A stretch of 64,000 bases of DNA from NCBI GenBank assembly GCA_964016885.1, contig OZ024764.1, forward strand, positions 28,954,001 to 29,018,000, read 5' to 3'. Made by a program: the position numbers and the translations under genes. Shown here piece after piece: positions 1 through 64,000 of this stretch (positions are counted from its first letter, which is position 1; every line of letters starts with the position of its first letter). The notes under the pieces were generated by a model. The model was not told where the DNA came from and did not search any database. It saw only the letters and a list, made by a program, of their open reading frames with translations. The stretch is from Eledone cirrhosa. Its lineage: Eukaryota.

Positions 1-651
1 CTCTCTCTCGTTTCATCTCTATCTCCCTCGTTTCATCTGTCTCTCTCTCTGTCGTTTCATCTCCCTCTATATCTCTCTCGCTCTCTCGTTTCATCTCTCT
101 CTCCCTCTCGTTTCATCTCGCTCTCTCGCTCCTGTTTAATCTCGCTCTCTCTCTCCTGTTTCATCTCGCTCTCTACCCTCGTTTCCTCTCTCTCGTTTCG
201 TCTCTCTCATTTCCTCTCTCTCTCGTTTCATCTAGCTCTCCCACTCTCGTTTCATCTCGCTCTCTCTGTCTCGTTCCATCTCGCTCTCACTCTCTCGTTT
301 CATCTCGCTCTCTCTCTCTCATTTCATCTCGCTCTCTCTCTCTCATTTCATCTCGCTCTCTCTCTCTCGTTTCATCTCGCTCTCTCTGTCTCGTTTCATC
401 TCGCTCTCGCTCTCTCTGTCTCGTTTCATCCCGCTCTCTCTCTCTCATTTCATCTCGCTCTCTCTCTCTCATTTCATCTCGCTCTCTCTCTCTCTCTCTC
501 TCGTTTCATCTCGCTCTCACTCTCTCATTTCATCTCGCTCTCTCTCGTTTGATTTCGCTCTCACTCTCTCTTCCTCTCTCTCTCTTGTTTCAACACTCTA
601 ATCCCTCACTTGTTTCATCTCTCTCTAATCCCTCACTTGTTTCATCTCTCA
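1..651 (+). repeat. CT-rich satellite, core GTTTCATCTCGC(TC)n, ending in the conserved linker TTGTTTCAACACTCTAATCCCTCAC
   Basis: Repeated ~20-24 bp units seen directly; same family as blocks in 41923-60042. Confidence 0.95.
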
Positions 652-1240
652 CAGAATTATTAACCACAGGGGCAGAGATGTCCATAACATTACATGTCAG
701 AATTATTAGCCACAGGGGCAGAGATGTCCATAACATTACATGTCAGAATTATTAGCCACAGGGGCAGAGATGTCCATAACATTACATGACAGATTTATTA
801 GCCACAGGGGCAGAGATGTCCATAACATTACATGACGAATTTATTAGCAACAGGGGCAGAGATGTCCATAACATTACATGTCAGAATTATTAGCTACAGG
901 GGCAGAGATGTCCATAACATTACATGTCACAATTATTAGCCACAGGGGCAGAGATGTCCATAACATTACATGACAGATTTATTAGCCACAGGGGCAGAGA
1001 TGTCCGTAACATCAAATGACAGATTTATTAGCCACAGGGGCAGAGATTCCATAACATTACATGTCAGAATTATTAGCCACAGGGGCAGAGATTTCCATAA
1101 CATTACATGACAGAATTATTAGCCACAGGGGCAGAGATGTCCATAACATTACATGACAGAATTATTAGCCACAGGGGCAGAGATGTCCATAACATTACAT
1201 GACAATTATTAGCCCCAGGGTCAGATATGTCCATGACAGA
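652..1240 (+). repeat. 46-bp minisatellite array (CAGAATTATTAGCCACAGGGGCAGAGATGTCCATAACATTACATGW)
   Basis: AGAATTAT recurs at 653 and 699, i.e. 46-bp period; about 12-13 units. Confidence 0.97.
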
Positions 1241-2105
1241 GTTTCATCTCTCGTTTCATCTCTCTCTCCCTCTCGTTTCATCTCGCTCTCTCGCTCCTGT
1301 TTCATCTCGCTCTCTACTCACGTTTCCTCTCTCTCGTTTCCTCTCTTTCTCGTTTCATCTCTCTCTCGTTTCATCTCTCTATGTCTCATTTCATCTCGCT
1401 CTCTCTCTCTCTCATTTCATCTCGTTCTCTCTCTCTCTCATTTCATCTCGCTCTCACTCTCTCGTTTCATCTCGCTCTCTCACTCTCGTTTCATCTCGCA
1501 CTCTCTCTCTCGTTTCATCTCTCTCTCTCACTCTCACTCTCTCATTTCATCTCGCTCTCTGTCTCGTGTCATCTCGCTCTCTCTGTCTCTCGTTTCATCT
1601 CGCTCTCACTCTCTCGTTTCATCTCACTCTAACTCTCTCATTTCATCTCGCTCTCCCTGTCTCGTTTCATCTCGCTCCCACTCTCTCATTTCATCTCACT
1701 CTCTTTCTCTCATTTCATCTCGCTCTCTCTCTCTTGTTTCAACACTCTAATCCCTCACTTGTTTCATCTCTCTCTAATCCCTCACTTGTTTCATCTCTCT
1801 CTTGTTTCAATTCTTTCTCTCTCTCTCTCTCTCTCTCTCTTTCTATCCCCTCTCTCTGTTGTTTCATCCCCTTCTCTCCCCCTCTCTCTCTTCCCCTCTA
1901 TCTCTATTCCTCTCTCTCATCCCCTCTCTCTCTCTTCCTCTCTCTCTCTCTCTTCCTCTCTCCCCTCACCCTCTTGTTTCAACTCTCTCCTCGTTTCAAC
2001 TCTCTCTCTCTCCTCTCGTTTCAACTCTCTCTCTCTCCTCGTGTTTCAACCATCTCCTCTCTTGTTTCAACTCTCTCACCTCTCGTTTCAACTCTCTCTC
2101 TCTGT
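1241..2105 (+). repeat. CT-rich satellite grading into GTTTCAAC(TC)n variant
   Basis: Direct repeat pattern; paralogue at 15131-16445. Confidence 0.93.
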
Positions 2106-2296
2106 GTCTCCAATGTGTATACCGATATATATACCGAAGAATGTACATAAACACACATGCATACACGCATGTGTATATATATATACATACATGTGTCTCT
2201 CTCTCTCCCTATATATATGTACATATGTGTAAATATGTACATACATATTAGTGTATATATATTGCTATCTATATGCATATTTGTATAATTATACTG

Positions 2297-2464
2297 TATG
2301 GTGAATTGGCAGTATCGGTAGAGGGTCTGACGCCATGCTTTCCAGCATAGTTACGTCCCTTTACGATCCGAGGTCAACTTTGCCTTTCATCCTTACGGGG
2401 TCGATAAAATAAAGTACCAGTAATGTACTGGTTAATTACTGACCTTGTGCCTAAAATAGAAACA
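2297..2464 (+). mobile_element. tRNA-derived SINE (octopus-type), B-box region deleted
   Basis: A-box-like TGGCAGTATCGG, body GACTTTGCCTTTCATCC..GGGGTCGATAAAATAAAGTACCAG, tail GCCT..AGAAACAATTATT. Confidence 0.8.
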
Positions 2465-3022
2465 ATTATTAGTTCAAAGAGAAACCACCATCATAGAGAA
2501 ACGACCATCCTACCTGAAATATTATGTTATCATATTAAATATTTCTTATACTGTCATGTTTTTTCTTTAAAACGATTGCATTTCAATAAAGTGAAGAAAA
2601 CTATTATATACTGTTGTTATATCATTATACTTTAGTTTTAACTTATTATTTCTATGTGTATAAATATAATGTATGTAAGTGTGTTTGAAAATATATAATA
2701 ATAATATGCATGTTTGAAGCAGGGTTCAACTGAAATATCTACACCGGTAACTTAATTAGTGTTACACCTTAGGCATAAACTATTTGGCATTCTTTGAAGG
2801 AGGTACTAGGTTTTTCACTGTCTTAAATGGAGTATACACGCGCACACAATGCATATATATAAATTGTTTTTCTCTGTACAAAGAGATTGACATCATTTCT
2901 TAAATCATTATTTAGGGTTTTACAACAAAACATATTGTATGTGTAATTATACAAATTGAATTTAAGTATTTATTTTAAAATTTTACATACTCTTTAGTAG
3001 TATATATATATATATTCATTTG

Positions 3023-3770
3023 TGATGCCATGCATTGTATTGTACACTTCGACATATGAATTACATTCATGCAACACTTCTCTTATCATAGCCATTTTTT
3101 GTGGTGAGCAGTCATTATTTGTTGGTACTAGGGCAGTGGATTGGCAGTATCGGTAGAGCGCCAGACACCATGCTTTACAGCATAGGGTTATGTCCCTTTA
3201 CGTTCTGGGTTCAAATCCCTCCAAGGTTGACTTTGTTTTCATCCTTATTAGGTCGATAGAATAAAGTACCAGTAATTGCTGGCCTTGTGCTAGAAACAAT
3301 TATTTGGACGTACTTCCAATCTGTGCTACATACCTTCGTTCCCATCAATAATATATAACTGGCCATATTGTGGTGTATTTTCTGCAGGTTACAGAGATGG
3401 GGGTGTAGTGATATGTTTGACCCTGAATATGAAAGCTATACGGGCCTCTGCCGGGTGGTAACACCAAATGAAGTGAAATAAATGTAGTTTTAATTGCAGA
3501 TGTTTCTGTGAAATCAACTGCTTCCTGGCCTCTTTCAAAGAGATTTCTCAGTCTCTCAGGGTATATTTGCAATGGTGGCAACACAACCTTTCCTTTATTA
3601 CAACAGTTACAATTTTCATTTCTAAATTTCAAAGCTCCACAGTGATCACACGAAACATTCATATCACTAATATGAAATTCTTCTACATTTCCATTAATAT
3701 TAATTGTTGGCCAATTTCTCTTACAACGCTCATTATCCATTCTTCTCTGTCTGAATGTTTTCCATTCTGT
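3023..3770 (-). pseudogene. Helitron RepHel N-terminal fragment (Cys-rich region), interrupted by a SINE
   Basis: CDHCGALKF..ENCNCCNKGKVVLPP and PPGRGPYSFHIQGQTYH match Helitron N-terminal motifs. Confidence 0.85.
3130..3298 (+). mobile_element. Full-length tRNA-derived SINE inserted antisense in the Helitron coding region
   Basis: A box TGGCAGTATCGG, B box GGTTCAAATCC; flanked by imperfect 16-bp duplication ATTATTTG..GTACT. Confidence 0.85.
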
Positions 3771-4436
3771 TGTTTATTATGTAATTAAATAGCTCTGTAC
3801 AATACATAGAGCACTCTTCTTTTCTTTACCTTTTCTATGGAAATACAAGAACAAACATATAAATATATATATATATGTATATACATAAACAAGACTGTTA
3901 TTGCTCCAACCAGTCTATTTACCTTTGATAACTATCCTAAATATAAATACACCTATACCATACATACATATATCATATATGTTTTTGATGCCGTGGTATA
4001 GCAGAGATAAGCAAGAAGAGAAAAGAAAATGAAAAGGAGAAAAAAAAAGAAGTAAGAAGTCGGGGGAGGGACAGACACTTCACCCCAGTCTAAGTGGTCT
4101 CTCAGCCGCAACCTGTGGAAGAAACGTAAAAGCGTTACCTCGGAGCAAGGCCAGAGACACCTGCTAGAGATCGACATGGGTAGAAAGGTTGAGAAATGCT
4201 GCACAATGTTCTTTGGTTTTTGTTCACCTTTAAATAATCATGTATAAAATATCGGGTGTGCAAGATTTCATGAAAAGGTATAACATTATTTATGCTGATC
4301 TTGCAGGGACTAGCTCCAATTGAGAGTTGTACCAATTCCCACTAAACTCGAAACTCCTGGACAATATATACATATCTTTATAAGTTCCTGTGTATTGTGT
4401 CGCTGTATAATGAAACATAAATATATACCATGCATG

Positions 4437-4684
4437 TCAGTCAGATTTGAACTCACTATATTTGGCGTTTTATAGATATAATTTGTTTGTTAAAACAATT
4501 GATTAAATAATAACTAAATAAAATTAATTCTACAATCCTGGATAGGGAATGAACTTATAACTGCATAATAGAAGCCATCTATTCGAGCAGTATTGCCATC
4601 TAAGCCACCAGGTTACTTACAGAACTTCATTCAAATATAAAATATAAAATATATGCCAGACATAGTGAGTTCGAATCTGACTGA
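4437..4684. mobile_element. MITE-like element, ~250 bp, with 30-bp terminal inverted repeats
   Basis: TCAGTCAGATTTGAACTCACTATATTTGGC vs GCCAGACATAGTGAGTTCGAATCTGACTGA (27/30 complementary). Confidence 0.7.
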
Positions 4685-4799
4685 TTAGTTGGTCATTGTC
4701 CCAGCCAACAGTTTAAATCGCCAACCAGTAGGTGACATCGACTAGGTTGGGAAAACTTGGTTAAGTAGCTCCAGTTATTGCTACGTTAGACATATTCAA

Positions 4800-4910
4800 G
4801 ACTTATCGACACTGAATGGAAGAAAGGTAAAGTTGAACTCAGAGTAAAGAACTGGAAAAATACTGCAAAGAATTCTATCTGATGTTCTAACAATTCTACC
4901 AAGTTACCGC
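4800..4910 (-). mobile_element. Old truncated tRNA-derived SINE
   Basis: Reverse complement reads TGGTAGAATTGTTAG..TCTGAGTTCAACTTTACCTTTC..GTCGATAAG; paralogues near 7410, 19525, 22210, 63050. Confidence 0.6.
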
Positions 4911-4991
4911 ATGTATATATATTTATATCTAGAGATAAGAAGAAAACTGTAAGAAAGAAAAGAAAAAAAATGAGACCTTATATGTAACCCA

Positions 4992-5700
4992 TGTTACAAC
5001 TCAATATATATATATTTGGGTTGTAACATATTCCCGCCGGTGAAATAAAAATTTTAATAGAAAACGGCGGGAATATATGTTAAAACCCAATCTATATATA
5101 TTTGAGTTGTAACATATATTCCCGCCGTTGAAATAAAAATTTGAATAGAAAAACGGCGGGAATATATGTTACAATCCAATGTACATATATTTGGGTTGTA
5201 ACATATATTCCCGCCGTTGAAATAAAAATTTTAATAGAAAAACGGCGGGAATATATGTTACAACGCAATCTATATATATTTGGGTTGTAACATATATTCC
5301 CGCCGTCGAAATAAAAATTTTAATAGAAAAACGGCGGGAATATATGTTACAACCCAATCTACATATATTTGGGTTGTAACATATATTCCCGCCGTTGAAA
5401 TAAAAATTTTAACATAAAAACGGCGGGAATATATATTACAACCCAAACATATATAGGTTGGGTTGTAACATATATTCCCGCCGTTTTTCTATTAAAATTT
5501 TTATTTCAACGGCGGGAATATATGTTACAACTCAAAAATATATAGATTGGGTTGTAACATATATTCCCGCCGTTTTTCTATTAAAATATTTATTTCAACG
5601 GCGGGAATATATGTTACAACCCAAAAATATGTAGGTTGGGTTGTAACATATATTCCCGCCGTTTTTCTATTAAAATTTTTATTTCACCGGCGGGAATATA
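4992..5700. repeat. Tandem array of 89-bp hairpin (palindromic) units, 8 units
   Basis: 28-bp stem TTGGGTTGTAACATATATTCCCGCCGTT / AACGGCGGGAATATATGTTACAACCCAA around an AT-rich loop; starts at 5102, 5191, 5280, 5369. Confidence 0.95.
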
Positions 5701-5723
5701 TATCCTGAGAGACTGAGAAATCT

Positions 5724-5975
5724 CTTTCAAAGAGATTTCTCAGTCTCTCAGGGTATATTTGCAATGGTGGCAACATAACCTTTCCTTTATTACAACAGTT
5801 ACAATTTTCATTTCTAAATTTCAAAGTTCCACAGTGATCACACGAAATATTCATATCACTAATATGAAATTCTTCTACATTTCCATTAATATTAATTGTT
5901 GGCAATTTCTCTTACGACGCTCATTATCCATTCTTCTCTGTCTGAATGTTTTCCAGTCTAAGTCTATTTGCATGG
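5724..5975 (-). pseudogene. Duplicated Helitron N-terminal fragment
   Basis: CDHCGTLKF..CCNKGKVMLPP; near-identical to 3532-3770. Confidence 0.8.
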
Positions 5976-6074
5976 AATAATTATATTCTGTTGTTTATTA
6001 TGTAATTAAATAGCTCTGTACAATATATATAGCATTCTTCTTTTCTTTACCTTTTCTATGGAAATACAAGAACA

Positions 6075-6133
<59 letters not shown>

Positions 6134-6681
6134 ATATACATAAACAAGACTGTTATTGCTCCAACCAGTCTATTTACCTTTGATAACTATCCTAAATATA
6201 AATACACCTATACCATACATACACATATTATATATGTTTTTGATGCCGTGGTATAGCAGAGATAAGCAAGAAGAGAAAAGAAAATGAAAATGAGAAAAAA
6301 AAAGAAGTAAGAAGTTGGGGGAGGGACAGACACTTCACCCCAGTCTAAGTGGTCCCTCAGCCGCAACCTGTGGAAGAAACGTAAAAGCGTTACCTCGGAG
6401 CAAGGCCAGAGACACCTGCTACAATAGTCGCCCCTCCTCATGAGGCTCCTGTTGTCTTTCCTCCCGACTTTATGGAGGAAATCAGCAGTACAGGGACCAA
6501 GTATGGCAGAGGTCTCAATGGAGTGGAAGAGGTGAGTCAGGCCTTGGTACTATCTTACTATCCTTTGCATTGCGGGGTGTGGAGCCTAGGTTTGTGGCTG
6601 TAGCTATATTTGAACTTTTATATGAAATTTCAGTTTTATATTTTTCACATCTTAAAACTTAATCTTAGTCTTTTGCAGCTC

Positions 6682-6721
6682 ATCTTGTTTCATCTCGCAG
6701 CACACGATTTGGGAACCACTG
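6682..6721 (-). mobile_element. hAT/Charlie-like transposon end (CAGTGGTTCCCAAA) with subterminal GAGATGAAACAAGAT
   Basis: Plus strand TTTGGGAACCACTG; copies near 18843, 21513, 40780, 62357; partner end not identified. Confidence 0.5.
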
Positions 6722-7046
6722 CTCTAGAGATAGAAAAAGTATATTTTATGCAGGGCTTCCCTGAGACATAAAAACTATTTCAAGAGATCGACATGGGTAG
6801 AAAGGTTGAGAAATGCTGCACAATGTTCTTTGGTTTTTGTTCACCTTTAAATAATCATGTATAAAATATCGGGTGTGCAAGATTTCATGAAAAGGTATAA
6901 CATTATTTATGCTGATCTTGCAGGGACTAGCTCCAATTGAGAGTTGTACCAATTCCCACTAAACTCCTGGACAATATATACATATCTTTATAAGTTCCTG
7001 TGTATTGTGTCGCTGTATAATGAAACATAAATATATACCATGCATG

Positions 7047-7294
7047 TCAGTCAGATTTGAACTCACTATATTTGGCGTTTTATAGATATAATTTGTTTGT
7101 TAAAACAATTGATTAAATAATAACTAAATAAAATTAATTCTACAATCCTGGATAGGGAATGAACTTATAACTTCATAATAGAAGCCATCTATTCGAGCAG
7201 TATTGCCATCTAAGCCACCAGGTTACTTACAGAACTTCATTCAAATATAAAATATAAAATATATGCCAGACATAGTGAGTTGGAATCTGACTGA
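7047..7294. mobile_element. MITE with 30-bp TIRs (paralogue of 4437-4684)
   Basis: Same TIR pair. Confidence 0.7.
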
Positions 7295-8348
7295 TTAGTT
7301 GGTCATTGTCCCAGCCAACAGTTTAAATCGCCAACCAGTAGGTGACATCGACTAGGTTGGGAAAACTTGGTTAAGTAGCTCCAGTTATTGCTACGTTAGA
7401 CATATTCAAGACTTATCGACACCGAATGGAAGAAAGGTAAAGTTGAACTCAGAGTAAAGAACTGGAAAAATACTGCAAAGAATTCTATCTGATGTTCTAA
7501 CAATTCTACCAAATTACCTTATGTATATATATTTATATCTAGAGATAAGAAGAAAACTGAAAGAAAGAAAAATGAGACCTTATATGTAACCCATGACCAG
7601 GATTGAAACCGAAACCATGACTACCACCATCTCTGGTGTCACCCACCAGACCACCATGAAAGATACAAACATCTGCTTTTTTAATATTTATAAGCCTACT
7701 TTCAATATTAAAGTAATTAACATGTGGTGTTGTTCATGCCTTTCTCTATGTTATTGGTAAAAAATAAAGTATTTAAACCTCAAATTTTGTTATTCAAATA
7801 TGCTTGCTTATGTAATTATAAATGTCGCAGAATACACACACATATATAGATGTGAAAATATTCAGGACCCCAACGGCTGTGCTACTGCCGTTTCGACATC
7901 TATATATATATCTTTTAGTCCTAGGCTCTTTCAGCGCAGAAAGAATTCTCCAATGATCACAACCAGCTAATGGTGCCCAGTGGAAGCACTTTAGTCGAAT
8001 TATAACCCCAACGATCACGATTAGCGGCGGCTTTTTCGAGTCTGAGGTTGACTGCCAGATATATATATATATATCTATATATATATATTTTTTTTTATAC
8101 TTTGCTAGAATCCCGGAGAACAACAGAAAGATGCTGAGTTCAGAGTTTAAAAAACATGTCCCCCTTTAATATAAAAACAATCCGAGTCTTGTAAAAGTGT
8201 TATTACTGTAATATAAAGTAGAAACCCTTTATTTAAACAAAGCTGAGATGCAGCGATCATCAAAGCAAACCCCAAAATGTAAACAAACTTCTCGCAGGTG
8301 CTGCCAGATACACGATAACATGTGTATACGAAGTGTAACAGGGAGTTG

Positions 8349-9300
8349 GGTCGTATTATATGACTTTCAAATTGACCCCTATTATATTCAAATTATCCCC
8401 TGTGGGGCGTGCACCCCACGTTGAGAATCCCTCATAAATAAATATATGTGAGTGTGTTGCTATGACTGCTATTTCTAGCAGGTTTACTGCAGTCCTGTAG
8501 ACGCACAACAAAAACCGGAAGTGGAAGCCATTAAAAAACTTTGGCTTAAAATCAGGCAAAAGTTTTTTAACAATTTGCCAAGAAAGATAACTCTTGTCTT
8601 ACTTAATCGCAAAAATCGAGGCAAAAAATGTTGCGGGTGTGCAGTTTGTTTGGTGTATTTGACTGCTATTTCTAGCATATATGGACACTTTAGAAATAGC
8701 AGCGAAACACGGGAAACATAAGAAAGAAGGACACACACGTATATATATATACATATATATATGCACAGATATATACATTTAAATATATATATTTATATAT
8801 ACATACACGCGCGCACACACACCTATACGTAGATATGGGTGTGTGTATAGCTGGTATATATATATATGTATGGGTGAGTGTATAGCTGGTATATATATAT
8901 ATATATATAGGTGTGTGTCCTTCTTTCTGCTGTTTTCCGTTTTTCGCTGCTATTTCTAAAGTGTCCATACATGCTAGAAATAGCAGTCAAATACACCAAA
9001 CAAACTGTACACCCGCAAAATTTTTGCCTCGATTTTTGCGATTAAGTAAGACAAGAGTTATCTTTCTTGGCAAATTGTTAAAAAACTTTTGCCTGATTTT
9101 AAGCCAAAGTTTTTTAATGGCTGCCACTTCCGGTTTTTGTTGTGCGTCTACAGGACTGCAGTAAACCTGCTAGAAATAGCAGTCATAGCAACACACTCAC
9201 ATATATTTATTTATGAGGGATTCTCAACGTGGGGTGCACGCCCCACAGGGGATAATTTGAATATAATAGGGGTCAATTTGAAAGTCATATAATACGACCA
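8349..9300. repeat. Long inverted repeat (arms ~8349-8745 and ~8905-9300, microsatellite centre); weaker symmetry extends to ~8200/9450
   Basis: Near-identical ORFs on opposite strands (8356..8559 - and 9089..9292 +); arms visibly complementary. Confidence 0.9.
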
Positions 9301-9548
9301 AGCTTCCAGATACACTTCGTATACACATGTTATTTGAAGTTTGTTTTGATCATCGCTGCATCGCAGCTTTGTTTAAATAAAGGGTTTCTACTTTATATTA
9401 CAGTAATAAAAGTTTTACTTCGTCTACACATGTTATCGTGTATCCGGCAGCACCTATGGGCTGTTTGTTTATACTTTGGTGTTTATTTTGATCATCGCCT
9501 CATCGCAGGTTTGTTTAATTAAAGGTTGCGAGAGGGATCACTGATATA

Positions 9549-9605
<57 letters not shown>

Positions 9606-9684
9606 AAGACACACACATATATATACATACACGCAGACATACACCTGTGTGTATGTGTATGTTCGTGTGTGCGTGTCTTTGGCT

Positions 9685-9763
<79 letters not shown>

Positions 9764-9884
9764 GTGTATATATATACAGACACACACTGTTGTTTCTTGA
9801 TTTTTAGCTGCTGTTTCTAAAGTGTCTATTAATATATGCTAGAAATAGCAGTCAAGGGAACATTTACGTATATATATGTAAGGA

Positions 9885-10265
9885 CAGTGACACCTGCTGC
9901 AACAGGCATCCAACCTCGTGGGACTCCATCCTCAGACGGGCCACAGACACTGCGATGTTGCGGAGGAGCTCGGCTGTAATGGGTCCAAGTTGGCCCGGGG
10001 TCTCGACGGCGGCTGGTGCTTAGAAGAGGCTCCAGGACAAACACCGGAATTTGTTTATGTTATGTTCATCTGCGAGACCGGCAGCGATGCTGGGGTTTGT
10101 GGATCTACCTCCTTCGAATGGGAAGAGGGTGATTCCCTCGCGGTGCTTGCCATCTCCGCGGCCTAGGCCTGCTGGCTCCAGTTGAGATGGAAATTCAGCT
10201 GCGTCCAGGCTTCTTCTCACTATGTCGTTGAGAGCATTTATGTGGCTCACACACGCGGAGGCCAA
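9885..10265 (-). pseudogene. CRE-like non-LTR retrotransposon C-terminal (restriction-like endonuclease) fragment
   Basis: HINALNDIVRRSL..EPAGLGRGDGKHREGITLFPFEGGRS (cf. EPxGLxRxDGKRPDG) then AVETPGQLGP..LLQQVSL. Confidence 0.7.
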
Positions 10266-10669
10266 GGCGTTGGGCTACACCGATGCGAGTTCAATCATCA
10301 TCAAGAATTTATTTGAATTGAAAGGTCACTAAACTAATATAGGAGTGTCATTTAAAAATAAGGTAAACAGAAATAGTTACACCGGTAACATAATTACTGT
10401 GACACCGGTAGTTCACTAACAAATCATTTCACGTTCGTCTCTAACAGGTAATGTTTTAATTTGCTCTCCATGTTGGGGAGTAACTGTAGTTTGGCTTGCT
10501 AGGGGTCATACATCTTCATACACACACACATACTATATATATATATACAAAGGAAAGGAAGATAAACAAATATCAGAGGATTTGACCGGCTTCTTCCTCT
10601 TGGCACCTGTAGCCACCATGACGTATAAGTATAAATATATATATATACATATCTATCTATCTATATATA

Positions 10670-10765
10670 TATCATCATTTTCATTTTACGTCTGCTTTTC
10701 CCTGTTTGCAAGGGTGGGGCATATATATATATATCATCATCATTATACATCCACTTTTCCCCGCT
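10670..10765 (-). mobile_element. Two short RTE-type LINE 3' ends with (GAT)n tails
   Basis: ATCATCATTATACATCCACTTTTCCC matches the 3' end of the RTE at ~33612. Confidence 0.6.
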
Positions 10766-10948
10766 TGGCAGCACCTACGAGAAGTTTGTTTTGATCATCG
10801 CTGCATCGTAGCTTTGTTTAAATAAAGGGTTTCTACTTTATATTACAGTAATAATACTTTCAGAATACTCGGATTGTTTTTATATTAAAGGGGAACATAA
10901 ACATATTTTAGAGGAGGGGTGTGGAACAGAAAAGTTTGGGGACCACTG
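10766..10948. mobile_element. hAT-like non-autonomous DNA transposon end
   Basis: Ends AAAGTTTGGGGACCACTG; internal part is the reverse complement of ~8155-8305. Confidence 0.5.
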
Positions 10949-11659
10949 ATACACACACACATTTATTTACTATATATATGTCTGTGTGTGTATACTATAT
11001 ATATATATATATGTACAGGGAGGTCGAAGCATTTCAGAATATTTCTAGGCGGGGGGGGGGGTGCAAATCCCCCTCTTTATATCAATTAGCACACACTCTC
11101 TCCCTCTCTATATCTACTACACGGCACTCTCTTCCAATACCCCTCTCTATATGAAGTAACACCAAACTCTCCCCCTCTCTATATATTAAGCACTAAGTCA
11201 GGAATTTTTTTCTTCTTTCGTGCAGAGAGAGTAAAGTTGATTAAATCTACTGCAGTGAATTACTGGTATTTTATTTAATAAAAATTAAAATTTACTATTT
11301 GTCTTCGTTTAATTTTCGTTTTTCTTTACATAGTTTCGTTTCGTTAAATGTCTCCAGAATTTGTTTTTACTTTTACCGGATATTGAAGGTGTAAACTTGG
11401 TGTTGTCTAGAAACGTGTTAGAAATATTTTTCTTTTAATTGTGAAGAATTTAACCGCAAAGTAAGTTTTTTTTACTGTTTATTTGTGGCTGGGACAACGT
11501 ATGGTATGTGTTAATGTAAATGGTGAAGGTTTAAAGATTCTTTTTACAACTGAAAATCAGTTTGTTGTTGCTGCTAATTACTTAACGCATGGAATAGATT
11601 AAAAAAATACAGGATTGTTTCTCGGAAGAGAGAAAGAAGAAACAACAAATCACAGAAGC

Positions 11660-11845
11660 GGGTAGCACACACATTTGGGACCACATACAACACAAAAACA
11701 GGTAATCCACACATCTGGGACCACATACAACACACCAGCAGGTAATACATACATCTAGGACCACATAAGCAGGTAATACACACATCTAGGACCACATACA
11801 ACACACAAGCAGGTAATACACACATCTAGGACGACATACAACCAA
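11660..11845 (+). repeat. Degenerate ~40-bp tandem repeat (CACACATCTRGGACCACATACAACAC..GCAGGTAAT)
   Basis: About 5 units; paralogue 26845-27025. Confidence 0.8.
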
Positions 11846-11939
11846 AGGCAGGCGAAAGGGGTGGACAAACGAGCTGCTACTAGAGCAAAAGATAACAGTA
11901 TCGCGAGGAGCACTGGGAAACCTCTCTAATGATTTTTTA

Positions 11940-12140
11940 GGCAAGCCAGCACGTCTGCAGCGTTACCTCGGGCGATGGCGAGGCTGAGGAGCTGGAACAA
12001 CCAAGTGCCCTCACGAGCTTCACCAGTCACCTTCGTCAGGCTAGCCGCCAGTGAAGATAGGAATCTCGCAGTCAGTATCCCGACTCCCCCAAACGCCACA
12101 GGCTGGAAAATGTAGTTAGCCGACAGATCACAGTATTACT
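11940..12140 (-). pseudogene. Second CRE-like non-LTR retrotransposon C-terminal fragment
   Basis: KYCDLSANYIFQPVAF..TGEAREGTWLFQLLSLAIARGNAADVL (cf. QRLSxAIQRGNAA); paralogue ~27125-27320. Confidence 0.7.
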
Positions 12141-12288
12141 TAACAGTGATAGATATTCTGTCTAAAGGAGGGGCGTGCAACAGGCGGCCCGCGGGCCACA
12201 ATCGAGCCCACCTGACCAGTCAGAGTGGCCCGCAATGACTGTTGTAGGCTTATTTAGAATTTTTTCCATACCCGTAATACTTCTGTTA

Positions 12289-12600
12289 GTTGACCTATAC
12301 TAAAGGACTTCACTGATAGGGTTATATGTGTTATAATTTCCCAGTTGACCTATACTAAAGGACTTCACTGATAGGGTTATATGTGTTATAGTTTCCCAGT
12401 TGACCTATACTAAAGGGCTTCACTGATAGAGTTATATGTGTTATAGTTTCCCAGAGGGCTTCACTGATAGGGTTATATGTGTTATAGTTTCCCAGTTGAC
12501 CTATACTAAAGGACTTCACTGATAGGGTTATATGTGTTATCGTTTCCCAGTTGACCTATACTAAAGGGCTTCACTGATAGAGTTATATGTGTTATAGTTT
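12289..12600 (+). repeat. 55-bp minisatellite (GTTGACCTATACTAAAGGACTTCACTGATAGGGTTATATGTGTTATAGTTTCCCA), ~6 units
   Basis: GTTGACC at 12289 and 12344. Confidence 0.95.
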
Positions 12601-12840
12601 GAAACAAACTACCTGCATCAGTTATTATACTTTTATAACACCGCTATATTACCTACATGAAAGAGGTAAATATTTATTTCTCTTGTCTTCTTAAATGTAT
12701 AGAACATTTTTCTTATATATATTCTTAACATAGCTAGGACCGTTTATTATTTACTAGTCTCTACTCCTAGGACTTTGCTGGTCTCATGTCCCCTCCATCA
12801 ACACACACTCGGTAGAAAGCTGGTCGTCGGAGGTAAAGTG

Positions 12841-13177
12841 GCCCTGATTACAGGTCTAGTATTGAAGCCTTTCGGCTTGAGCCTTGCTGATGCCGACAGA
12901 GTTCCTGTGGTAGTTTTGGTAGCACAGGTGACATTTTATTGTGTTTAGGTACCGGCTAGTGCGGACACAGAGCACAACCAGGTGGTGAGCTGGCAACGAC
13001 CAAGTGTAGAGGGCCAGCTTTGAAATTCGAGCGACGGAGTGAACTAGTAAAAGAGGCAGGGTAAGCAGCATTGGTTCTAACGGTGGGACTAGAACGGAGG
13101 TTGGGTGGTGCTGGGGGTGGGCTAACAGCTAACAGTTGTAGGAGTGGTGGGGGTTTGCTAGGATTAATTTTTACATC
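12841..13177 (-). pseudogene. Pro-rich linker plus degenerate PHD zinc finger downstream of Helitron Pif1 domain
   Basis: CALC..IKCHLCYQNYHRNSVGISKAQAERLQY*TCNQG; 2-nt frameshift in this copy. Confidence 0.65.
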
Positions 13178-14769
13178 TGTCTGTGAACTCTTGAAAAAGC
13201 AACATACAATTGTCCAGGGTTAAATACTTGCTCAGGGAGGAACAGACCCACTTTATCATGTATTTGACCATGGTTCTTGTTGATTGTCATGGCATATGAC
13301 AGTCTTAATGGAAACTGGGGTCTTTCCAAAGTAAAAGGGATGTTGGCACCACTGGGGGATAACTTCAGTCTTGGGATCAAAACACACCTGCCCATCAAAG
13401 GACCATAGATATGAGAAGCTTTGATAAAATGTTTATGCAGTTCTACTACTTCTAATCTTGTGCCATTACATAATCTGTTCTGGATTGAAATATTCCATAG
13501 AAGCATTATTATTGATCCTGCTTATAATTGGAGTTTGTGAGGCGGCATCCCAGAAGGTGTAAGCAAGTTCATTTAGCTTGAACCAGGCAGCAAGGGTCCC
13601 TGCATTTCTACCACAACCTGAGCATTGCCTCTTTGAAAGTAAACTCTGTTTGTTCTCCAGGTGTGTGGCTAGGCTGTATACTGTATGTGATGTACCATGA
13701 AGCTTAAATTCCGAGAGACACGACACTGCTTCTGGCTGAGACACATACCTGCAACAAAGATAGGTTCTTATTTCATCATGGTTGTGTTGGTTCTGAGCCT
13801 CATTAGGTAATGCATTATTCGTTACTTCTATAGATGTACAATCATGCCCCATGTAACATATTTAAAGAGGTACTTGACACTTTTTACAGAAGCGCAAACT
13901 TCAACATTAATATGTGCACAATATTTCTTAAGCAAAAAGGCATTAAATGGCATAACATTCCTGTTATCTACTGAATGTCATCCAATTTACACTGCAGTTC
14001 CTGTCTTGCACCTCCTGTACTCTGGGTATCCATTTAGGTTCAATAATGTTTCCCTTCTGTAGGTTTTTGGATAGTTCTTTTTGAAAAATCCATTTTGTAT
14101 AAATGGGGGAAAAGGGTTTCCAGAACCACATGGCCTGTGGATCATAAACTTTTAAACCTGCTCATGTAGTACTGGATCATCTTCCAATGCAGGTATTTCT
14201 GCTGACACGATTCTGTCAATGTCTTCTCTGTTTCTTATCTTGTCTTCATTTTTTAAGGCTCAGTGTTATCATCTGTTTAGATAATTCATTAAACCATTAT
14301 ACTCATCCACTCACAATTGGGCTTGATTGTTCCTCAAATATTGAAGCCTGCATCCCTCTACTTTCATATAGGCATCCACTAAATACTGCTAAAATAATTT
14401 ACCTGCCCTATATATCGCACTAAATCCTCCTCTATATGCTATACAGTATATGTAATACTCCTGCATTGTCAGTCTATTGCAAACACAGGTCCTACATTCC
14501 TCTCCATGGCACTATGCCACCAAAATTCACCATTATCGGTCGGTCATGAGGTCCAAGTGGCATGCATTATGTGGTATTTTCTGAGGAGGATGGTCTTTAG
14601 GAAAGATGATAATATCTCTTTGTACAGGTGGTGTGCCCTCAATCCCCCACAAAACAACAGCTATCATTACTAGTTGGTAAATTAGAGCAGCTCATATCTG
14701 ATCCTCTTCTAAATCTTAATTCACAGTTCTGTACACGACAATTTTCTCTTCTTGCACTTTGCTGTTTGA
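13171..14769 (-). pseudogene. Helitron RepHel pseudogene (Rep remnants plus Pif1 helicase C-terminus), copy A, 3' part
   Basis: LCNGTRL, QFPLRLSYAMTINK, GQLYVAFSRV (Pif1); VKYLFKY, DEIRTYL..RYVSQPEA, QYLVDAYMKVE (Rep region); stops and frameshifts. Confidence 0.92.
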
Positions 14770-14787
14770 GATGAAACAAGATAGCAA

Positions 14788-15130
14788 TGTCCATAACATT
14801 ACATGTCAGAATTATTAGCCACAGGGGCAGAGATGTCCATAACATTACATGTCAGAATTATTAGCCACCGGGGCAGAGATGTCCATAACATTACATGTCA
14901 GAATTATTAGCCACAGGGGCAGAGATGTCCATAACATTACATGACAGAATTATTAGCCACAGGGGCAGAGATGACCATAACATTACATGACAGATTTATT
15001 AGCCACAGGTGCAGACATGACCATAACATTACATGACAGAATTATTAACCACAGGGGCAGAGATGACCATAACATTACATGACAATTATTAGCCCCAGGG
15101 GCAGATATGTCCATAACATTACATGACAGA
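14788..15130 (+). repeat. 46-bp minisatellite array interrupting Helitron copy A
   Basis: About 7 units; Helitron sequence GTTTGA|TGCC is continuous at 30051-30060 but split here. Confidence 0.95.
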
Positions 15131-16445
15131 GTTTCATCTCGCGCTCTCTCTCTCTCGTTTCATCTCGCTCTCTCTCTCTCTCGTTTCATCTCTGTCTTCC
15201 TCTCTCTCATTTCATCTCTGTCTTCCTCTCTCTCGTTCCATCTCTCTCTTCCTCTCTCTCGTTCCATCTCTCTCTTCCTCTCTCTCGTTTCATCACTCTC
15301 TCTCGTTTCATCTCTATTTCTCTCTCTCGTTTCATCTGTCTCTCTCTCTGTCGTTTCATCTCCCTCTATCTCTCTCTCGCTCTTTCATTTCATCTCTCTC
15401 TCCCTCTCGTTTCATCTCGCTCTCTCTCTCCTGTTTCATCTCGCTCTCTCTCTCCTGTTTCATCTCGCTCTCTCTCTCCTGTTTCATCTCGCTCTCTAGT
15501 CTCGTTTCCTCTCTCTCTCATTTCATCTCGCTCTCTCTCTCTCATTTCATCTCGCTCTCACTCTCTCTCATTTCATCTCGCTCTCTCTCTCTCATTTCAT
15601 CTCGCTCTCACTCTCTCATTTCATCTCGCTCTGACTCTCTCTCATTTCATCTCGCTCTCTCTCTCTCTCGTTTCATCTCGCTCTCTCTCTCTCATTTCAT
15701 GTCGCTCTCACTCTCTCTCATTTCATCTCGCACTCACTCTCTCATTTCATCTCGCTCTCTCTCTCTCTCGTTTCATCACGCTCTCTCTGTCTCATTTCAT
15801 CTCGCTCTCTCTCTCTCTCTCTCTCTCTCGTTTCATCTCGCTCTATCTCTCTCTCATTTCATCTCACTCTCTCTCTCTCTCGTTTCATCTCGCTCTCATT
15901 TCATCTCGCTCTCTCTCTCTCGTTCCATCTTGCTCTCTCTCTCTCTTCCTCTCTCTCTTGTTTCAACACTCTAATCCCTCACTTGTTTCATCTCTCTCTT
16001 GTTTCAATTCGTTCTCTCTCTCTCTCTCTCTTTCTCTCCCCTCTCTCTTTCTCTCCCCTCTCTCTCTTGTTTCATCCCTCACCCTCTTGTTTCATCCCCC
16101 CTCTCCCTCTTCCTCTCTCTCTCTTCCTCTCTCTCTCTCTTTCTCTCTCTCTCTTCCTCTCTCTCTCTCTTCCTCTCTCTCTCTCTCTTCCTCTCTCTCT
16201 CTCTTTCACACTCTATCTCCGACTCGTTTCATCACTCTCTCCCCTCTCTCCCCTCACCCTCTTGTTTCAACTCTCTCCTCGTTTCAACTCTCTCTCCTCT
16301 CGTTTCAACTCTCTCTCTCTCTCTCCTCTCGTTACAACTCTCTCTCTCTCTCCTCTCGTTTCAACTCTCTCTCTCTTTTCTCGTTTCAACTCTCTCCTCT
16401 CTTGTTTCAACTCTCTCACCTCTCGTTTCAACTCTTTCTCTCTGT
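15131..16445 (+). repeat. CT-rich GTTTCATCTCGC(TC)n satellite
   Basis: Direct repeat pattern. Confidence 0.93.
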
Positions 16446-16646
16446 GTCTCCAATGTGTAATAAACCGTGACTCATATATATATACCGAAGAATGTACATA
16501 AACACATACATACACGCATGTGTATATATATATACATACATGTGTCTCTCTCTCTCCCTATATATATGTATATATGTATAAATATGTACATACATATTAG
16601 TGTATATATATTGCTATCTATATGCATATTTGTATAATTATACTGT

Positions 16647-16813
16647 ATGGTGAATTGGCAGTATCGGTAGAGGGTCTGACGCCATGCTTTCCAGCATAGT
16701 TACGTCCCTTTACGATCCGAGGTTAACTTTGCCTTTCATCCTTACGGGGTCGATAAAATAAAGTACCAGTAATGTACTGGTTAATTGCTGGCCTTGTGCC
16801 TAAAGTAGAAACA
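16647..16813 (+). mobile_element. tRNA-derived SINE (paralogue of 2297-2464)
   Basis: Near-identical sequence and flanks. Confidence 0.8.
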
Positions 16814-17349
16814 ATTATTAGTTCAAAGAGAAACCACCATCCTACCTGAAATATTATGTTATCATATTAAATATTTCTTATACTGTCATGTTTTTTCTTT
16901 AAAACGATTGCATCTCAATAAAGTGAAGAAAACTATTATATACTGTTGTTATATCATTATACTTTAGTTTTAACATTTCTATGTGTATAAATATAATGTA
17001 TGTAAGTGTGTTTGAAAATATATAATAATAATATGCATGTTTGAAGCAGGGTTCAACTGAAATATCTATACCAGTAACTTAATTAGTGTTACACCTTAGG
17101 CATAAACTATTTGGCATTCTTTGAAGGAGGTACTAGGTTTTTCGCTGTCTTAAATGGAGTATACACGCGCACACGATGCATATATATAAATTGTTTTTCT
17201 CTGTACAAAGAGATTGACATCATTTCTTAAATCATTATTTAGGGTTTTACAACAAAACATATTGTATGTGTAATTATACAAATTGAATTTAAGTATTTAT
17301 TTTAAAATTTTACATACACTTTAGTAGTATATATATATATATTCATTTG

Positions 17350-18109
17350 TGATGCCATGCATTGTATTGTACACTTCGACATATGGATTATATTCATGCA
17401 ACACCTCTCTTATCATAGCCATTTTTTGTGGTGAGCAGTCATTATTTGTTGGGACTAGGGCAGTGGATTGGCAGTATCGGTAGAGCGTCAGACACCATGC
17501 TTTGCAGCATAGGGTTATGGCCCTTTACGTTCTGGGTTCAAATCCCTCTAAGGTTGACTTTGTTTTCATCCTTATGAGGTCGATAGAATAAAGTATCAGT
17601 AATTGCTGGCCTTGTGCCAGAAACAATTATTTGGTTGTACTTCCAATCTGTGCTACACACCTTCGTTCCCATCAATAATATATAACTGGCCATATTGTGG
17701 TGTATTTTCTGCAGGTTACAGAGATGGGTGTGTATTGATATGTTTGACCCTGAATATGAAATCTATACGGGCCTCTGCCGGGTGGTAACACCAAATGAAG
17801 TGAAATAAATGTAGTTTTAATTGCAGATGTTTCTGTGAAATCAACTGCTTCCTGGCCTCTTTCAAAGAGATTTCTCAGTCTCTCAGGGTATATTTGCAAT
17901 GGTGGCAACACTACCTTTCCTTTATTACAACAGTTACAATTTTCATTTCTAAATTTCAAAGCTCCACAGTGATCACACGAAACATTCATATCACTAATAT
18001 GAAATTCTTCTACATTTCCATTAATATTAATTGTTGGCCAATTTCTCTTACGACGCTCATTATCCATTCTTCTCTGTCTGAATGTTTTCCATTCTAAGTC
18101 TATTTGCAT
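17350..18109 (-). pseudogene. Helitron RepHel N-terminal part of copy A (SINE at 17457-17625)
   Basis: CDHCGALKF..CCNKGKVVLPP..PPGRGPYRFHIQGQTY. Confidence 0.88.
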
Positions 18110-18210
18110 GGAATAATTATATTCTGTTGTTTATTATGTAATTAAATAGCTCTGTACAATACATAGAGCATTCTTCTTTTCTTTACCTTTTCTATGGAAA
18201 TACAAGAACA

Positions 18211-18255
<45 letters not shown>

Positions 18256-19174
18256 ACATACATAAACAAGACTGTTATTGCTCCAACCAGTCTATTTACC
18301 TTTGATAACTATCCTAAATATAAATACACCTATACCATACATACATATATCATATATGTTTTTGATGCCGTGGTATAGCAGAGATAAGCAAGAAGAGAAA
18401 AGAAAATGAAAATGAGAAAAAAAAAGAAGTAAGAAGTCGGGGGAGGGACAGACACTTCACCCCAGTCTAAGTGGTCCCTCAGCCGCAACCTGTGGAAGAA
18501 ACGTAAAAGCGTTACCTCAGAGCAAGGCCAGAGACACCTGCTACAATAGTCGCCCCTCCTCATGAAGCTCCTGTCGTCTTTCCTCCCGACTTTATGGAGG
18601 AAATCAGCAGTACAGGGACCAAGTATGGCAGAGGTCTCAATGGAGTGGAAGAGGTGAGTCAGGCCTTGGTACTATCTTACTATCCTCTGCATTGCGGGGT
18701 GTGGAGCCTAGGTTTGTGGCTGTAGCTATATTTGAACTTTTATATGAAATTTCAGTTTTATATTTTTCACATCATAAAACTTAATCTTAGTCTTTTGCAG
18801 CTCATCTTGTTTCATCTCTCAGCACACGATTTGGGAACCACTGCTCTAGAGATAGAAAAAGTATATTTTATGCAGGGCTTCCCTGAGACATAAAAACTAT
18901 TTCAAGAGATCGACATGGGTAGAAAGGTTGAGAATGCTGCACAATGTTCTTTGGTTTTTGTTCACCTTTAAATAATCATGTATAAAATATCGGGTGTGCA
19001 AGATTTCATGAAAAGGTATAACATTATTTATGCTGATCTTGCAGGGACTAGCTCCAACTGAGAGTTGTACCAATTCCCACTAAACTCGAAACTCCTGGAC
19101 AATATATACATATCTTTATAAGTTCCTGTGTATTGTGTCGCTGTATAATGAAACATAAATATATACCATGCATG

Positions 19175-19408
19175 TCAGTCAGATTTGAACTCACTATATT
19201 TGGCGTTTTATAGATATAATTTGTTTGTTAAAACAATTGATTAAATAATAACTAAATAAAATTAATTCTACAATCCTGGATAGGGAATGAACTAGAAGCC
19301 ATCTATTCGAGCAGTATTGCCATCTAAGCCACCAGGTTACTTACAGAACTTCATTCAAATATAAAATATAAAATATATGCCAGACATAGTGAGTTCGAAT
19401 CTGACTGA
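19175..19408. mobile_element. MITE with 30-bp TIRs (paralogue); further copies 21847-22094 and 62690-62937
   Basis: Same TIR pair, small internal deletion. Confidence 0.7.
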
Positions 19409-19714
19409 TTAGTTGGTCATTGTCGCAGCCAACAGTTTAAATCGCCAACCAGTAGGTGACATCGACTAGGTTAGGAAAACTTGGTTAAGTAGCTCCAGTT
19501 ATTGCTACGTTAGACATATTCAAGACTTATCGACACTGAATGGAAGAAAGGTAAAGTTGAACTCAGAGTAAAGAACTGGAAAAATACTGCAAAGAATTCT
19601 ATCTGATGTTCTAACAATTCTACCAAGTTACCTTATGTATATATATTTATATCTAGAGATAAGAAGAAAACTGAAAGAAAGAAAAGAAAAAAAATGAGAC
19701 CTTATATGTAACCC

Positions 19715-20515
19715 ATGTTACAACTCAATATATATATATTTGGGTTGTAACATATTCCTGCCGGTGAAATAAAAATTTTAATAGAAAAACGGCGGGAATA
19801 TATGTTACAACCCAATCTCTATATATTTGAGTTGTAACATATATTCCCGCCGTTGAAATAAAAATTTTAATAGAAAAACGGCGGGAATATATGTTACAAT
19901 CCAAGCTACATATTTTGGGGTTGTAACATATATTCCCGCCGTTGAAATAAAAATTTTAATAGAAAAACGGCGGGAATATATGTTACAACCCAACCTATAT
20001 ATGTTTGGGTTGTAATATATATTCCCGCCGTTTTTATGTTAAAATTTTTATTTCAACGGCGGGAATATATGTTACAACCCAAATATATGTAGATTGGGTT
20101 GTAACATATATTCCCGCCGTTTTTCTATTAAAATTTTTATTTCAACGGCGGGAATATATGTTACAACCCAAATATATGTAGATTGGGTTGTAACATATAT
20201 TCCCGCCGTTTTTCTATTAAAATGTTTATTTCAACGGCGGGAATATATGTTAAAACCCAAATATATATAGATTGGGCTGTAACATATATTCCCGCCGTTT
20301 TTCTATTAAAATTTTTATTTCAACGGCGGGAATATATGTTACAACCCAAATATATATAGATTGGGTTGTAACATATGTTCCCGCCGTTTTCCTATTAAAA
20401 TTTTTATTTCAACGGCGGGAATATATGTTACAACCTAAATATATATAGATTGGGTTGTAACATATATTCCCGCCGTTTTTCTATTAAAATTTTTATTTCA
20501 ACGGCGGGAATATAT
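19715..20515. repeat. Second array of 89-bp hairpin units, 9 units
   Basis: Same stem; 3 loops in one orientation then 6 in the other. Confidence 0.95.
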
Positions 20516-20535
20516 ACCCTGAGAGACTGAGAAAT

Positions 20536-20788
20536 CTCTTTCAAAGAGATTTCTCAGTCTCTCAGTGTATATTTGCAATGGTGGCAACACAACCTTTCCT
20601 TTATTACAACAGTTACAATTTTCATTTCTAAATTTCAAAGCTCCACAGTGATCACACGAAACATTCATATCACTAATATGAAATCCTTCTACATTTCCAT
20701 TAATATTAATTGTTGGCCAATTTCTCTTACGACGCTCATTATCCATTCTTCTCTGTCTGAATGTTTTCCAGTCTAAGTCTATTTGCAT
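20536..20788 (-). pseudogene. Duplicated Helitron N-terminal fragment
   Basis: ORF 20498..20788 CDHCGALKF..CCNKGKV. Confidence 0.8.
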
Positions 20789-20894
20789 GGAATAATTATA
20801 TTCTGTTGTTTATTATGTAATTAAATAGCTCTGTACAATACATAGAGCATTCTTCTTTTCTTTACCTTTTCTATGGAAATACAAGAACAAACAG

Positions 20895-20926
<32 letters not shown>

Positions 20927-23138
20927 ATATACATAAACAAGACTGTTATTGCTTCAACCAGTCTATTTACCTTTGATAACTATCCTAAATATAAATACAC
21001 CTATACCATACATACACATATCATATATGTTTTTGATGCCGTGGTATAGCAGAGATAAGCAAGAAGAGAAAAGAAAATGAAAATGAGAAAAAAAAAGAAG
21101 TAAGAAGTCGGGGGAGGGACAGACACTTCACCCCAGTCTAAGTGGTCCCTCAGCCGCAACCTGTGGAAGAAACGTAAAAGCGTTACCTCGGAGCAAGGCC
21201 AGAGACACCTGCTACAATAGTCGCCCCTCCTCATGAGGCTCCTGTCGTCTTTCCTCCCGACTTTATGGAGGAAATCAGCAGTACAGGGACCAAGTATGGC
21301 AGAGGTCTCAATGGAGTGGAAGAGGTGAGTCAGGCCTTGGTACTATCTTACTATCCTTTGCATTGCGGGGTGTGGAGCCTAGGTTTGTGGCTGTAGCTAT
21401 ATTTGAACTTTTATATGAAATTTCAGTTTTATATTTTTCACATCTTAAAACTTAATCTTAGTCTTTTGCAGCTCATCTTGTTTCATCTCGCAGCACACGA
21501 TTTGGGAACCACTGCTCTAGAGATAGAAAAAGTATATTTTATGCAGGGCATCCCTGAGACATAAAAACTATTTCAAGAGATCGACATGGGTAGAAAGGTT
21601 GAGAAATGCTGCACAATGTTCTTTGGTTTTTGTTCACCTTTAAATAATCATGTATAAAACATCGGGTGTGCAAGATTTCATGAAAAGGTATAACATTATT
21701 TATGCTGATCTTGCAGGAACTAGCTCCAATTGAGAGTTGTACCAATTCCCACTAAACTCGAAACTCCTGGACAATATATACATATCTTTATAAGTTCCTG
21801 TGTATTGTGTCGTTGTATAATGAAACATAAATATATACCATGCATGTCAGTCAGATTTGAACTCACTATATTTGGCGTTTTATAGATATAATTTGTTTGT
21901 TAAAACAATTGATTAAATAATAACTAAATAAAATTAATTCTACAATCCTGGATAGGGAATGAACTTATAACTTCATAATAGAAGCCATCTATTCGAGCAG
22001 TATTGCCATCTAAGCCACCAGGTTACTTACAGAATGTCATTCAAATATAAAATATAAAATATATGCCAGACATAGTGAGTTCGAATCTGACTGATTAGTT
22101 GGTCATTGTCCCAGCCAACAGTTTAAATCGCCAACCAGTAGGTGACATCGACTAGGTTGGGAAAACTTGGTTAAGTAGCTCCAATTATTGCTACGTTAGA
22201 CATATTCAAGACTTATCGACACCGAATGGAAGAAAGGTAAAGTTGAACTCAGAGTAAAGAACTGGAAAAATACTGCAAAGAATTCTATCTGATGTTCTAA
22301 CAATTCTACCAAATTACCTTATGTATATATATTTATATCTAGAGATAAGAAGAAAACTGAAAGAAAGAAAAAAAAAAATGAGACCTTATATGTAACCCAT
22401 GACCGGGATTGAAACCGAAACCAGGACTACCACCATCTCTGGTATCACCCACCAGACCACCATGAAAGATTAAAAAATCTGCTTTTTTAATCTTTATAAC
22501 CCTACTTTCAATATTAAAGTAATTAACATGTGGTGTTGTTCATGCCTTTCTCTATGTTATTGGTAAAAAATAAAGTATTTAAACCTCAAATTTTGTTATT
22601 CAAATATGCTTGCTTATGTAATTATAAATGTCGCAGAATACACACACATATATAGATGTGAAAATATTCAGGACCCCAACGGCTGTGCTACTGCCGTTTC
22701 GACATCTATATATATATCTTTTAGTCCTAGGCTCTTTCAGCGCAGAAAGAATTCTCCAATGATCACAATCAGCTAATGGTGCCCAGTGGAAGCACTTTTA
22801 GTCTAATTATAACCCCAACGATCACGATTAGCGGCGGCTTTTTCGAGTCTGAGGTTGACTGCCAGCTATATATATATATATATTTTTATACTTTGCTAGA
22901 ATCCCGGAGAACAACAGAAAGATGCTGAGTTCAGAGTTTAAAAAACATGTCCCCTTTAATATAAAAACAATCCGAGTCTTGTAAAAGTGTTATTACTGTA
23001 ATATAAAGTAGAAACCCTTTATTTAAACAAAGCTGCGATGCAGCGATCATCAAAGCAAACCCCAAAATGTAAACAAACTTCTCGCAGGTGCTGCCAGATA
23101 CACGATAACATGTGTATACGAAGTGTAACAGGGAGTTG

Positions 23139-23634
23139 GGTCGTATTATATGACTTTCAAATTGACCCCTATTATATTCAAATTATCCGCTGTGGGGCGT
23201 GCACCCCACGTTGAGAATCCCTCATAAATAAATATATGTGAGTGTGTTGCTATGACTGCTATTTCTAGCAGGTTTACTGCAGTCCTGTAGACGCACAACA
23301 AAAACCGGAAGTGGCAGCCATTAAAAAACTTTGGCTTAAAATCAGCCAAAAGATTTTCAATAATAGTAAAATTTTATTTTTGACAAGGACGATAACTTTT
23401 GTCTTACTTAATCGCAAAAATCGAGGCAAAAATTTTGAGGGTGTGCAGTTTACACGCTAAAAATAAACCTGCTAGAAATAGCAGTCATAGCAACTCACTT
23501 ACATATATTTATATATCATATATATATATATATGATATATATATTGACACTTTAGAAATAGCAGCGAATAACAGAAAGGACACACACACATATATATATA
23601 TATACACACACACACACATATATATATGCCCTAG

Positions 23635-23686
<52 letters not shown>

Positions 23687-24097
23687 TATATATATATGCC
23701 CCAGCATACACACACACACACACATATATATACATATATATATATATGCCCCAGCATGGTCTTGGACGATCGTCTAACTAAGGCCAATAATAAAATACTT
23801 CAAAATAAATTAAACACTACTAAATCCGGGGTTACAACTTGGATTACTTAAAAGTCAGTAAAGCTGTAAAGATTCTATATTGTAAATAGGTGGTCGCATG
23901 TTCGAATCCGGGCAAATCCCGAGAAAAATAACAAAAAGGACAATGTAAAAATAACAGCCATAGACGAGAGGAGGACACACACATATACACACACATGTAT
24001 ATATATATATATGTGTGTCTGTGTATGTGTTTGGCTGCTATATATATATATAGCGGTCAACACACACACACGTACATATATAAGGGTGTGTGTTTGG

Positions 24098-24131
<34 letters not shown>

Positions 24132-24502
24132 ATATAAATATATGTGAGTTGCTATAACTGCTATTTCTAGCAGGTTTATTTTAGCGTGTAAACTGCACAC
24201 CCGCAAAATTTTTGCCTCGATTTTTGCGATTAAGTAAGACAAAAGTTATCGTCCTTGTCAAAAATAAAATTTTACTATTATTGAAAATCTTTTGGCTGAT
24301 TTTAAGCCAAAGTTTTTTAATGGCTGCCACTTCCGGTTTTTGTTGTGCGTCTACAGGACTGCAGTAAACCTGCTAGAAATAGCAGTCATAGCAACACACT
24401 CACATATTTTTATTTATGAGGGATTCTCAACGTGGGGTGCACGCCCCACAGGGGATAATTTGAATATAATAGGGGTCAATTTGAAAGTCATATAATACGA
24501 CC
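23139..24502. repeat. Long inverted repeat, paralogue of 8349-9300 with different inner arms and spacer
   Basis: ORFs 23146..23349 (-) and 24292..24495 (+) mirror each other; inner arms ~23346-23530 and ~24110-24296. Confidence 0.9.
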
Positions 24503-24748
24503 AAGCTTCCAGATACACTTCGTATACACATGTTATTTGAAGTTTGTTTTGATCATCGCTGCATCGCAGCTTTGTTTAAATATAGGGTTTCTACTTTATA
24601 TTACAGTAATAAAAGTTTTACTTCGTCTACACATGTTATCGTGTATCCGGCAGCACCTATGGGCTGTTTGTTTATACTTTGGTGTTTATTTTGATCATCG
24701 CCTCATCGCAGGTTTGTTTAATTAAAGGTTGCGAGGGGGATCACTGAC

Positions 24749-24830
<82 letters not shown>

Positions 24831-24910
24831 AAGACACACACATATATATACATACACGCAGACATACACCTGTGTGTATGTGTATGTTCGTGTGTGCGTG
24901 TCTTTGGCTG

Positions 24911-24951
<41 letters not shown>

Positions 24952-25059
24952 CAGACACACACTGTTGTTTCTTGATTTTTAGCTGCTGTTTCTAAAGTGT
25001 CTATTAATATATGCTAGAAATAGCAGTCAAGGGAACATTTACGTATATATATGTAAGGA

Positions 25060-25440
25060 CAGTGACACCTGCTGCAACAGGCATCCAACCTCGTGGGACT
25101 CCATCCTCAGACGGGCCACAGACACTGCGATGTTGCGGAGGAGCTCGGCTGTAATGGGTCCAAGTTGGCCCGGGGTCTCGACGGCGGCTGGTGCTTAGAA
25201 GAGGCTCCAGGACAAACACCGGAATTTGTTTATTTTATGTTCATCTGCGAGACGGGCAGCGATGCTGGGGTTTGTGGATCTACCTCCTTCGAATGGGAAG
25301 AGGGTGATTCCCTCGCGGTGCTTGCCATCTCCGCGGCCTAGGCCTGCTGGCTCCAGTTGAGATGGAAATTCAGCTGCGTCCAGGCTTCTTCTCACTATGT
25401 CGTTGAGAGCATTTATGTGGCTCACACACGCGGAGGCCAA
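25060..25440 (-). pseudogene. CRE-like retrotransposon fragment (paralogue)
   Basis: Near-identical to 9885-10265. Confidence 0.7.
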
Positions 25441-27410
25441 GGCGTTGGGCTACTCCGATGCGAGTTCAATCATCATCAAGAATTTATTTGAATTGAAAGG
25501 TCACTAAACTAATATAGGAGTGTCATTTAAAAATAAGGTAAACAGAAATAGTTACACCGGTAACATAATTACTGTTACACCGGTAGTTCACTAACAATTC
25601 ATTTCACGTTCCTCTCTAACAGGTAATGTTTTAATTTGCTCTCCATGTTGGGGAGTAACTGTAGTTTGGCTTGCTAGGGGGTCATACATCTTCATACACA
25701 CATACTATATATATATATACAAAGGAAAGGAAGATAAACAAATATCAGAGGATTTGACCGGCTTCTTCCTCTTGGCACCTGTAGCCACCATGACGTATAA
25801 GTATAAATACATATCTATCTATCTATATATATATCATCATTTTCATTTTACGTCTGCTTTTCCCTGTTTGCAAGGGTGGGGCATATATATATATATCATC
25901 ATCATTATACATCCACTTTTCCCCGCTTGGCAGCACCTACGAGAAGTTTGTTTTGATCATCGCTGCATCGTAGCTTTGTTTAAATAAAGGGTTTCTACTT
26001 TATATTACAGTAATAATACTTTCAGAATACTCGGATTGTTTTTATATTAAAGGGGAACATAAACATATTTTAGAGGAGGGGTGTGGAACAGAAAAGTTTG
26101 GCGACCACTGATACACACACACATTTATTTACTATATATATAATATATACATATATATGTCTGTGTGTGTATACTATATATATATATATATGTACAGGGA
26201 GGTCGAAGCATTTCAGAATTTTTCTAGGCGGCGGGGGGGGGGTGCAAATCCCCCTCTTTATATCAATTAGCACACACTCTCTCCCTCTCTATATCTACTA
26301 CACGGCACTCTCTTCCAATACCCCTCTCTATATGAAGTAACACCAAACTCTCCCCCTCTCTATATATTAAGCACTAAGTCAGGAATTTTTTTCTTCTTTC
26401 GTGCAGAGAGAGTAAAGTTGATTAAATCTACTGCAGTGAATTACTGGTATTTTATTTAATAAAAATTAAAATTTACTACTTGTCTTCGTTTAATTTTCGT
26501 TTTTCTTTACATAGTTTCGTTTCGTTAAATGTCTCCAGAATTTGTTTTTACTTTTACCGGATATTGAAGGTGTAAACTTGGTGTTGTCTAGAAACGTGTT
26601 AGAAATATTTTTCTTTTAATTGTGAAGAATTTAACCGCAAATTAAGTTTTTTTTACTGTTTATTTGTGGCTGGGACAACGTATGGTATGTGTTAATGTAA
26701 ATGGTGAAGGTTTAAAGATTCTTTTTACAACTGAAAATCAGTTTGTTGTTTCTGCTAATTACTTAACGCATGGAATAGATTAAAAAAATACAGGATTGTT
26801 TCTCGGAAGAGAGAAAGAAGGAACAAAACAAATCACAGAAGCGGGTAGCACACACATTTGGGACCACATACAACACAAAAACAGGTAATGCACACATCTG
26901 GGACCACATACAACACACCAGCAGGTAATACATATATCTAGGACCACATAAGCAGGTAATACACACATCTAGGACCACATACAACACACAAGCAGGTAAT
27001 ACACACATCTAGGACGACATACAACCAAAGGCAGGCGAAAGGGGTGGACAAACGAGCTGCTACTAGAGCAAAAGATAACAGTATCGCGAGGAGCACTGGG
27101 AAACCTCTCTAATGATTTTTTAGGCAAGCCAGCACGTCTGCAGCGTTACCTCGGGTGATGGCGAGGCTGAGGAGCTGGAACAACCAAGTGCCCTCACGAG
27201 CTTCACCAGTCACCTTCGTCAGGCTAGCCGCCAGTGAAGATAGGAATCTCGCAGTCAGTATCCCGACGCCCCCAAACGCCTCAGGCTGGAAAATGTAGTT
27301 GGCCGACAGATCACAGTATTACTTAACTGTGATAGATATTCTGTCTAAAGGAGGGGCGTGCAACAGGCGGCCCGCGGGCCACAATCGAGCCCACCTTAAT
27401 ACTTCTGTTA

Positions 27411-27887
27411 GTTGACCTATACTAAAGGACTTCACTGATAGGGTTATATGTGTTATAATTTCCCAGTTGACCTATACTAAAGGACTTCACTGATAGGGTT
27501 ATATGTGTTATAGTTTCCCAGTTGACCTATACTAAAGGACTTCACTGATAGGGTTATATGTGTTATAGTTTCCCAGTTGACCTATACTAAAGGGCTTCAC
27601 TGATAGAGTTATATGTGTTATAGTTTCCCAGAGGGCTTCACTGATAGGGTTATATGTGTTATAGTTTCCCAGTTGACCTATACTAAAGGACTTCACTGAT
27701 AGGGTTATATGTGTTATAGTTTCCCAGTTGACCTATACTAAAGGACTTCACTGATAGGGTTATATGTGTTATCGTTTCCCAGTTGACCTATACTAAAGGA
27801 CTTCACTGATAGGGTTATATGTGTTATAGTTTCCTAGTTGACCTATACTAAAGGGCTTCACTGATAGAGTTATATGTGTTATAGTTT
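27411..27887 (+). repeat. 55-bp minisatellite, ~9 units
   Basis: Same unit as 12289-12600, higher copy number. Confidence 0.95.
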
Positions 27888-28127
27888 GAAACAAACTACC
27901 TGCATCAGTTATTATACTTTTATAACACCGCTATATTACCTACATGAAAGAGGTAAATATTTATTTCTCTTGTCTTCTTAAATGTATAGAACATTTTTCT
28001 TATATATATTCTTAACATAGCTAGGACCGTTTATTATTTACTAGTCTCTACTCCTAGGACTTTGCTGGTCTCATGTCCCCTCCATCAACACACACTCGGT
28101 AGAAAGCTGGTCGTCGGAGGTAAAGTG

Positions 28128-28265
28128 GCCCTGATTACAGGTCTAGTATTGAAGCCTTTCGGCTTGAGCCTTGCTGATGCCGACAGAGTTCCTGTGGTAG
28201 TTTTGGTAGCACAGGTGACATTTTATTGTGTTTAGGTACCGGCTAGTGCGGACACAGAGAGCACA
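28128..28265 (-). pseudogene. Degenerate PHD finger, in a single frame in this copy
   Basis: 46 codons CALC-X11-CHLC-X4-H-X2-S(TCT)-X13-*(TAG)-T-C-X2-G(GGC): C4HC3 spacing with three single-base losses. Confidence 0.72.
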
Positions 28266-28458
28266 ACCAGGTGGTGAGCTGGCAACGACCAAGTGTAGAG
28301 GGCCAGCTTTGAAATTCGAGCGACGGAGTGAACTAGTAAAAGAGGCAGGGTAAGCAGCATTGGTTCTAACGGTGGGACTAGAACGGAGGTTGGGTGGTGC
28401 TGGGGTGGGCTAACAGCTAACAGTTGTAGGAGTGGTGGGGGTTTGCTAGGATTAATTT

Positions 28459-30813
28459 TTACATCTGTCTGTGAACTCTTGAAAAAGCAACATACAATTG
28501 TCCAGGGTTAAATACTTGCTCAGGGAGGAACAGACCCACTTTATCATGTATTTGACCATGGTTCTTGTTGATTGTCATGGCATATGACAGTCTTAATGGA
28601 AACTGGGGTCTTTCCAAAGTAAAAGGGATGTTGGCACCACTGGGGGATAACTTCAGTCTTGGGATCAAAACACACCTGCCCATCAAAGGACCATAGATAT
28701 GAGAAGCTTTGATAAAATGTTTATGCAGTTCTACTACTTCTAATCTTGTGCCATTACATAATCTGTTCTGGATTGAAATATTCCATAGAAGCATTATTAT
28801 TGATCCTGCTTATAATTGGAGTTTGTGAGGCGGCATCCCAGAAGGTGTAAGCAAGTTCATTTAGCTTGAACCAGGCAGCAAGGGTCCCTGCATTTCTACC
28901 ACAACCTGAGCATTGCCTCTTTGAAAGTAAACTCTGTTTGTTCTCCAGGTGTGTGACTAGGCTGTATACTGTATGTGATGTACCATGAAGCTTAAATTCC
29001 GAGAGACACGACACTGCTTCTGGCTGAGACACATACCTGCAACAAAGATAGGTTCTTATTTCATCATGGTTGTGTTGGTTCTGAGCCTCATTAGGTAATG
29101 CATTATTCGTTACTTCTATAGATGTACAATCATGCCCCATGTAACATATTTAAAGAGGTACTTGACACTTTTTACAGAAGCGCAAACTTCAACATTAATA
29201 TGTGCACAATATTTCTTAATCAAAAAGGCATTAAATGGCACAACATTCCTGTTATCTACTGAATGTCATCCAATTTACACTGCAGTTCCTGTCTTGCACC
29301 TCCTGTACTCTGGGTATCCATTTAGGTTCAATAATGTTTCCCTTCTGTAGGTTTTTGGATAGTTCTTTTGGAAAAATCCATTTTGTATAAATGGGGGAAA
29401 AGGGTTTCCAGAACCACATGGCCTGTGGATCATAAACTTTTAAACCTGCTCATGTAGTACTGGATCATCTTCCAATGCAGGTATTTCTGCTGACACGATT
29501 CTGTCAATGTCTTCTCTGTTTCTTATCTTGTCTTCATTTTTTAAGGCTCAGTGTTATCATCTGTTTAGATAATTCATTAAACCATTATACTCATCCACTC
29601 ACAATTGGGCTTGATTGTTCCTCAAATATAGAAGCCTGCATCCCTCTACTTTCATATAGGCATCCACTAAATACTGCTAAAATAATTTACCTGCCCTATA
29701 TATCACACTAAATCCTCCTCTATATGCTATACTGTATATGTAATACTCCTGCATTGTCAGTCTATTGCAAACACAGGTCCTGCATTCCTCTCCATGTCAC
29801 TATGCCACCAAAATTCACCATTATGGGTCAGTCATGAGGTCCAAGTGGCATGAATTATGTGATATTTTCTGAGGAGGATGGTCTTTAGGAAAGATGATAA
29901 TATCTCTTTGTACAGGTGGTCTGCCCTCAAACCCCACAAAACAACAGCTATCATTACTAGTTGGTAAATTATAGCAGCTCATATCTGATCCTCTTCTAAA
30001 TCTTAATTCACAGTTCTGTACACGACAATTTTCTCTTCTTGCACTTTGCTGTTTGATGCCATGCATTGTATTGTACACTTCGACATATGGATAACATTCA
30101 TGCAACACCTCTCTTATCATAGCCATTTTTTGTGGTGAGCAGTCATTATTTGTTGGTACTAGGGCGGTGGATTGGCAGTATCGGTAGAGCGTCAGACACC
30201 ATGCTTTGCAGCATAGGGTTATGGCCCTTTACGTTCTGGGTTCAAATCCCTCCAAGGTTGACTTTGTTTTCATCCTTATGAGGTCGATAGAATAAAGTAC
30301 CAGTAATTGCTGGCCTTGTGCCAGAAACAATTATTTGGTCGTACTTCCAATCTGTGCTACACACTTTCATTCCCATCAATAATATATAACTGGCCATATT
30401 GTGGTGTATTTTCTGCAGGTTACAGAGATGGGGGTGTATTGATATGTTTGACCCTGAATATGAAAGCTATACGGGCCTCTGCCGGGTGGTAACACCAAAT
30501 GAAGTGAAATAAATGTAGTTTTAATTGCAGATGTTTCTGTGAAATCAACTGCTTCCTGGCCTCTTTCAAAGAGATTTCTCAGTCTCTCGGGGTATATTTG
30601 CAATGGAGGCAACACAACCTTTCCTTTATTACAACAGTTACAATTTTCATTTCTAAATTTCAAAGCTTCACAGTGATCACACGAAACATTCATATCACTA
30701 ATATGAAATTCTTCTAGATTTCCATTAATATTAATTGTTGGCCAATTTCTCTTATGACGCTCATTATCCATTCTTCTCTGTCTGAATGTTTTCCATTCTA
30801 AATCTATTTGCAT
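28459..30813 (-). pseudogene. Helitron RepHel pseudogene copy B (not interrupted by satellite; SINE at 30161-30329)
   Basis: N-terminal Cys motif, YNLPTSND..RDIII, Rep motif 3 and Pif1 C-terminal motifs in order. Confidence 0.93.
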
Positions 30814-30917
30814 GGAATAATTATATTCTGTTGTTTATTATGTAATTAAATAGCTCTGTACAATACATAGAGCATTCTTCTTTTCTTTACCTTTTCTATA
30901 GAAATACAAGAACAAAC

Positions 30918-30949
<32 letters not shown>

Positions 30950-31046
30950 GTGTGTATATACATAAACAAGACTGTTATTACTCCAACCAGTCTATTTACC
31001 TTTGATAACTATCCTAAATATAAATACACCTATACCGTACATACGT

Positions 31047-31380
31047 CCATACATGCTAGAAATAGCAGTCAAATACACCAAACAAACTGCACAGCCGCAA
31101 AATTTTTGCCTCGATTTTTGCGATTAAGTCAGACAAGAGTTATCTTTCTTGGCAAATTGTTAAAAAACTTTTGCCTGATTTTAAGCCAAAGTTTTTTAAT
31201 GGCTGCCACTTCCGGTTTTTGTTGTGCGTCTACAGGACTGCAGTAAACCTGCTAGAAATAGCAGTCATAGCAACACACTCACATATATTTATTTATGAGG
31301 GATTCTCAACGTGGGGTGCACGCCCCACAGGGGATAATTTGAATATAATAGGGGTCAATTTGAAAGTCATATAATACGAC
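31047..31380 (+). repeat. Isolated right arm of the long inverted repeat (U1 type)
   Basis: Matches 8966-9300; left arm lost. Confidence 0.85.
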
Positions 31381-31624
31381 CAAGCTTCCAGATACACTTC
31401 GTATACACATGTTATTTGAAGTTTGTTTTGATCATCGCTGCCACGCAGCTTTGTTTAAATAAAGGGTTTCTACTTTATATTACAGTAATAAAGTTTTACT
31501 TCGTCTACACATGTTATCGTGTATCCGGCAGCACCTATGGGCTGTTTGTTTACACTTTGGTGTTTATTTTGATCATCGCCTCATCGCAGGTTTGTTTAAT
31601 TAAAGGTTGCGAGGGGGATCACTG

Positions 31625-31669
<45 letters not shown>

Positions 31670-31753
31670 ACGAAAAGACACACACATATATATACATACA
31701 CGCAGACATACACCTGTGTGTATGTGTATGTGCGTGTGTGCGTGTCTTTGGCT

Positions 31754-31838
<85 letters not shown>

Positions 31839-31959
31839 GTGTATATATATACAGACACACACTGTTGTTTCTTGATTTTTAGCTGCTGTTTCTAAAGTGT
31901 CTATTAATATATGCTAGAAATAGCAGTCAAGGGAACATTTACGTATATATATGTAAGGA

Positions 31960-32340
31960 CAGTGACACCTGCTGCAACAGGCATCCAACCTCGTGGGACT
32001 CCATCCTCAGACGGGCCACAGACACTGCGATGTTGCGGAGGAGCTCGGCTGTAATGGGTCCAAGTTGGCCCGGGGTCTCGACGGCGGCTGGTGCTTAGAA
32101 GAGGCTCCAGGACAAACACCGGAATTTGTTTATTTTATGTTCATCTGCGAGACGGGCAGCGATGCTGGGGTTTGTGGATCTACCTCCTTCGAATGGAAAG
32201 AGGGTGATTCCCTCGGGGTGCTTGCCATCTCCGCGGCCTAGGCCTGCTGGCTCCAGTTGAGATGGAAATTCAGCTGCGTCCAGGCTTCTTCTCACTATGT
32301 CGTTGAGAGCATTTATGTGGCTCACACACGCGGAGGCCAA
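31960..32340 (-). pseudogene. CRE-like retrotransposon fragment (third copy)
   Basis: EPAGLGRGDGKHPEGITLFPF. Confidence 0.7.
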
Positions 32341-32920
32341 GGCGTTGGGCTACTCCGATGCGAGTTCAATCATCATCAAGAATTTATTTGAATTGAAAGG
32401 TCACTAAACTAATATAGGAGTGTGATTTAAAAATAAGGTAAACAGAAATAGTTACACCGGTAACATAATTACTGTTACACCGGTAGTTCACTAACAAATC
32501 ATTTCACGTTTGTCTCTAACAGGTAATGTTTTAATTTGCTATCCATGTTGGGGAGTAACTGTAGTTTGGCTTGCTAGGGGTCATACATCTTCATACACAC
32601 ACACACATACTATATATATATACATATATATAATTATATGTAAAGTCAGCTCCGTATTTAGGACAAATGAAGCATGTTCTAGTTATGAGGCCCCTTTCTT
32701 TGGCTCAGTAGGATGTAGGCTTGTTAAAATAATTCTTTTGGTAGGAAGATGGGCCCTCCTGTGTAGATTCCTTCCTTAATATTTCAGATAGGAGGGACCG
32801 TTTCTGTCTTCCTTTAGTTGTTCATTCCTTATTTTCAGTAATGTCCTTTCCGACCATAATTATGTCGGCGATGTAAGCATAAGTCTAATTTATTCTTTAA
32901 TGAAGGGTAGATCCTTCGAT

Positions 32921-33145
32921 AGTGGAGGCCCGTGGTCTTACGATCATATGTGTATTCGATTCCTTACCGTGTTGTTAGTTGTTTTACTTGAGCAAAAACT
33001 TAATTTCACATAGGTGGGGGGTTAACCCTGCGATGGACTGACATCATGTCCAGGGGGAAGTCATGTACTCTCAGTCCCTTTACGCTAGAGGAACTGGGAC
33101 AGGCACCTGCTTGATAAGTCTCCAGGCTTGAGCTGACTTTACACT
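32921..33145 (+). mobile_element. Diverged tRNA-derived SINE with V-SINE-like core
   Basis: GGGGTTAACCCTGCGATGGACTGACATCATGTCCAGGGGG core; TTCGATTCC B-box remnant; GACTTTAC tail. Confidence 0.55.
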
Positions 33146-33488
33146 TTGGAAATCCTTAGATATTCTTCTTGGTGATATATTTGTTAGCTTTGACTTTAAT
33201 TCATCTGTTTACACCACTAATAATTCATAGATAGAAAAACGTTTGTGGCTTTAGTACACCTTTAGGCTTTAATTTCAATTACTGACTATGTCTAACGAAG
33301 TAATAACTGGAGCGACTAAACCAGGGTTTCCTAACCTGGTGATATCAACCACCGGTGGCCGATTTCAACTTGGTCGCTTCGGCCACAAACCCGGGTACCG
33401 CGGCCCACGAAGGAAAGGAAGATAAACAAATATCAGAGGATTGTCCGGCTTCTTCCTCTTGGCACCTGTAGCCACCATGACGTATAAG

Positions 33489-33531
<43 letters not shown>

Positions 33532-33611
33532 CTATCTATCTATCTATATATATATCATCATTTTCATTTTACGTCTGCTTTTCCCTGTTTGCAAGGGTGG
33601 GACATATATAT

Positions 33612-35790
33612 ATATCATCATCATTATACATCCACTTTTCCCTGCTTATAAGGGTGGGACAGATCCTCTTCAGCGCAGCATCTCTCCTTCATCATCTCCT
33701 CTGAGCTTCAACGATCTGAGGTCAGCTCTCACTACCTCTGCCCATATCTTCCTTGGTCTTCCTCTACTGCATATTCCTCCCACTGGGATTACTTGGCACT
33801 TCTTCACCCTGCGGTAATCCTGCATACGCATCGCATGGCCATACCAACGCAGTCTTTTCTCCCGCACACTGCAGTTTATCCTTCTTATAGAGTTTCACTC
33901 TCAACTCGTCCATGCTTGGTCTTTCACGCACATTGACATTGCACATCCAATGGAGCATGCTTGCTTCATTTCTCTTCAGCCTTCGCATATCCTCTGCAGT
34001 TGCTACCCATGTCTCACTACCATGCAACATTGTGCATCTCACACAGGCATCAAACAACCAACCTTTTGTATGCAGGGAGAAACCCTCTTTGTCACCAGAG
34101 GAGGCAGCTCCCTAAACTTCTTCCAGCCCGTCCTTATTCTAGATACTATGGCCTCGGAACACCCCCCCCCCTCCCATACTAATCTGATCACCTAGGTACT
34201 GAAGCTATCAACCACTTTTATAGAACCAACTTGCATTTGAAAAATGTGTCTATCAATGCGACTTCTACTGTCAAATTTCCCTGTACATCTACTGCAAACG
34301 TAGTTTTCCCTACCTGTTAGTTTGCCTACTATCCCACTACATCTCGTGTGTACCCAAGATCTGCATTGTGTACATTTTATAGAATGTATGCCAGTTCCTT
34401 TTCTGCATATCGAACATGGCCATCAGAGTTTTGTCCTTTTTTCTACTTATCAACACTTTTGTTTTAGCTGGGTTCACTCTCAGTCCTCTTAATTCCAACT
34501 GCTGTTTCCATAGCCAGAATTTATTCTCTAGCTCCTCTACTGATTCTGCTATAAAAACCAGATTGTCAGTATAGAGAAGTTCCCATGGGCAGCTAGTCTT
34601 AAACTCCTCTGTTATGGCTTGGAGGACTATAATGAAGAAGAGCGGGCTGAGGACCGAACTCTGATGGACTGCTCCTTGTATCTGGAATTCCTCACTAAAC
34701 TCCATTCCTACCCTCACTTTACAGACAGTACCTCTGTACAAAGCTTGTACTGTCCTCACAAGCCATTCCTCAACACCTAGTTTCCTTAGGGATCACCAGA
34801 TGACAGACTGGGGTACACTATCAAAGGCTTTCTCTAGGTCAACAAAAGCTAAGTATAATGGCTTATTCTTCTCTAAGAAGAGGGCATCGGTTGTACTTTT
34901 CCCAGGCACAAAACCAAACTGCATCTCATCTAGTTTGACTCTTTCTCTAATTAGTTGCTCTAATATCCTTTCTGCCACTTTCATAACTTGATCCATCAGT
35001 TTTCTGCCTCTATAATTGATCCTCTCCAGAGCATCCCCTTTACCTTTGTAGCAATTTATGAGAATACTGCTGCACCAGTCTTTGGGTATGACTCCGCCAT
35101 ATATAGCTTGATTGATTATGCTTGCAACCAGTTTAGTACCTACTTCTCCTCATGCCTTCAGCATCTCAGCAACTATCCCTGATGGTCCAGCTGCCTTACC
35201 ATTTTTCCTTTCTTTAATTGCCTCTTTGACCCTATAGTCAACAATCTCAATAGCTGGTCCCTCTGTTCGGTCAAATGTGGGTAGTTTCTCTCTCTCCCAT
35301 TCATTCTCTACATTCATCAGCCTCTCATAATGGCATTTCCAGGCCTCTTTTTTCTGATCATTATTGACACTGAGTACACCAGCATCATTCCGGACACATT
35401 TATCTCCAACAACATCCCGATTTACACTGACACACTGGCTTGCAATGCGGAACACCGCACGTCTTTGATCTTCCCGTCACAGAACATTGGCAACCCTCCT
35501 ATTCTCAGCCTCCCTGCGTGCTAAGTACACCTGACGTCTAGCTTCTTTCTTAGCGGCTGTGCATCGGTCTCTACTCCCACCATTTATCCAAGTGTTCCAT
35601 GCTAGTCTTTTGTCTCTAATGGCCTTATCTACCGTGTTGTCCCACCACCAGGTCACTCTCTGTCTGGTCGGAGCTCTGCTCCAGCCACAAGTGTCTTCAG
35701 CAGCCTGCAGTAAGTTGTCACATAAGAAATTCCAGTTATTATCTATGTCATACGATTCTAAAACGGCTTCTTTCTCGTCATACACATCTT
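33612..35790 (-). mobile_element. 5'-truncated, degenerate RTE-clade LINE (reverse transcriptase pseudogene)
   Basis: QFGFVPGKSTTDA, AFVDLEKAFDSVP, HQSSVLSPLFF, LLYTDNL (YADD), MLHGSETW, LRWYGH..GRPRKIW; (GAT)n tail. Confidence 0.92.
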
Positions 35791-35797
35791 GAAGGGC

Positions 35798-36013
35798 TTA
35801 ACCCCTTAGCATTAAAACCAGCTGTAACCGGCCAGAATTCTCTCACCTCTTTCTGTTCAAACCAGCCCTAATTAACCACTCATACTGATGTTAAAGTATT
35901 GTTCTGAAAATAAATAATATCGAAATCTCATAGATTCGATATTATGTGAGATAAAGCCGTTACTGTGAAAATACAATAGTATATATAGAGTAATGTGAAT
36001 GCTAAAGGGGTAA
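35798..36013. mobile_element. piggyBac-like MITE (~210 bp)
   Basis: TTAA-CCCCTTAGCATT ... AATGCTAAAGGG-GTAA termini. Confidence 0.7.
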
Positions 36014-36469
36014 GAGATTTAATATTCTTAAGATTTAGATGTTTAAACTAATTTTAGTAAATTAAATTTGTTGCTTGTTTAGTTTTTCTTGTATTCACTT
36101 CTTTAAAAACCACAGTGTTGCTACCACGGTTGTTATGGCTACCTCCCACCACTCCTCTCTCTATCAATGGAAGCAGACGACCAGGAAAAATATATTAAAA
36201 TATTATAAATAAATCGCTGATTTTATTTTATCTGTCTTTGTCTTGTTTATCTCATTCTGTTCTTTATAAACCCATTTATAACATTTTATAAGGTTTTCTC
36301 AACGTAAACATCGGCGATTTCCCCCTCTCTATATATCTTATACTCTCTCTCTCTCTCTCATATGATTAGAAAATGTTAAAAATAACAGCCAAATCTATCA
36401 ACCTCTTATTTCTCACCTTCTCTTTACATCTATCACTCTGTCAGAAGTAAAGAGAGATGAGAAATAAGA

Positions 36470-36662
36470 GATAGATAGAGGGTGAGAAATACAAAGAAGA
36501 AAGAATAAAAGAAGTAAAGATAGGGTGAGAAATATGAGGTAGATAGAGTAATAGAAATAAAGAGAGGGTGAGAAATACGAGGAAGAAAGTGTAATAGAAG
36601 AAAAGAGAGGGTGAGAAAGTAGAGGTAGATAGAGTAATAAAAGTAAAGAGAGGGTGAGAGAA
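36470..36662 (+). repeat. Purine-rich degenerate tandem repeat (AGGGTGAGAAA core)
   Basis: Core recurs about five times. Confidence 0.6.
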
Positions 36663-36824
36663 TTGAGTGTGTGACACATTCGTCTTTCTATCTCTCTCTA
36701 TTTCTCCTCCTTCCATGTATTATTGTCTCTTACTACTCATCGTAAAAGATGATCCCCGCGCCATCTTTCGAGTAAGCAATGAAACTCTAAAGAACCATGG
36801 GTGATAACTCTATTTGAAAAATTG

Positions 36825-37050
36825 AGGCGCCGGAAGGGTTCGAACCCATGTAACGTCATGATGCTAATGTTTGTAAGCCGAATCGCTAACCACCCATCTA
36901 CATAAGTAACTGTTCGTAGCGCCCTCTTTCACTAAACAGTGAAACTATATAAAAAGACTAGGAGATAACTCGTGTGGCACTATAGAGAAGAGTGTAAGAT
37001 TCGAACCATGTAACGTTACAGCCCTAAGGTTAGTAAGCGGAGCTACGGAT
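36825..37050 (-). mobile_element. Two degenerate tRNA-like SINE heads
   Basis: Reverse strand GGTGGTTAGCG...GGGTTCGAACCC, and a second GGTTCGAATC copy sharing CATGTAACGT. Confidence 0.4.
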
Positions 37051-37788
37051 TTAAAAGGAAAATCGCGTTTAAAATAAGCTTTATAAAGATAAACCAAATT
37101 TTATGTGACTCCATTTTGTTTGTTATTGTTTCTTTTACTGTTTTACTTATTTCTTATTTCTTATTAAATTACACTTAATTAATTCCATTAAATATTTATT
37201 CTTGCTCATATTAAATTACTGTATATTTATTCATGTCATTGTTGCAACTTTCATTTCTACATCTTTCATTTATACCGACTGTTACACCGGTCGTATAATT
37301 ACTTTTATAACACCGCTATATTACCTACATGAAAGAGGTAAATATTTATTTCTCTTGTCTTCTTAACATAGCTAGGACCGTTTATTATTTACTAGTCTCT
37401 ACTCCTAGGATTTTGCTGGTCTCATGTCCCTTCCATCAACACACAATCGGTAGAAAGCTGGTCGTCGGAGGTAAAGTGGCCCTGATTACAGGTCTAGTAT
37501 TGAAGCCTTTCGGCTTGAGCCTTGCTGATGCCGACAGAGTTCCTGTGGTAGTTTTGGTAGCACAGGTGACATTTTATTGTGTTTAGGTACCGGCTAGTGC
37601 GGACACAGAGAGCACGACCAAGTGTAGAGGGCCAGCTTTGAAATTCGAGCGAAGGAGTGAACTAGTAAAAGAGGCAGGGTAAGCAGCATTGGTTCTAACG
37701 GTGGGACTAGAATGGAGGTTGGGTGGTGCTGGGGGTGGTCTAACAGCTAACAGTTGTAGGAGTGGTGGGGGTTTGCTAGGATTAATTT

Positions 37789-40070
37789 TTACATCTGTCT
37801 GTGAACTCTTGAAAAAGCAACATACAATTGTCCAGGGTTAAATACTTGCTCAGGGAGGAACAGACCCACTTTATCATGTATTTGACCATGGTTCTTGTTG
37901 ATTGTCATGGCATATGACAGTCTTAATGGAAACTGGGGTCTTTCCAAAGTAAAAGGGATGTTGGCACCACTGGGAACTAACTTCAGTCTTCGGATCAAAA
38001 CACACCTGCCCATCAAAGGACCATAGATATGAGAAGCTTCGATAAAATGTTTATGCAGTTCCACTACTTCTAATCTTGTGCCAATAAAATAATCTGTTCT
38101 GGATTGAAATATTCCATAGAAGCATTATTATTGATCCTGCTTTTAATTGGAGTTAGTGAGGCGGCATCCCAGAAGGTGTAAGCATTGCCTCTTTGAAAGT
38201 AAACTCTGTTTGTTCTCCAGGTGTGTGGCTAGGCTGTATACTGTATGTGATGTACCATGAAGCTTAAATTCTGAGAGACACAACACTGCTTCTGGCTGAG
38301 ACACATACCTGCAACAAAGATAGGTTCTTATTTCATCATGGTTGTGTTGGTTCTGAGCCTCATTAGGTAATGCATTATTCGTTACTTCTATAGATGTACA
38401 ATCATGCCCCATGTAACATATTTAAAGAGGTACTTGACACTTTTTACAGAAGCGCAAACTTCAACATTAATATGTGCACAATATTTCTTAAGCAAAAAGG
38501 CATTAAGTGGCACAACATTCCTGTTATCTACTGAATGTCATCCAATTTACACTGCAGTTCCTGTCTTGCACCTCCTGTACTCTGGGTATCCATTTAGGTT
38601 CAATAATGTTTCCCTTCTGTAGGTTTTTGGATAGTTCTTTTGGAAAAATCCATTTTGTATAAATGGGGGAAAAGGGTTTCCAGAATCACATGGCCTGTGG
38701 ATAATAAACTTTTAAACCTGCTCATGTAGTACTGGATCATCTTCCAATGCAGGTATTTCTGCTGACACGATTCTGTCAATGTCTTCTCTGTTTCATATCT
38801 TGTCTTCATTTTTTAAGGCTCAGTGTTATCATCTGTTTAGATAATTCATTAAACCATTATACTCATCCACTCACAATTGGGCTTGATTGTTCCTCAAATA
38901 TTGAAGCCTGCATCCCTCTACTTTCATATAGGCATCCACTAAATACTGCTAAAATAATTTACCTGCCCTATATATCGCACTAAATCCTCCTCTATATGCT
39001 ATACAGTATATGTAATACTCCTGCATTGTCAGTCTATTGCAAACACAGGTCCTGCATTCCTCTCCATGTCACTATGCCACCAAAATTCACCATTATCGGT
39101 CGGTCATGAGGTCCAAGTGGCATGAATTATGTGGTATTTTCTGAGGAGGATGGTCTTTAGGAAAGATGATAATATCTCTTTGTACAGGTGGTGTGCCCTC
39201 AATCCCCCACAAAACAACAGCTATCATTACTAGTTGGTAAATTATAGCAGCTCATATCTGATCCTCTTCTAAATCTTAATTCACAGTTCTGTACACGACA
39301 ATTTTCTCTTCTAGAACTTTGCTGTTTGATGCCATGCATTGTATTGTACACTTCGACATATGGATAACATTCATGCAACACCTCTCTTATCATAGCCATT
39401 TTTTGTGGTGAGCAGTCATTATTTGTTGGTACTAGGGCGGTGGATTGGCAGTATCGGTAGAGCGTCAGACACCATGCTTTGCAGCATAGGGTTATGGCCC
39501 TTTACGTTCTGGGTTCAAATCCCTCTAAGGTTGACTTTGTTTTCATCCTTATGAGGTCGATAGAATAAAGTACCAGTAATTGCTGGCCTTGTGCCAGAAA
39601 CAATTATTTGGTTGTACTTCCAATCTGTGCTACACACTTTCATTCCCATCAATAATATATAACTGGCCATATTGTGGTGTATTTTCTGCAGGTTACAGAG
39701 ATGGGGGTGTATTGATATGTTTGACCCTGAATATGAAAGCTATACGGGCCTCTGCCGGGTGGTAACACCAAATGAAGTGAAATAAATGTAGTTTTAATTG
39801 CAGATGTTTCTGTGAAATCAACTGCTTCCTGGCCTCTTTCAAAGAGATTTCTCAGTCTCTCAGGGTATATTTGCAATGGTGGCAACACAACCTTTCCTTT
39901 ATTACAACAGTTACAATTTTCATTTCTAAATTTCAAAGCTCCACAGTGATCACACGAAACATTCATATCACTAATATGAAATTCTTCTACATTTCCATTA
40001 ATATTAATTGTTGGCCAATTTCTCTTACAACGCTCATTATCCATTCTTCTCTGTCTGAATGTTTTCCATT
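37789..40070 (-). pseudogene. Helitron RepHel pseudogene copy C (SINE at 39434-39602; PHD remnant 37479-37615)
   Basis: Same motifs as copies A and B; extra ~59-bp deletion near 38183. Confidence 0.92.
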
Positions 40071-41127
40071 CTGTTGTTTATTATGTAATTAAATAGCTCT
40101 GTACAATACATAGAGCACTCTTCTTTTCTTTACCTTTTCTATAGAAATACAAGAACAAACATATATATATATATATATGTATATATGTGTGTATATACAT
40201 AAACAAGACTGTTATTACTCCAACAAGTCTATTTACCTTTGATAACTATCCTAAATATAAATACACCTATACCATACATACATATATCATATATCTTTTT
40301 GATGCCGTGGTATAGCAGAGATAAGCAAGAAGAGAAAAGAAATTGAAAAGGAGAAAAAAAAGGAAGTAAGAAGTCGGGGGAGGGACAGACACTTCACCCC
40401 AGTCTAAGTGGTCCCTCAGCCGCAACACGTGGAAGAAACGTAAAAGCGTTACCTCGGAACAAGGCCAGAGACACCTGCTACAATAGTTGCCCCTCCTCAC
40501 GAGGCTCCTGCCGTCTTTCCTCCCGACTTTATGGAGGAAATCAGCAGTAGGGGGACCAAGTATGGCAGAGGTCTCAATGGAGTGGAAGAGGTGAGTCAGG
40601 CCTCAGTACTATCTTACTCTCCTCTGCGTTGCGGGGTGTGGAGCCTAGGTTTGTGGCTGTAGCTATATTTGAACTTTTATATGAAATTTCAGTTTTATAT
40701 TTTTCACATCTTAAAACTTAATCTTAGTCTTTTGCAGCTCATCTAGTTTCATCTCACAGCACACGATTTGGGAACCACTGCTCTAGAGATAGAAAAAGTA
40801 TATTTTATGCAAGGCTTCCTTGAGACATAAAAACTATTTCAAGAGATCAACATGGGTAGAAAGGTTGAGAAATGCTGCTCAATGTTCTTCGGTTTTTGTT
40901 CACCTTTAAATAATCATGTATAAAATATCGGGTGTGCAAGATTTCATGAAAAGGTATAACATTATTTATGCTGATCTTGCAGGGACTAGCTCCAATTGAG
41001 ATTTGTACAATTCCCACTAAACTCGAAACTCCTGGACAATATATACATATCTTTATAAGTTCCTGTGTATTGTGGCGGTGTCTAATGAAACATAAATATA
41101 TACCATGCATGTCAGTCAGATTTGAAC

Positions 41128-41356
41128 AGAATTATTAGCCACAGGGGCAGAGATGTCCATAACATTACATGACAGAATTATTAGCCACAGGGGCAGAGAT
41201 GTCCATAACATTACATGTCAGAATTATGAGCCACTGGGGCAGAGATGTCCCTAACATTACATGTCAGAATTATTAGCCACAGGGGCAGAGATGTCCATAA
41301 CATAACATGACAGAATTATTAGCCACAGGGGCAGAGATGTCCATAACATTACATGT
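41128..41356 (+). repeat. 46-bp minisatellite, plus orientation, start of giant satellite block
   Basis: 5 units joined to TTTGAAC inside a MITE TIR. Confidence 0.95.
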
Positions 41357-44300
41357 GGCTAATAATTCTGTCATGTAATGTTATGGACATCTCTGCCCCT
41401 GTGGCTAATAATTCTGTCATGTAATGTTATGGTCATCTCTGCCCCTATGGCTAATAAATCTGTCATGTAATGTTATGGACATCTCTGCCCCTGTGGCTAA
41501 TAATTATGTCATGTAATGTTATAGACATCTCTGCCCCTGTGGCTAATAAATCTGTCATGTAATGTTATGGACATCTCTGCCCCTGTGGCTAATAAATCTG
41601 TCATGTAATGTTATGGACATCTCTGCCCCTGTGGCTAATAATTCTGACATGTAATGTTATGGACATCTCTGCCCCTGTGGCTAATAAATCTGCCATGTAA
41701 TGTTATGGACATCTCTGCCCCTGTGGCTAATAAATCTGTCATGTAATGTTATGGACATCTCTGCCCCTGTGGCTAATAATTCTGACATGTAATGTTATGG
41801 ACATCTCTGCCCCTGTGGCTAATAATTCTGACATGTGATGTTATGGACATCTCTGCCCCTGTGGCTAATAATTCTGACATGTAATGTTATGGACATCTCT
41901 GCCCCTGTGGCTAATAATTCTGAGAGAGATGAAACAAGTGAGGGATTAGAGTGTTGAAAGAAGAGAGAGAGAGCGAGATGAAATGAGAGAGTGTGAGCGA
42001 GATGAAACGAGACAGGGAGAGCGAGATGAAACGAGAGAGTGAGAGCGAGATGAAACGAGAGAGTGAGAGCGAGATGAAACGAGAGAGAGAGAGCGAGATG
42101 AAATGAGAGAGAGAGAGCGAGATGAAATGAGAGAGAGAGAGCGAGATGAAACAGGAGAGAGAGAGCGAGATGAAACGAGAGGGAGAGAGAGATAGAGGGA
42201 GATGAAACGACAGAGAGAGAGAGACAGATGAAACGAGAGAGAGAGAGATGAAATGAGAGAGAGGAAGAGTGAGATGGAACGAGAGAGAGGAAGACAGAGG
42301 TGAAACGAGAGAGAGAGAGAGCGAGATGAAACGAGAGAGAGGAAGAGAGAGAGCGCGAGATGAAACGAGAGAGAGAGAGCGCGAGATGAAACTCTGTCAT
42401 GTAATGTTATGGACATATCTGCCCTTGGGGCTAATAATTGTCATGTAATGTTATGGACATCTCTGCCCCTGTGGCTAATAACTCTGACATGTAATGTTAT
42501 GGACATCTCTGCCCCTGTGGCTAATAATTCTGAGAGAGATGAAACAAGTGAGGGATTAGAGAGAGATAAAACAAGTGAGGGATTAGAGTGTTGAAACAAG
42601 AGGAAGAGAGAGAGAGAGAGCGAGATGAAATGAGACAGGGAGAGCGAGATGAAACGCAATAGTGAGAGAAGCGAGATGAAACGAGAGAGTGAGAGCGAGA
42701 TGAAACGAGAGCGAGAGAGAGCGAGATGAAACGAGACAGAGAGAGCGAGATGTAATGAGAGAGAGAGAGAGCGGGATGGAACGAGACAGAGAGGAAACGA
42801 GAGTAGAGAGGGAGATGAAACGAGAGGGAGAGAGAGATGAAACGAGAGAGCGAGAGAGAGATGAAACGAGGGAGATAGAGATGAAACGAGAGAGAGGAAG
42901 AGAGAGATGGAACGAGAAAGAGGAAGAGAGAGATGGAACGAGAGAGAGGAAGACAGAGATGAAACGAGAGAGAGAGAGAGAGCGAGATGAAACGAGACAG
43001 AGAGAGCGCGAGATGAAACGAGAGAGAGAGAGCACGAGATGAAACGACAGAGAGAGAGACAGATTGAAGGAGGGAGATACAGATAAAACGAGAGAGAGGA
43101 TGAGAGAGATGGAACGAGAGAGAGGAATAGAGAGATGGAACGAGAGAGAGGAAGACAGAGATGAAACGAGAGAGAGAGAGAGCAAGATGAAACGAGAGAG
43201 AGAGAGAGCGCGAGATGAAACTCTATCATGTAATGTTATTGATATATCTGCCCCTGTGGCTAATAATTGTCATGTAATGTTATGGTCATCTCTGCCCCTG
43301 TGGCTAATAATTCTGTCATGTAATGTTATGGACGTCTCCGCCCCTGTGGCTAATAATTCTGACATGTAATGTTATGGACATCTCTGCCCCTGTGGCTAAT
43401 AATTCTGACATGTAATGTTATGGACATCTCTGCCCTGTGGCTAATAATTCTGACATGTAATGTTATGGACATCTCTGCCCCTGTGGCTAATAATTCTGAG
43501 AGAGATGAAACAAGTGAGGGATTAGAGAGAGATAAAACAAGTGAGGGATTAGAGTGTTGAAACAAGAGAGAGAGAGGAAGAGAGAGAGAGAGCGAGATGA
43601 AATGAGACAGGGAGAGTGAGATGAAACGCGAGATGAAACGAGAGAGTGAGAGCGAGATGAAACGAGAGAGACAGAGAGCGAGATGAAACGAGACAGAGAG
43701 AGCGAGATGGAACGAGACAGAGAGGAAACGAGAGAGAGGAAACGAGAGTAGAGAGCGAGATGAAACAGGAGAGAGAGAGCGAGATGAAACGAGAGGGAGA
43801 GAGAGATGAAACGAGAGAGAGGAAGAGAGAGATGGAACGAGAGAGAGGAAGACAGAGATGAAACGAGAGAGAGAGAGAGCGAGATGAAACGAGAGAGAGA
43901 GAGCACGAGATGAAAGGAGAGAGAGAGAGCGCGAGATGAAACGACAGAGAGAGAGACAGATGAAAGGAGGGAGATAGAGATGAAACGAGAGAGAGGAAGA
44001 GAGAGATGGAACGAGAGAGAGGAAGAGAGAGATGAAAGACAGAGGTGAAACGAGAGAGAGAGAGATCGAGATGAAACGAGAGAGAGGAAGGGAGAGAGCG
44101 CGAGATGAAACGAGAGAGAGAGAGCGCGAGATGAAACTCTGTCATGTAATGTTATGCACATATCTGCCCTTGGGGCTAATAATTGTCATGTAATGTTATG
44201 GACATCTCTGCCCCTGTGGCTAATAACTCTGACATGTAATGTTATGGACATCTCTGCCCCAGTGGCTAATAATTCTGAGAGAGATGAAACAAGGGAGGGA

Positions 44301-47300
44301 TTAGAGAGAGATAAAACAAGTGAGGGATTAGAGTGTTGAAACAAGAGAGAGAGAGGAAGAGAGAGAGAGAGAGCGAGATGAAATGAGACAGGGAGAGCGA
44401 GATGAAACGCAATAGTGAGAGAAGCGAGATGAAACGAGCGAGTGAGATCGAGATGAAACGAGAGAGAGAGAGAGCGAGATGAAACGAGACAGAGAGAGCG
44501 AGATGTAATGTGAGAGAGAGAGAGCGGGATGGAACGAGACAGAGAGGAAACGAGAGTAGAGAGCGAGATGAAACGAGAGGGAGAGAGAGATGAAACGAGA
44601 GAGCGAGAGAGAGATGAAACGAGGGAGATAGAGATGAAACGAGAGAGAGGAAGAGAGAGAGGAAGAGAGAGATGGAACGAGAGAGAGGAAGACAGAGATG
44701 AAACGAGAGAGAGAGAGAGCGAGATGAAACGAGACAGAGAGGGCACGAGATGAAACGAGAGAGAGAGAGAGCACGAGATGAAACGACAGAGAGAGAGACA
44801 GATGAAAGGAGGGAGATAGAGATGAAACGAGAGAGAGGATGAGAGAGATGGAACGAGAGAGAGGAAGAGAGAGATGGAACGAGAGAGAGGAAGACAGAGA
44901 TGAAACGAGAGAGAGAGAGAGCAAGATGAAACGAGAGAGAGAGAGCGCGAGATGAAACTCTATCATGTAATGTTATTGATATATCTGCCCCTGTGGCTAA
45001 TAATTGTCATGTAATGTTATGGTCATCTCTGCCCCTGTGGCTAATAATTCTGTCATGTAATGTTATGGACGTCTCCGCCCCTGTGGCTAATAATTCAGAC
45101 ATGTAATGTTATGGACATCTCTGCCCCTGTGGCTAATAACTCTGACATGTAATGTTATGGACATCTCTGCCCTGTGGCTAATAATTCTGACATGTAATGT
45201 TATGGACATCTCTGCCCCTGTGGCTAATAATTCTGAGAGAGATGAAACAAGTGAGGGATTAGAGAGAGATAAAACAAGTGAGGGATTAGAGTGTTGAAAC
45301 AAGAGAGAGAGAGGAAGAGAGAGAGAGAGAGAGAGCGAGATGAAATGAGACAGGGAGAGTGAGATGAAACGCGAGATGAAACGAGAGAGTGAGAGCGAGA
45401 TGAAACGAGAGAGAGAGAGAGCGAGATGAAACGAGACAGAGAGAGCGAGATGTAATGAGAGAGAGAGAGAGCGGGATGGAACGAGACAGAGAGGAAACGA
45501 GAGTAGAGAGCGAGATGAAACAGGAGAGAGAGAGCGAGATGAAACGAGAGGGAGAGAGAGATGAAACGAGGGAGAGGAAGAGAGGGAGGAAGAGAGAGAT
45601 GGAACGAGAGAGAGGAAGACAGAGATGAAACGAGAGAGAGAGAGAGCGAGATGAAACGAGAGAGAGAGAGCGCGAGATGAATCGAGAGAGAGTGAGCGCG
45701 AGATGAAACGACAGAGAGAGAGACAGATGAAAGGAGGGAGATAGAAATGAAACGAGAGAGAGGAAGAGAGAGATGGAACGAGAGAGAGGAAGAGAGAGAT
45801 GGAACGAGAGAGAGGAAGAGAGAGATGGAACGAGAGAGAGGAAGACAGAGATGAAACGAGAGAGAGCGAGATGAAACGAGAGAGCGAGATGAAACGAGAG
45901 AGAGAGAGAGCGAGATGAAACGAGAGAGAGCAAGAGAGAGAGCGCGAGATGAAACTCTGTCATGTAATGTTATGGACATATCTGCCCTTCGGGCTAATAA
46001 TTGTCATGTAATGTTATGGACATCACTGGCCCTGTGGCTAATAATTCTGTCATGTAATGTTATGGACATCTCTGCCCCTGTGGCTAATAATTCTTACATG
46101 TAATGTTATGGACATCTCTCCCCCTGTGGCTAATAATTCTGAGAGAGATGAAACAAGTGGGGGATTAGAGAGAGATAAAACAAGTGAGGGATTAGAGTGT
46201 TGAAACGAGAGAGTGAGAGCGAGATGAAACGAGACAGAGAGAGCGAGATGTAATGAGAGAGAGAGAGAGCGGGATGGAACGAGACAGAGAGGAAACGAGA
46301 GTAGAGAGCGAGATGAAACAAGAGGGAGAGAGAGATGAAACGAGAGAGCGAGAGAGAGATGAAACGAGGGAGATAGAGATGAAACGAGAGAGAGGAAGAG
46401 AGAGATGGAACGAGAGAGAGGAAGACAGAGATGAAACGAGAGAGAGAGAGAGCGAGATGAAACGAGAGAGAGAGAGCGCAAGATGAAACGAGAGAGAGAG
46501 AGCGCGAGATGAAACGACAGAGAGAGAGACAGATGAAAGGAGGGAGATAGAGATGAAACGAGAGAGAGGAAGAGAGAGATGGAACGAGAGAGAGGAAGAG
46601 GGAGATGGAACGAGAGAGAGGAAGACAGAGATGAAACGAGAGAGAGGAAGAGAGAGAGCGCGAGATGAAACTCTCTCATGTAATGTTATCGACATATCTG
46701 CCCTTGGGGCTAATAATTGTCATGTAATGTTATGGACATCTCTGCCCCTATGGCTAATAATTCTGACATGTAATGTTATGGACATCTCTGCCCCTGTGGC
46801 TAATAATTCTGTCATGTAATGTTATGGACATCTCTGCCCCTGTGGCTAATAATTCTTACATGTAATGTTATGGACATCTCTGCCCCTGTGGCTAATAATT
46901 CTGACGTAATGTTATGGACATCTCTGCCCTGTGGCTAATAATTCTGACATGCAATGTTATGGACATCTCTGCCCCTGTGGCTAATAATTCTGAGAGAGAT
47001 GAGCCAAGTGAGGGATTAGAGAGAGATAAAACAAGTGAGGGATTAGAGTGTTGAAACAAGAGAGAGAGAGGAAGAGAGAGAGAGAGCGAGATGAAACAAG
47101 AGAGTGAGAGAAGCGAGATGAAACGAGAGAGTGAGAGCGAGATCAAACGAGAAAGAGAGAGAGCGAGATGAAACGAGACAGAGATGAAACGAGAGAGAGA
47201 GGAAATGAGAGAGAGGAAACGAGAGTAGAGAGCGAGATGAAACAGGAGAGAGAGAGCGAGAAGAAACGAGCGGGAGAGAGAGATGAAACGAGAGAGCGAG

Positions 47301-49344
47301 AGAGAGATGAAACGAGGGAGATAGAGATGAAACGAGAGAGAGGAAGAGAGAGATGGAACGAGAGAGAGGAAGAGAGAGATGGAACGAGAGAGAGGAAGAC
47401 AGAGATGAAACGAGAGAGAGCGAGATGAAACGAGACAGAGAGAGCGCGAGATGAAACGAGAGAGAGAGAGCGCGAGATGAAACGACAGAGAGAGAGACAG
47501 ATGAAAGGAGGGAGATAGAGATGAAACGAGAGAGAGGATGAGAGAGATGGAACGAGGGAGAGGAAGAGAGAGATGGAACGAGAGAGAGGAAGACAGAGAT
47601 GAAACGAGAGAGAGAGCAAGATGAAACGAGAGAGAGAGAGAGCGCAAGATGAAACGAGAGAGAGAGAGCGCGAGATGAAACTCTGTCATGTAATGTTATT
47701 GACATATCTGCCCCTGTGGCTAATAATTTTCATGTAATGTTATGGTCATCTCTGCCCCTGTGGCTAATAATTCTGTCATGTAATGTTATGGACATCTCTG
47801 CCCTTGTGGCTAATAATTCTGACATGTAATGTTATGGTCATCTCTGTCCCTGTGGCTAATAATTCTGAGAGATAGTAAACAAGTGAGGGATTAGAGTGTT
47901 GAAACAAGAGAGAGAGAGCGAGAAGAAATGAGAGAGTGAGAGCGGGATGAAACGAGAGAGGGAGAGCGAGATGAAACGAGAGAGAGAGAGCGAGATGAAA
48001 TGAGAGAGAGAGAGCGAGATGAAACGGGAGGGAGAGAGAGATGAAACGAGAGTAGAGAGCGAGATGAAACAGGAGAGAGAGAGCGAGATGAAATGAGAGG
48101 GAGAGAGAGATGAAACGAGAGAGCGAGAGAGAGATGAAACGAGGGAGAGGAAGAGAGAGATGGAACGAGAGAGAGGAAGACAGAGATGGAACGAGAGAGA
48201 GGAAGACAGAGATGAAACGAGAGAGAGAGAGCGAGATGAAACAGGAGAGAGAGAGCGAGATGAAACGAGAGGGAGAGAGAGATGAAACGAGAGAGCGAGA
48301 GAGAGATGAAACAAGGGAGATAGAGATGAAACGAGAGAGAGGAAGAGAGAGATGGAACGAGAGAGAGGAAGAGAGAGATGGCACGAGAGAGAGGAAGACA
48401 GAGATGAAACGAGAGAGAGAGAGCGAGATGAAACGAGAGAGAGAGAGCGCGACATGAAACGAGAGAGAGAGAGCGCGAGATGAAACTACAGAGAGCGAGA
48501 CAGATGAAAGAAGGGAGATAGAGATGAAACGAGAGAGAGGAAGAGAGAGATGGAACGAGAGAGAGGAAGAGAGAGATGGAACGAGAGAGAGGAAGACAGA
48601 GATGAAACGAGAGAGAGAGCGAGATGAAACGAGAGAGAGAGAGCGCAAGATGAAACGAGAGAGAGAGAGCGCGAGATGAAACGACAGAGAGAGAGACAGA
48701 TAAAAGGAGGGAGATAGAGATGAAACGAGAGAGAGGATGAGAGAGATGGAACGAGAGAGAGGAAGAGAGAGATGGAACGAGAGAGAGGAAGACAGAGATG
48801 AAACGAGAGAGAGAGAGAGCAAGACGAAACGAGAGAGAGAGAGAGCGCAAGATGAAACGAGAGAGAGAGAGAGCGCGAGATGAAACGACAGAGAGAGAGA
48901 CAGATGAAAGAAGGGAGATAGAAATGAAACGAGAGAGAGGAAGAGAGAGATGGAACGAGAGAGAGGAAGTGAGAGATGGAACGAGAGAGAGGAAGACAGA
49001 GATGAAACGAGAGAGAGAGAGAGCGAGATGAAACGAGAGAGAGGAAGACAGAGATGAAACGAGAGAGAGGGAGAGCGAGATGAAACGAGAGAGAGAGCGC
49101 GCAAGATGAAACTCTGTCATGTAATGTTATTGACATATCTGACCCTGTGGCTAATAATTCTGTCATGTAATGTTATGGTCATCTCTGCCCCTGCGGCTAA
49201 TAATTCTGTCATGTAATGTTATGGACATCTCTGCCCCTGTGGCTAATAATTCTGACATGTAATGTTATGGAAATCTATGCCCCTGTGGCTAATAATTCTG
49301 TCATGTAATGTTATGGACATCTCTGCCCCTGTGGCTAATAAATC
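41357..49344 (-). repeat. Inverted block of bipartite satellite (alternating 46-bp arrays and GA-rich GCGAGATGAAAC arrays)
   Basis: 9 46-mer arrays alternating with 8 GA blocks, all reverse complement. Confidence 0.95.
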
Positions 49345-52300
49345 AGAATTATTAGCCACAGGGGCAGAGATGTCCATAACATTACATGTCAGAATTATTA
49401 GCCACAGGGGCAGAGATGTCCATAACATTACATGTCAGAATTATTAGCCACAGGGGCAGAGATGTCCATAACATTACATGACAGATTTATTAGCCACAGG
49501 GGCAGAGATGTCCATAACATTACATGTCAGAATTATTAGCCACAGGGGCAGAGATGTCCATAACATTACATGACAGATTTATTAGCCACAGGGGCAGAGA
49601 TGTCCATAACATTACATGTCATATTTATTAGCCACAGGGGCAGAGATGTCCATAACATTACATGTCAGAATTATTAGCCACAGGGGCAGAGATGTCCATA
49701 ACATTACATGACAGATTTATTAGCCACAGGGGCAGAGATGTTCATAACATTACATGACAGAATTATTAGCCACAGGGGCAGAGATGTCCATAACATTACA
49801 TGACAGAATTATTAGCCACAGGGGCAGAGATTTCCATAACATTACATGACAATTATTAGCCCCAAGGGCAGATATGTCCATAACATTACATGACAGACTT
49901 TCATCTCGCGCTCTCTCTCTCTCGTTTCATCTTGCGCTCTCTCTCTTCCTCTCTCTCGTTTCATCTTGCTCTCTCTCTCGTTTCATCTCGCGTTCTCTCT
50001 CTTCCTCTCTCTCGTTTCATCTCGCTCTCTCTCTCTCTCGTTTCATCTCTGTCTTCCTCTCTCTCGTTCCATCTCTCTCTTCCTCTCTCTCGTTCCATCT
50101 CTCTCTTCCTCTCTCTCGTTTCATCTCTCTCTCTCGTTTCATCTCTATCTCCCTCGTTTCATCTGTCTCTCTCTCTGTCGTTTCATCTCCCTCTATCTCT
50201 CTCTCGCTCTCTCGTTTCATCTCTCTCTCCCTCTCCTTTCATCTCGCTCTCTCTCTCCTGTTTCATCTCGCTCTCTCTCTCCTGTTTCATCTCGCTCTCT
50301 ACTCTCGTTTCCTCTCTCTCGTATCCTCTCTCTCGTTTCCTCTCTCTCTCGTTTCCTCTAGCTCTCGTTTCCTCTAGCTCTCACTCTCTCGTTTCATCTC
50401 GCTCTCTCTCTCTCATTTCATCTCGCTCTCTCTCTCTCTCGTTTCATCTCGCTCTAATCTGTCTCGTTTCATTTCGTTCTCTCTCTCTCTCGTTTCATCT
50501 CGCTCTCTCTGTCTCGTTTCATCTCGCTCTCTCTCTCTCATTTCATCTCGCTCTCTCTCTCTCATTTCATCTCGCTCTCTCTCTCTCGTTTCATCTCGCT
50601 CTCACTCTCTCATTTCATCTCGCTCTCTCTCTCTCGTTTGATCTCGCTCTCACTCTCTCTTCCTCTCTCTCTCTTGTTTCAACACTCTAATCCCTCACTT
50701 GTTTCATCTCTCTCTTATCCCTCACTTGTTTCATCTCTCTCAGAATTATTAGCCACAGGGGCAGAGATATCCATAACATTACATGTCAGAATTATTAGCC
50801 ACAGGGGCAGAGATGTCCATAACATTACATGACAGATTTATTAGCCACAGGGGCAGAGATGTCCATAACATTACATGACGAATTTATTAGCCACAGGGGC
50901 AGAGATGTCCATAACATTACATGACAGAATTATTAGCCACAGGGGCAGAGATGTCCATAACATTACATGACATAATTATTAGCCACAGGGACAGAGATGT
51001 CCATAACATTACATGACAGAATTATTTGCCACAGGGGCAGAGATGTAAATAACATTACATGACAATTATTAGCCCCAAGGGCAGATATGTCCATAACATT
51101 ACATGACAATTATTAACCCCAGGGGCAGATATGTCCATAACATTACATGACAGACTTTCATCTCGCGCTCTCTCTCTTCCTCTCTCTCGTTTCATCTCGC
51201 TCTCTCTCTCTCGTTTCATATCTGTCTTCCTCTCTCTCGTTCCATCTCTCTATTCCTCTCTCTCTCGTTTCATCTAGCTATCACTCTCTCGTTTCATCTC
51301 CCTCTATCTCTCTCTCGCTCTCTCGTTTCATCTCTCCCTCCCACTCGTTTCATCTCGCTCTCTCTCTCCGGTTTCATCTCGTTCTCTCTCTCTCCTGTTT
51401 CATCTTGCTCTCTACTCTCGTTTCCTCTCTCTCGTTTCCTCTCTCTCGTTTCCTCTCTCTCCCGTTTCCTCTCTCTCTCTCGTTTCATCTAGCTCTCACT
51501 CTCTCGTTTCATCTCGCTCTCTCTGACTCGTTCCATCTCGCTCTCACTCTCTCGTTTCATCTCGCTCTCTCTCTCTCATTTCATCTCGCTCTCTCTCTCT
51601 CATTTCATCTCGATCTCTCTGTCTCGTTTCATCCCGCTCTCTCTGTCTCGTTTCATCTCGCTCTCTCTCTCTCATTTCATCTCGCTCTCTCTCTCTCATT
51701 TCATCTCGCTCTCTCTCACTCTCTCGTTTCATCTCACTCTCAATCTCTCATTTCATCTCGCTCTCTCTCTCTCATTTCATCTCGCGCTCTATCTCTTCCT
51801 CTCTCTCGTTTCATCTCGCGCTCTCTCTCTTCCTCTCTCTCGTTTCATCTCGCTCTCTCTCTCTCTCTCGTTTCATCTTGCGCTCTCTCTCTTCCTCTCT
51901 CTCGTTTCATCTCGATCTCTCTCTGTCTCGTTTCATCTCTGTCTTCCTCTCGCTCGTTCCATCTCTCTCTTCCTCTCTCTCGTTCCATCTCTCTCTTCCT
52001 CTCTCTCGTTACATCTCTCTCTCTCGTTTCATCTTGCTCTCTCTCTCTCTCGTTTCATCTCTGTCTTCCTCTCTCTCGTTCCATCTCTCTCTTCCTCTCT
52101 CTCGTTCCATCTCTCTCTTCCTCTCTCTCGTTTCATCTCTCTCTCTCGTTTCATCTCTATCTCCCTCGTTTCATCTGTATCTCTCTCTGTCGTTTCATCT
52201 CCCTCTATCTCTCTCTCGCTCTCTCGTTTCATCTCTCTCTCCCTCTCGTTTCATCTCGCTCTCTCTCTCCTGTTTCATCTCGCTCTCTCTCTCCTGTTTC

Positions 52301-55300
52301 ATCTCGCTCTCTACTCTCGTTTCCTCTCTCTCGTTTCGTCTCTCTCGTTTCCTCTCTCTCTCGTTTCATCTAGCTCTCCCACTCTCGTTTCATCTCGCTC
52401 TCTCTGTCTCGTTCCATCTCGCTCTCACTCTCTCGTTTCATCTCGCTCTCTCTCTCTCATTTCATCTCGCTCTCTCTCTCTCATTTCATCTCGCTCTCTC
52501 TCTCTCGTTTCATCTCGCTCTCTCTGTCTCGTTTCATCTCGCTCTCGCTCTCTCTGTCTCGTTTCATCCCGCTCTCTCTGTCTCGTTTCATCTCGCTCTC
52601 TCTCTCTCATTTCATCTCGCTCTCTCTCTCTCATTTCATCTCGCTCTCTCTCTCTCTCTCGTTTCATCTCGCTCTCACTCTCTCATTTCATCTCGCTCTC
52701 TCTCGTTTGATTTCGCTTTCACTCTCTCTTCCTCTCTCTCTCTTGTTTCAACACTCTAATCCCTCACTTGTTTCATCTCTATCTAATCCCTCACTTGTTT
52801 CATCTATCTCAGAATTATTAGCCACAGGGGCAGAGATGTCCATAACATTACATGTCAGAATTATTAGCCACAGGGGCAGAGATGTCCATAACATTACATG
52901 ACAGATTTATTAGCCACAGGGGCAGAGATGTCCATAACATTACATGTCATATTTATTAGCCACAGGGGCAGAGATGTCCATAACATTACATGTCAGAATT
53001 ATTAGCCACAGGGGCAGAGATGTCCATAACATTACATGACAGATTTATTAGCCACAGGGGCAGAGATGTCCATAACATTACATGACAGAATTATTAGCCA
53101 CAGGGGCAGAGATGTCCATAACATTACATGACAGAATTATTAGCCACAGGGGCAGAGATTTCCATAACATTACATGACAATTATTAGCCCCAAGGGCAGA
53201 TGTGTCCATAACATTACATGACAGACTTTCATCTCGCGCTCTCTCTCTCTCGTTTCATCTTCCGCTCTCTCTCTTCCTCTCTCTCGTTTCATCTTGTTCT
53301 CTCTCTCTCTCGTTTCATCTCGCGTTCTCTCTCTTCCTCTCTCTCGTTTCATCTCGCTCTCTCTCTCTCTCTCGTTTCATCTCTGTCTTCCTCTCTCTCG
53401 TTCCATCTCTCTCTTCCTCTCTCTCGTTCCATCTCTCTCTTCCTCTCTCTCGTTTCATCTCTCTCTCTCGTTTCATCTCTATCTCCCTCGTTTCATCTGT
53501 CTCTCTCTCTGTCGTTTCATCTCCCTCTATCTCTCTCTCGCTCTCTCGTTTCATCTCTCTCTCCCTCTCGTTTCATCTCGCTCTCTCTCTCCTGTTTCAT
53601 CTCGCTCTCTCTCTCCTGTTTCATCTCGCTCTCTCTCTCCTGTTTCATCTCGCTCTCTCTCTCCTGTTTCATCTCGCTCTCTACTCTCGTTTCCTCTCTC
53701 TCTCGTTTCCTCTAGCTCTCACTCTCTCGTTTCATCTCGCTCTCTCTCTCTCATTTCATCTCGCTCTCTCTCTCTCGTTTCATCTCGCTCTAATCTGTCT
53801 CGTTTCATTTCGCTCTCTCTCTCTCTCGTTTCATCTCGCTCTCTCTGTCTCGTTTCATCTCGCTCTCTCTCTCTCATTTCATCTCGCTCTCGCTCTCTCA
53901 TTTCATCTCGCTCTCTCTCTCTCGTTTCATCTCGCTCTCACTCTCTCATTTCATCTCGCTCTCTCTCTCTCGTTTGATCTCGCTCTCACTCTCTCTTCCT
54001 CTCTCTCTCTTGTTTCAACACTCTAATCCCTCACTTGTTTCATCTCTCTCTTATCCCTCACTTGTTTCATCTGTCTCTCTCTCTGTCGTTTCATCTCCCT
54101 CTATCTCTCTCTCGCTCTCTCGTTTCATCTCTCTCTCCCTCTCGTTTCATCTCGCTCTCTCTCTCCTGTTTCATCTCGCTCTCTCTCTCCTGTTTCATCT
54201 CGCTCTCTACTCTCGTTTCCTCTCTCTCGTATCCTCTCTCTCGTTTCCTCTCTCTCTCGTTTCCTCTCTCTATCGTTTCCTCTCTCTATCGTTTCCTCTA
54301 GCTCTCACTCTCTCGTTTCATCTCGCTCTCTCTCTCTCATTTCATCTCGCTCTCTCTCTCTCGTTTCATCTCGCTCTAATCTGTCTCGTTTCATTTCGCT
54401 CTCTCTCTCTCTCGTTTCACCTCGCTCTCTCTGTCTCGTTTCATCTCGCTCTCTCTCTCTCATTTCATCTCGCTCTCTCTCTCTCATTTCATCTCGCTCT
54501 CTCTCTCTCGTTTCATCTCGCTCTCACTCTCTCATTTCATCTCGCTCTCTCTCTCTCGTTTCATCTCGCTCTCACTCTCTCTTCCTCTCTCTCTCTTGTT
54601 TCAGCACTCTAATCCCTCACTTGTTTCATCTCTCTCTTATCCCTCACTTGTTTCATCTCTCTCAGAATTATTAGCCACAGGGGCAGAGATATCCATAACA
54701 TTACATGTCAGAATTATTAGCCACAGGGGCAGAGATGTCCATAACATTACATGACAGATTTATTAGCCACAGGGGCAGAGATGTCCATAACATTACATGA
54801 CAAATTTATTAGCCACAGGGGCAGAGATGTCCATAACATTACATGACAGAATTATTAGCCACAGGGGCAGAGATGTCCATAACATTACATGACATAATTA
54901 TTAGCCATAGGGACAGAGATGTCCATAACATTACATGACAGAATTATTTGCCACAGGGGCAGAGATGTACATAACATTACATGACAATTATTAGCCCCAA
55001 GGGTAGATATGTCCATAACATTACATGACAATTATTAGCCCCAAGGGCAGATATGTCCATAACATTACATGACAGACTTTCATCTCGCGCTCTCTCTCTA
55101 ACTCTCTCTCGTTTCACCTCGCTCTCTCTCTCTCGTTTCATCTCGCTCTCTCTCTCTCGTTTCATCTCGCTCTCTCTCTCTCGTTTCATCTCGCACTCTC
55201 TCTCTTCCTCTCTCTCGTTTCATCTCGCTCTCTCTCTCTCTCGTTTCATATCTGTCTTCCTTTCTCTCGTTCCATCTCTCTATTCCTCTCTCTCTCGTTT

Positions 55301-58300
55301 CATCTAGCTATCACTCTCTCGTTTCATCTCCCTCTATCTCTCTCTCGCTCTCTCGTTTCATCTCTCCCTCCCTCTCGTTTCATCTCGCTCTCTCTCTCCG
55401 GTTTCATCTCGCTCTCTCTCTCTCCTGTTTCATCTTGCTCTCTACTCTCGTTTCCTCTCTCTTGTTTCCTCTCTCTAGTTTCCTCTCTCTCTCGTTTCCT
55501 CTCTCTCTCGTTTCATCTAGCTCTCACTCTCTCGTTTCATCTCGCTCTCTCTGACTCGTTCCATCTCGCTCTCACTCTCTCGTTTCATCTCGCTCTCTCT
55601 CTCTCATTTCATCTCGCTCTCTCTCTCTCATTTCATCTCGATCTCTCTGTCTCGTTTCATCCCGCTCTCTCTGTCTCGTTTCATCTCGCTCTCTCTCTCT
55701 CATTTCATCTCGCTCTCTCTCTCTCATTTCATCTCGCTCTCTCTCTCTCATTTCATCTCGCTCTCTCTCACTCTCTCGTTTCATCTCACTCTCAATCTCT
55801 CATTTCATCTCGCTCTCTCTCTCTCACTTCATCTCGCGCTCTCTCTCTTCCTCTCTCTCGTTTCATCTCGCGCTCTCTCTCTTCCTCTCTCTCGTTTCAT
55901 CTCGCTCTCTCTCTCTCTCTCGTTTCATCTTGCGCTCTCTCTCTTCCTCTCTCTCGTTTCATCTCGATCTCTCTCTGTCTCGTTTCATCTCTGTCCTCCT
56001 CTCGCTCGTTCCATCTCTCTCTTCCTCTCTCTCGTTCCATCTCTCTCTTCCTCTCTCTCGTTTCATCTTGCTCTCTCTCTCTCTCGTTTCATCTCTGTCT
56101 TCCTCTCTCTCGTTCCATCTCTCTCTTCCTCTCTCTCGTTCCATCTCTCTCTTCCTCTCTCTCGTTTCATCTCTCTCTCTCGTTTCATCTCTATCTCCCT
56201 CGTTTCATCTGTCTCTCTCTCTGTCGTTTCATCTCCCTCTATCTCTCTCTCGCTCTCTCGTTTCATCTCTCTCTCCCTCTCGTTTCATCTCGCTTTCTCT
56301 CTCCTGTTTCATCTCGCTCTCTCTCTCCTGTTTCATCTCGCTCTCTACTCTCGTTTCCTCTCTCTCGTTTCGTATCTCTCGTTTCCTCTCTCTCTCGTTT
56401 CATCTAGCTCTCCTACTCTCGTTTCATCTCGCTCTCTCTGTCTCGTTCCATCTCGCTCTCACTCTCTCGTTTCATCTCGCTCTCTCTCTCTCATTTCATC
56501 TCGCTCTCTCTCTCTCATTTCATCTCGCTCTCTCTCTCTCGTTTCATCTCGCTCTCTCTGTCTCGTTTCATCTCGCTCTTGCTCTCTCTGTCACGTTTCA
56601 TCCCGCTCTCTCTGTCTCGTTTCATCTCGCTCTCTCTCTCTCATTTCATCTCGCTCTCTCTCTCTCATTTCATCTCGCTCTCTCTCTCTCTCTCGTTTGA
56701 TCTCGCTCTCACTCTCTCTTCCTCTCTCTCTCTTGTTTCAACACTCTAATCCCTCACTTGTTTCATCTCTCTCTTATCCCTCACTTGTTTCATCTCTCTC
56801 AGAATTATTAGCCACAGGGGCAGAGATATCCATAACATTACATGTCAGAATTATTAGCCACAGCGGCAGAGATGTCCATAACATTACATGACAGATTTAT
56901 TAGCCACAGGGGCAGAGATGTCCATAACATTACATGACAAATTTATTAGCCACAGGGGCAGAGATGTCCATAACATTACATGACAGAATTATTAGCCACA
57001 GGGGCAGAGATGTCCATAACATTACATGACATAATTATTAGCCACAGGGACAGAGATGTCCATAACATTACATGACAGAATTATTTGCCACAGGGGCAGA
57101 GATGTACATAACATTACATGACAATTATTAGCCCCAAGGGTAGATATGTCCATAACATTACATGACAATTATTAGCCCCAAGGGCAGATATGTCCATAAC
57201 ATTACATGACAGACTTTCATCTCGCGCTCTCTCTCTTCCTCTCTCTCGTTTCATCTCGCTCTCTCTCTCTCGTTTCATCTCGCTCTCTCTCTCTCGTTTC
57301 ATCTCGCTCTCTCTCTCTCGTTTCATCTCGCGCTCTCTCTCTTCCTCTCTCTCGTTTCATCTCGCTCTCTCTCTCTCTCGTTTCATATCTGTCTTCCTCT
57401 CTCTCGTTCCATCTCTCTATTCCTCTCTCTCTCGTTTCATCTAGCTATCACTCTCTCGTTTCATCTCCCTCTATCTCTCTCTCGCTCTCTCGTTTCATCT
57501 CTCCCTCCCTCTCGTTTCATCTCGCTCTCTCTCTCCGGTTTCATCTCGCTCTCTCTCTTTCCTGTTTCATCTTGCTCTCTACTCTCGTTTCCTCTCTCTT
57601 GTTTCCTCTCTCTAGTTTCCTCTCTCTCTCGTTTCCTCTCTCTCTCGTTTCATCTAGCTCTCACTCTCTCGTTTCATCTCGCTCTCTCTGACTCGTTCCA
57701 TCTCGCTCTCACTCTCTCGTTTCATCTCGCTCTCTCTCTCTCATTTCATCTCGCTCTCTCTCTCTCATTTCATCTCGATCTCTCTGTCTCGTTTCATCCC
57801 GCTCTCTCTGTCTCGTTTCATCTCGCTCTCTCTCTCTCATTTCATCTCGCTCTCTCTCTCTCTCATTTCATCTCGCTCTCTCTCTCTCATTTCATCTCGC
57901 TCTCTCTCACTCTCTCGTTTCATCTCACTCTCAATCTCTCATTTCATCTCGCTCTCTCTCTCTCACTTCATCTCGCACTCTCTCTCTTCCTCTCTCTCGT
58001 TTCATCTCGCGCTCTCTCTCTTCCTCTCTCTCGTTTCATCTCGCTCTCTCTCTCTCGTTTCATCTTGCGCTCTCTCTCTTCCTCTCTCTCGTTTCATCTC
58101 GATCTCTCTCTGTCTCGTTTCATCGCTGTCTTCCTCTCGCTCGTTCCATATCTCTCTTCCTCTCTCTCGTTCCATCTCTCTCTTCCTCTCTCTCGTTTCA
58201 TCTTGCTCTCTCTCTCTCTCGTTTCATCTCTGTCTTCCTCTCTCTCGTTCCATCTCTCTCTTCCTCTCTCTCGTTCCATCTCTCTCTTCCTCTCTCTCGT

Positions 58301-60042
58301 TTCATCTCTCTCTCTCGTTTCATCTCTATCTCCCTCGTTTCATCTGTCTCTCTCTCTGTCGTTTCATCTCCCTCTATCTCTCTCTCGCTCTCTCGTTTCA
58401 TCTCTCTCTCCCTCTCGTTTCATCTCGCTTTCTCTCTCCTGTTTCATCTCGCTCTCTCTCTCCTGTTTCATCTCGCTCTCTACTCTCGTTTCCTCTCTCT
58501 CGTTTCGTATCTCTCGTTTCCTCTCTCTCTCGTTTCATCTAGCTCTCCTACTCTCGTTTCATCTCGCTCTCTCTGTCTCGTTCCATCTCGCTCTCACTCT
58601 CTCGTTTCATCTCGCTCTCTCTCTCTCATTTCATCTCGCTCTCTCTCTCTCATTTCATCTCGCTCTCTCTCTCTCGTTTCATCTCGCTCTCTCTGTCTCG
58701 TTTCATCTCGCTCTTGCTCTCTCTGTCACGTTTCATCCCGCTCTCTCTGTCTCGTTTCATCTCGCTCTCTCTCTCTCATTTCATCTCGCTCTCTCTCTCT
58801 CATTTCATCTCGCTCTCTCTCTCTCTCTCGTTTCATCTCGCTCTCACTCTCTCTTCCTCTCTCTCTCTTGTTTCAACACTCTAATCCCTCACTTGTTTCA
58901 TCTCTCTCTAATCCCTCACTTGTTTCATCTCTCTCAGAATTATTAGCCACAGGGGCAGAGATGTCCATAACATTACATGTCAGAATTATTAGCCACAGGG
59001 GCAGAGATGTCCATAACATTACATGTCAGAATTATTAGCCACAGGGGCAGAGATGTCCATAACATTACATGACAGATTTATTAGCCACAGGGGCAGAGAT
59101 GTCCATAACATTACATGACGAATTTATTAGCCACAGGGGCAGAGATGTCCATAACATTACATGTCAGAATTATTAGCTACAGGGGCAGAGATGTCCATAA
59201 CATTACATGTCAGAATTATTAGCCACAGGGGCAGAGATGTCCATAACATTACATGACAGATTTATTAGCCACAGTGGCAGAGATGTCCGTAACATTAAAT
59301 GACAGATTTATTAGCCACAGGGGCAGAGATTCCATAACATTACATGTCAGAATTATTAGCCACAGGGGCAGAGATTTCCATAACATTACATGACAGAATT
59401 ATTAGCCACAGGGGCAGAGATGTCCATAACATTACATGACAATTATTAGCCCCAGGGTCAGATATGTCCATGACAGAGTTTCATCTCTCGCTCTCTCTCT
59501 TCCTCTCTCTCGTTTCATCTCGCTCTCTCTCTCGTTTCATCTCGCTCTCTCTCTCTCTCGTTTCACCTCTGTCTTCTTCTCTCTCGTTTCATCTCTCTCT
59601 TCCTCTCTCTCGTTCTATCTCTCTCTTCCTCTCTCTCGTTTCATCTCTCTCTCTCGTTTCATCTCTATATCCCTCGTTTCATCTGTCTCTCTCTCTGTCG
59701 TTTCATTTCCCTCTATCTCTCTCTCGCTCTCTCGTTTCATCTCTCTCTCCCTCTCGTTTCATCTCGCTCTCTCTCTCCTGTTTCATCTCGCTCTCTACTC
59801 ACGTTTCCTCTCTCTCGTTTCCTCTCTTTCTCGTTTCATCTCTCTCTCGTTTCATCTCTCTATGTCTCATTTCATCTCGCTCTCTCTCTCTCTCTCATTT
59901 CATCTCGTTCTCTCTCTCTCTCATTTCATCTCGCTCTCACTCTCTCGTTTCATCTCGCTCTCTCACTCTCGTTTCATCTCGCACTCTCTCTCTCATTTCA
60001 TCTCGCTCTCTGTCTCGTGTCATCTCGCTCTCTCTGTCTCTC
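49345..60042 (+). repeat. Plus-orientation bipartite satellite (46-mer arrays at ~49345, 50741, 52811, 54663, 56801, 58936 alternating with CT blocks)
   Basis: Direct pattern; higher-order period ~2.14 kb (ORFs 54977 vs 57114). Confidence 0.95.
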
Positions 60043-60184
60043 GGGTCTGACGCCATGCTTTCCAGCATAGTTACGTCCCTTTACGATCCGAGGTAAACTT
60101 TGCCTTTCATCCTTACGGGGTCGATAAAATAAAGTACTAGTAATGTACTGGTTAATTACTGACCTTGTGCCTAAAATAGAAACA
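60043..60184 (+). mobile_element. SINE (paralogue of 2297-2464), 5' end lost at the satellite junction
   Basis: Begins GGTCTGACGCC directly after CT satellite. Confidence 0.75.
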
Positions 60185-60660
60185 ATTATTAGTTCAAAGA
60201 GAAACCACCATCATAGAGAAACCACCATCCTACCTGAAATATTATGTTATCATATTAAATATTTCTTATACTGTCATGTTTTTTCTTTAAAACGATTGGA
60301 TTTCAATAAAGTGAAGAAAACTATTATATACTGTTGTTATATCATTATACTTTAGTTTTAACTTATTATTTCTATGTGTATAAATATAATGTATGTAAGT
60401 GTGTTTGAAAATATATAATAATAATATGCATGTTTGAAGCAGCGTTCAACTGAAATATCTACACCGGTAACTTAATTAGTGTTACACCTTAGGCATAAAC
60501 TATTTGGCATTCTTTGAAGGAGGTACTAGGTTTTTCAATGTCTTAAATGGAGTATACACGCGCACACAATGCATATATATAAATTGTTTTTCTCTGTACA
60601 AAGAGATTGACATCATTTCTTAAATCATTATTTAGGGTTTTACATTATTTAGGGTTTTAC

Positions 60661-60787
60661 GTCCCTTAACGATCTGAGTTCAAATCCCGCTGAGGTTGAC
60701 TTTGCCTTTCATCCTTACGGGGTCGATAAAATAAAGTACCAGTAATGCACTGGGTAATTGCTGGCCTTGTGCCAAAAAGTAGAAACA
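60661..60787 (+). mobile_element. 5'-truncated SINE insertion private to U4, with 17-bp target duplication
   Basis: ATTATTTAGGGTTTTAC at 60627, 60644 and 60788; empty sites at ~2907 and ~17234. Confidence 0.85.
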
Positions 60788-60913
60788 ATTATTTAGGGTT
60801 TTACAACAAAACATATTGTATGTGTAATTATACAAATTGAATTTAAGTATTTATTTTAAAATTTTACATACACTTTAGTAGTATATATATATATATATAT
60901 ATATATTCATTTG

Positions 60914-61657
60914 TGATGCCATGCATTGTATTGTACACTTCGACATATGAATTACGTTCATGCAACACTTCTCTTATCATAGCCATTTTTTATGGTGAGC
61001 AGTCATTATTTGTTGGTACTAGGGCAGTGGATTGGCAGTATCGGTAGAGCGCCAGACACCATGCTTTACAGCATAGGGTTATGGCCATTTACGTTCTGGG
61101 TTCAAATCCCTCCAAGGTTGACTTTGTTTTCATCCTTATGAGGTCGATAGAATAAAGTACCAGTAATTGCTGGCCTTGTGCCAGAAACAATTATTTGGTT
61201 GTACTTCCAATCTGTGCTACACACCTTCGTTCCCATCAATAATATATAACTGGTCATATTGTGGTGTATTTTCTGCAGGTTACAGAGATGGGGGTGTAGT
61301 GATATGTTTGACCCTGAATATGAAAGCTATACGGGCCTCTGCCGGGTGGTAACACCAAATGAAGTGAAATAAATGTAGTTTTAATTGCAGATGTTTCTGT
61401 GAAATCAACTGCTTCCTGGCCTCTTTCAAAGAGATTTCTCAGTCTCTCAGGGTATATTTGCAATGGTGGCAACACAACCTTTCCTTTATTACAACAGTTA
61501 CAATTTTCATTTCTAAATTTCAAAGCTCCACAGTGATCACACGAAACATTCATATCACTAATATGAAATTCTTCTACATTTCCATTAATATTAATTGTTG
61601 GCCAATTTCTCTTACAACGCTCATTATCCATTCTTCTCTGTCTGAATGTTTTCCATT
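60914..61657 (-). pseudogene. Helitron N-terminal fragment of U4 (SINE at 61021-61189)
   Basis: ORF 61254..61631 near-identical to 3345..3740. Confidence 0.85.
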
Positions 61658-64000
61658 CTGTTGTTTATTATGTAATTAAATAGCTCTGTACAATACATAG
61701 AGCACTCTTCTTTTCTTTACCTTTTCTATGGAAATACAAGAACAAACATGTAAATATATATATATATGTATATACATAAACAAGACTGTTATTGCTCCAA
61801 CCAGTCTATTTACCTTTGATAACTATCCTAAATATAAATACACCTATACCATACATACATATATCATATATGTTTTTGATGCCGTGGTATAGCAGAGATA
61901 AGCAAGAAGAGAAAAGAAAATGAAAAGGAGAAAAAAAAAGAAGTAAGAAGTCGGGGGAGGGACAAACACTTCACCCCAGTCTAAGTGGTCCCTCAGCCGC
62001 AACCTGTGGAAGAAACGTAAAAGCGTTACCTCGGAGCAAGGCCAGAGACACCTGCTACAATAGTCGCCCCTCCTCATGAGGCTCCTGTCATCTTTCCTCC
62101 CGACTTTATGGAGGAAATCAGCAGTACAGGGACCAAGTATGGCAGAGGTCTCAATGGAGTGGAAGAGGTGAGTCAGGCCTTGGTACTATCTTACTATCCT
62201 CTGCATTGCGGGGTGTGGAGCCTAGGTTTGTGGCTGTAGCTATATTTGAACTTTTATATGAAATTTCAGTTTTATATTTTTCACATCATAAAACTTAATC
62301 TTAGTCTTTTGCAGCTCATCTTGTTTCATCTCGCAGCACACGATTTGGGAACCACTGCTCTAGAGATAGAAAAAGTATATTTTATGCAGGGCTTCCCTGA
62401 GACATAAAAACTATTTCAAGAGATCGACATGGGTAGAAAGGTTGAGAAATGCTGCACAATGTTCTTTGGTTTTTGTTCACCTTTAGATAATCATGTATAA
62501 AATATCGGGTGTGCAAGATTTCATGAAAAGGTATAACATTATTTATGCTGGTCTTGCAGGGACTAGCTCCAATTGAGAGTTGTACCAATTCCCACTAAAC
62601 TCGAAACTCCTGGACAATATATACATATCTTTATAAGTTCCTGTGTATTGTGTCGCTGTATAATGAAACATAAATATATACCATGCATGTCAGTCAGATT
62701 TGAACTCACTATATTTGGCGTTTTATAGACAGAATTTGTTTGTTAAAACAATTGATTAAATAATAACTAAATAAAATTAATTCTACAATCCTGGATAGGG
62801 AATGAACTTATAACTTCATAATAGAAGCCATCTATTCGAGCAGTATTGCCATCTAAGCCACCAGGTTACTTACAGAACTTCATTCAAATATAAAATATAA
62901 AATATATGCCAGACATAGTGAGTTCGAATCTGACTGATTAGTTGGTCATTGTCCCAGCCAACAGTTTAAATCGCCAACCAGTAGGTGACATCGACTAGGT
63001 TGGGAAAACTTGGTTAAGTAGCTCCAGTTATTGCTACGTTAGACATATTCAAGACTTATCGACACCGAATGGAAGAAAGGTAAAGTTGAACTCAGAGTAA
63101 AGAACAGGAAAAATACTGCAAAGAATTCTATCTGATGTTCTAACAATTCTACCAAATTACCTTATGTATATATATTTATATCTAGAGATAAGAAGAAAAC
63201 TGAAAGAAAGAAAAAAAAAAATGAGACCTTATATGTAACCCATAAACAGGATTGAAACCGAAACCAGGACTACCACCATCTCTGGTATCACCCACCAGAC
63301 CACCATGAAAGATACAAAAATCTGCTTTTTTAATATTTATAAGCCTACTTTCAATATTAAAGTAATTAACATGTGGTGTTGTTCATGCCTTTCTCTATGT
63401 TATTGGTAAAAAATAAAGTATTTAAACCTCAAATTTTGTTATTCAAATATGCTTGCTTATGTAATTATAAATGTCGCAGAATACACACACATATATAGAT
63501 GTGAAAATATTCAGGACCCCAACGGCTGTGCTACTGCCGTTTCGACATCTATATATATATATTTTTGTCCTAGGCTCTTTCAGCGCAGAAAGAATTCTCC
63601 AATGATCACAACCAGCTAATGGTGCCCAGTGGAAGCACTTTAGTCTAATTGTAACCCCAACGATCACGATTAGCGGCGGCTTTTTCGAGTCTGAGGTTGA
63701 CTGCCAGATATATATATATATATCTATATATATATATATATATTTTTATACTTTGCTAGAATCCCGGAGAACAACAGAAAGATGCTGAGTTCAGAGTTTA
63801 AAAAACATGTCCCCTTTAATATAAAAACAATCCGAGTCTTGTAAAAGTGTTATTACTGTAATATAAAGTAGAAACCCTTTATTTAAACAAAGCTGCGATG
63901 CAGCGATCATCAAAGCAAACCCCAAAATGTAAACAAACTTCTCGCAGGTGCTGCCAGATACACGATAACATGTGTATACGAAGTGTAACAGGGAGTTGGG

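What the first reader, a model, noticed from the sequence alone, without database searches (positions are those of the whole stretch)
4992..20515. Invertible (flip-flop) array of 89-bp hairpins is in opposite orientation in two paralogues
Seen: array 1 (4992-5700) has loop orientations FFFFF-RRR and array 2 (19715-20515) has FFF-RRRRRR, while the flanks are colinear. A diagnostic variant unit (loop ..AACATAAAAA, stem ATATATTACA, spacer ACATATATAGG) at 5371-5470 is the exact 100-bp reverse complement of 19981-20080. Inference: the body of the array was inverted in place by recombination or template switching between its own inverted stems, with a one-unit copy change. It behaves as a self-invertible cassette.
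Basis: partly seen in the sequence, partly recalled or inferred. Interest (0 to 1): 0.7.

Follow-up and report, generated by a model that had tools for sequence, protein, structure and literature searches.

The report
Mariner MITE palindrome array, inverted once
The repeat is a short chain of a tiny jumping-gene remnant arranged as a mirror image; its middle lies in opposite directions in two families of copies, likely from one past inversion that was then copied along with a larger repeat, so it is ordinary repeat evolution rather than a working flip switch.

Summary
Observation holds: array 1 is F5R3 and array 2 F3R6. The stated 100 bp are exact reverse complements, and the match extends to 224 bp. 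The unit is a 78-bp mariner MITE plus an 11-bp TA-rich spacer. Dispersed TA-flanked copies and a broken D,D34D transposase parent with the same TIRs exist. I parsed 87 complete arrays on three contigs (about 97% of genome-wide stem matches). All are F^nR^m with the same junctions, inside a Helitron-derived macrosatellite. Only the centre (3-5 units) is inverted. The array-1 orientation (25 of 87) is one clade on the downstream-flank tree: 1 change against a shuffled mean of 18 (C25 arrays), with the nearest flank SNPs in perfect linkage. This is a single historical inversion amplified with its host repeat, not a flip-flop cassette. Rare arm-to-arm transfer of variants is modestly supported (4 of 18, P=0.014). 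This array was not in the scan's notes, but other two-armed arrays (retrozymes) were noted elsewhere in this genome. Low interest.

The parts
4994..5701 (.). MITE array 1 (F5R3; centre orientation A), 8 units of a 78-bp mariner MITE with 11-bp TA-rich spacers, preceded by a partial TIR
19718..20515 (.). MITE array 2 (F3R6; centre orientation B), 9 units
5308..5531 (+). 224-bp exact reverse complement of 19920-20143; core of the inverted centre (best-fit inverted block = units 3-6, about 5207-5519)
19920..20143 (-). Mirror partner of 5308-5531, holding the variant unit and the F/R switch
5698..5758 (.). Right junction: 30-bp-arm fold-back palindrome with 1-nt loop. The left arm is an inverted copy of the start of block B, joined to the MITE by ATAT microhomology
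   Evidence: same junction in 87 of 87 arrays
20512..20572 (.). Same fold-back palindrome at array 2
19715..19717 (+). Left junction microhomology ATG between the end of block B and the MITE TIR (array 1: 4991-4993)
   Evidence: same junction in 87 of 87
17857..19717 (+). Block B (1.86 kb), upstream copy at array 2; starts inside the Helitron ORF remnant
20536..22401 (+). Block B, downstream direct copy at array 2 (1.4% from the upstream copy)
5722..7595 (+). Block B, downstream copy at array 1 (the upstream copy, about 3530-4993, carries a deletion)
60788..64000 (+). Empty (array-free) form A-B-C with one copy of B (61421-63243)
17672..18130 (-). Decayed Helitron transposase N-terminal piece (host macro-repeat)
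   Evidence: Helraiser 7LCC E=9e-6
13171..13861 (-). Decayed Helitron Rep/helicase pieces (host macro-repeat)
   Evidence: 7LCC E=2e-11; Pif1_2B E=8e-7

Best explanation
This is a mirror-image (F^nR^m) chain of a 78-bp mariner MITE inside a Helitron-derived macrosatellite, and its central 3-5 units were likely inverted once, in one ancestral copy, by a crossover or double template switch between the two arms. Step 1 (shown): the unit is a MITE with dispersed TA-flanked copies and a transposase-coding parent. Step 2 (structure shown, mechanism inferred): one MITE concatemer was written into the junction of a 1.86-kb tandem duplication by repair-type template switching (ATG microhomology in, one strand switch at a TIR, ATAT microhomology out, 30-bp fold-back, restart), not by transposase. 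Step 3 (shown): the composite was amplified to at least 87 copies on three contigs, gaining and losing units. Step 4 (single event shown on the tree, mechanism inferred): one copy inverted its centre and founded the 25-copy A family; B is probably ancestral because it occurs on all three contigs. Step 5 (modest support): paired arms occasionally pass variants across without crossover.
For: MITE: 69 exact parent-type TIR matches on many contigs. Of 28 distinct elements examined, 26 have both TIRs, and 20 of those 26 have TA on both sides. L135 is a 1483-bp element with both TIRs. L132 has the same left end and matches HTH_48 E=3e-19 and Transposase_1 E=5e-20, with 34 residues between the last two aspartates (counted by hand). 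One origin: same left and right junction in 87 of 87; 1380 of 1380 matching TIR arms carry one A>T change from the parent TIR; 265 of 269 head-to-tail junctions genome-wide lie in these arrays. One inversion: A 25, B 58, unclassifiable 4 of 87. Downstream tree: 1 change (FastTree; IQ-TREE quick, support 86; total length 0.21 subs/site); C25-only shuffles mean 18, minimum 12 of 200. Divergence A vs C25-B 1.2%, within families 0.5-0.6%. An F5R4 A copy fits a C18 F4R5 copy with 12 mismatches when units 4-6 or 3-7 are inverted, against 22 for none and 17 for the whole array. Conversion: 4 of 18 rare loop variants match variants common on the opposite arm, null mean 1.2, P=0.014; T27G stands in the first unit of 83 arrays and the last unit of 35.
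Against: The upstream-flank tree needs 3 changes (84 of 87 rows, array 1 among the 3 dropped). I ascribe this to exchange between tandem B copies, since the nearest upstream SNP is still perfectly linked, but that is inference. The A branch is short (0.0014) with support 86-88, and paralogue conversion can distort such trees. 4 C20 arrays lost the markers, and 10 C20 arrays hint at a second inverted transfer (mirrored A70G plus spacer). Array 1 alone among A copies carries a B-family marker (G47T) in F orientation, so some inverted exchange is recent. The conversion test used thresholds chosen after seeing the data. One assembly cannot show rare somatic flips or polymorphism. The origin mechanism rests on one event.
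Confidence: 0.8

Rival explanations
1. Active flip-flop cassette: the array inverts repeatedly between its own stems, so each locus holds both orientations.
For: The array folds into a very long hairpin (-392 kcal/mol, z -56). One inversion did happen. There are cross-arm variants, including G47T in array 1.
Against: 1 change on the downstream-flank tree and perfect linkage to the nearest flank SNPs. 0 of 87 F-R-F patterns, where ten random block inversions would leave none with probability 0.008. None of the 6 of 31 long ORF-like stretches scanned matched a recombinase family.
Confidence: 0.07
2. No single crossover: the mirrored centre arose by a long inverted gene-conversion tract or by re-synthesis of one arm from the other, or from a paralogue, replacing the middle units.
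For: Arms share derived variants in mirrored order (T27G, G4A, C75G). All TIR arms are homogenised.
Against: The unique centre markers (variant unit, its spacer, T28C) are reversed together and present once, not duplicated, as an inversion predicts.
Confidence: 0.08
3. Origin rival (compatible with one later inversion): both ends of a DNA break were extended on the same single-stranded 89-nt MITE circle or dumbbell (DNA or RNA), and the two products joined through their TIRs, giving F^nR^m in one step.
For: Single-switch geometry in 87 of 87; both ends fall mid-TIR with 3-4 bp microhomology and no TA target duplication. The two junction windows overlap in register (unit positions 65-67 and 63-66), so the insert is a whole number of units (chance about 0.09, my estimate). 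Earlier notes report two-armed retrozyme arrays in this genome (untested here).
Against: One event only; no comparable MITE concatemer was found elsewhere (265 of 269 junctions in this family, the first listed lies on C18). A single polymerase that switches strand at a TIR gives the same shape. The 1.86-kb duplication is unexplained by simple twin priming.
Confidence: 0.15
4. Assembly or sequencing artefact at palindromes.
For: Long palindromes are hard to sequence and assemble (general knowledge). No listed read record spans the centre.
Against: 87 arrays carry heritable variants that track flank SNPs. A short-read contig of run X1 spans loop 1, spacer and loop 2 with 1 difference (19765-19883), and three of four runs cover 26-30 of 30 bins (X1 may be the source sample).
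Confidence: 0.02

Closest known systems
MADE1, the 80-bp human mariner-derived MITE (PMC4330264, passages; its Hsmar1 parent is recalled)
   Same: About 80 bp, nearly all TIR, hairpin-forming, inserted at TA-rich sites.
   Different: TIRs here are about 28 bp around a 22-23 bp core (MADE1: two 37-bp TIRs, 6-bp core); here one copy was tandemised into palindromic arrays.
MITE-derived tandem repeats: Angel fold-back model, Xstir, miDNA4 (reviews PMC12628747, passages and section 4 part 1; PMC9659126, passages; primary papers not read)
   Same: A hairpin MITE yields tandem copies; fold-back of the nascent strand is a proposed route.
   Different: Here the whole MITE with its TA flank is the monomer (miDNA4 and Xstir are described as internal repeats), the array has one orientation switch, and it spreads as cargo of a 15-kb macro-repeat.
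Tandem arrays of decayed Helitrons carrying internal repeats (PMC12628747, same passages)
   Same: The host macro-unit is a decayed Helitron with satellites inside, in tandem over megabases; the review notes internal arrays oriented in different directions in oyster.
   Different: Helitron termini were not identified here, so rolling-circle amplification is not shown.
Fold-back inversions through ssDNA hairpins (PMC7467729, abstract and outline only); arm homogenisation by template switching (PMC13100816, start of abstract in listing)
   Same: A short-stem, short-loop hairpin extended into a 30-bp palindrome at a rearrangement junction; inverted arms made alike.
   Different: Germline repeat in an animal, inferred from sequence, not an assayed yeast rearrangement.
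Bacterial invertible switches (fimS, hin, shufflons; recalled, no call)
   Same: A segment between inverted repeats occurs in two orientations.
   Different: No recurrent flipping, no recombinase found, no regulated gene found.

Membership tests
mariner-derived MITE (the monomer) | Short non-coding element with terminal inverted repeats | tested here: met
   74-81 bp singles with both TIRs, 26 of 28 distinct elements
mariner-derived MITE (the monomer) | TA target duplication | tested here: met
   TA on both sides in 20 of 26, left 23, right 23; (TA)n context inflates this, and no empty sites were compared
mariner-derived MITE (the monomer) | TIRs shared with a D,D34D transposase element | tested here: met
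   L135 with both TIRs and L132; HTH_48 and Transposase_1; 34-residue spacing counted by hand; the D,D34D definition is recalled
mariner-derived MITE (the monomer) | Dispersed multicopy | tested here: met
   69 exact TIR matches over more than 15 contigs, control 0
Invertible switch (inverton / shufflon) | Recurrent inversion, orientation unlinked from flanks | tested here: not met
   1 change on the downstream tree; perfect linkage to nearest SNPs
Invertible switch (inverton / shufflon) | Both orientations at one locus within an individual | not testable with these tools
   No long reads among the 10 listed runs; no listed piece spans the centre
Invertible switch (inverton / shufflon) | Dedicated recombinase and a regulated gene or promoter | tested here: inconclusive
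   6 of 31 long ORF-like stretches scanned, no recombinase; only Helitron and RT remnants; Rfam 0
Foldback (FB/Galileo-like) transposon | Moves as a unit: different insertion sites with target duplications | tested here: not met
   Same junctions in 87 of 87 arrays, ends fall mid-TIR; arrays were mostly selected by their left junction, but they hold 1070 of 1101 stem matches
Helitron tandem array (host macro-repeat) | Rep/helicase remnants | tested here: met
Helitron tandem array (host macro-repeat) | 5' TC and 3' hairpin-CTRR termini joined head to tail | tested here: inconclusive
   One candidate 3' boundary examined, no terminus found

The most novel reading that the evidence does not exclude
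A cut-and-paste MITE was copied as a single-stranded 89-nt circle from both ends of a chromosome break at once, producing a ready-made palindromic satellite seed. The seed then behaves as a miniature palindrome with arm-to-arm conversion and rare inversion, and the 87 natural replicates would let both rates be measured.
Probability: 0.15. Interest if true: 0.55.

Novelty: new member of a known kind. Interest (0 to 1): 0.24.

Why it matters
As found, it is a tidy worked example of repeat evolution: a mariner MITE became a palindromic mini-satellite in one complex repair event and spread as cargo of a Helitron-derived macrosatellite. The 87 paralogues give a rough rate for inversion inside a 0.7-kb palindrome: about one event in 0.21 substitutions per site of summed branch length, comparable to a point mutation in a target of about 5 bp. 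They also show that 28-bp stems alone rarely invert. No gene or function is implicated. It would matter more if long reads showed somatic flipping, or if the two-ended circle-copying origin recurred.

Tried and rejected
Rfam on the whole window: 0 matches. Search for other head-to-tail concatemers of this MITE: none listed on C1-C17, 4 of 269 sites not in my parsed arrays and not followed up. Helitron 3' terminus at 12628: not found. Two parsed fragments cut by region ends (RR, FFFFFR) were dropped before all counts of 87; the FFFFFR fragment is kept in the 1070 and 265 counts, and both are kept in the 1380 count. Public runs: only short-read contigs and RAD reads, which cannot link centre orientation to flanks; a narrower look at the centre gave no result, so the F/R junction is not confirmed outside the assembly. 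Whole-array inversion and foldback-transposon readings were rejected. The scan's notes held nothing near this place or similar in sequence. Four paper searches listed no title on a palindromic whole-MITE array or on this repeat; that is a limited look, and the primary Angel, Xstir and miDNA4 papers were not read. No supplements were opened.
Full report
Observation. The window is G000:C25:28954001-29018000 of a 3.0-Gb assembly; its SINEs and microsatellites look octopod-like to me (recalled, no call). Array 1 parses as F5R3 and array 2 as F3R6. The flanks are colinear. Trying every block of units, the best model inverts units 3-6 of array 1 (21 mismatches), better than the whole array (26) or no inversion (32).

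The unit. The 21-bp stem has 1101 exact matches in the genome, control 0. The first nine listed are solitary hairpins of about 80 bp in TA-rich sites on other contigs or places. The parent-type TIR has 69 exact matches. Of 30 loci fetched, 28 are distinct elements; 26 have both TIRs and 20 of those 26 have TA on both sides. L135 is a 1483-bp element with both TIRs and L132 shares its left end. Both carry a broken transposase matching HTH_48 and Transposase_1, and I count 34 residues between the last two aspartates in L132. The 89-bp unit is therefore a 78-bp mariner MITE plus an 11-bp TA-rich spacer, and F and R are the MITE's two orientations.

The setting. Each array lies between two direct copies of a 1.86-kb block (A-B-array-B-C), and the empty form A-B-C is at 60788-64000. 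The left junction has ATG microhomology to the TIR. The right junction has ATAT microhomology followed by an inverted copy of the start of B, which extends a 6-bp hairpin into a 30-bp palindrome. Neither end is a TIR end, so transposase did not make this insertion (inference). The surrounding unit of about 14.7 kb is built on a decayed Helitron, with dispersed relatives at about 80% identity.

The family. The left junction has 82 exact matches on C18, C20 and C25. Fetching these regions gave 89 parsed arrays, of which 2 were cut by region ends and dropped. The 87 complete arrays plus one cut array hold 1070 of the 1101 stem matches and 265 of 269 head-to-tail junctions. All 87 share both junctions, and all are F^nR^m with 4-15 units. 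All 1380 TIR arms that match either state carry the same A>T change from the parent. The family has one origin.

How often it inverted. By centre markers, 25 arrays are of the array-1 type (A, all on C25), 58 of the array-2 type (B; C25 30, C18 18, C20 10) and 4 cannot be classed. On the downstream-flank tree (86 rows) A is one clade: 1 change, against a shuffled mean of 18 and minimum 12 in 200 shuffles among the 55 C25 arrays. IQ-TREE also gives 1 change, support 86, tree length 0.21. The upstream tree (84 rows) needs 3 changes, but the nearest SNP on each side is perfectly linked to orientation in C25 (24/24 vs 30/30; 25/25 vs 30/30). A and C25-B flanks differ by 1.2%, against 0.5-0.6% within each. 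C18 copies mirror the A centre cleanly: inverting units 4-6 or 3-7 of an F5R4 copy leaves 12 mismatches, against 22 without inversion. 38% of random unit-block inversions would break the F^nR^m pattern; none of 87 is broken, which has probability 0.09 after five events and 0.008 after ten. Unit number varies freely by direct-repeat gain and loss, which explains the 8 versus 9 units.

Results that lean the other way. Variants do cross between arms. T27G is in the first unit of 83 arrays and the last unit of 35, and array 1 alone among A copies carries the B marker G47T in F orientation. 4 of 18 rare loop variants match variants common on the opposite arm (null 1.2, P=0.014, thresholds set after seeing the data). 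Ten C20 arrays show a mirrored TIR variant with its spacer. The array can fold into one long hairpin. So arm pairing with occasional conversion is likely, with crossover seen once. One assembly cannot exclude rare somatic flips.

Reads. The run search listed no long reads. On array 2, a contig of X1 spans two successive loops with 1 difference, and 95 reads of X8 show the empty-site junction at 20536. No listed piece spans the F/R centre, and the left-junction contigs have under 31 laid letters on the host side.

Origin. A single polymerase switching templates (in at ATG, strand switch at a TIR, out at ATAT, fold-back, restart on B) explains all junctions (inference). The two junction windows overlap in register, so the insert is a whole number of units (chance about 0.09 by my estimate). 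With the earlier notes on two-armed retrozyme arrays in this genome (not tested), this leaves open a two-ended copying of an 89-nt circle, probability about 0.15.

Known kinds. MITE-derived tandem repeats, a fold-back model for MITE duplication and tandem decayed Helitrons are reviewed in PMC12628747 (passages and section 4 part 1) and PMC9659126 (passages). MADE1 is the closest monomer (PMC4330264, passages). Hairpin-mediated fold-back is described in PMC7467729 (abstract and outline). Four searches listed no title on this particular arrangement.

Verdict. Real, correctly seen, over-interpreted: one historical inversion in a MITE-derived palindromic array, propagated by macrosatellite amplification. 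New member of a known kind; interest 0.24.

Noticed in passing
window 12628-14769 and 17350-18130 (-), repeated about every 14.7 kb; C25 26.5-29.1 Mb, C18 34.9-35.7 Mb, C20 26.8-27.2 Mb: A decayed Helitron interrupted by a 46-bp satellite and a CT-rich 24-bp satellite forms a megabase-scale macrosatellite; array-bearing copies are on the minus strand up to 27.99 Mb and on the plus strand from 28.66 Mb of C25.
   Followed up: partly
window 41126-41922 and 49113-49897: The 46-bp satellite switches strand inside its own array at about 41354 and 49343, bounding an inverted 8-kb satellite block.
   Followed up: no
window 8191-9418: An imperfect palindrome of about 1.2 kb (86% identity with its own reverse complement).
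   Followed up: no
window 34337-35149 (-): Broken reverse-transcriptase pieces (RVT_1), probably a LINE remnant.
   Followed up: no
L129-L140, L031-L060: At least two internal variants of the 79-80 bp MITE, one built mostly from the parent's 5' end and one from its 3' end, suggest separate miniaturisation events.
   Followed up: partly
C18:35149560 and 35152254 (L068): Two arrays have an 18-bp insertion that duplicates part of a TIR and spacer.
   Followed up: no
window 4979-4991 and 19703-19715: The end of block B holds a sequence resembling the MITE TIR with 3 bases missing, just before the left junction; it may have guided the template switch.
   Followed up: no

What the first reader, a model, noticed from the sequence alone, without database searches (positions are those of the whole stretch)
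12786..13200. Hidden PHD finger reconstructable in frame with the Helitron Pif1 helicase C-terminus
Seen: the Pif1 ORF ends YVAFSRVHRQM*. Shifting frame by one base at that point gives DVKI, which resembles the usual Helitron SRVRxxxDVKV continuation. In copy A that frame stays open through NPSKPPPLLQLLAVSPPPAPPNLRSS...SSPPG-CALC. Copy B (28128-28265) reads CALC-VRTSRYLNTIK-CHLC-YQNY-H-RN-S-VGISKAQAERLQY-*-T-C-NQ-G. Established: this is C4HC3 PHD spacing. The missing Cys, Trp and Cys are TCT, TAG and GGC, each one base from TGT, TGG and TGC. The majority consensus of the three copies (5-G run from A and C, extra AG from B and C) is open from DVKI to the TAG. Inference: either an ancestral RepHel-linker-PHD fusion, i.e. 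a chromatin-reading Helitron and an architecture I do not recognise as standard, or a captured exon or retroelement N-terminus.
Basis: partly seen in the sequence, partly recalled or inferred. Interest (0 to 1): 0.75.

Follow-up and report, generated by a model that had tools for sequence, protein, structure and literature searches.

The report
Dead Helitron-LINE chimera in tandem array
The PHD finger is real, but it is the broken front end of a retrotransposon protein that a small deletion likely joined to an already dead Helitron, so this is ordinary transposon debris copied over a hundred times, not a chromatin-reading transposase.

Summary
The sequence observation holds: three minus-strand copies carry a Helitron Pif1 tail, a linker and a decayed C4HC3 PHD (Pfam PHD E=0.004, below cut-off). 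The ancestral-fusion idea fails. (1) All 11 dispersed PHD relatives fetched from this genome (about 78% nucleotide identity) are the N-terminus of a single-ORF, RLE-type (CRE-like) LINE. (2) The parent Helitron family ends in an ordinary 25-residue tail with no PHD. (3) One locus of the same lineage (L194, 97-98% identical) keeps the unfused state: normal tail, 3' UTR, Helitron end CTAG|T, then the LINE start and the same PHD. The fused copies lack the 1,180 bp between two AATTA(A) microhomologies. (4) The 4-nt loss that takes Pif1 out of frame and the stop at the PHD tryptophan are both present in L194, so they likely predate the join. The stop is in 31 of 31 haplotypes scored; only 2 of 31 are open from Pif1 to that stop, via later 2-nt losses. 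At least 138 copies lie in tandem arrays. Verdict: dead chimera, low interest.

The parts
13568..14769 (-). Copy A: decayed Helitron N-terminal/Rep remnant (aa 341-512 and 633-867 of the intact relative P0004), many stops; helicase core aa 868-1366 is missing
   Evidence: tblastn of P0004; 14 stops counted over the six aligned, partly overlapping pieces
13174..13572 (-). Copy A: Helitron Pif1 C-terminal part (2B domain to the last motif), 77% identical to P0004 aa 1367-1498
   Evidence: Pfam PF21530 E=7.6e-07
13177..13185 (-). Site of the 4-nt loss that puts DVKI out of frame with Pif1 (29 nt from YVAF to D against 33 in the parent family); also present in unfused L194
13164..13169 (-). Helitron/LINE junction, microhomology AATTAA; 1,180 bp present in L194 are absent here
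12808..13169 (-). Copy A: 5' ORF fragment of an RLE-type (CRE-like) LINE: Pro/Thr-rich leader, PHD and a few further codons, with a 30-nt internal loss
12841..12976 (-). Copy A: decayed C4HC3 PHD; TCT 12900-12898, TAG 12858-12856, GGC 12843-12841; 2-nt loss after the second Cys
12600..12807 (-). Shared downstream tail, matching neither the parent Helitron tail nor the LINE; origin not found
11856..12137 (-). 3' end of the same LINE family (end of the RLE domain and 3' flank), 79% identical to donor L089, same strand as the PHD piece; repeated at 27039-27320
28095..28457 (-). Copy B of the LINE fragment (PHD 28128-28265); Helitron remnant 28452-30934
37446..37787 (-). Copy C of the LINE fragment, with a 22-nt loss removing the first PHD Cys; Helitron remnant from 37782 to about 40060
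12288..12600 (.). 55-bp tandem repeat between the tail and the LINE 3' piece
14787..15130 (.). 46-bp tandem repeat at the point where the copy-A Helitron remnant breaks off (about aa 341)

Best explanation
This is a non-coding chimera of a decayed Helitron and the 5' end of an RLE-type (CRE-like) LINE, likely joined by a microhomology-mediated deletion and then likely spread by tandem and segmental duplication. Steps: (a) shown: one Helitron copy ended normally at CTAG|T about 10 bases before the start of a LINE ORF whose N-terminus is the PHD (locus L194). (b) Inferred from shared states: the Helitron had already lost 4 nt in its Pif1 tail and the PHD already had a stop at its tryptophan. (c) Inferred: a deletion between AATTA in the Helitron codons K-I-K and AATTAA in the LINE leader removed the true Helitron tail, 3' UTR, terminal palindrome and the LINE start (1,180 bp in L194; about 570 bp without a nested insertion). 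(d) Shown: at least 138 near-identical copies now lie mostly in clusters on a few contigs and share kilobases of flank. In the donor LINE the PHD would act as a chromatin or nucleic-acid reader for retrotransposition (recalled, untested); here it would do nothing.
For: Donor: 11 of 11 dispersed PHD relatives continue into the LINE ORF; against the intact PHD-RT-RLE protein P0030, 10 of 11 cover the RLE region; RVT_1 E=3.5e-14 in L097; 0 of 11 have the Helitron tail next to the PHD, and 1 of 11 has an unrelated 38% Pif1 piece about 3.4 kb upstream on the other strand. 8 of 119 database relatives of the RT carry PF00628 and none lists PIF1. Parent Helitron: P0003 and P0004 (77-78% identity) end about 25 residues after DVKV; 0 of 27 Pif1-tail relatives list a PHD; of 15 family loci with the tail in this genome, 14 continue into the ordinary tail and 1 breaks off before it. 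Intermediate: L194 (G000:C25:28005000-28014999) has the tail at 97.5% to the window, its normal stop at 6301-6303, a terminus like that of five dispersed parents at 7236-7240, LINE sequence from 7250 and the same PHD at 97%. Trees put L194 and all array copies in one clade, 100/100, for both pieces. Frame: 29 nt in L194 and in 28 of 31 haplotypes, 33 nt in 8 of 8 parents printed; TAG in 31 of 31 and in L194.
Against: Only one unfused copy was found (40 of 298 candidates scored), and its place inside the clade is unresolved; it carries the TCT of the young C25 copies while 10 of 31 haplotypes keep TGT, so sequence exchange between array copies could have carried the TAG or the 4-nt loss into it. 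3 of 31 haplotypes have DVKI back in the Pif1 frame and 2 of these (L083, L072) are open to the TAG. 18 of 31 haplotypes keep the linker open from DVKI to the TAG, more than one in three, but the haplotypes are close kin and not independent. Which element arrived first is not settled: no LINE 5' UTR was found in the window or in 32 array loci. How the array spread is inferred from shared flanks only.
Confidence: 0.92

Rival explanations
1. An active Helitron once encoded RepHel-linker-PHD in one frame and the copies are its decayed offspring.
For: The join puts the LINE leader in the DVKI frame in older haplotypes such as L085; L083 and L072 are open from the Pif1 2B domain to the TAG; PHD fingers are accessory domains of other mobile elements (PMC9940879, passages seen).
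Against: The out-of-frame 29-nt state is shared with unfused L194; the in-frame 27-nt states need a further 2-nt loss, at two different places; TAG in 31 of 31 haplotypes; L072's PHD is scrambled by two more indels; pN/pS of the PHD against the donor majority is 0.47-0.61 in 7 array-lineage copies, no lower than the pooled dead donor copies (34 and 19 changes, about 0.48); parent Helitrons have ordinary tails.
Confidence: 0.02
2. The junction arose as described, but the unit spread as a large non-autonomous Helitron: loss of the 3' terminator would allow read-through and rolling-circle concatemers that built the arrays.
For: The deletion removes the terminal palindrome and CTAG; in Helraiser, loss of the hairpin raises read-through into flanking DNA (PMC4778049, passages seen); copies lie on at least nine contigs, some in 8-9 kb head-to-tail runs.
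Against: No 5' TC end or new CTRR|T end was located; copies share flanks beyond the parent-homologous part, break at varied points and are mixed with microsatellite blocks, as expected from unequal exchange.
Confidence: 0.1
3. The PHD is a captured exon of a host gene.
For: Helitrons capture gene fragments (PMC11417382, section 22 read).
Against: The only non-array relatives among the 150 scored matches are LINE copies, and nucleotide similarity to them covers leader and PHD without a break.
Confidence: 0.01

Closest known systems
R2-group (RLE-type) non-LTR retrotransposons, CRE-like, with an N-terminal PHD
   Same: The donor has one ORF with PHD, RT (YLDD), a CCHC knuckle and a C-terminal PD..D nuclease, like intact P0030, P0031 and P0034; PMC3636483 (passages) defines the R2 group, which includes CRE, by a single ORF with RT followed by a PD-(D/E)XK-like nuclease.
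   Different: The window holds only about 360 bp of the 5' ORF and about 280 bp of the 3' end, both decayed. The clade name CRE is recalled from motifs and was not tested against named references.
Helitron (HLE1-type RepHel), family of P0004
   Same: Helitron_like_N, Rep, PIF1 and 2B domains in the relative; ends in a palindrome plus CTAG|T in L194 and dispersed parents, as for Helraiser (PMC4778049).
   Different: Window copies lack the helicase core, the last 25 codons and the 3' terminus, and hold many stops.
Helitrons with stably captured domains (RPA, OTU, EN and others; HELIANO survey PMC11417382)
   Same: An extra domain lies downstream of RepHel in most copies of a repeated unit.
   Different: Here the domain is dead in every copy scored and the copies are duplicates of one locus. 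PHD is not named in section 22 of that survey; its Supplementary Table S11 with the full list of 20 domains was not opened.

Membership tests
PHD finger (PF00628) | C4HC3 ligand spacing with Trp before the last Cys pair | tested here: met
   Met in the donor LINE copies (28.5 and 29 bits, cut-off 24; alignment).
PHD finger (PF00628) | All eight ligands in one open frame in the window copies | tested here: not met
   TAG in 31 of 31 haplotypes; TCT in 21 of 31; last Cys codon kept in 1 of 31; 17.6 bits.
Autonomous Helitron with fused domain | Open RepHel ORF continuous with the extra domain | tested here: not met
   Helicase core absent, many stops; Pif1 out of frame with the linker in 28 of 31 haplotypes.
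Helitron | Rep and Pif1 homology | tested here: met
   54-77% identity to P0004; PF21530.
Helitron | 3' palindrome plus CTRR before a T | tested here: met
   Met in unfused L194 and dispersed parents (the palindrome is decayed and folds weakly, -2.3 kcal/mol in L194). Deleted in the window copies.
Helitron | 5' TC terminus after an A | tested here: inconclusive
   Alignment upstream of 30934 did not locate the 5' end.
R2-group (RLE) LINE, donor | Single ORF with RT followed by CCHC and PD..D nuclease | tested here: met
   10 of 11 donor loci cover the RLE region of P0030.
CRE clade | RT phylogeny with named CRE elements | not tested
   No named reference sequences were at hand; label recalled from motifs.
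CRE clade | Target-site duplication and target preference | not tested
   Donor ends were not mapped.

The most novel reading that the evidence does not exclude
Deletion of the Helitron terminator made a giant non-autonomous Helitron whose read-through rolling-circle copying built these multi-kilobase arrays on several chromosomes, carrying a LINE PHD exon that in rare copies (L083, L072) has slipped back into frame with Pif1: a snapshot of how a RepHel-PHD fusion could arise.
Probability: 0.08. Interest if true: 0.4.

Novelty: already known. Interest (0 to 1): 0.1.

Why it matters
A Helitron with its own histone-reading domain would have suggested chromatin-guided rolling-circle insertion. 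The evidence shows no such protein. What remains is a clean teaching case: the unfused precursor survives in the same array, so a false domain fusion, backed by over a hundred copies, can be traced to one deletion. High copy number in a tandem array is not independent support for a captured domain.

Tried and rejected
Database search with the decayed PHD alone: 14 candidates, none at E<=0.01; weak evidence. DNA and protein searches of the genome with the Pif1 tail or the downstream tail returned only array copies. A PF05970 search (150 of 4852 candidates scored, 50 fetched) gave other Helitron families; the 34 tails that the motif search could read were all short ordinary tails. The parent family was reached only through the helicase core of P0004. 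My first idea, that the LINE piece was inserted into an intact Pif1 tail that resumes after 12808, was rejected: the downstream tail does not match the parent. pN/pS is uninformative on 57 codons because dead donor copies give the same ratio. Sequencing runs: no RNA holder listed; no reads were laid. Literature: 'Helitron'+'PHD finger' gave 16 papers, none on such a fusion by title or abstract start; three searches for CRE with PHD gave 0, 1 and 2 papers and one for plant homeodomain with CRE/NeSL gave 22, none describing it in what I saw; PMC13580325 passages held nothing on PHD domains; Kapitonov and Jurka 2003 on PHD in CR1-like LINEs was seen only as a reference title and is not held. Earlier scan notes near this place: none. 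No structure or complex prediction was run, as no protein is predicted.

Full report
Observation. The window holds three minus-strand copies of the region (A 12.6-14.8 kb, B 27.9-30.1 kb, C 37.3-39.4 kb), 92-98% identical. Read with X at the stop, it hits Pfam PHD alone, E=0.004, 17.6 bits against a cut-off of 24. The PHD is real and decayed.

Copy number is not independent evidence. The genome is about 3.0 Gb; the host was not identified. A protein search with the PHD scored 150 of 543 candidates: 139 belong to the window's lineage and 11 are dispersed relatives at 70-77% amino-acid identity, 10 of them without a stop. The 139 lie on contigs C25, C20, C18, C23, C24, C27 and C1; further copies turned up on C26, C23 and C644. 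They share kilobases of flank with the window. All carry a stop in the match.

Where the PHD comes from. I fetched all 11 dispersed relatives. Their similarity to the window (74-82% nucleotide) starts at about 13160 and covers linker and PHD only; none matches the Pif1 tail. Downstream they continue into an RT with YLDD, a CCHC knuckle and a PD..D nuclease. Against the intact 971-aa relative P0030, 11 of 11 cover the PHD and 10 of 11 the nuclease; L094 is interrupted by another element. Pfam gives PHD above cut-off for the two donor N-termini tested and RVT_1 for L097. Of 119 database relatives of that RT, 8 list PF00628 and none lists PIF1; three are single ORFs of 961-980 aa with PHD first. 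A single ORF with RT followed by a PD-(D/E)XK-like nuclease defines the R2 group, which includes CRE (PMC3636483, passages). I call the donor CRE-like from recalled motifs; the clade was not tested. A 3' piece of the same family lies at 12137-11856 on the same strand, 79% identical; it may be the other end of the same old copy.

What the Helitron normally looks like. The nearest database proteins, P0003 and P0004 (77-78%), end about 25 residues after DVKV with an ordinary tail; none of 27 relatives lists a PHD. Using the helicase core of P0004, which the window copies lack, I reached the parent family in this genome (24 of the 30 loci examined). Fifteen had the Pif1 tail: 14 run on into the ordinary tail and one breaks off before it. 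The parent spacing from YVAF to D is 33 nt in 8 of 8 printed; the window has 29.

The precursor survives. One of those 15 (L179, refetched as L194, G000:C25:28005000-28014999) lies inside the C25 array, about 0.94 Mb from the window. Its Pif1 tail is 97.5% identical to the window's and it still has the helicase core. After the tail come the normal stop (6301-6303), a 3' UTR 80-91% identical to a dispersed parent and interrupted by an insertion of about 610 bp between two 12-bp direct repeats, a decayed palindrome (7213-7230) and CTAG followed by T (7236-7240). Five dispersed parents end the same way with unrelated flanks, and a sixth has CTAT; this is the Helitron terminus described for Helraiser (PMC4778049, passages). 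Ten bases on, LINE sequence begins near the donor's likely start codon (89% identity) and runs in register into the same linker, PHD and downstream tail as the window (97%). The window sequence is L194 less the 1,180 bp between AATTA at 6216 and AATTAA at 7396; the parent family has AATTAA at the first place. A search with the terminus-LINE join found L194 only, among 40 of 298 candidates scored. Trees of the Pif1 tail (39 rows) and of the LINE piece (34 rows) put L194 and all array copies in one clade with 100/100 support; its place inside the clade is open.

Was the join ever coding? Of 33 distinct fused haplotypes among the fetched loci, 31 could be scored (L062/L010 and L200 did not match the anchor patterns). 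TAG: 31 of 31, and L194. Pif1 out of frame with DVKI: 28 of 31, and L194. The three in-frame haplotypes have 27 nt, a further 2-nt loss, at two different places; two of them (L083, L072) are open from the 2B domain to the TAG, and in L072 two more indels scramble the PHD. Going from 27 to 29 would need an insertion that restores parent-like bases, so 29 is the likely ancestral state. The linker is open in 18 of 31, but the 145-aa frame of the commonest haplotype is not the Pif1 frame. Substitution ratios in the PHD do not differ from those of dead donor copies. The caveat is that L194 is one locus and array copies exchange sequence, so the order 'dead first, joined later' is inferred, not shown.

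Mechanism. A Helitron and an RLE-type LINE came to lie head to tail; which came first is open, as no LINE 5' UTR was found in the window or 32 array loci. Both decayed. A deletion between 5-6-nt microhomologies joined them. The unit was then amplified with its flanks, most likely by tandem and segmental duplication (0.92 for the whole account). Helitron read-through after loss of the terminator is a possible engine of the spread (0.1), since hairpin loss raises read-through in Helraiser, but no new termini were found. A true ancestral RepHel-PHD protein gets 0.02.

Comparison with what is known. PHD fingers are accessory domains of other mobile elements (PMC9940879, passages). The HELIANO survey lists 20 stably captured Helitron domains and names no PHD in the section read; it also filters out domains due to chance TE insertions (PMC11417382, passages and section 22; the supplementary table was not opened). 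A search for Helitron with PHD finger gave 16 papers, none on such a fusion by title or abstract start. Helitron-linked satellites in molluscs appear in a search listing only. A functional RepHel-PHD would thus be new, but this locus is not one.

Verdict. Observation confirmed; headline interpretation refuted; fallback source correct. Ordinary transposon debris. Interest 0.10.

Noticed in passing
window 1-64000; G000 C25:26.43-29.09 Mb, C20:26.8-27.2 Mb, C18:34.9-35.8 Mb, C23:15.2-15.3 and 17.4-17.6 Mb: The window is part of a multi-megabase array of large repeated units (about 8-9 kb in C23, about 15 and 39 kb spacings elsewhere) mixed with long CT-rich 24-bp arrays; the C25 array changes strand between about 28.01 and 28.64 Mb, and the unfused precursor L194 lies at the edge of that switch.
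   Followed up: partly
window 3015-3752, 5669-5971, 17342-18079, 20540-20758, 61187-61643 (-): Five more fragments of the same Helitron's N-terminal region (aa about 150-340 of P0004), cut off from their 3' parts.
   Followed up: partly
L072 1-570 (G000:C1:212.61 Mb): The LINE fragment plus downstream tail is duplicated head to tail, starting right at the Helitron/LINE junction at a TAAT overlap; a roughly 1.7-kb insertion with inverted ends interrupts the first tail.
   Followed up: no
L194 6402-7022: An insertion of about 610 bp with a 12-bp target duplication in the Helitron 3' UTR; looks like a short retroposon.
   Followed up: no
window about 37265-37295 (-): A short imperfect palindrome in the copy-C tail, followed 11 bases later by GTAG; could be a remnant end of another element or a substitute terminator.
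   Followed up: no
G000 C2:12050878, C3:194699583, C28:41097728, C2:86753881, C7:72652341: Other Helitron families have open frames of 1430-1598 aa, so young and possibly active Helitrons exist in this genome.
   Followed up: no
P0044, P0045, P0047, P0053, P0061, P0065, P0069: Relatives of the donor LINE RT list a ubiquitin C-terminal hydrolase domain (PF00443) in 7 of 119 hits, one with a PHD as well; either gene-model fusions or a LINE subgroup with a deubiquitinase.
   Followed up: no
L088 4476-5066: An intronless 197-aa ORF beside a donor LINE that resembles a mitochondrial ribosomal protein by recall, perhaps a retrocopy or single-exon gene.
   Followed up: no
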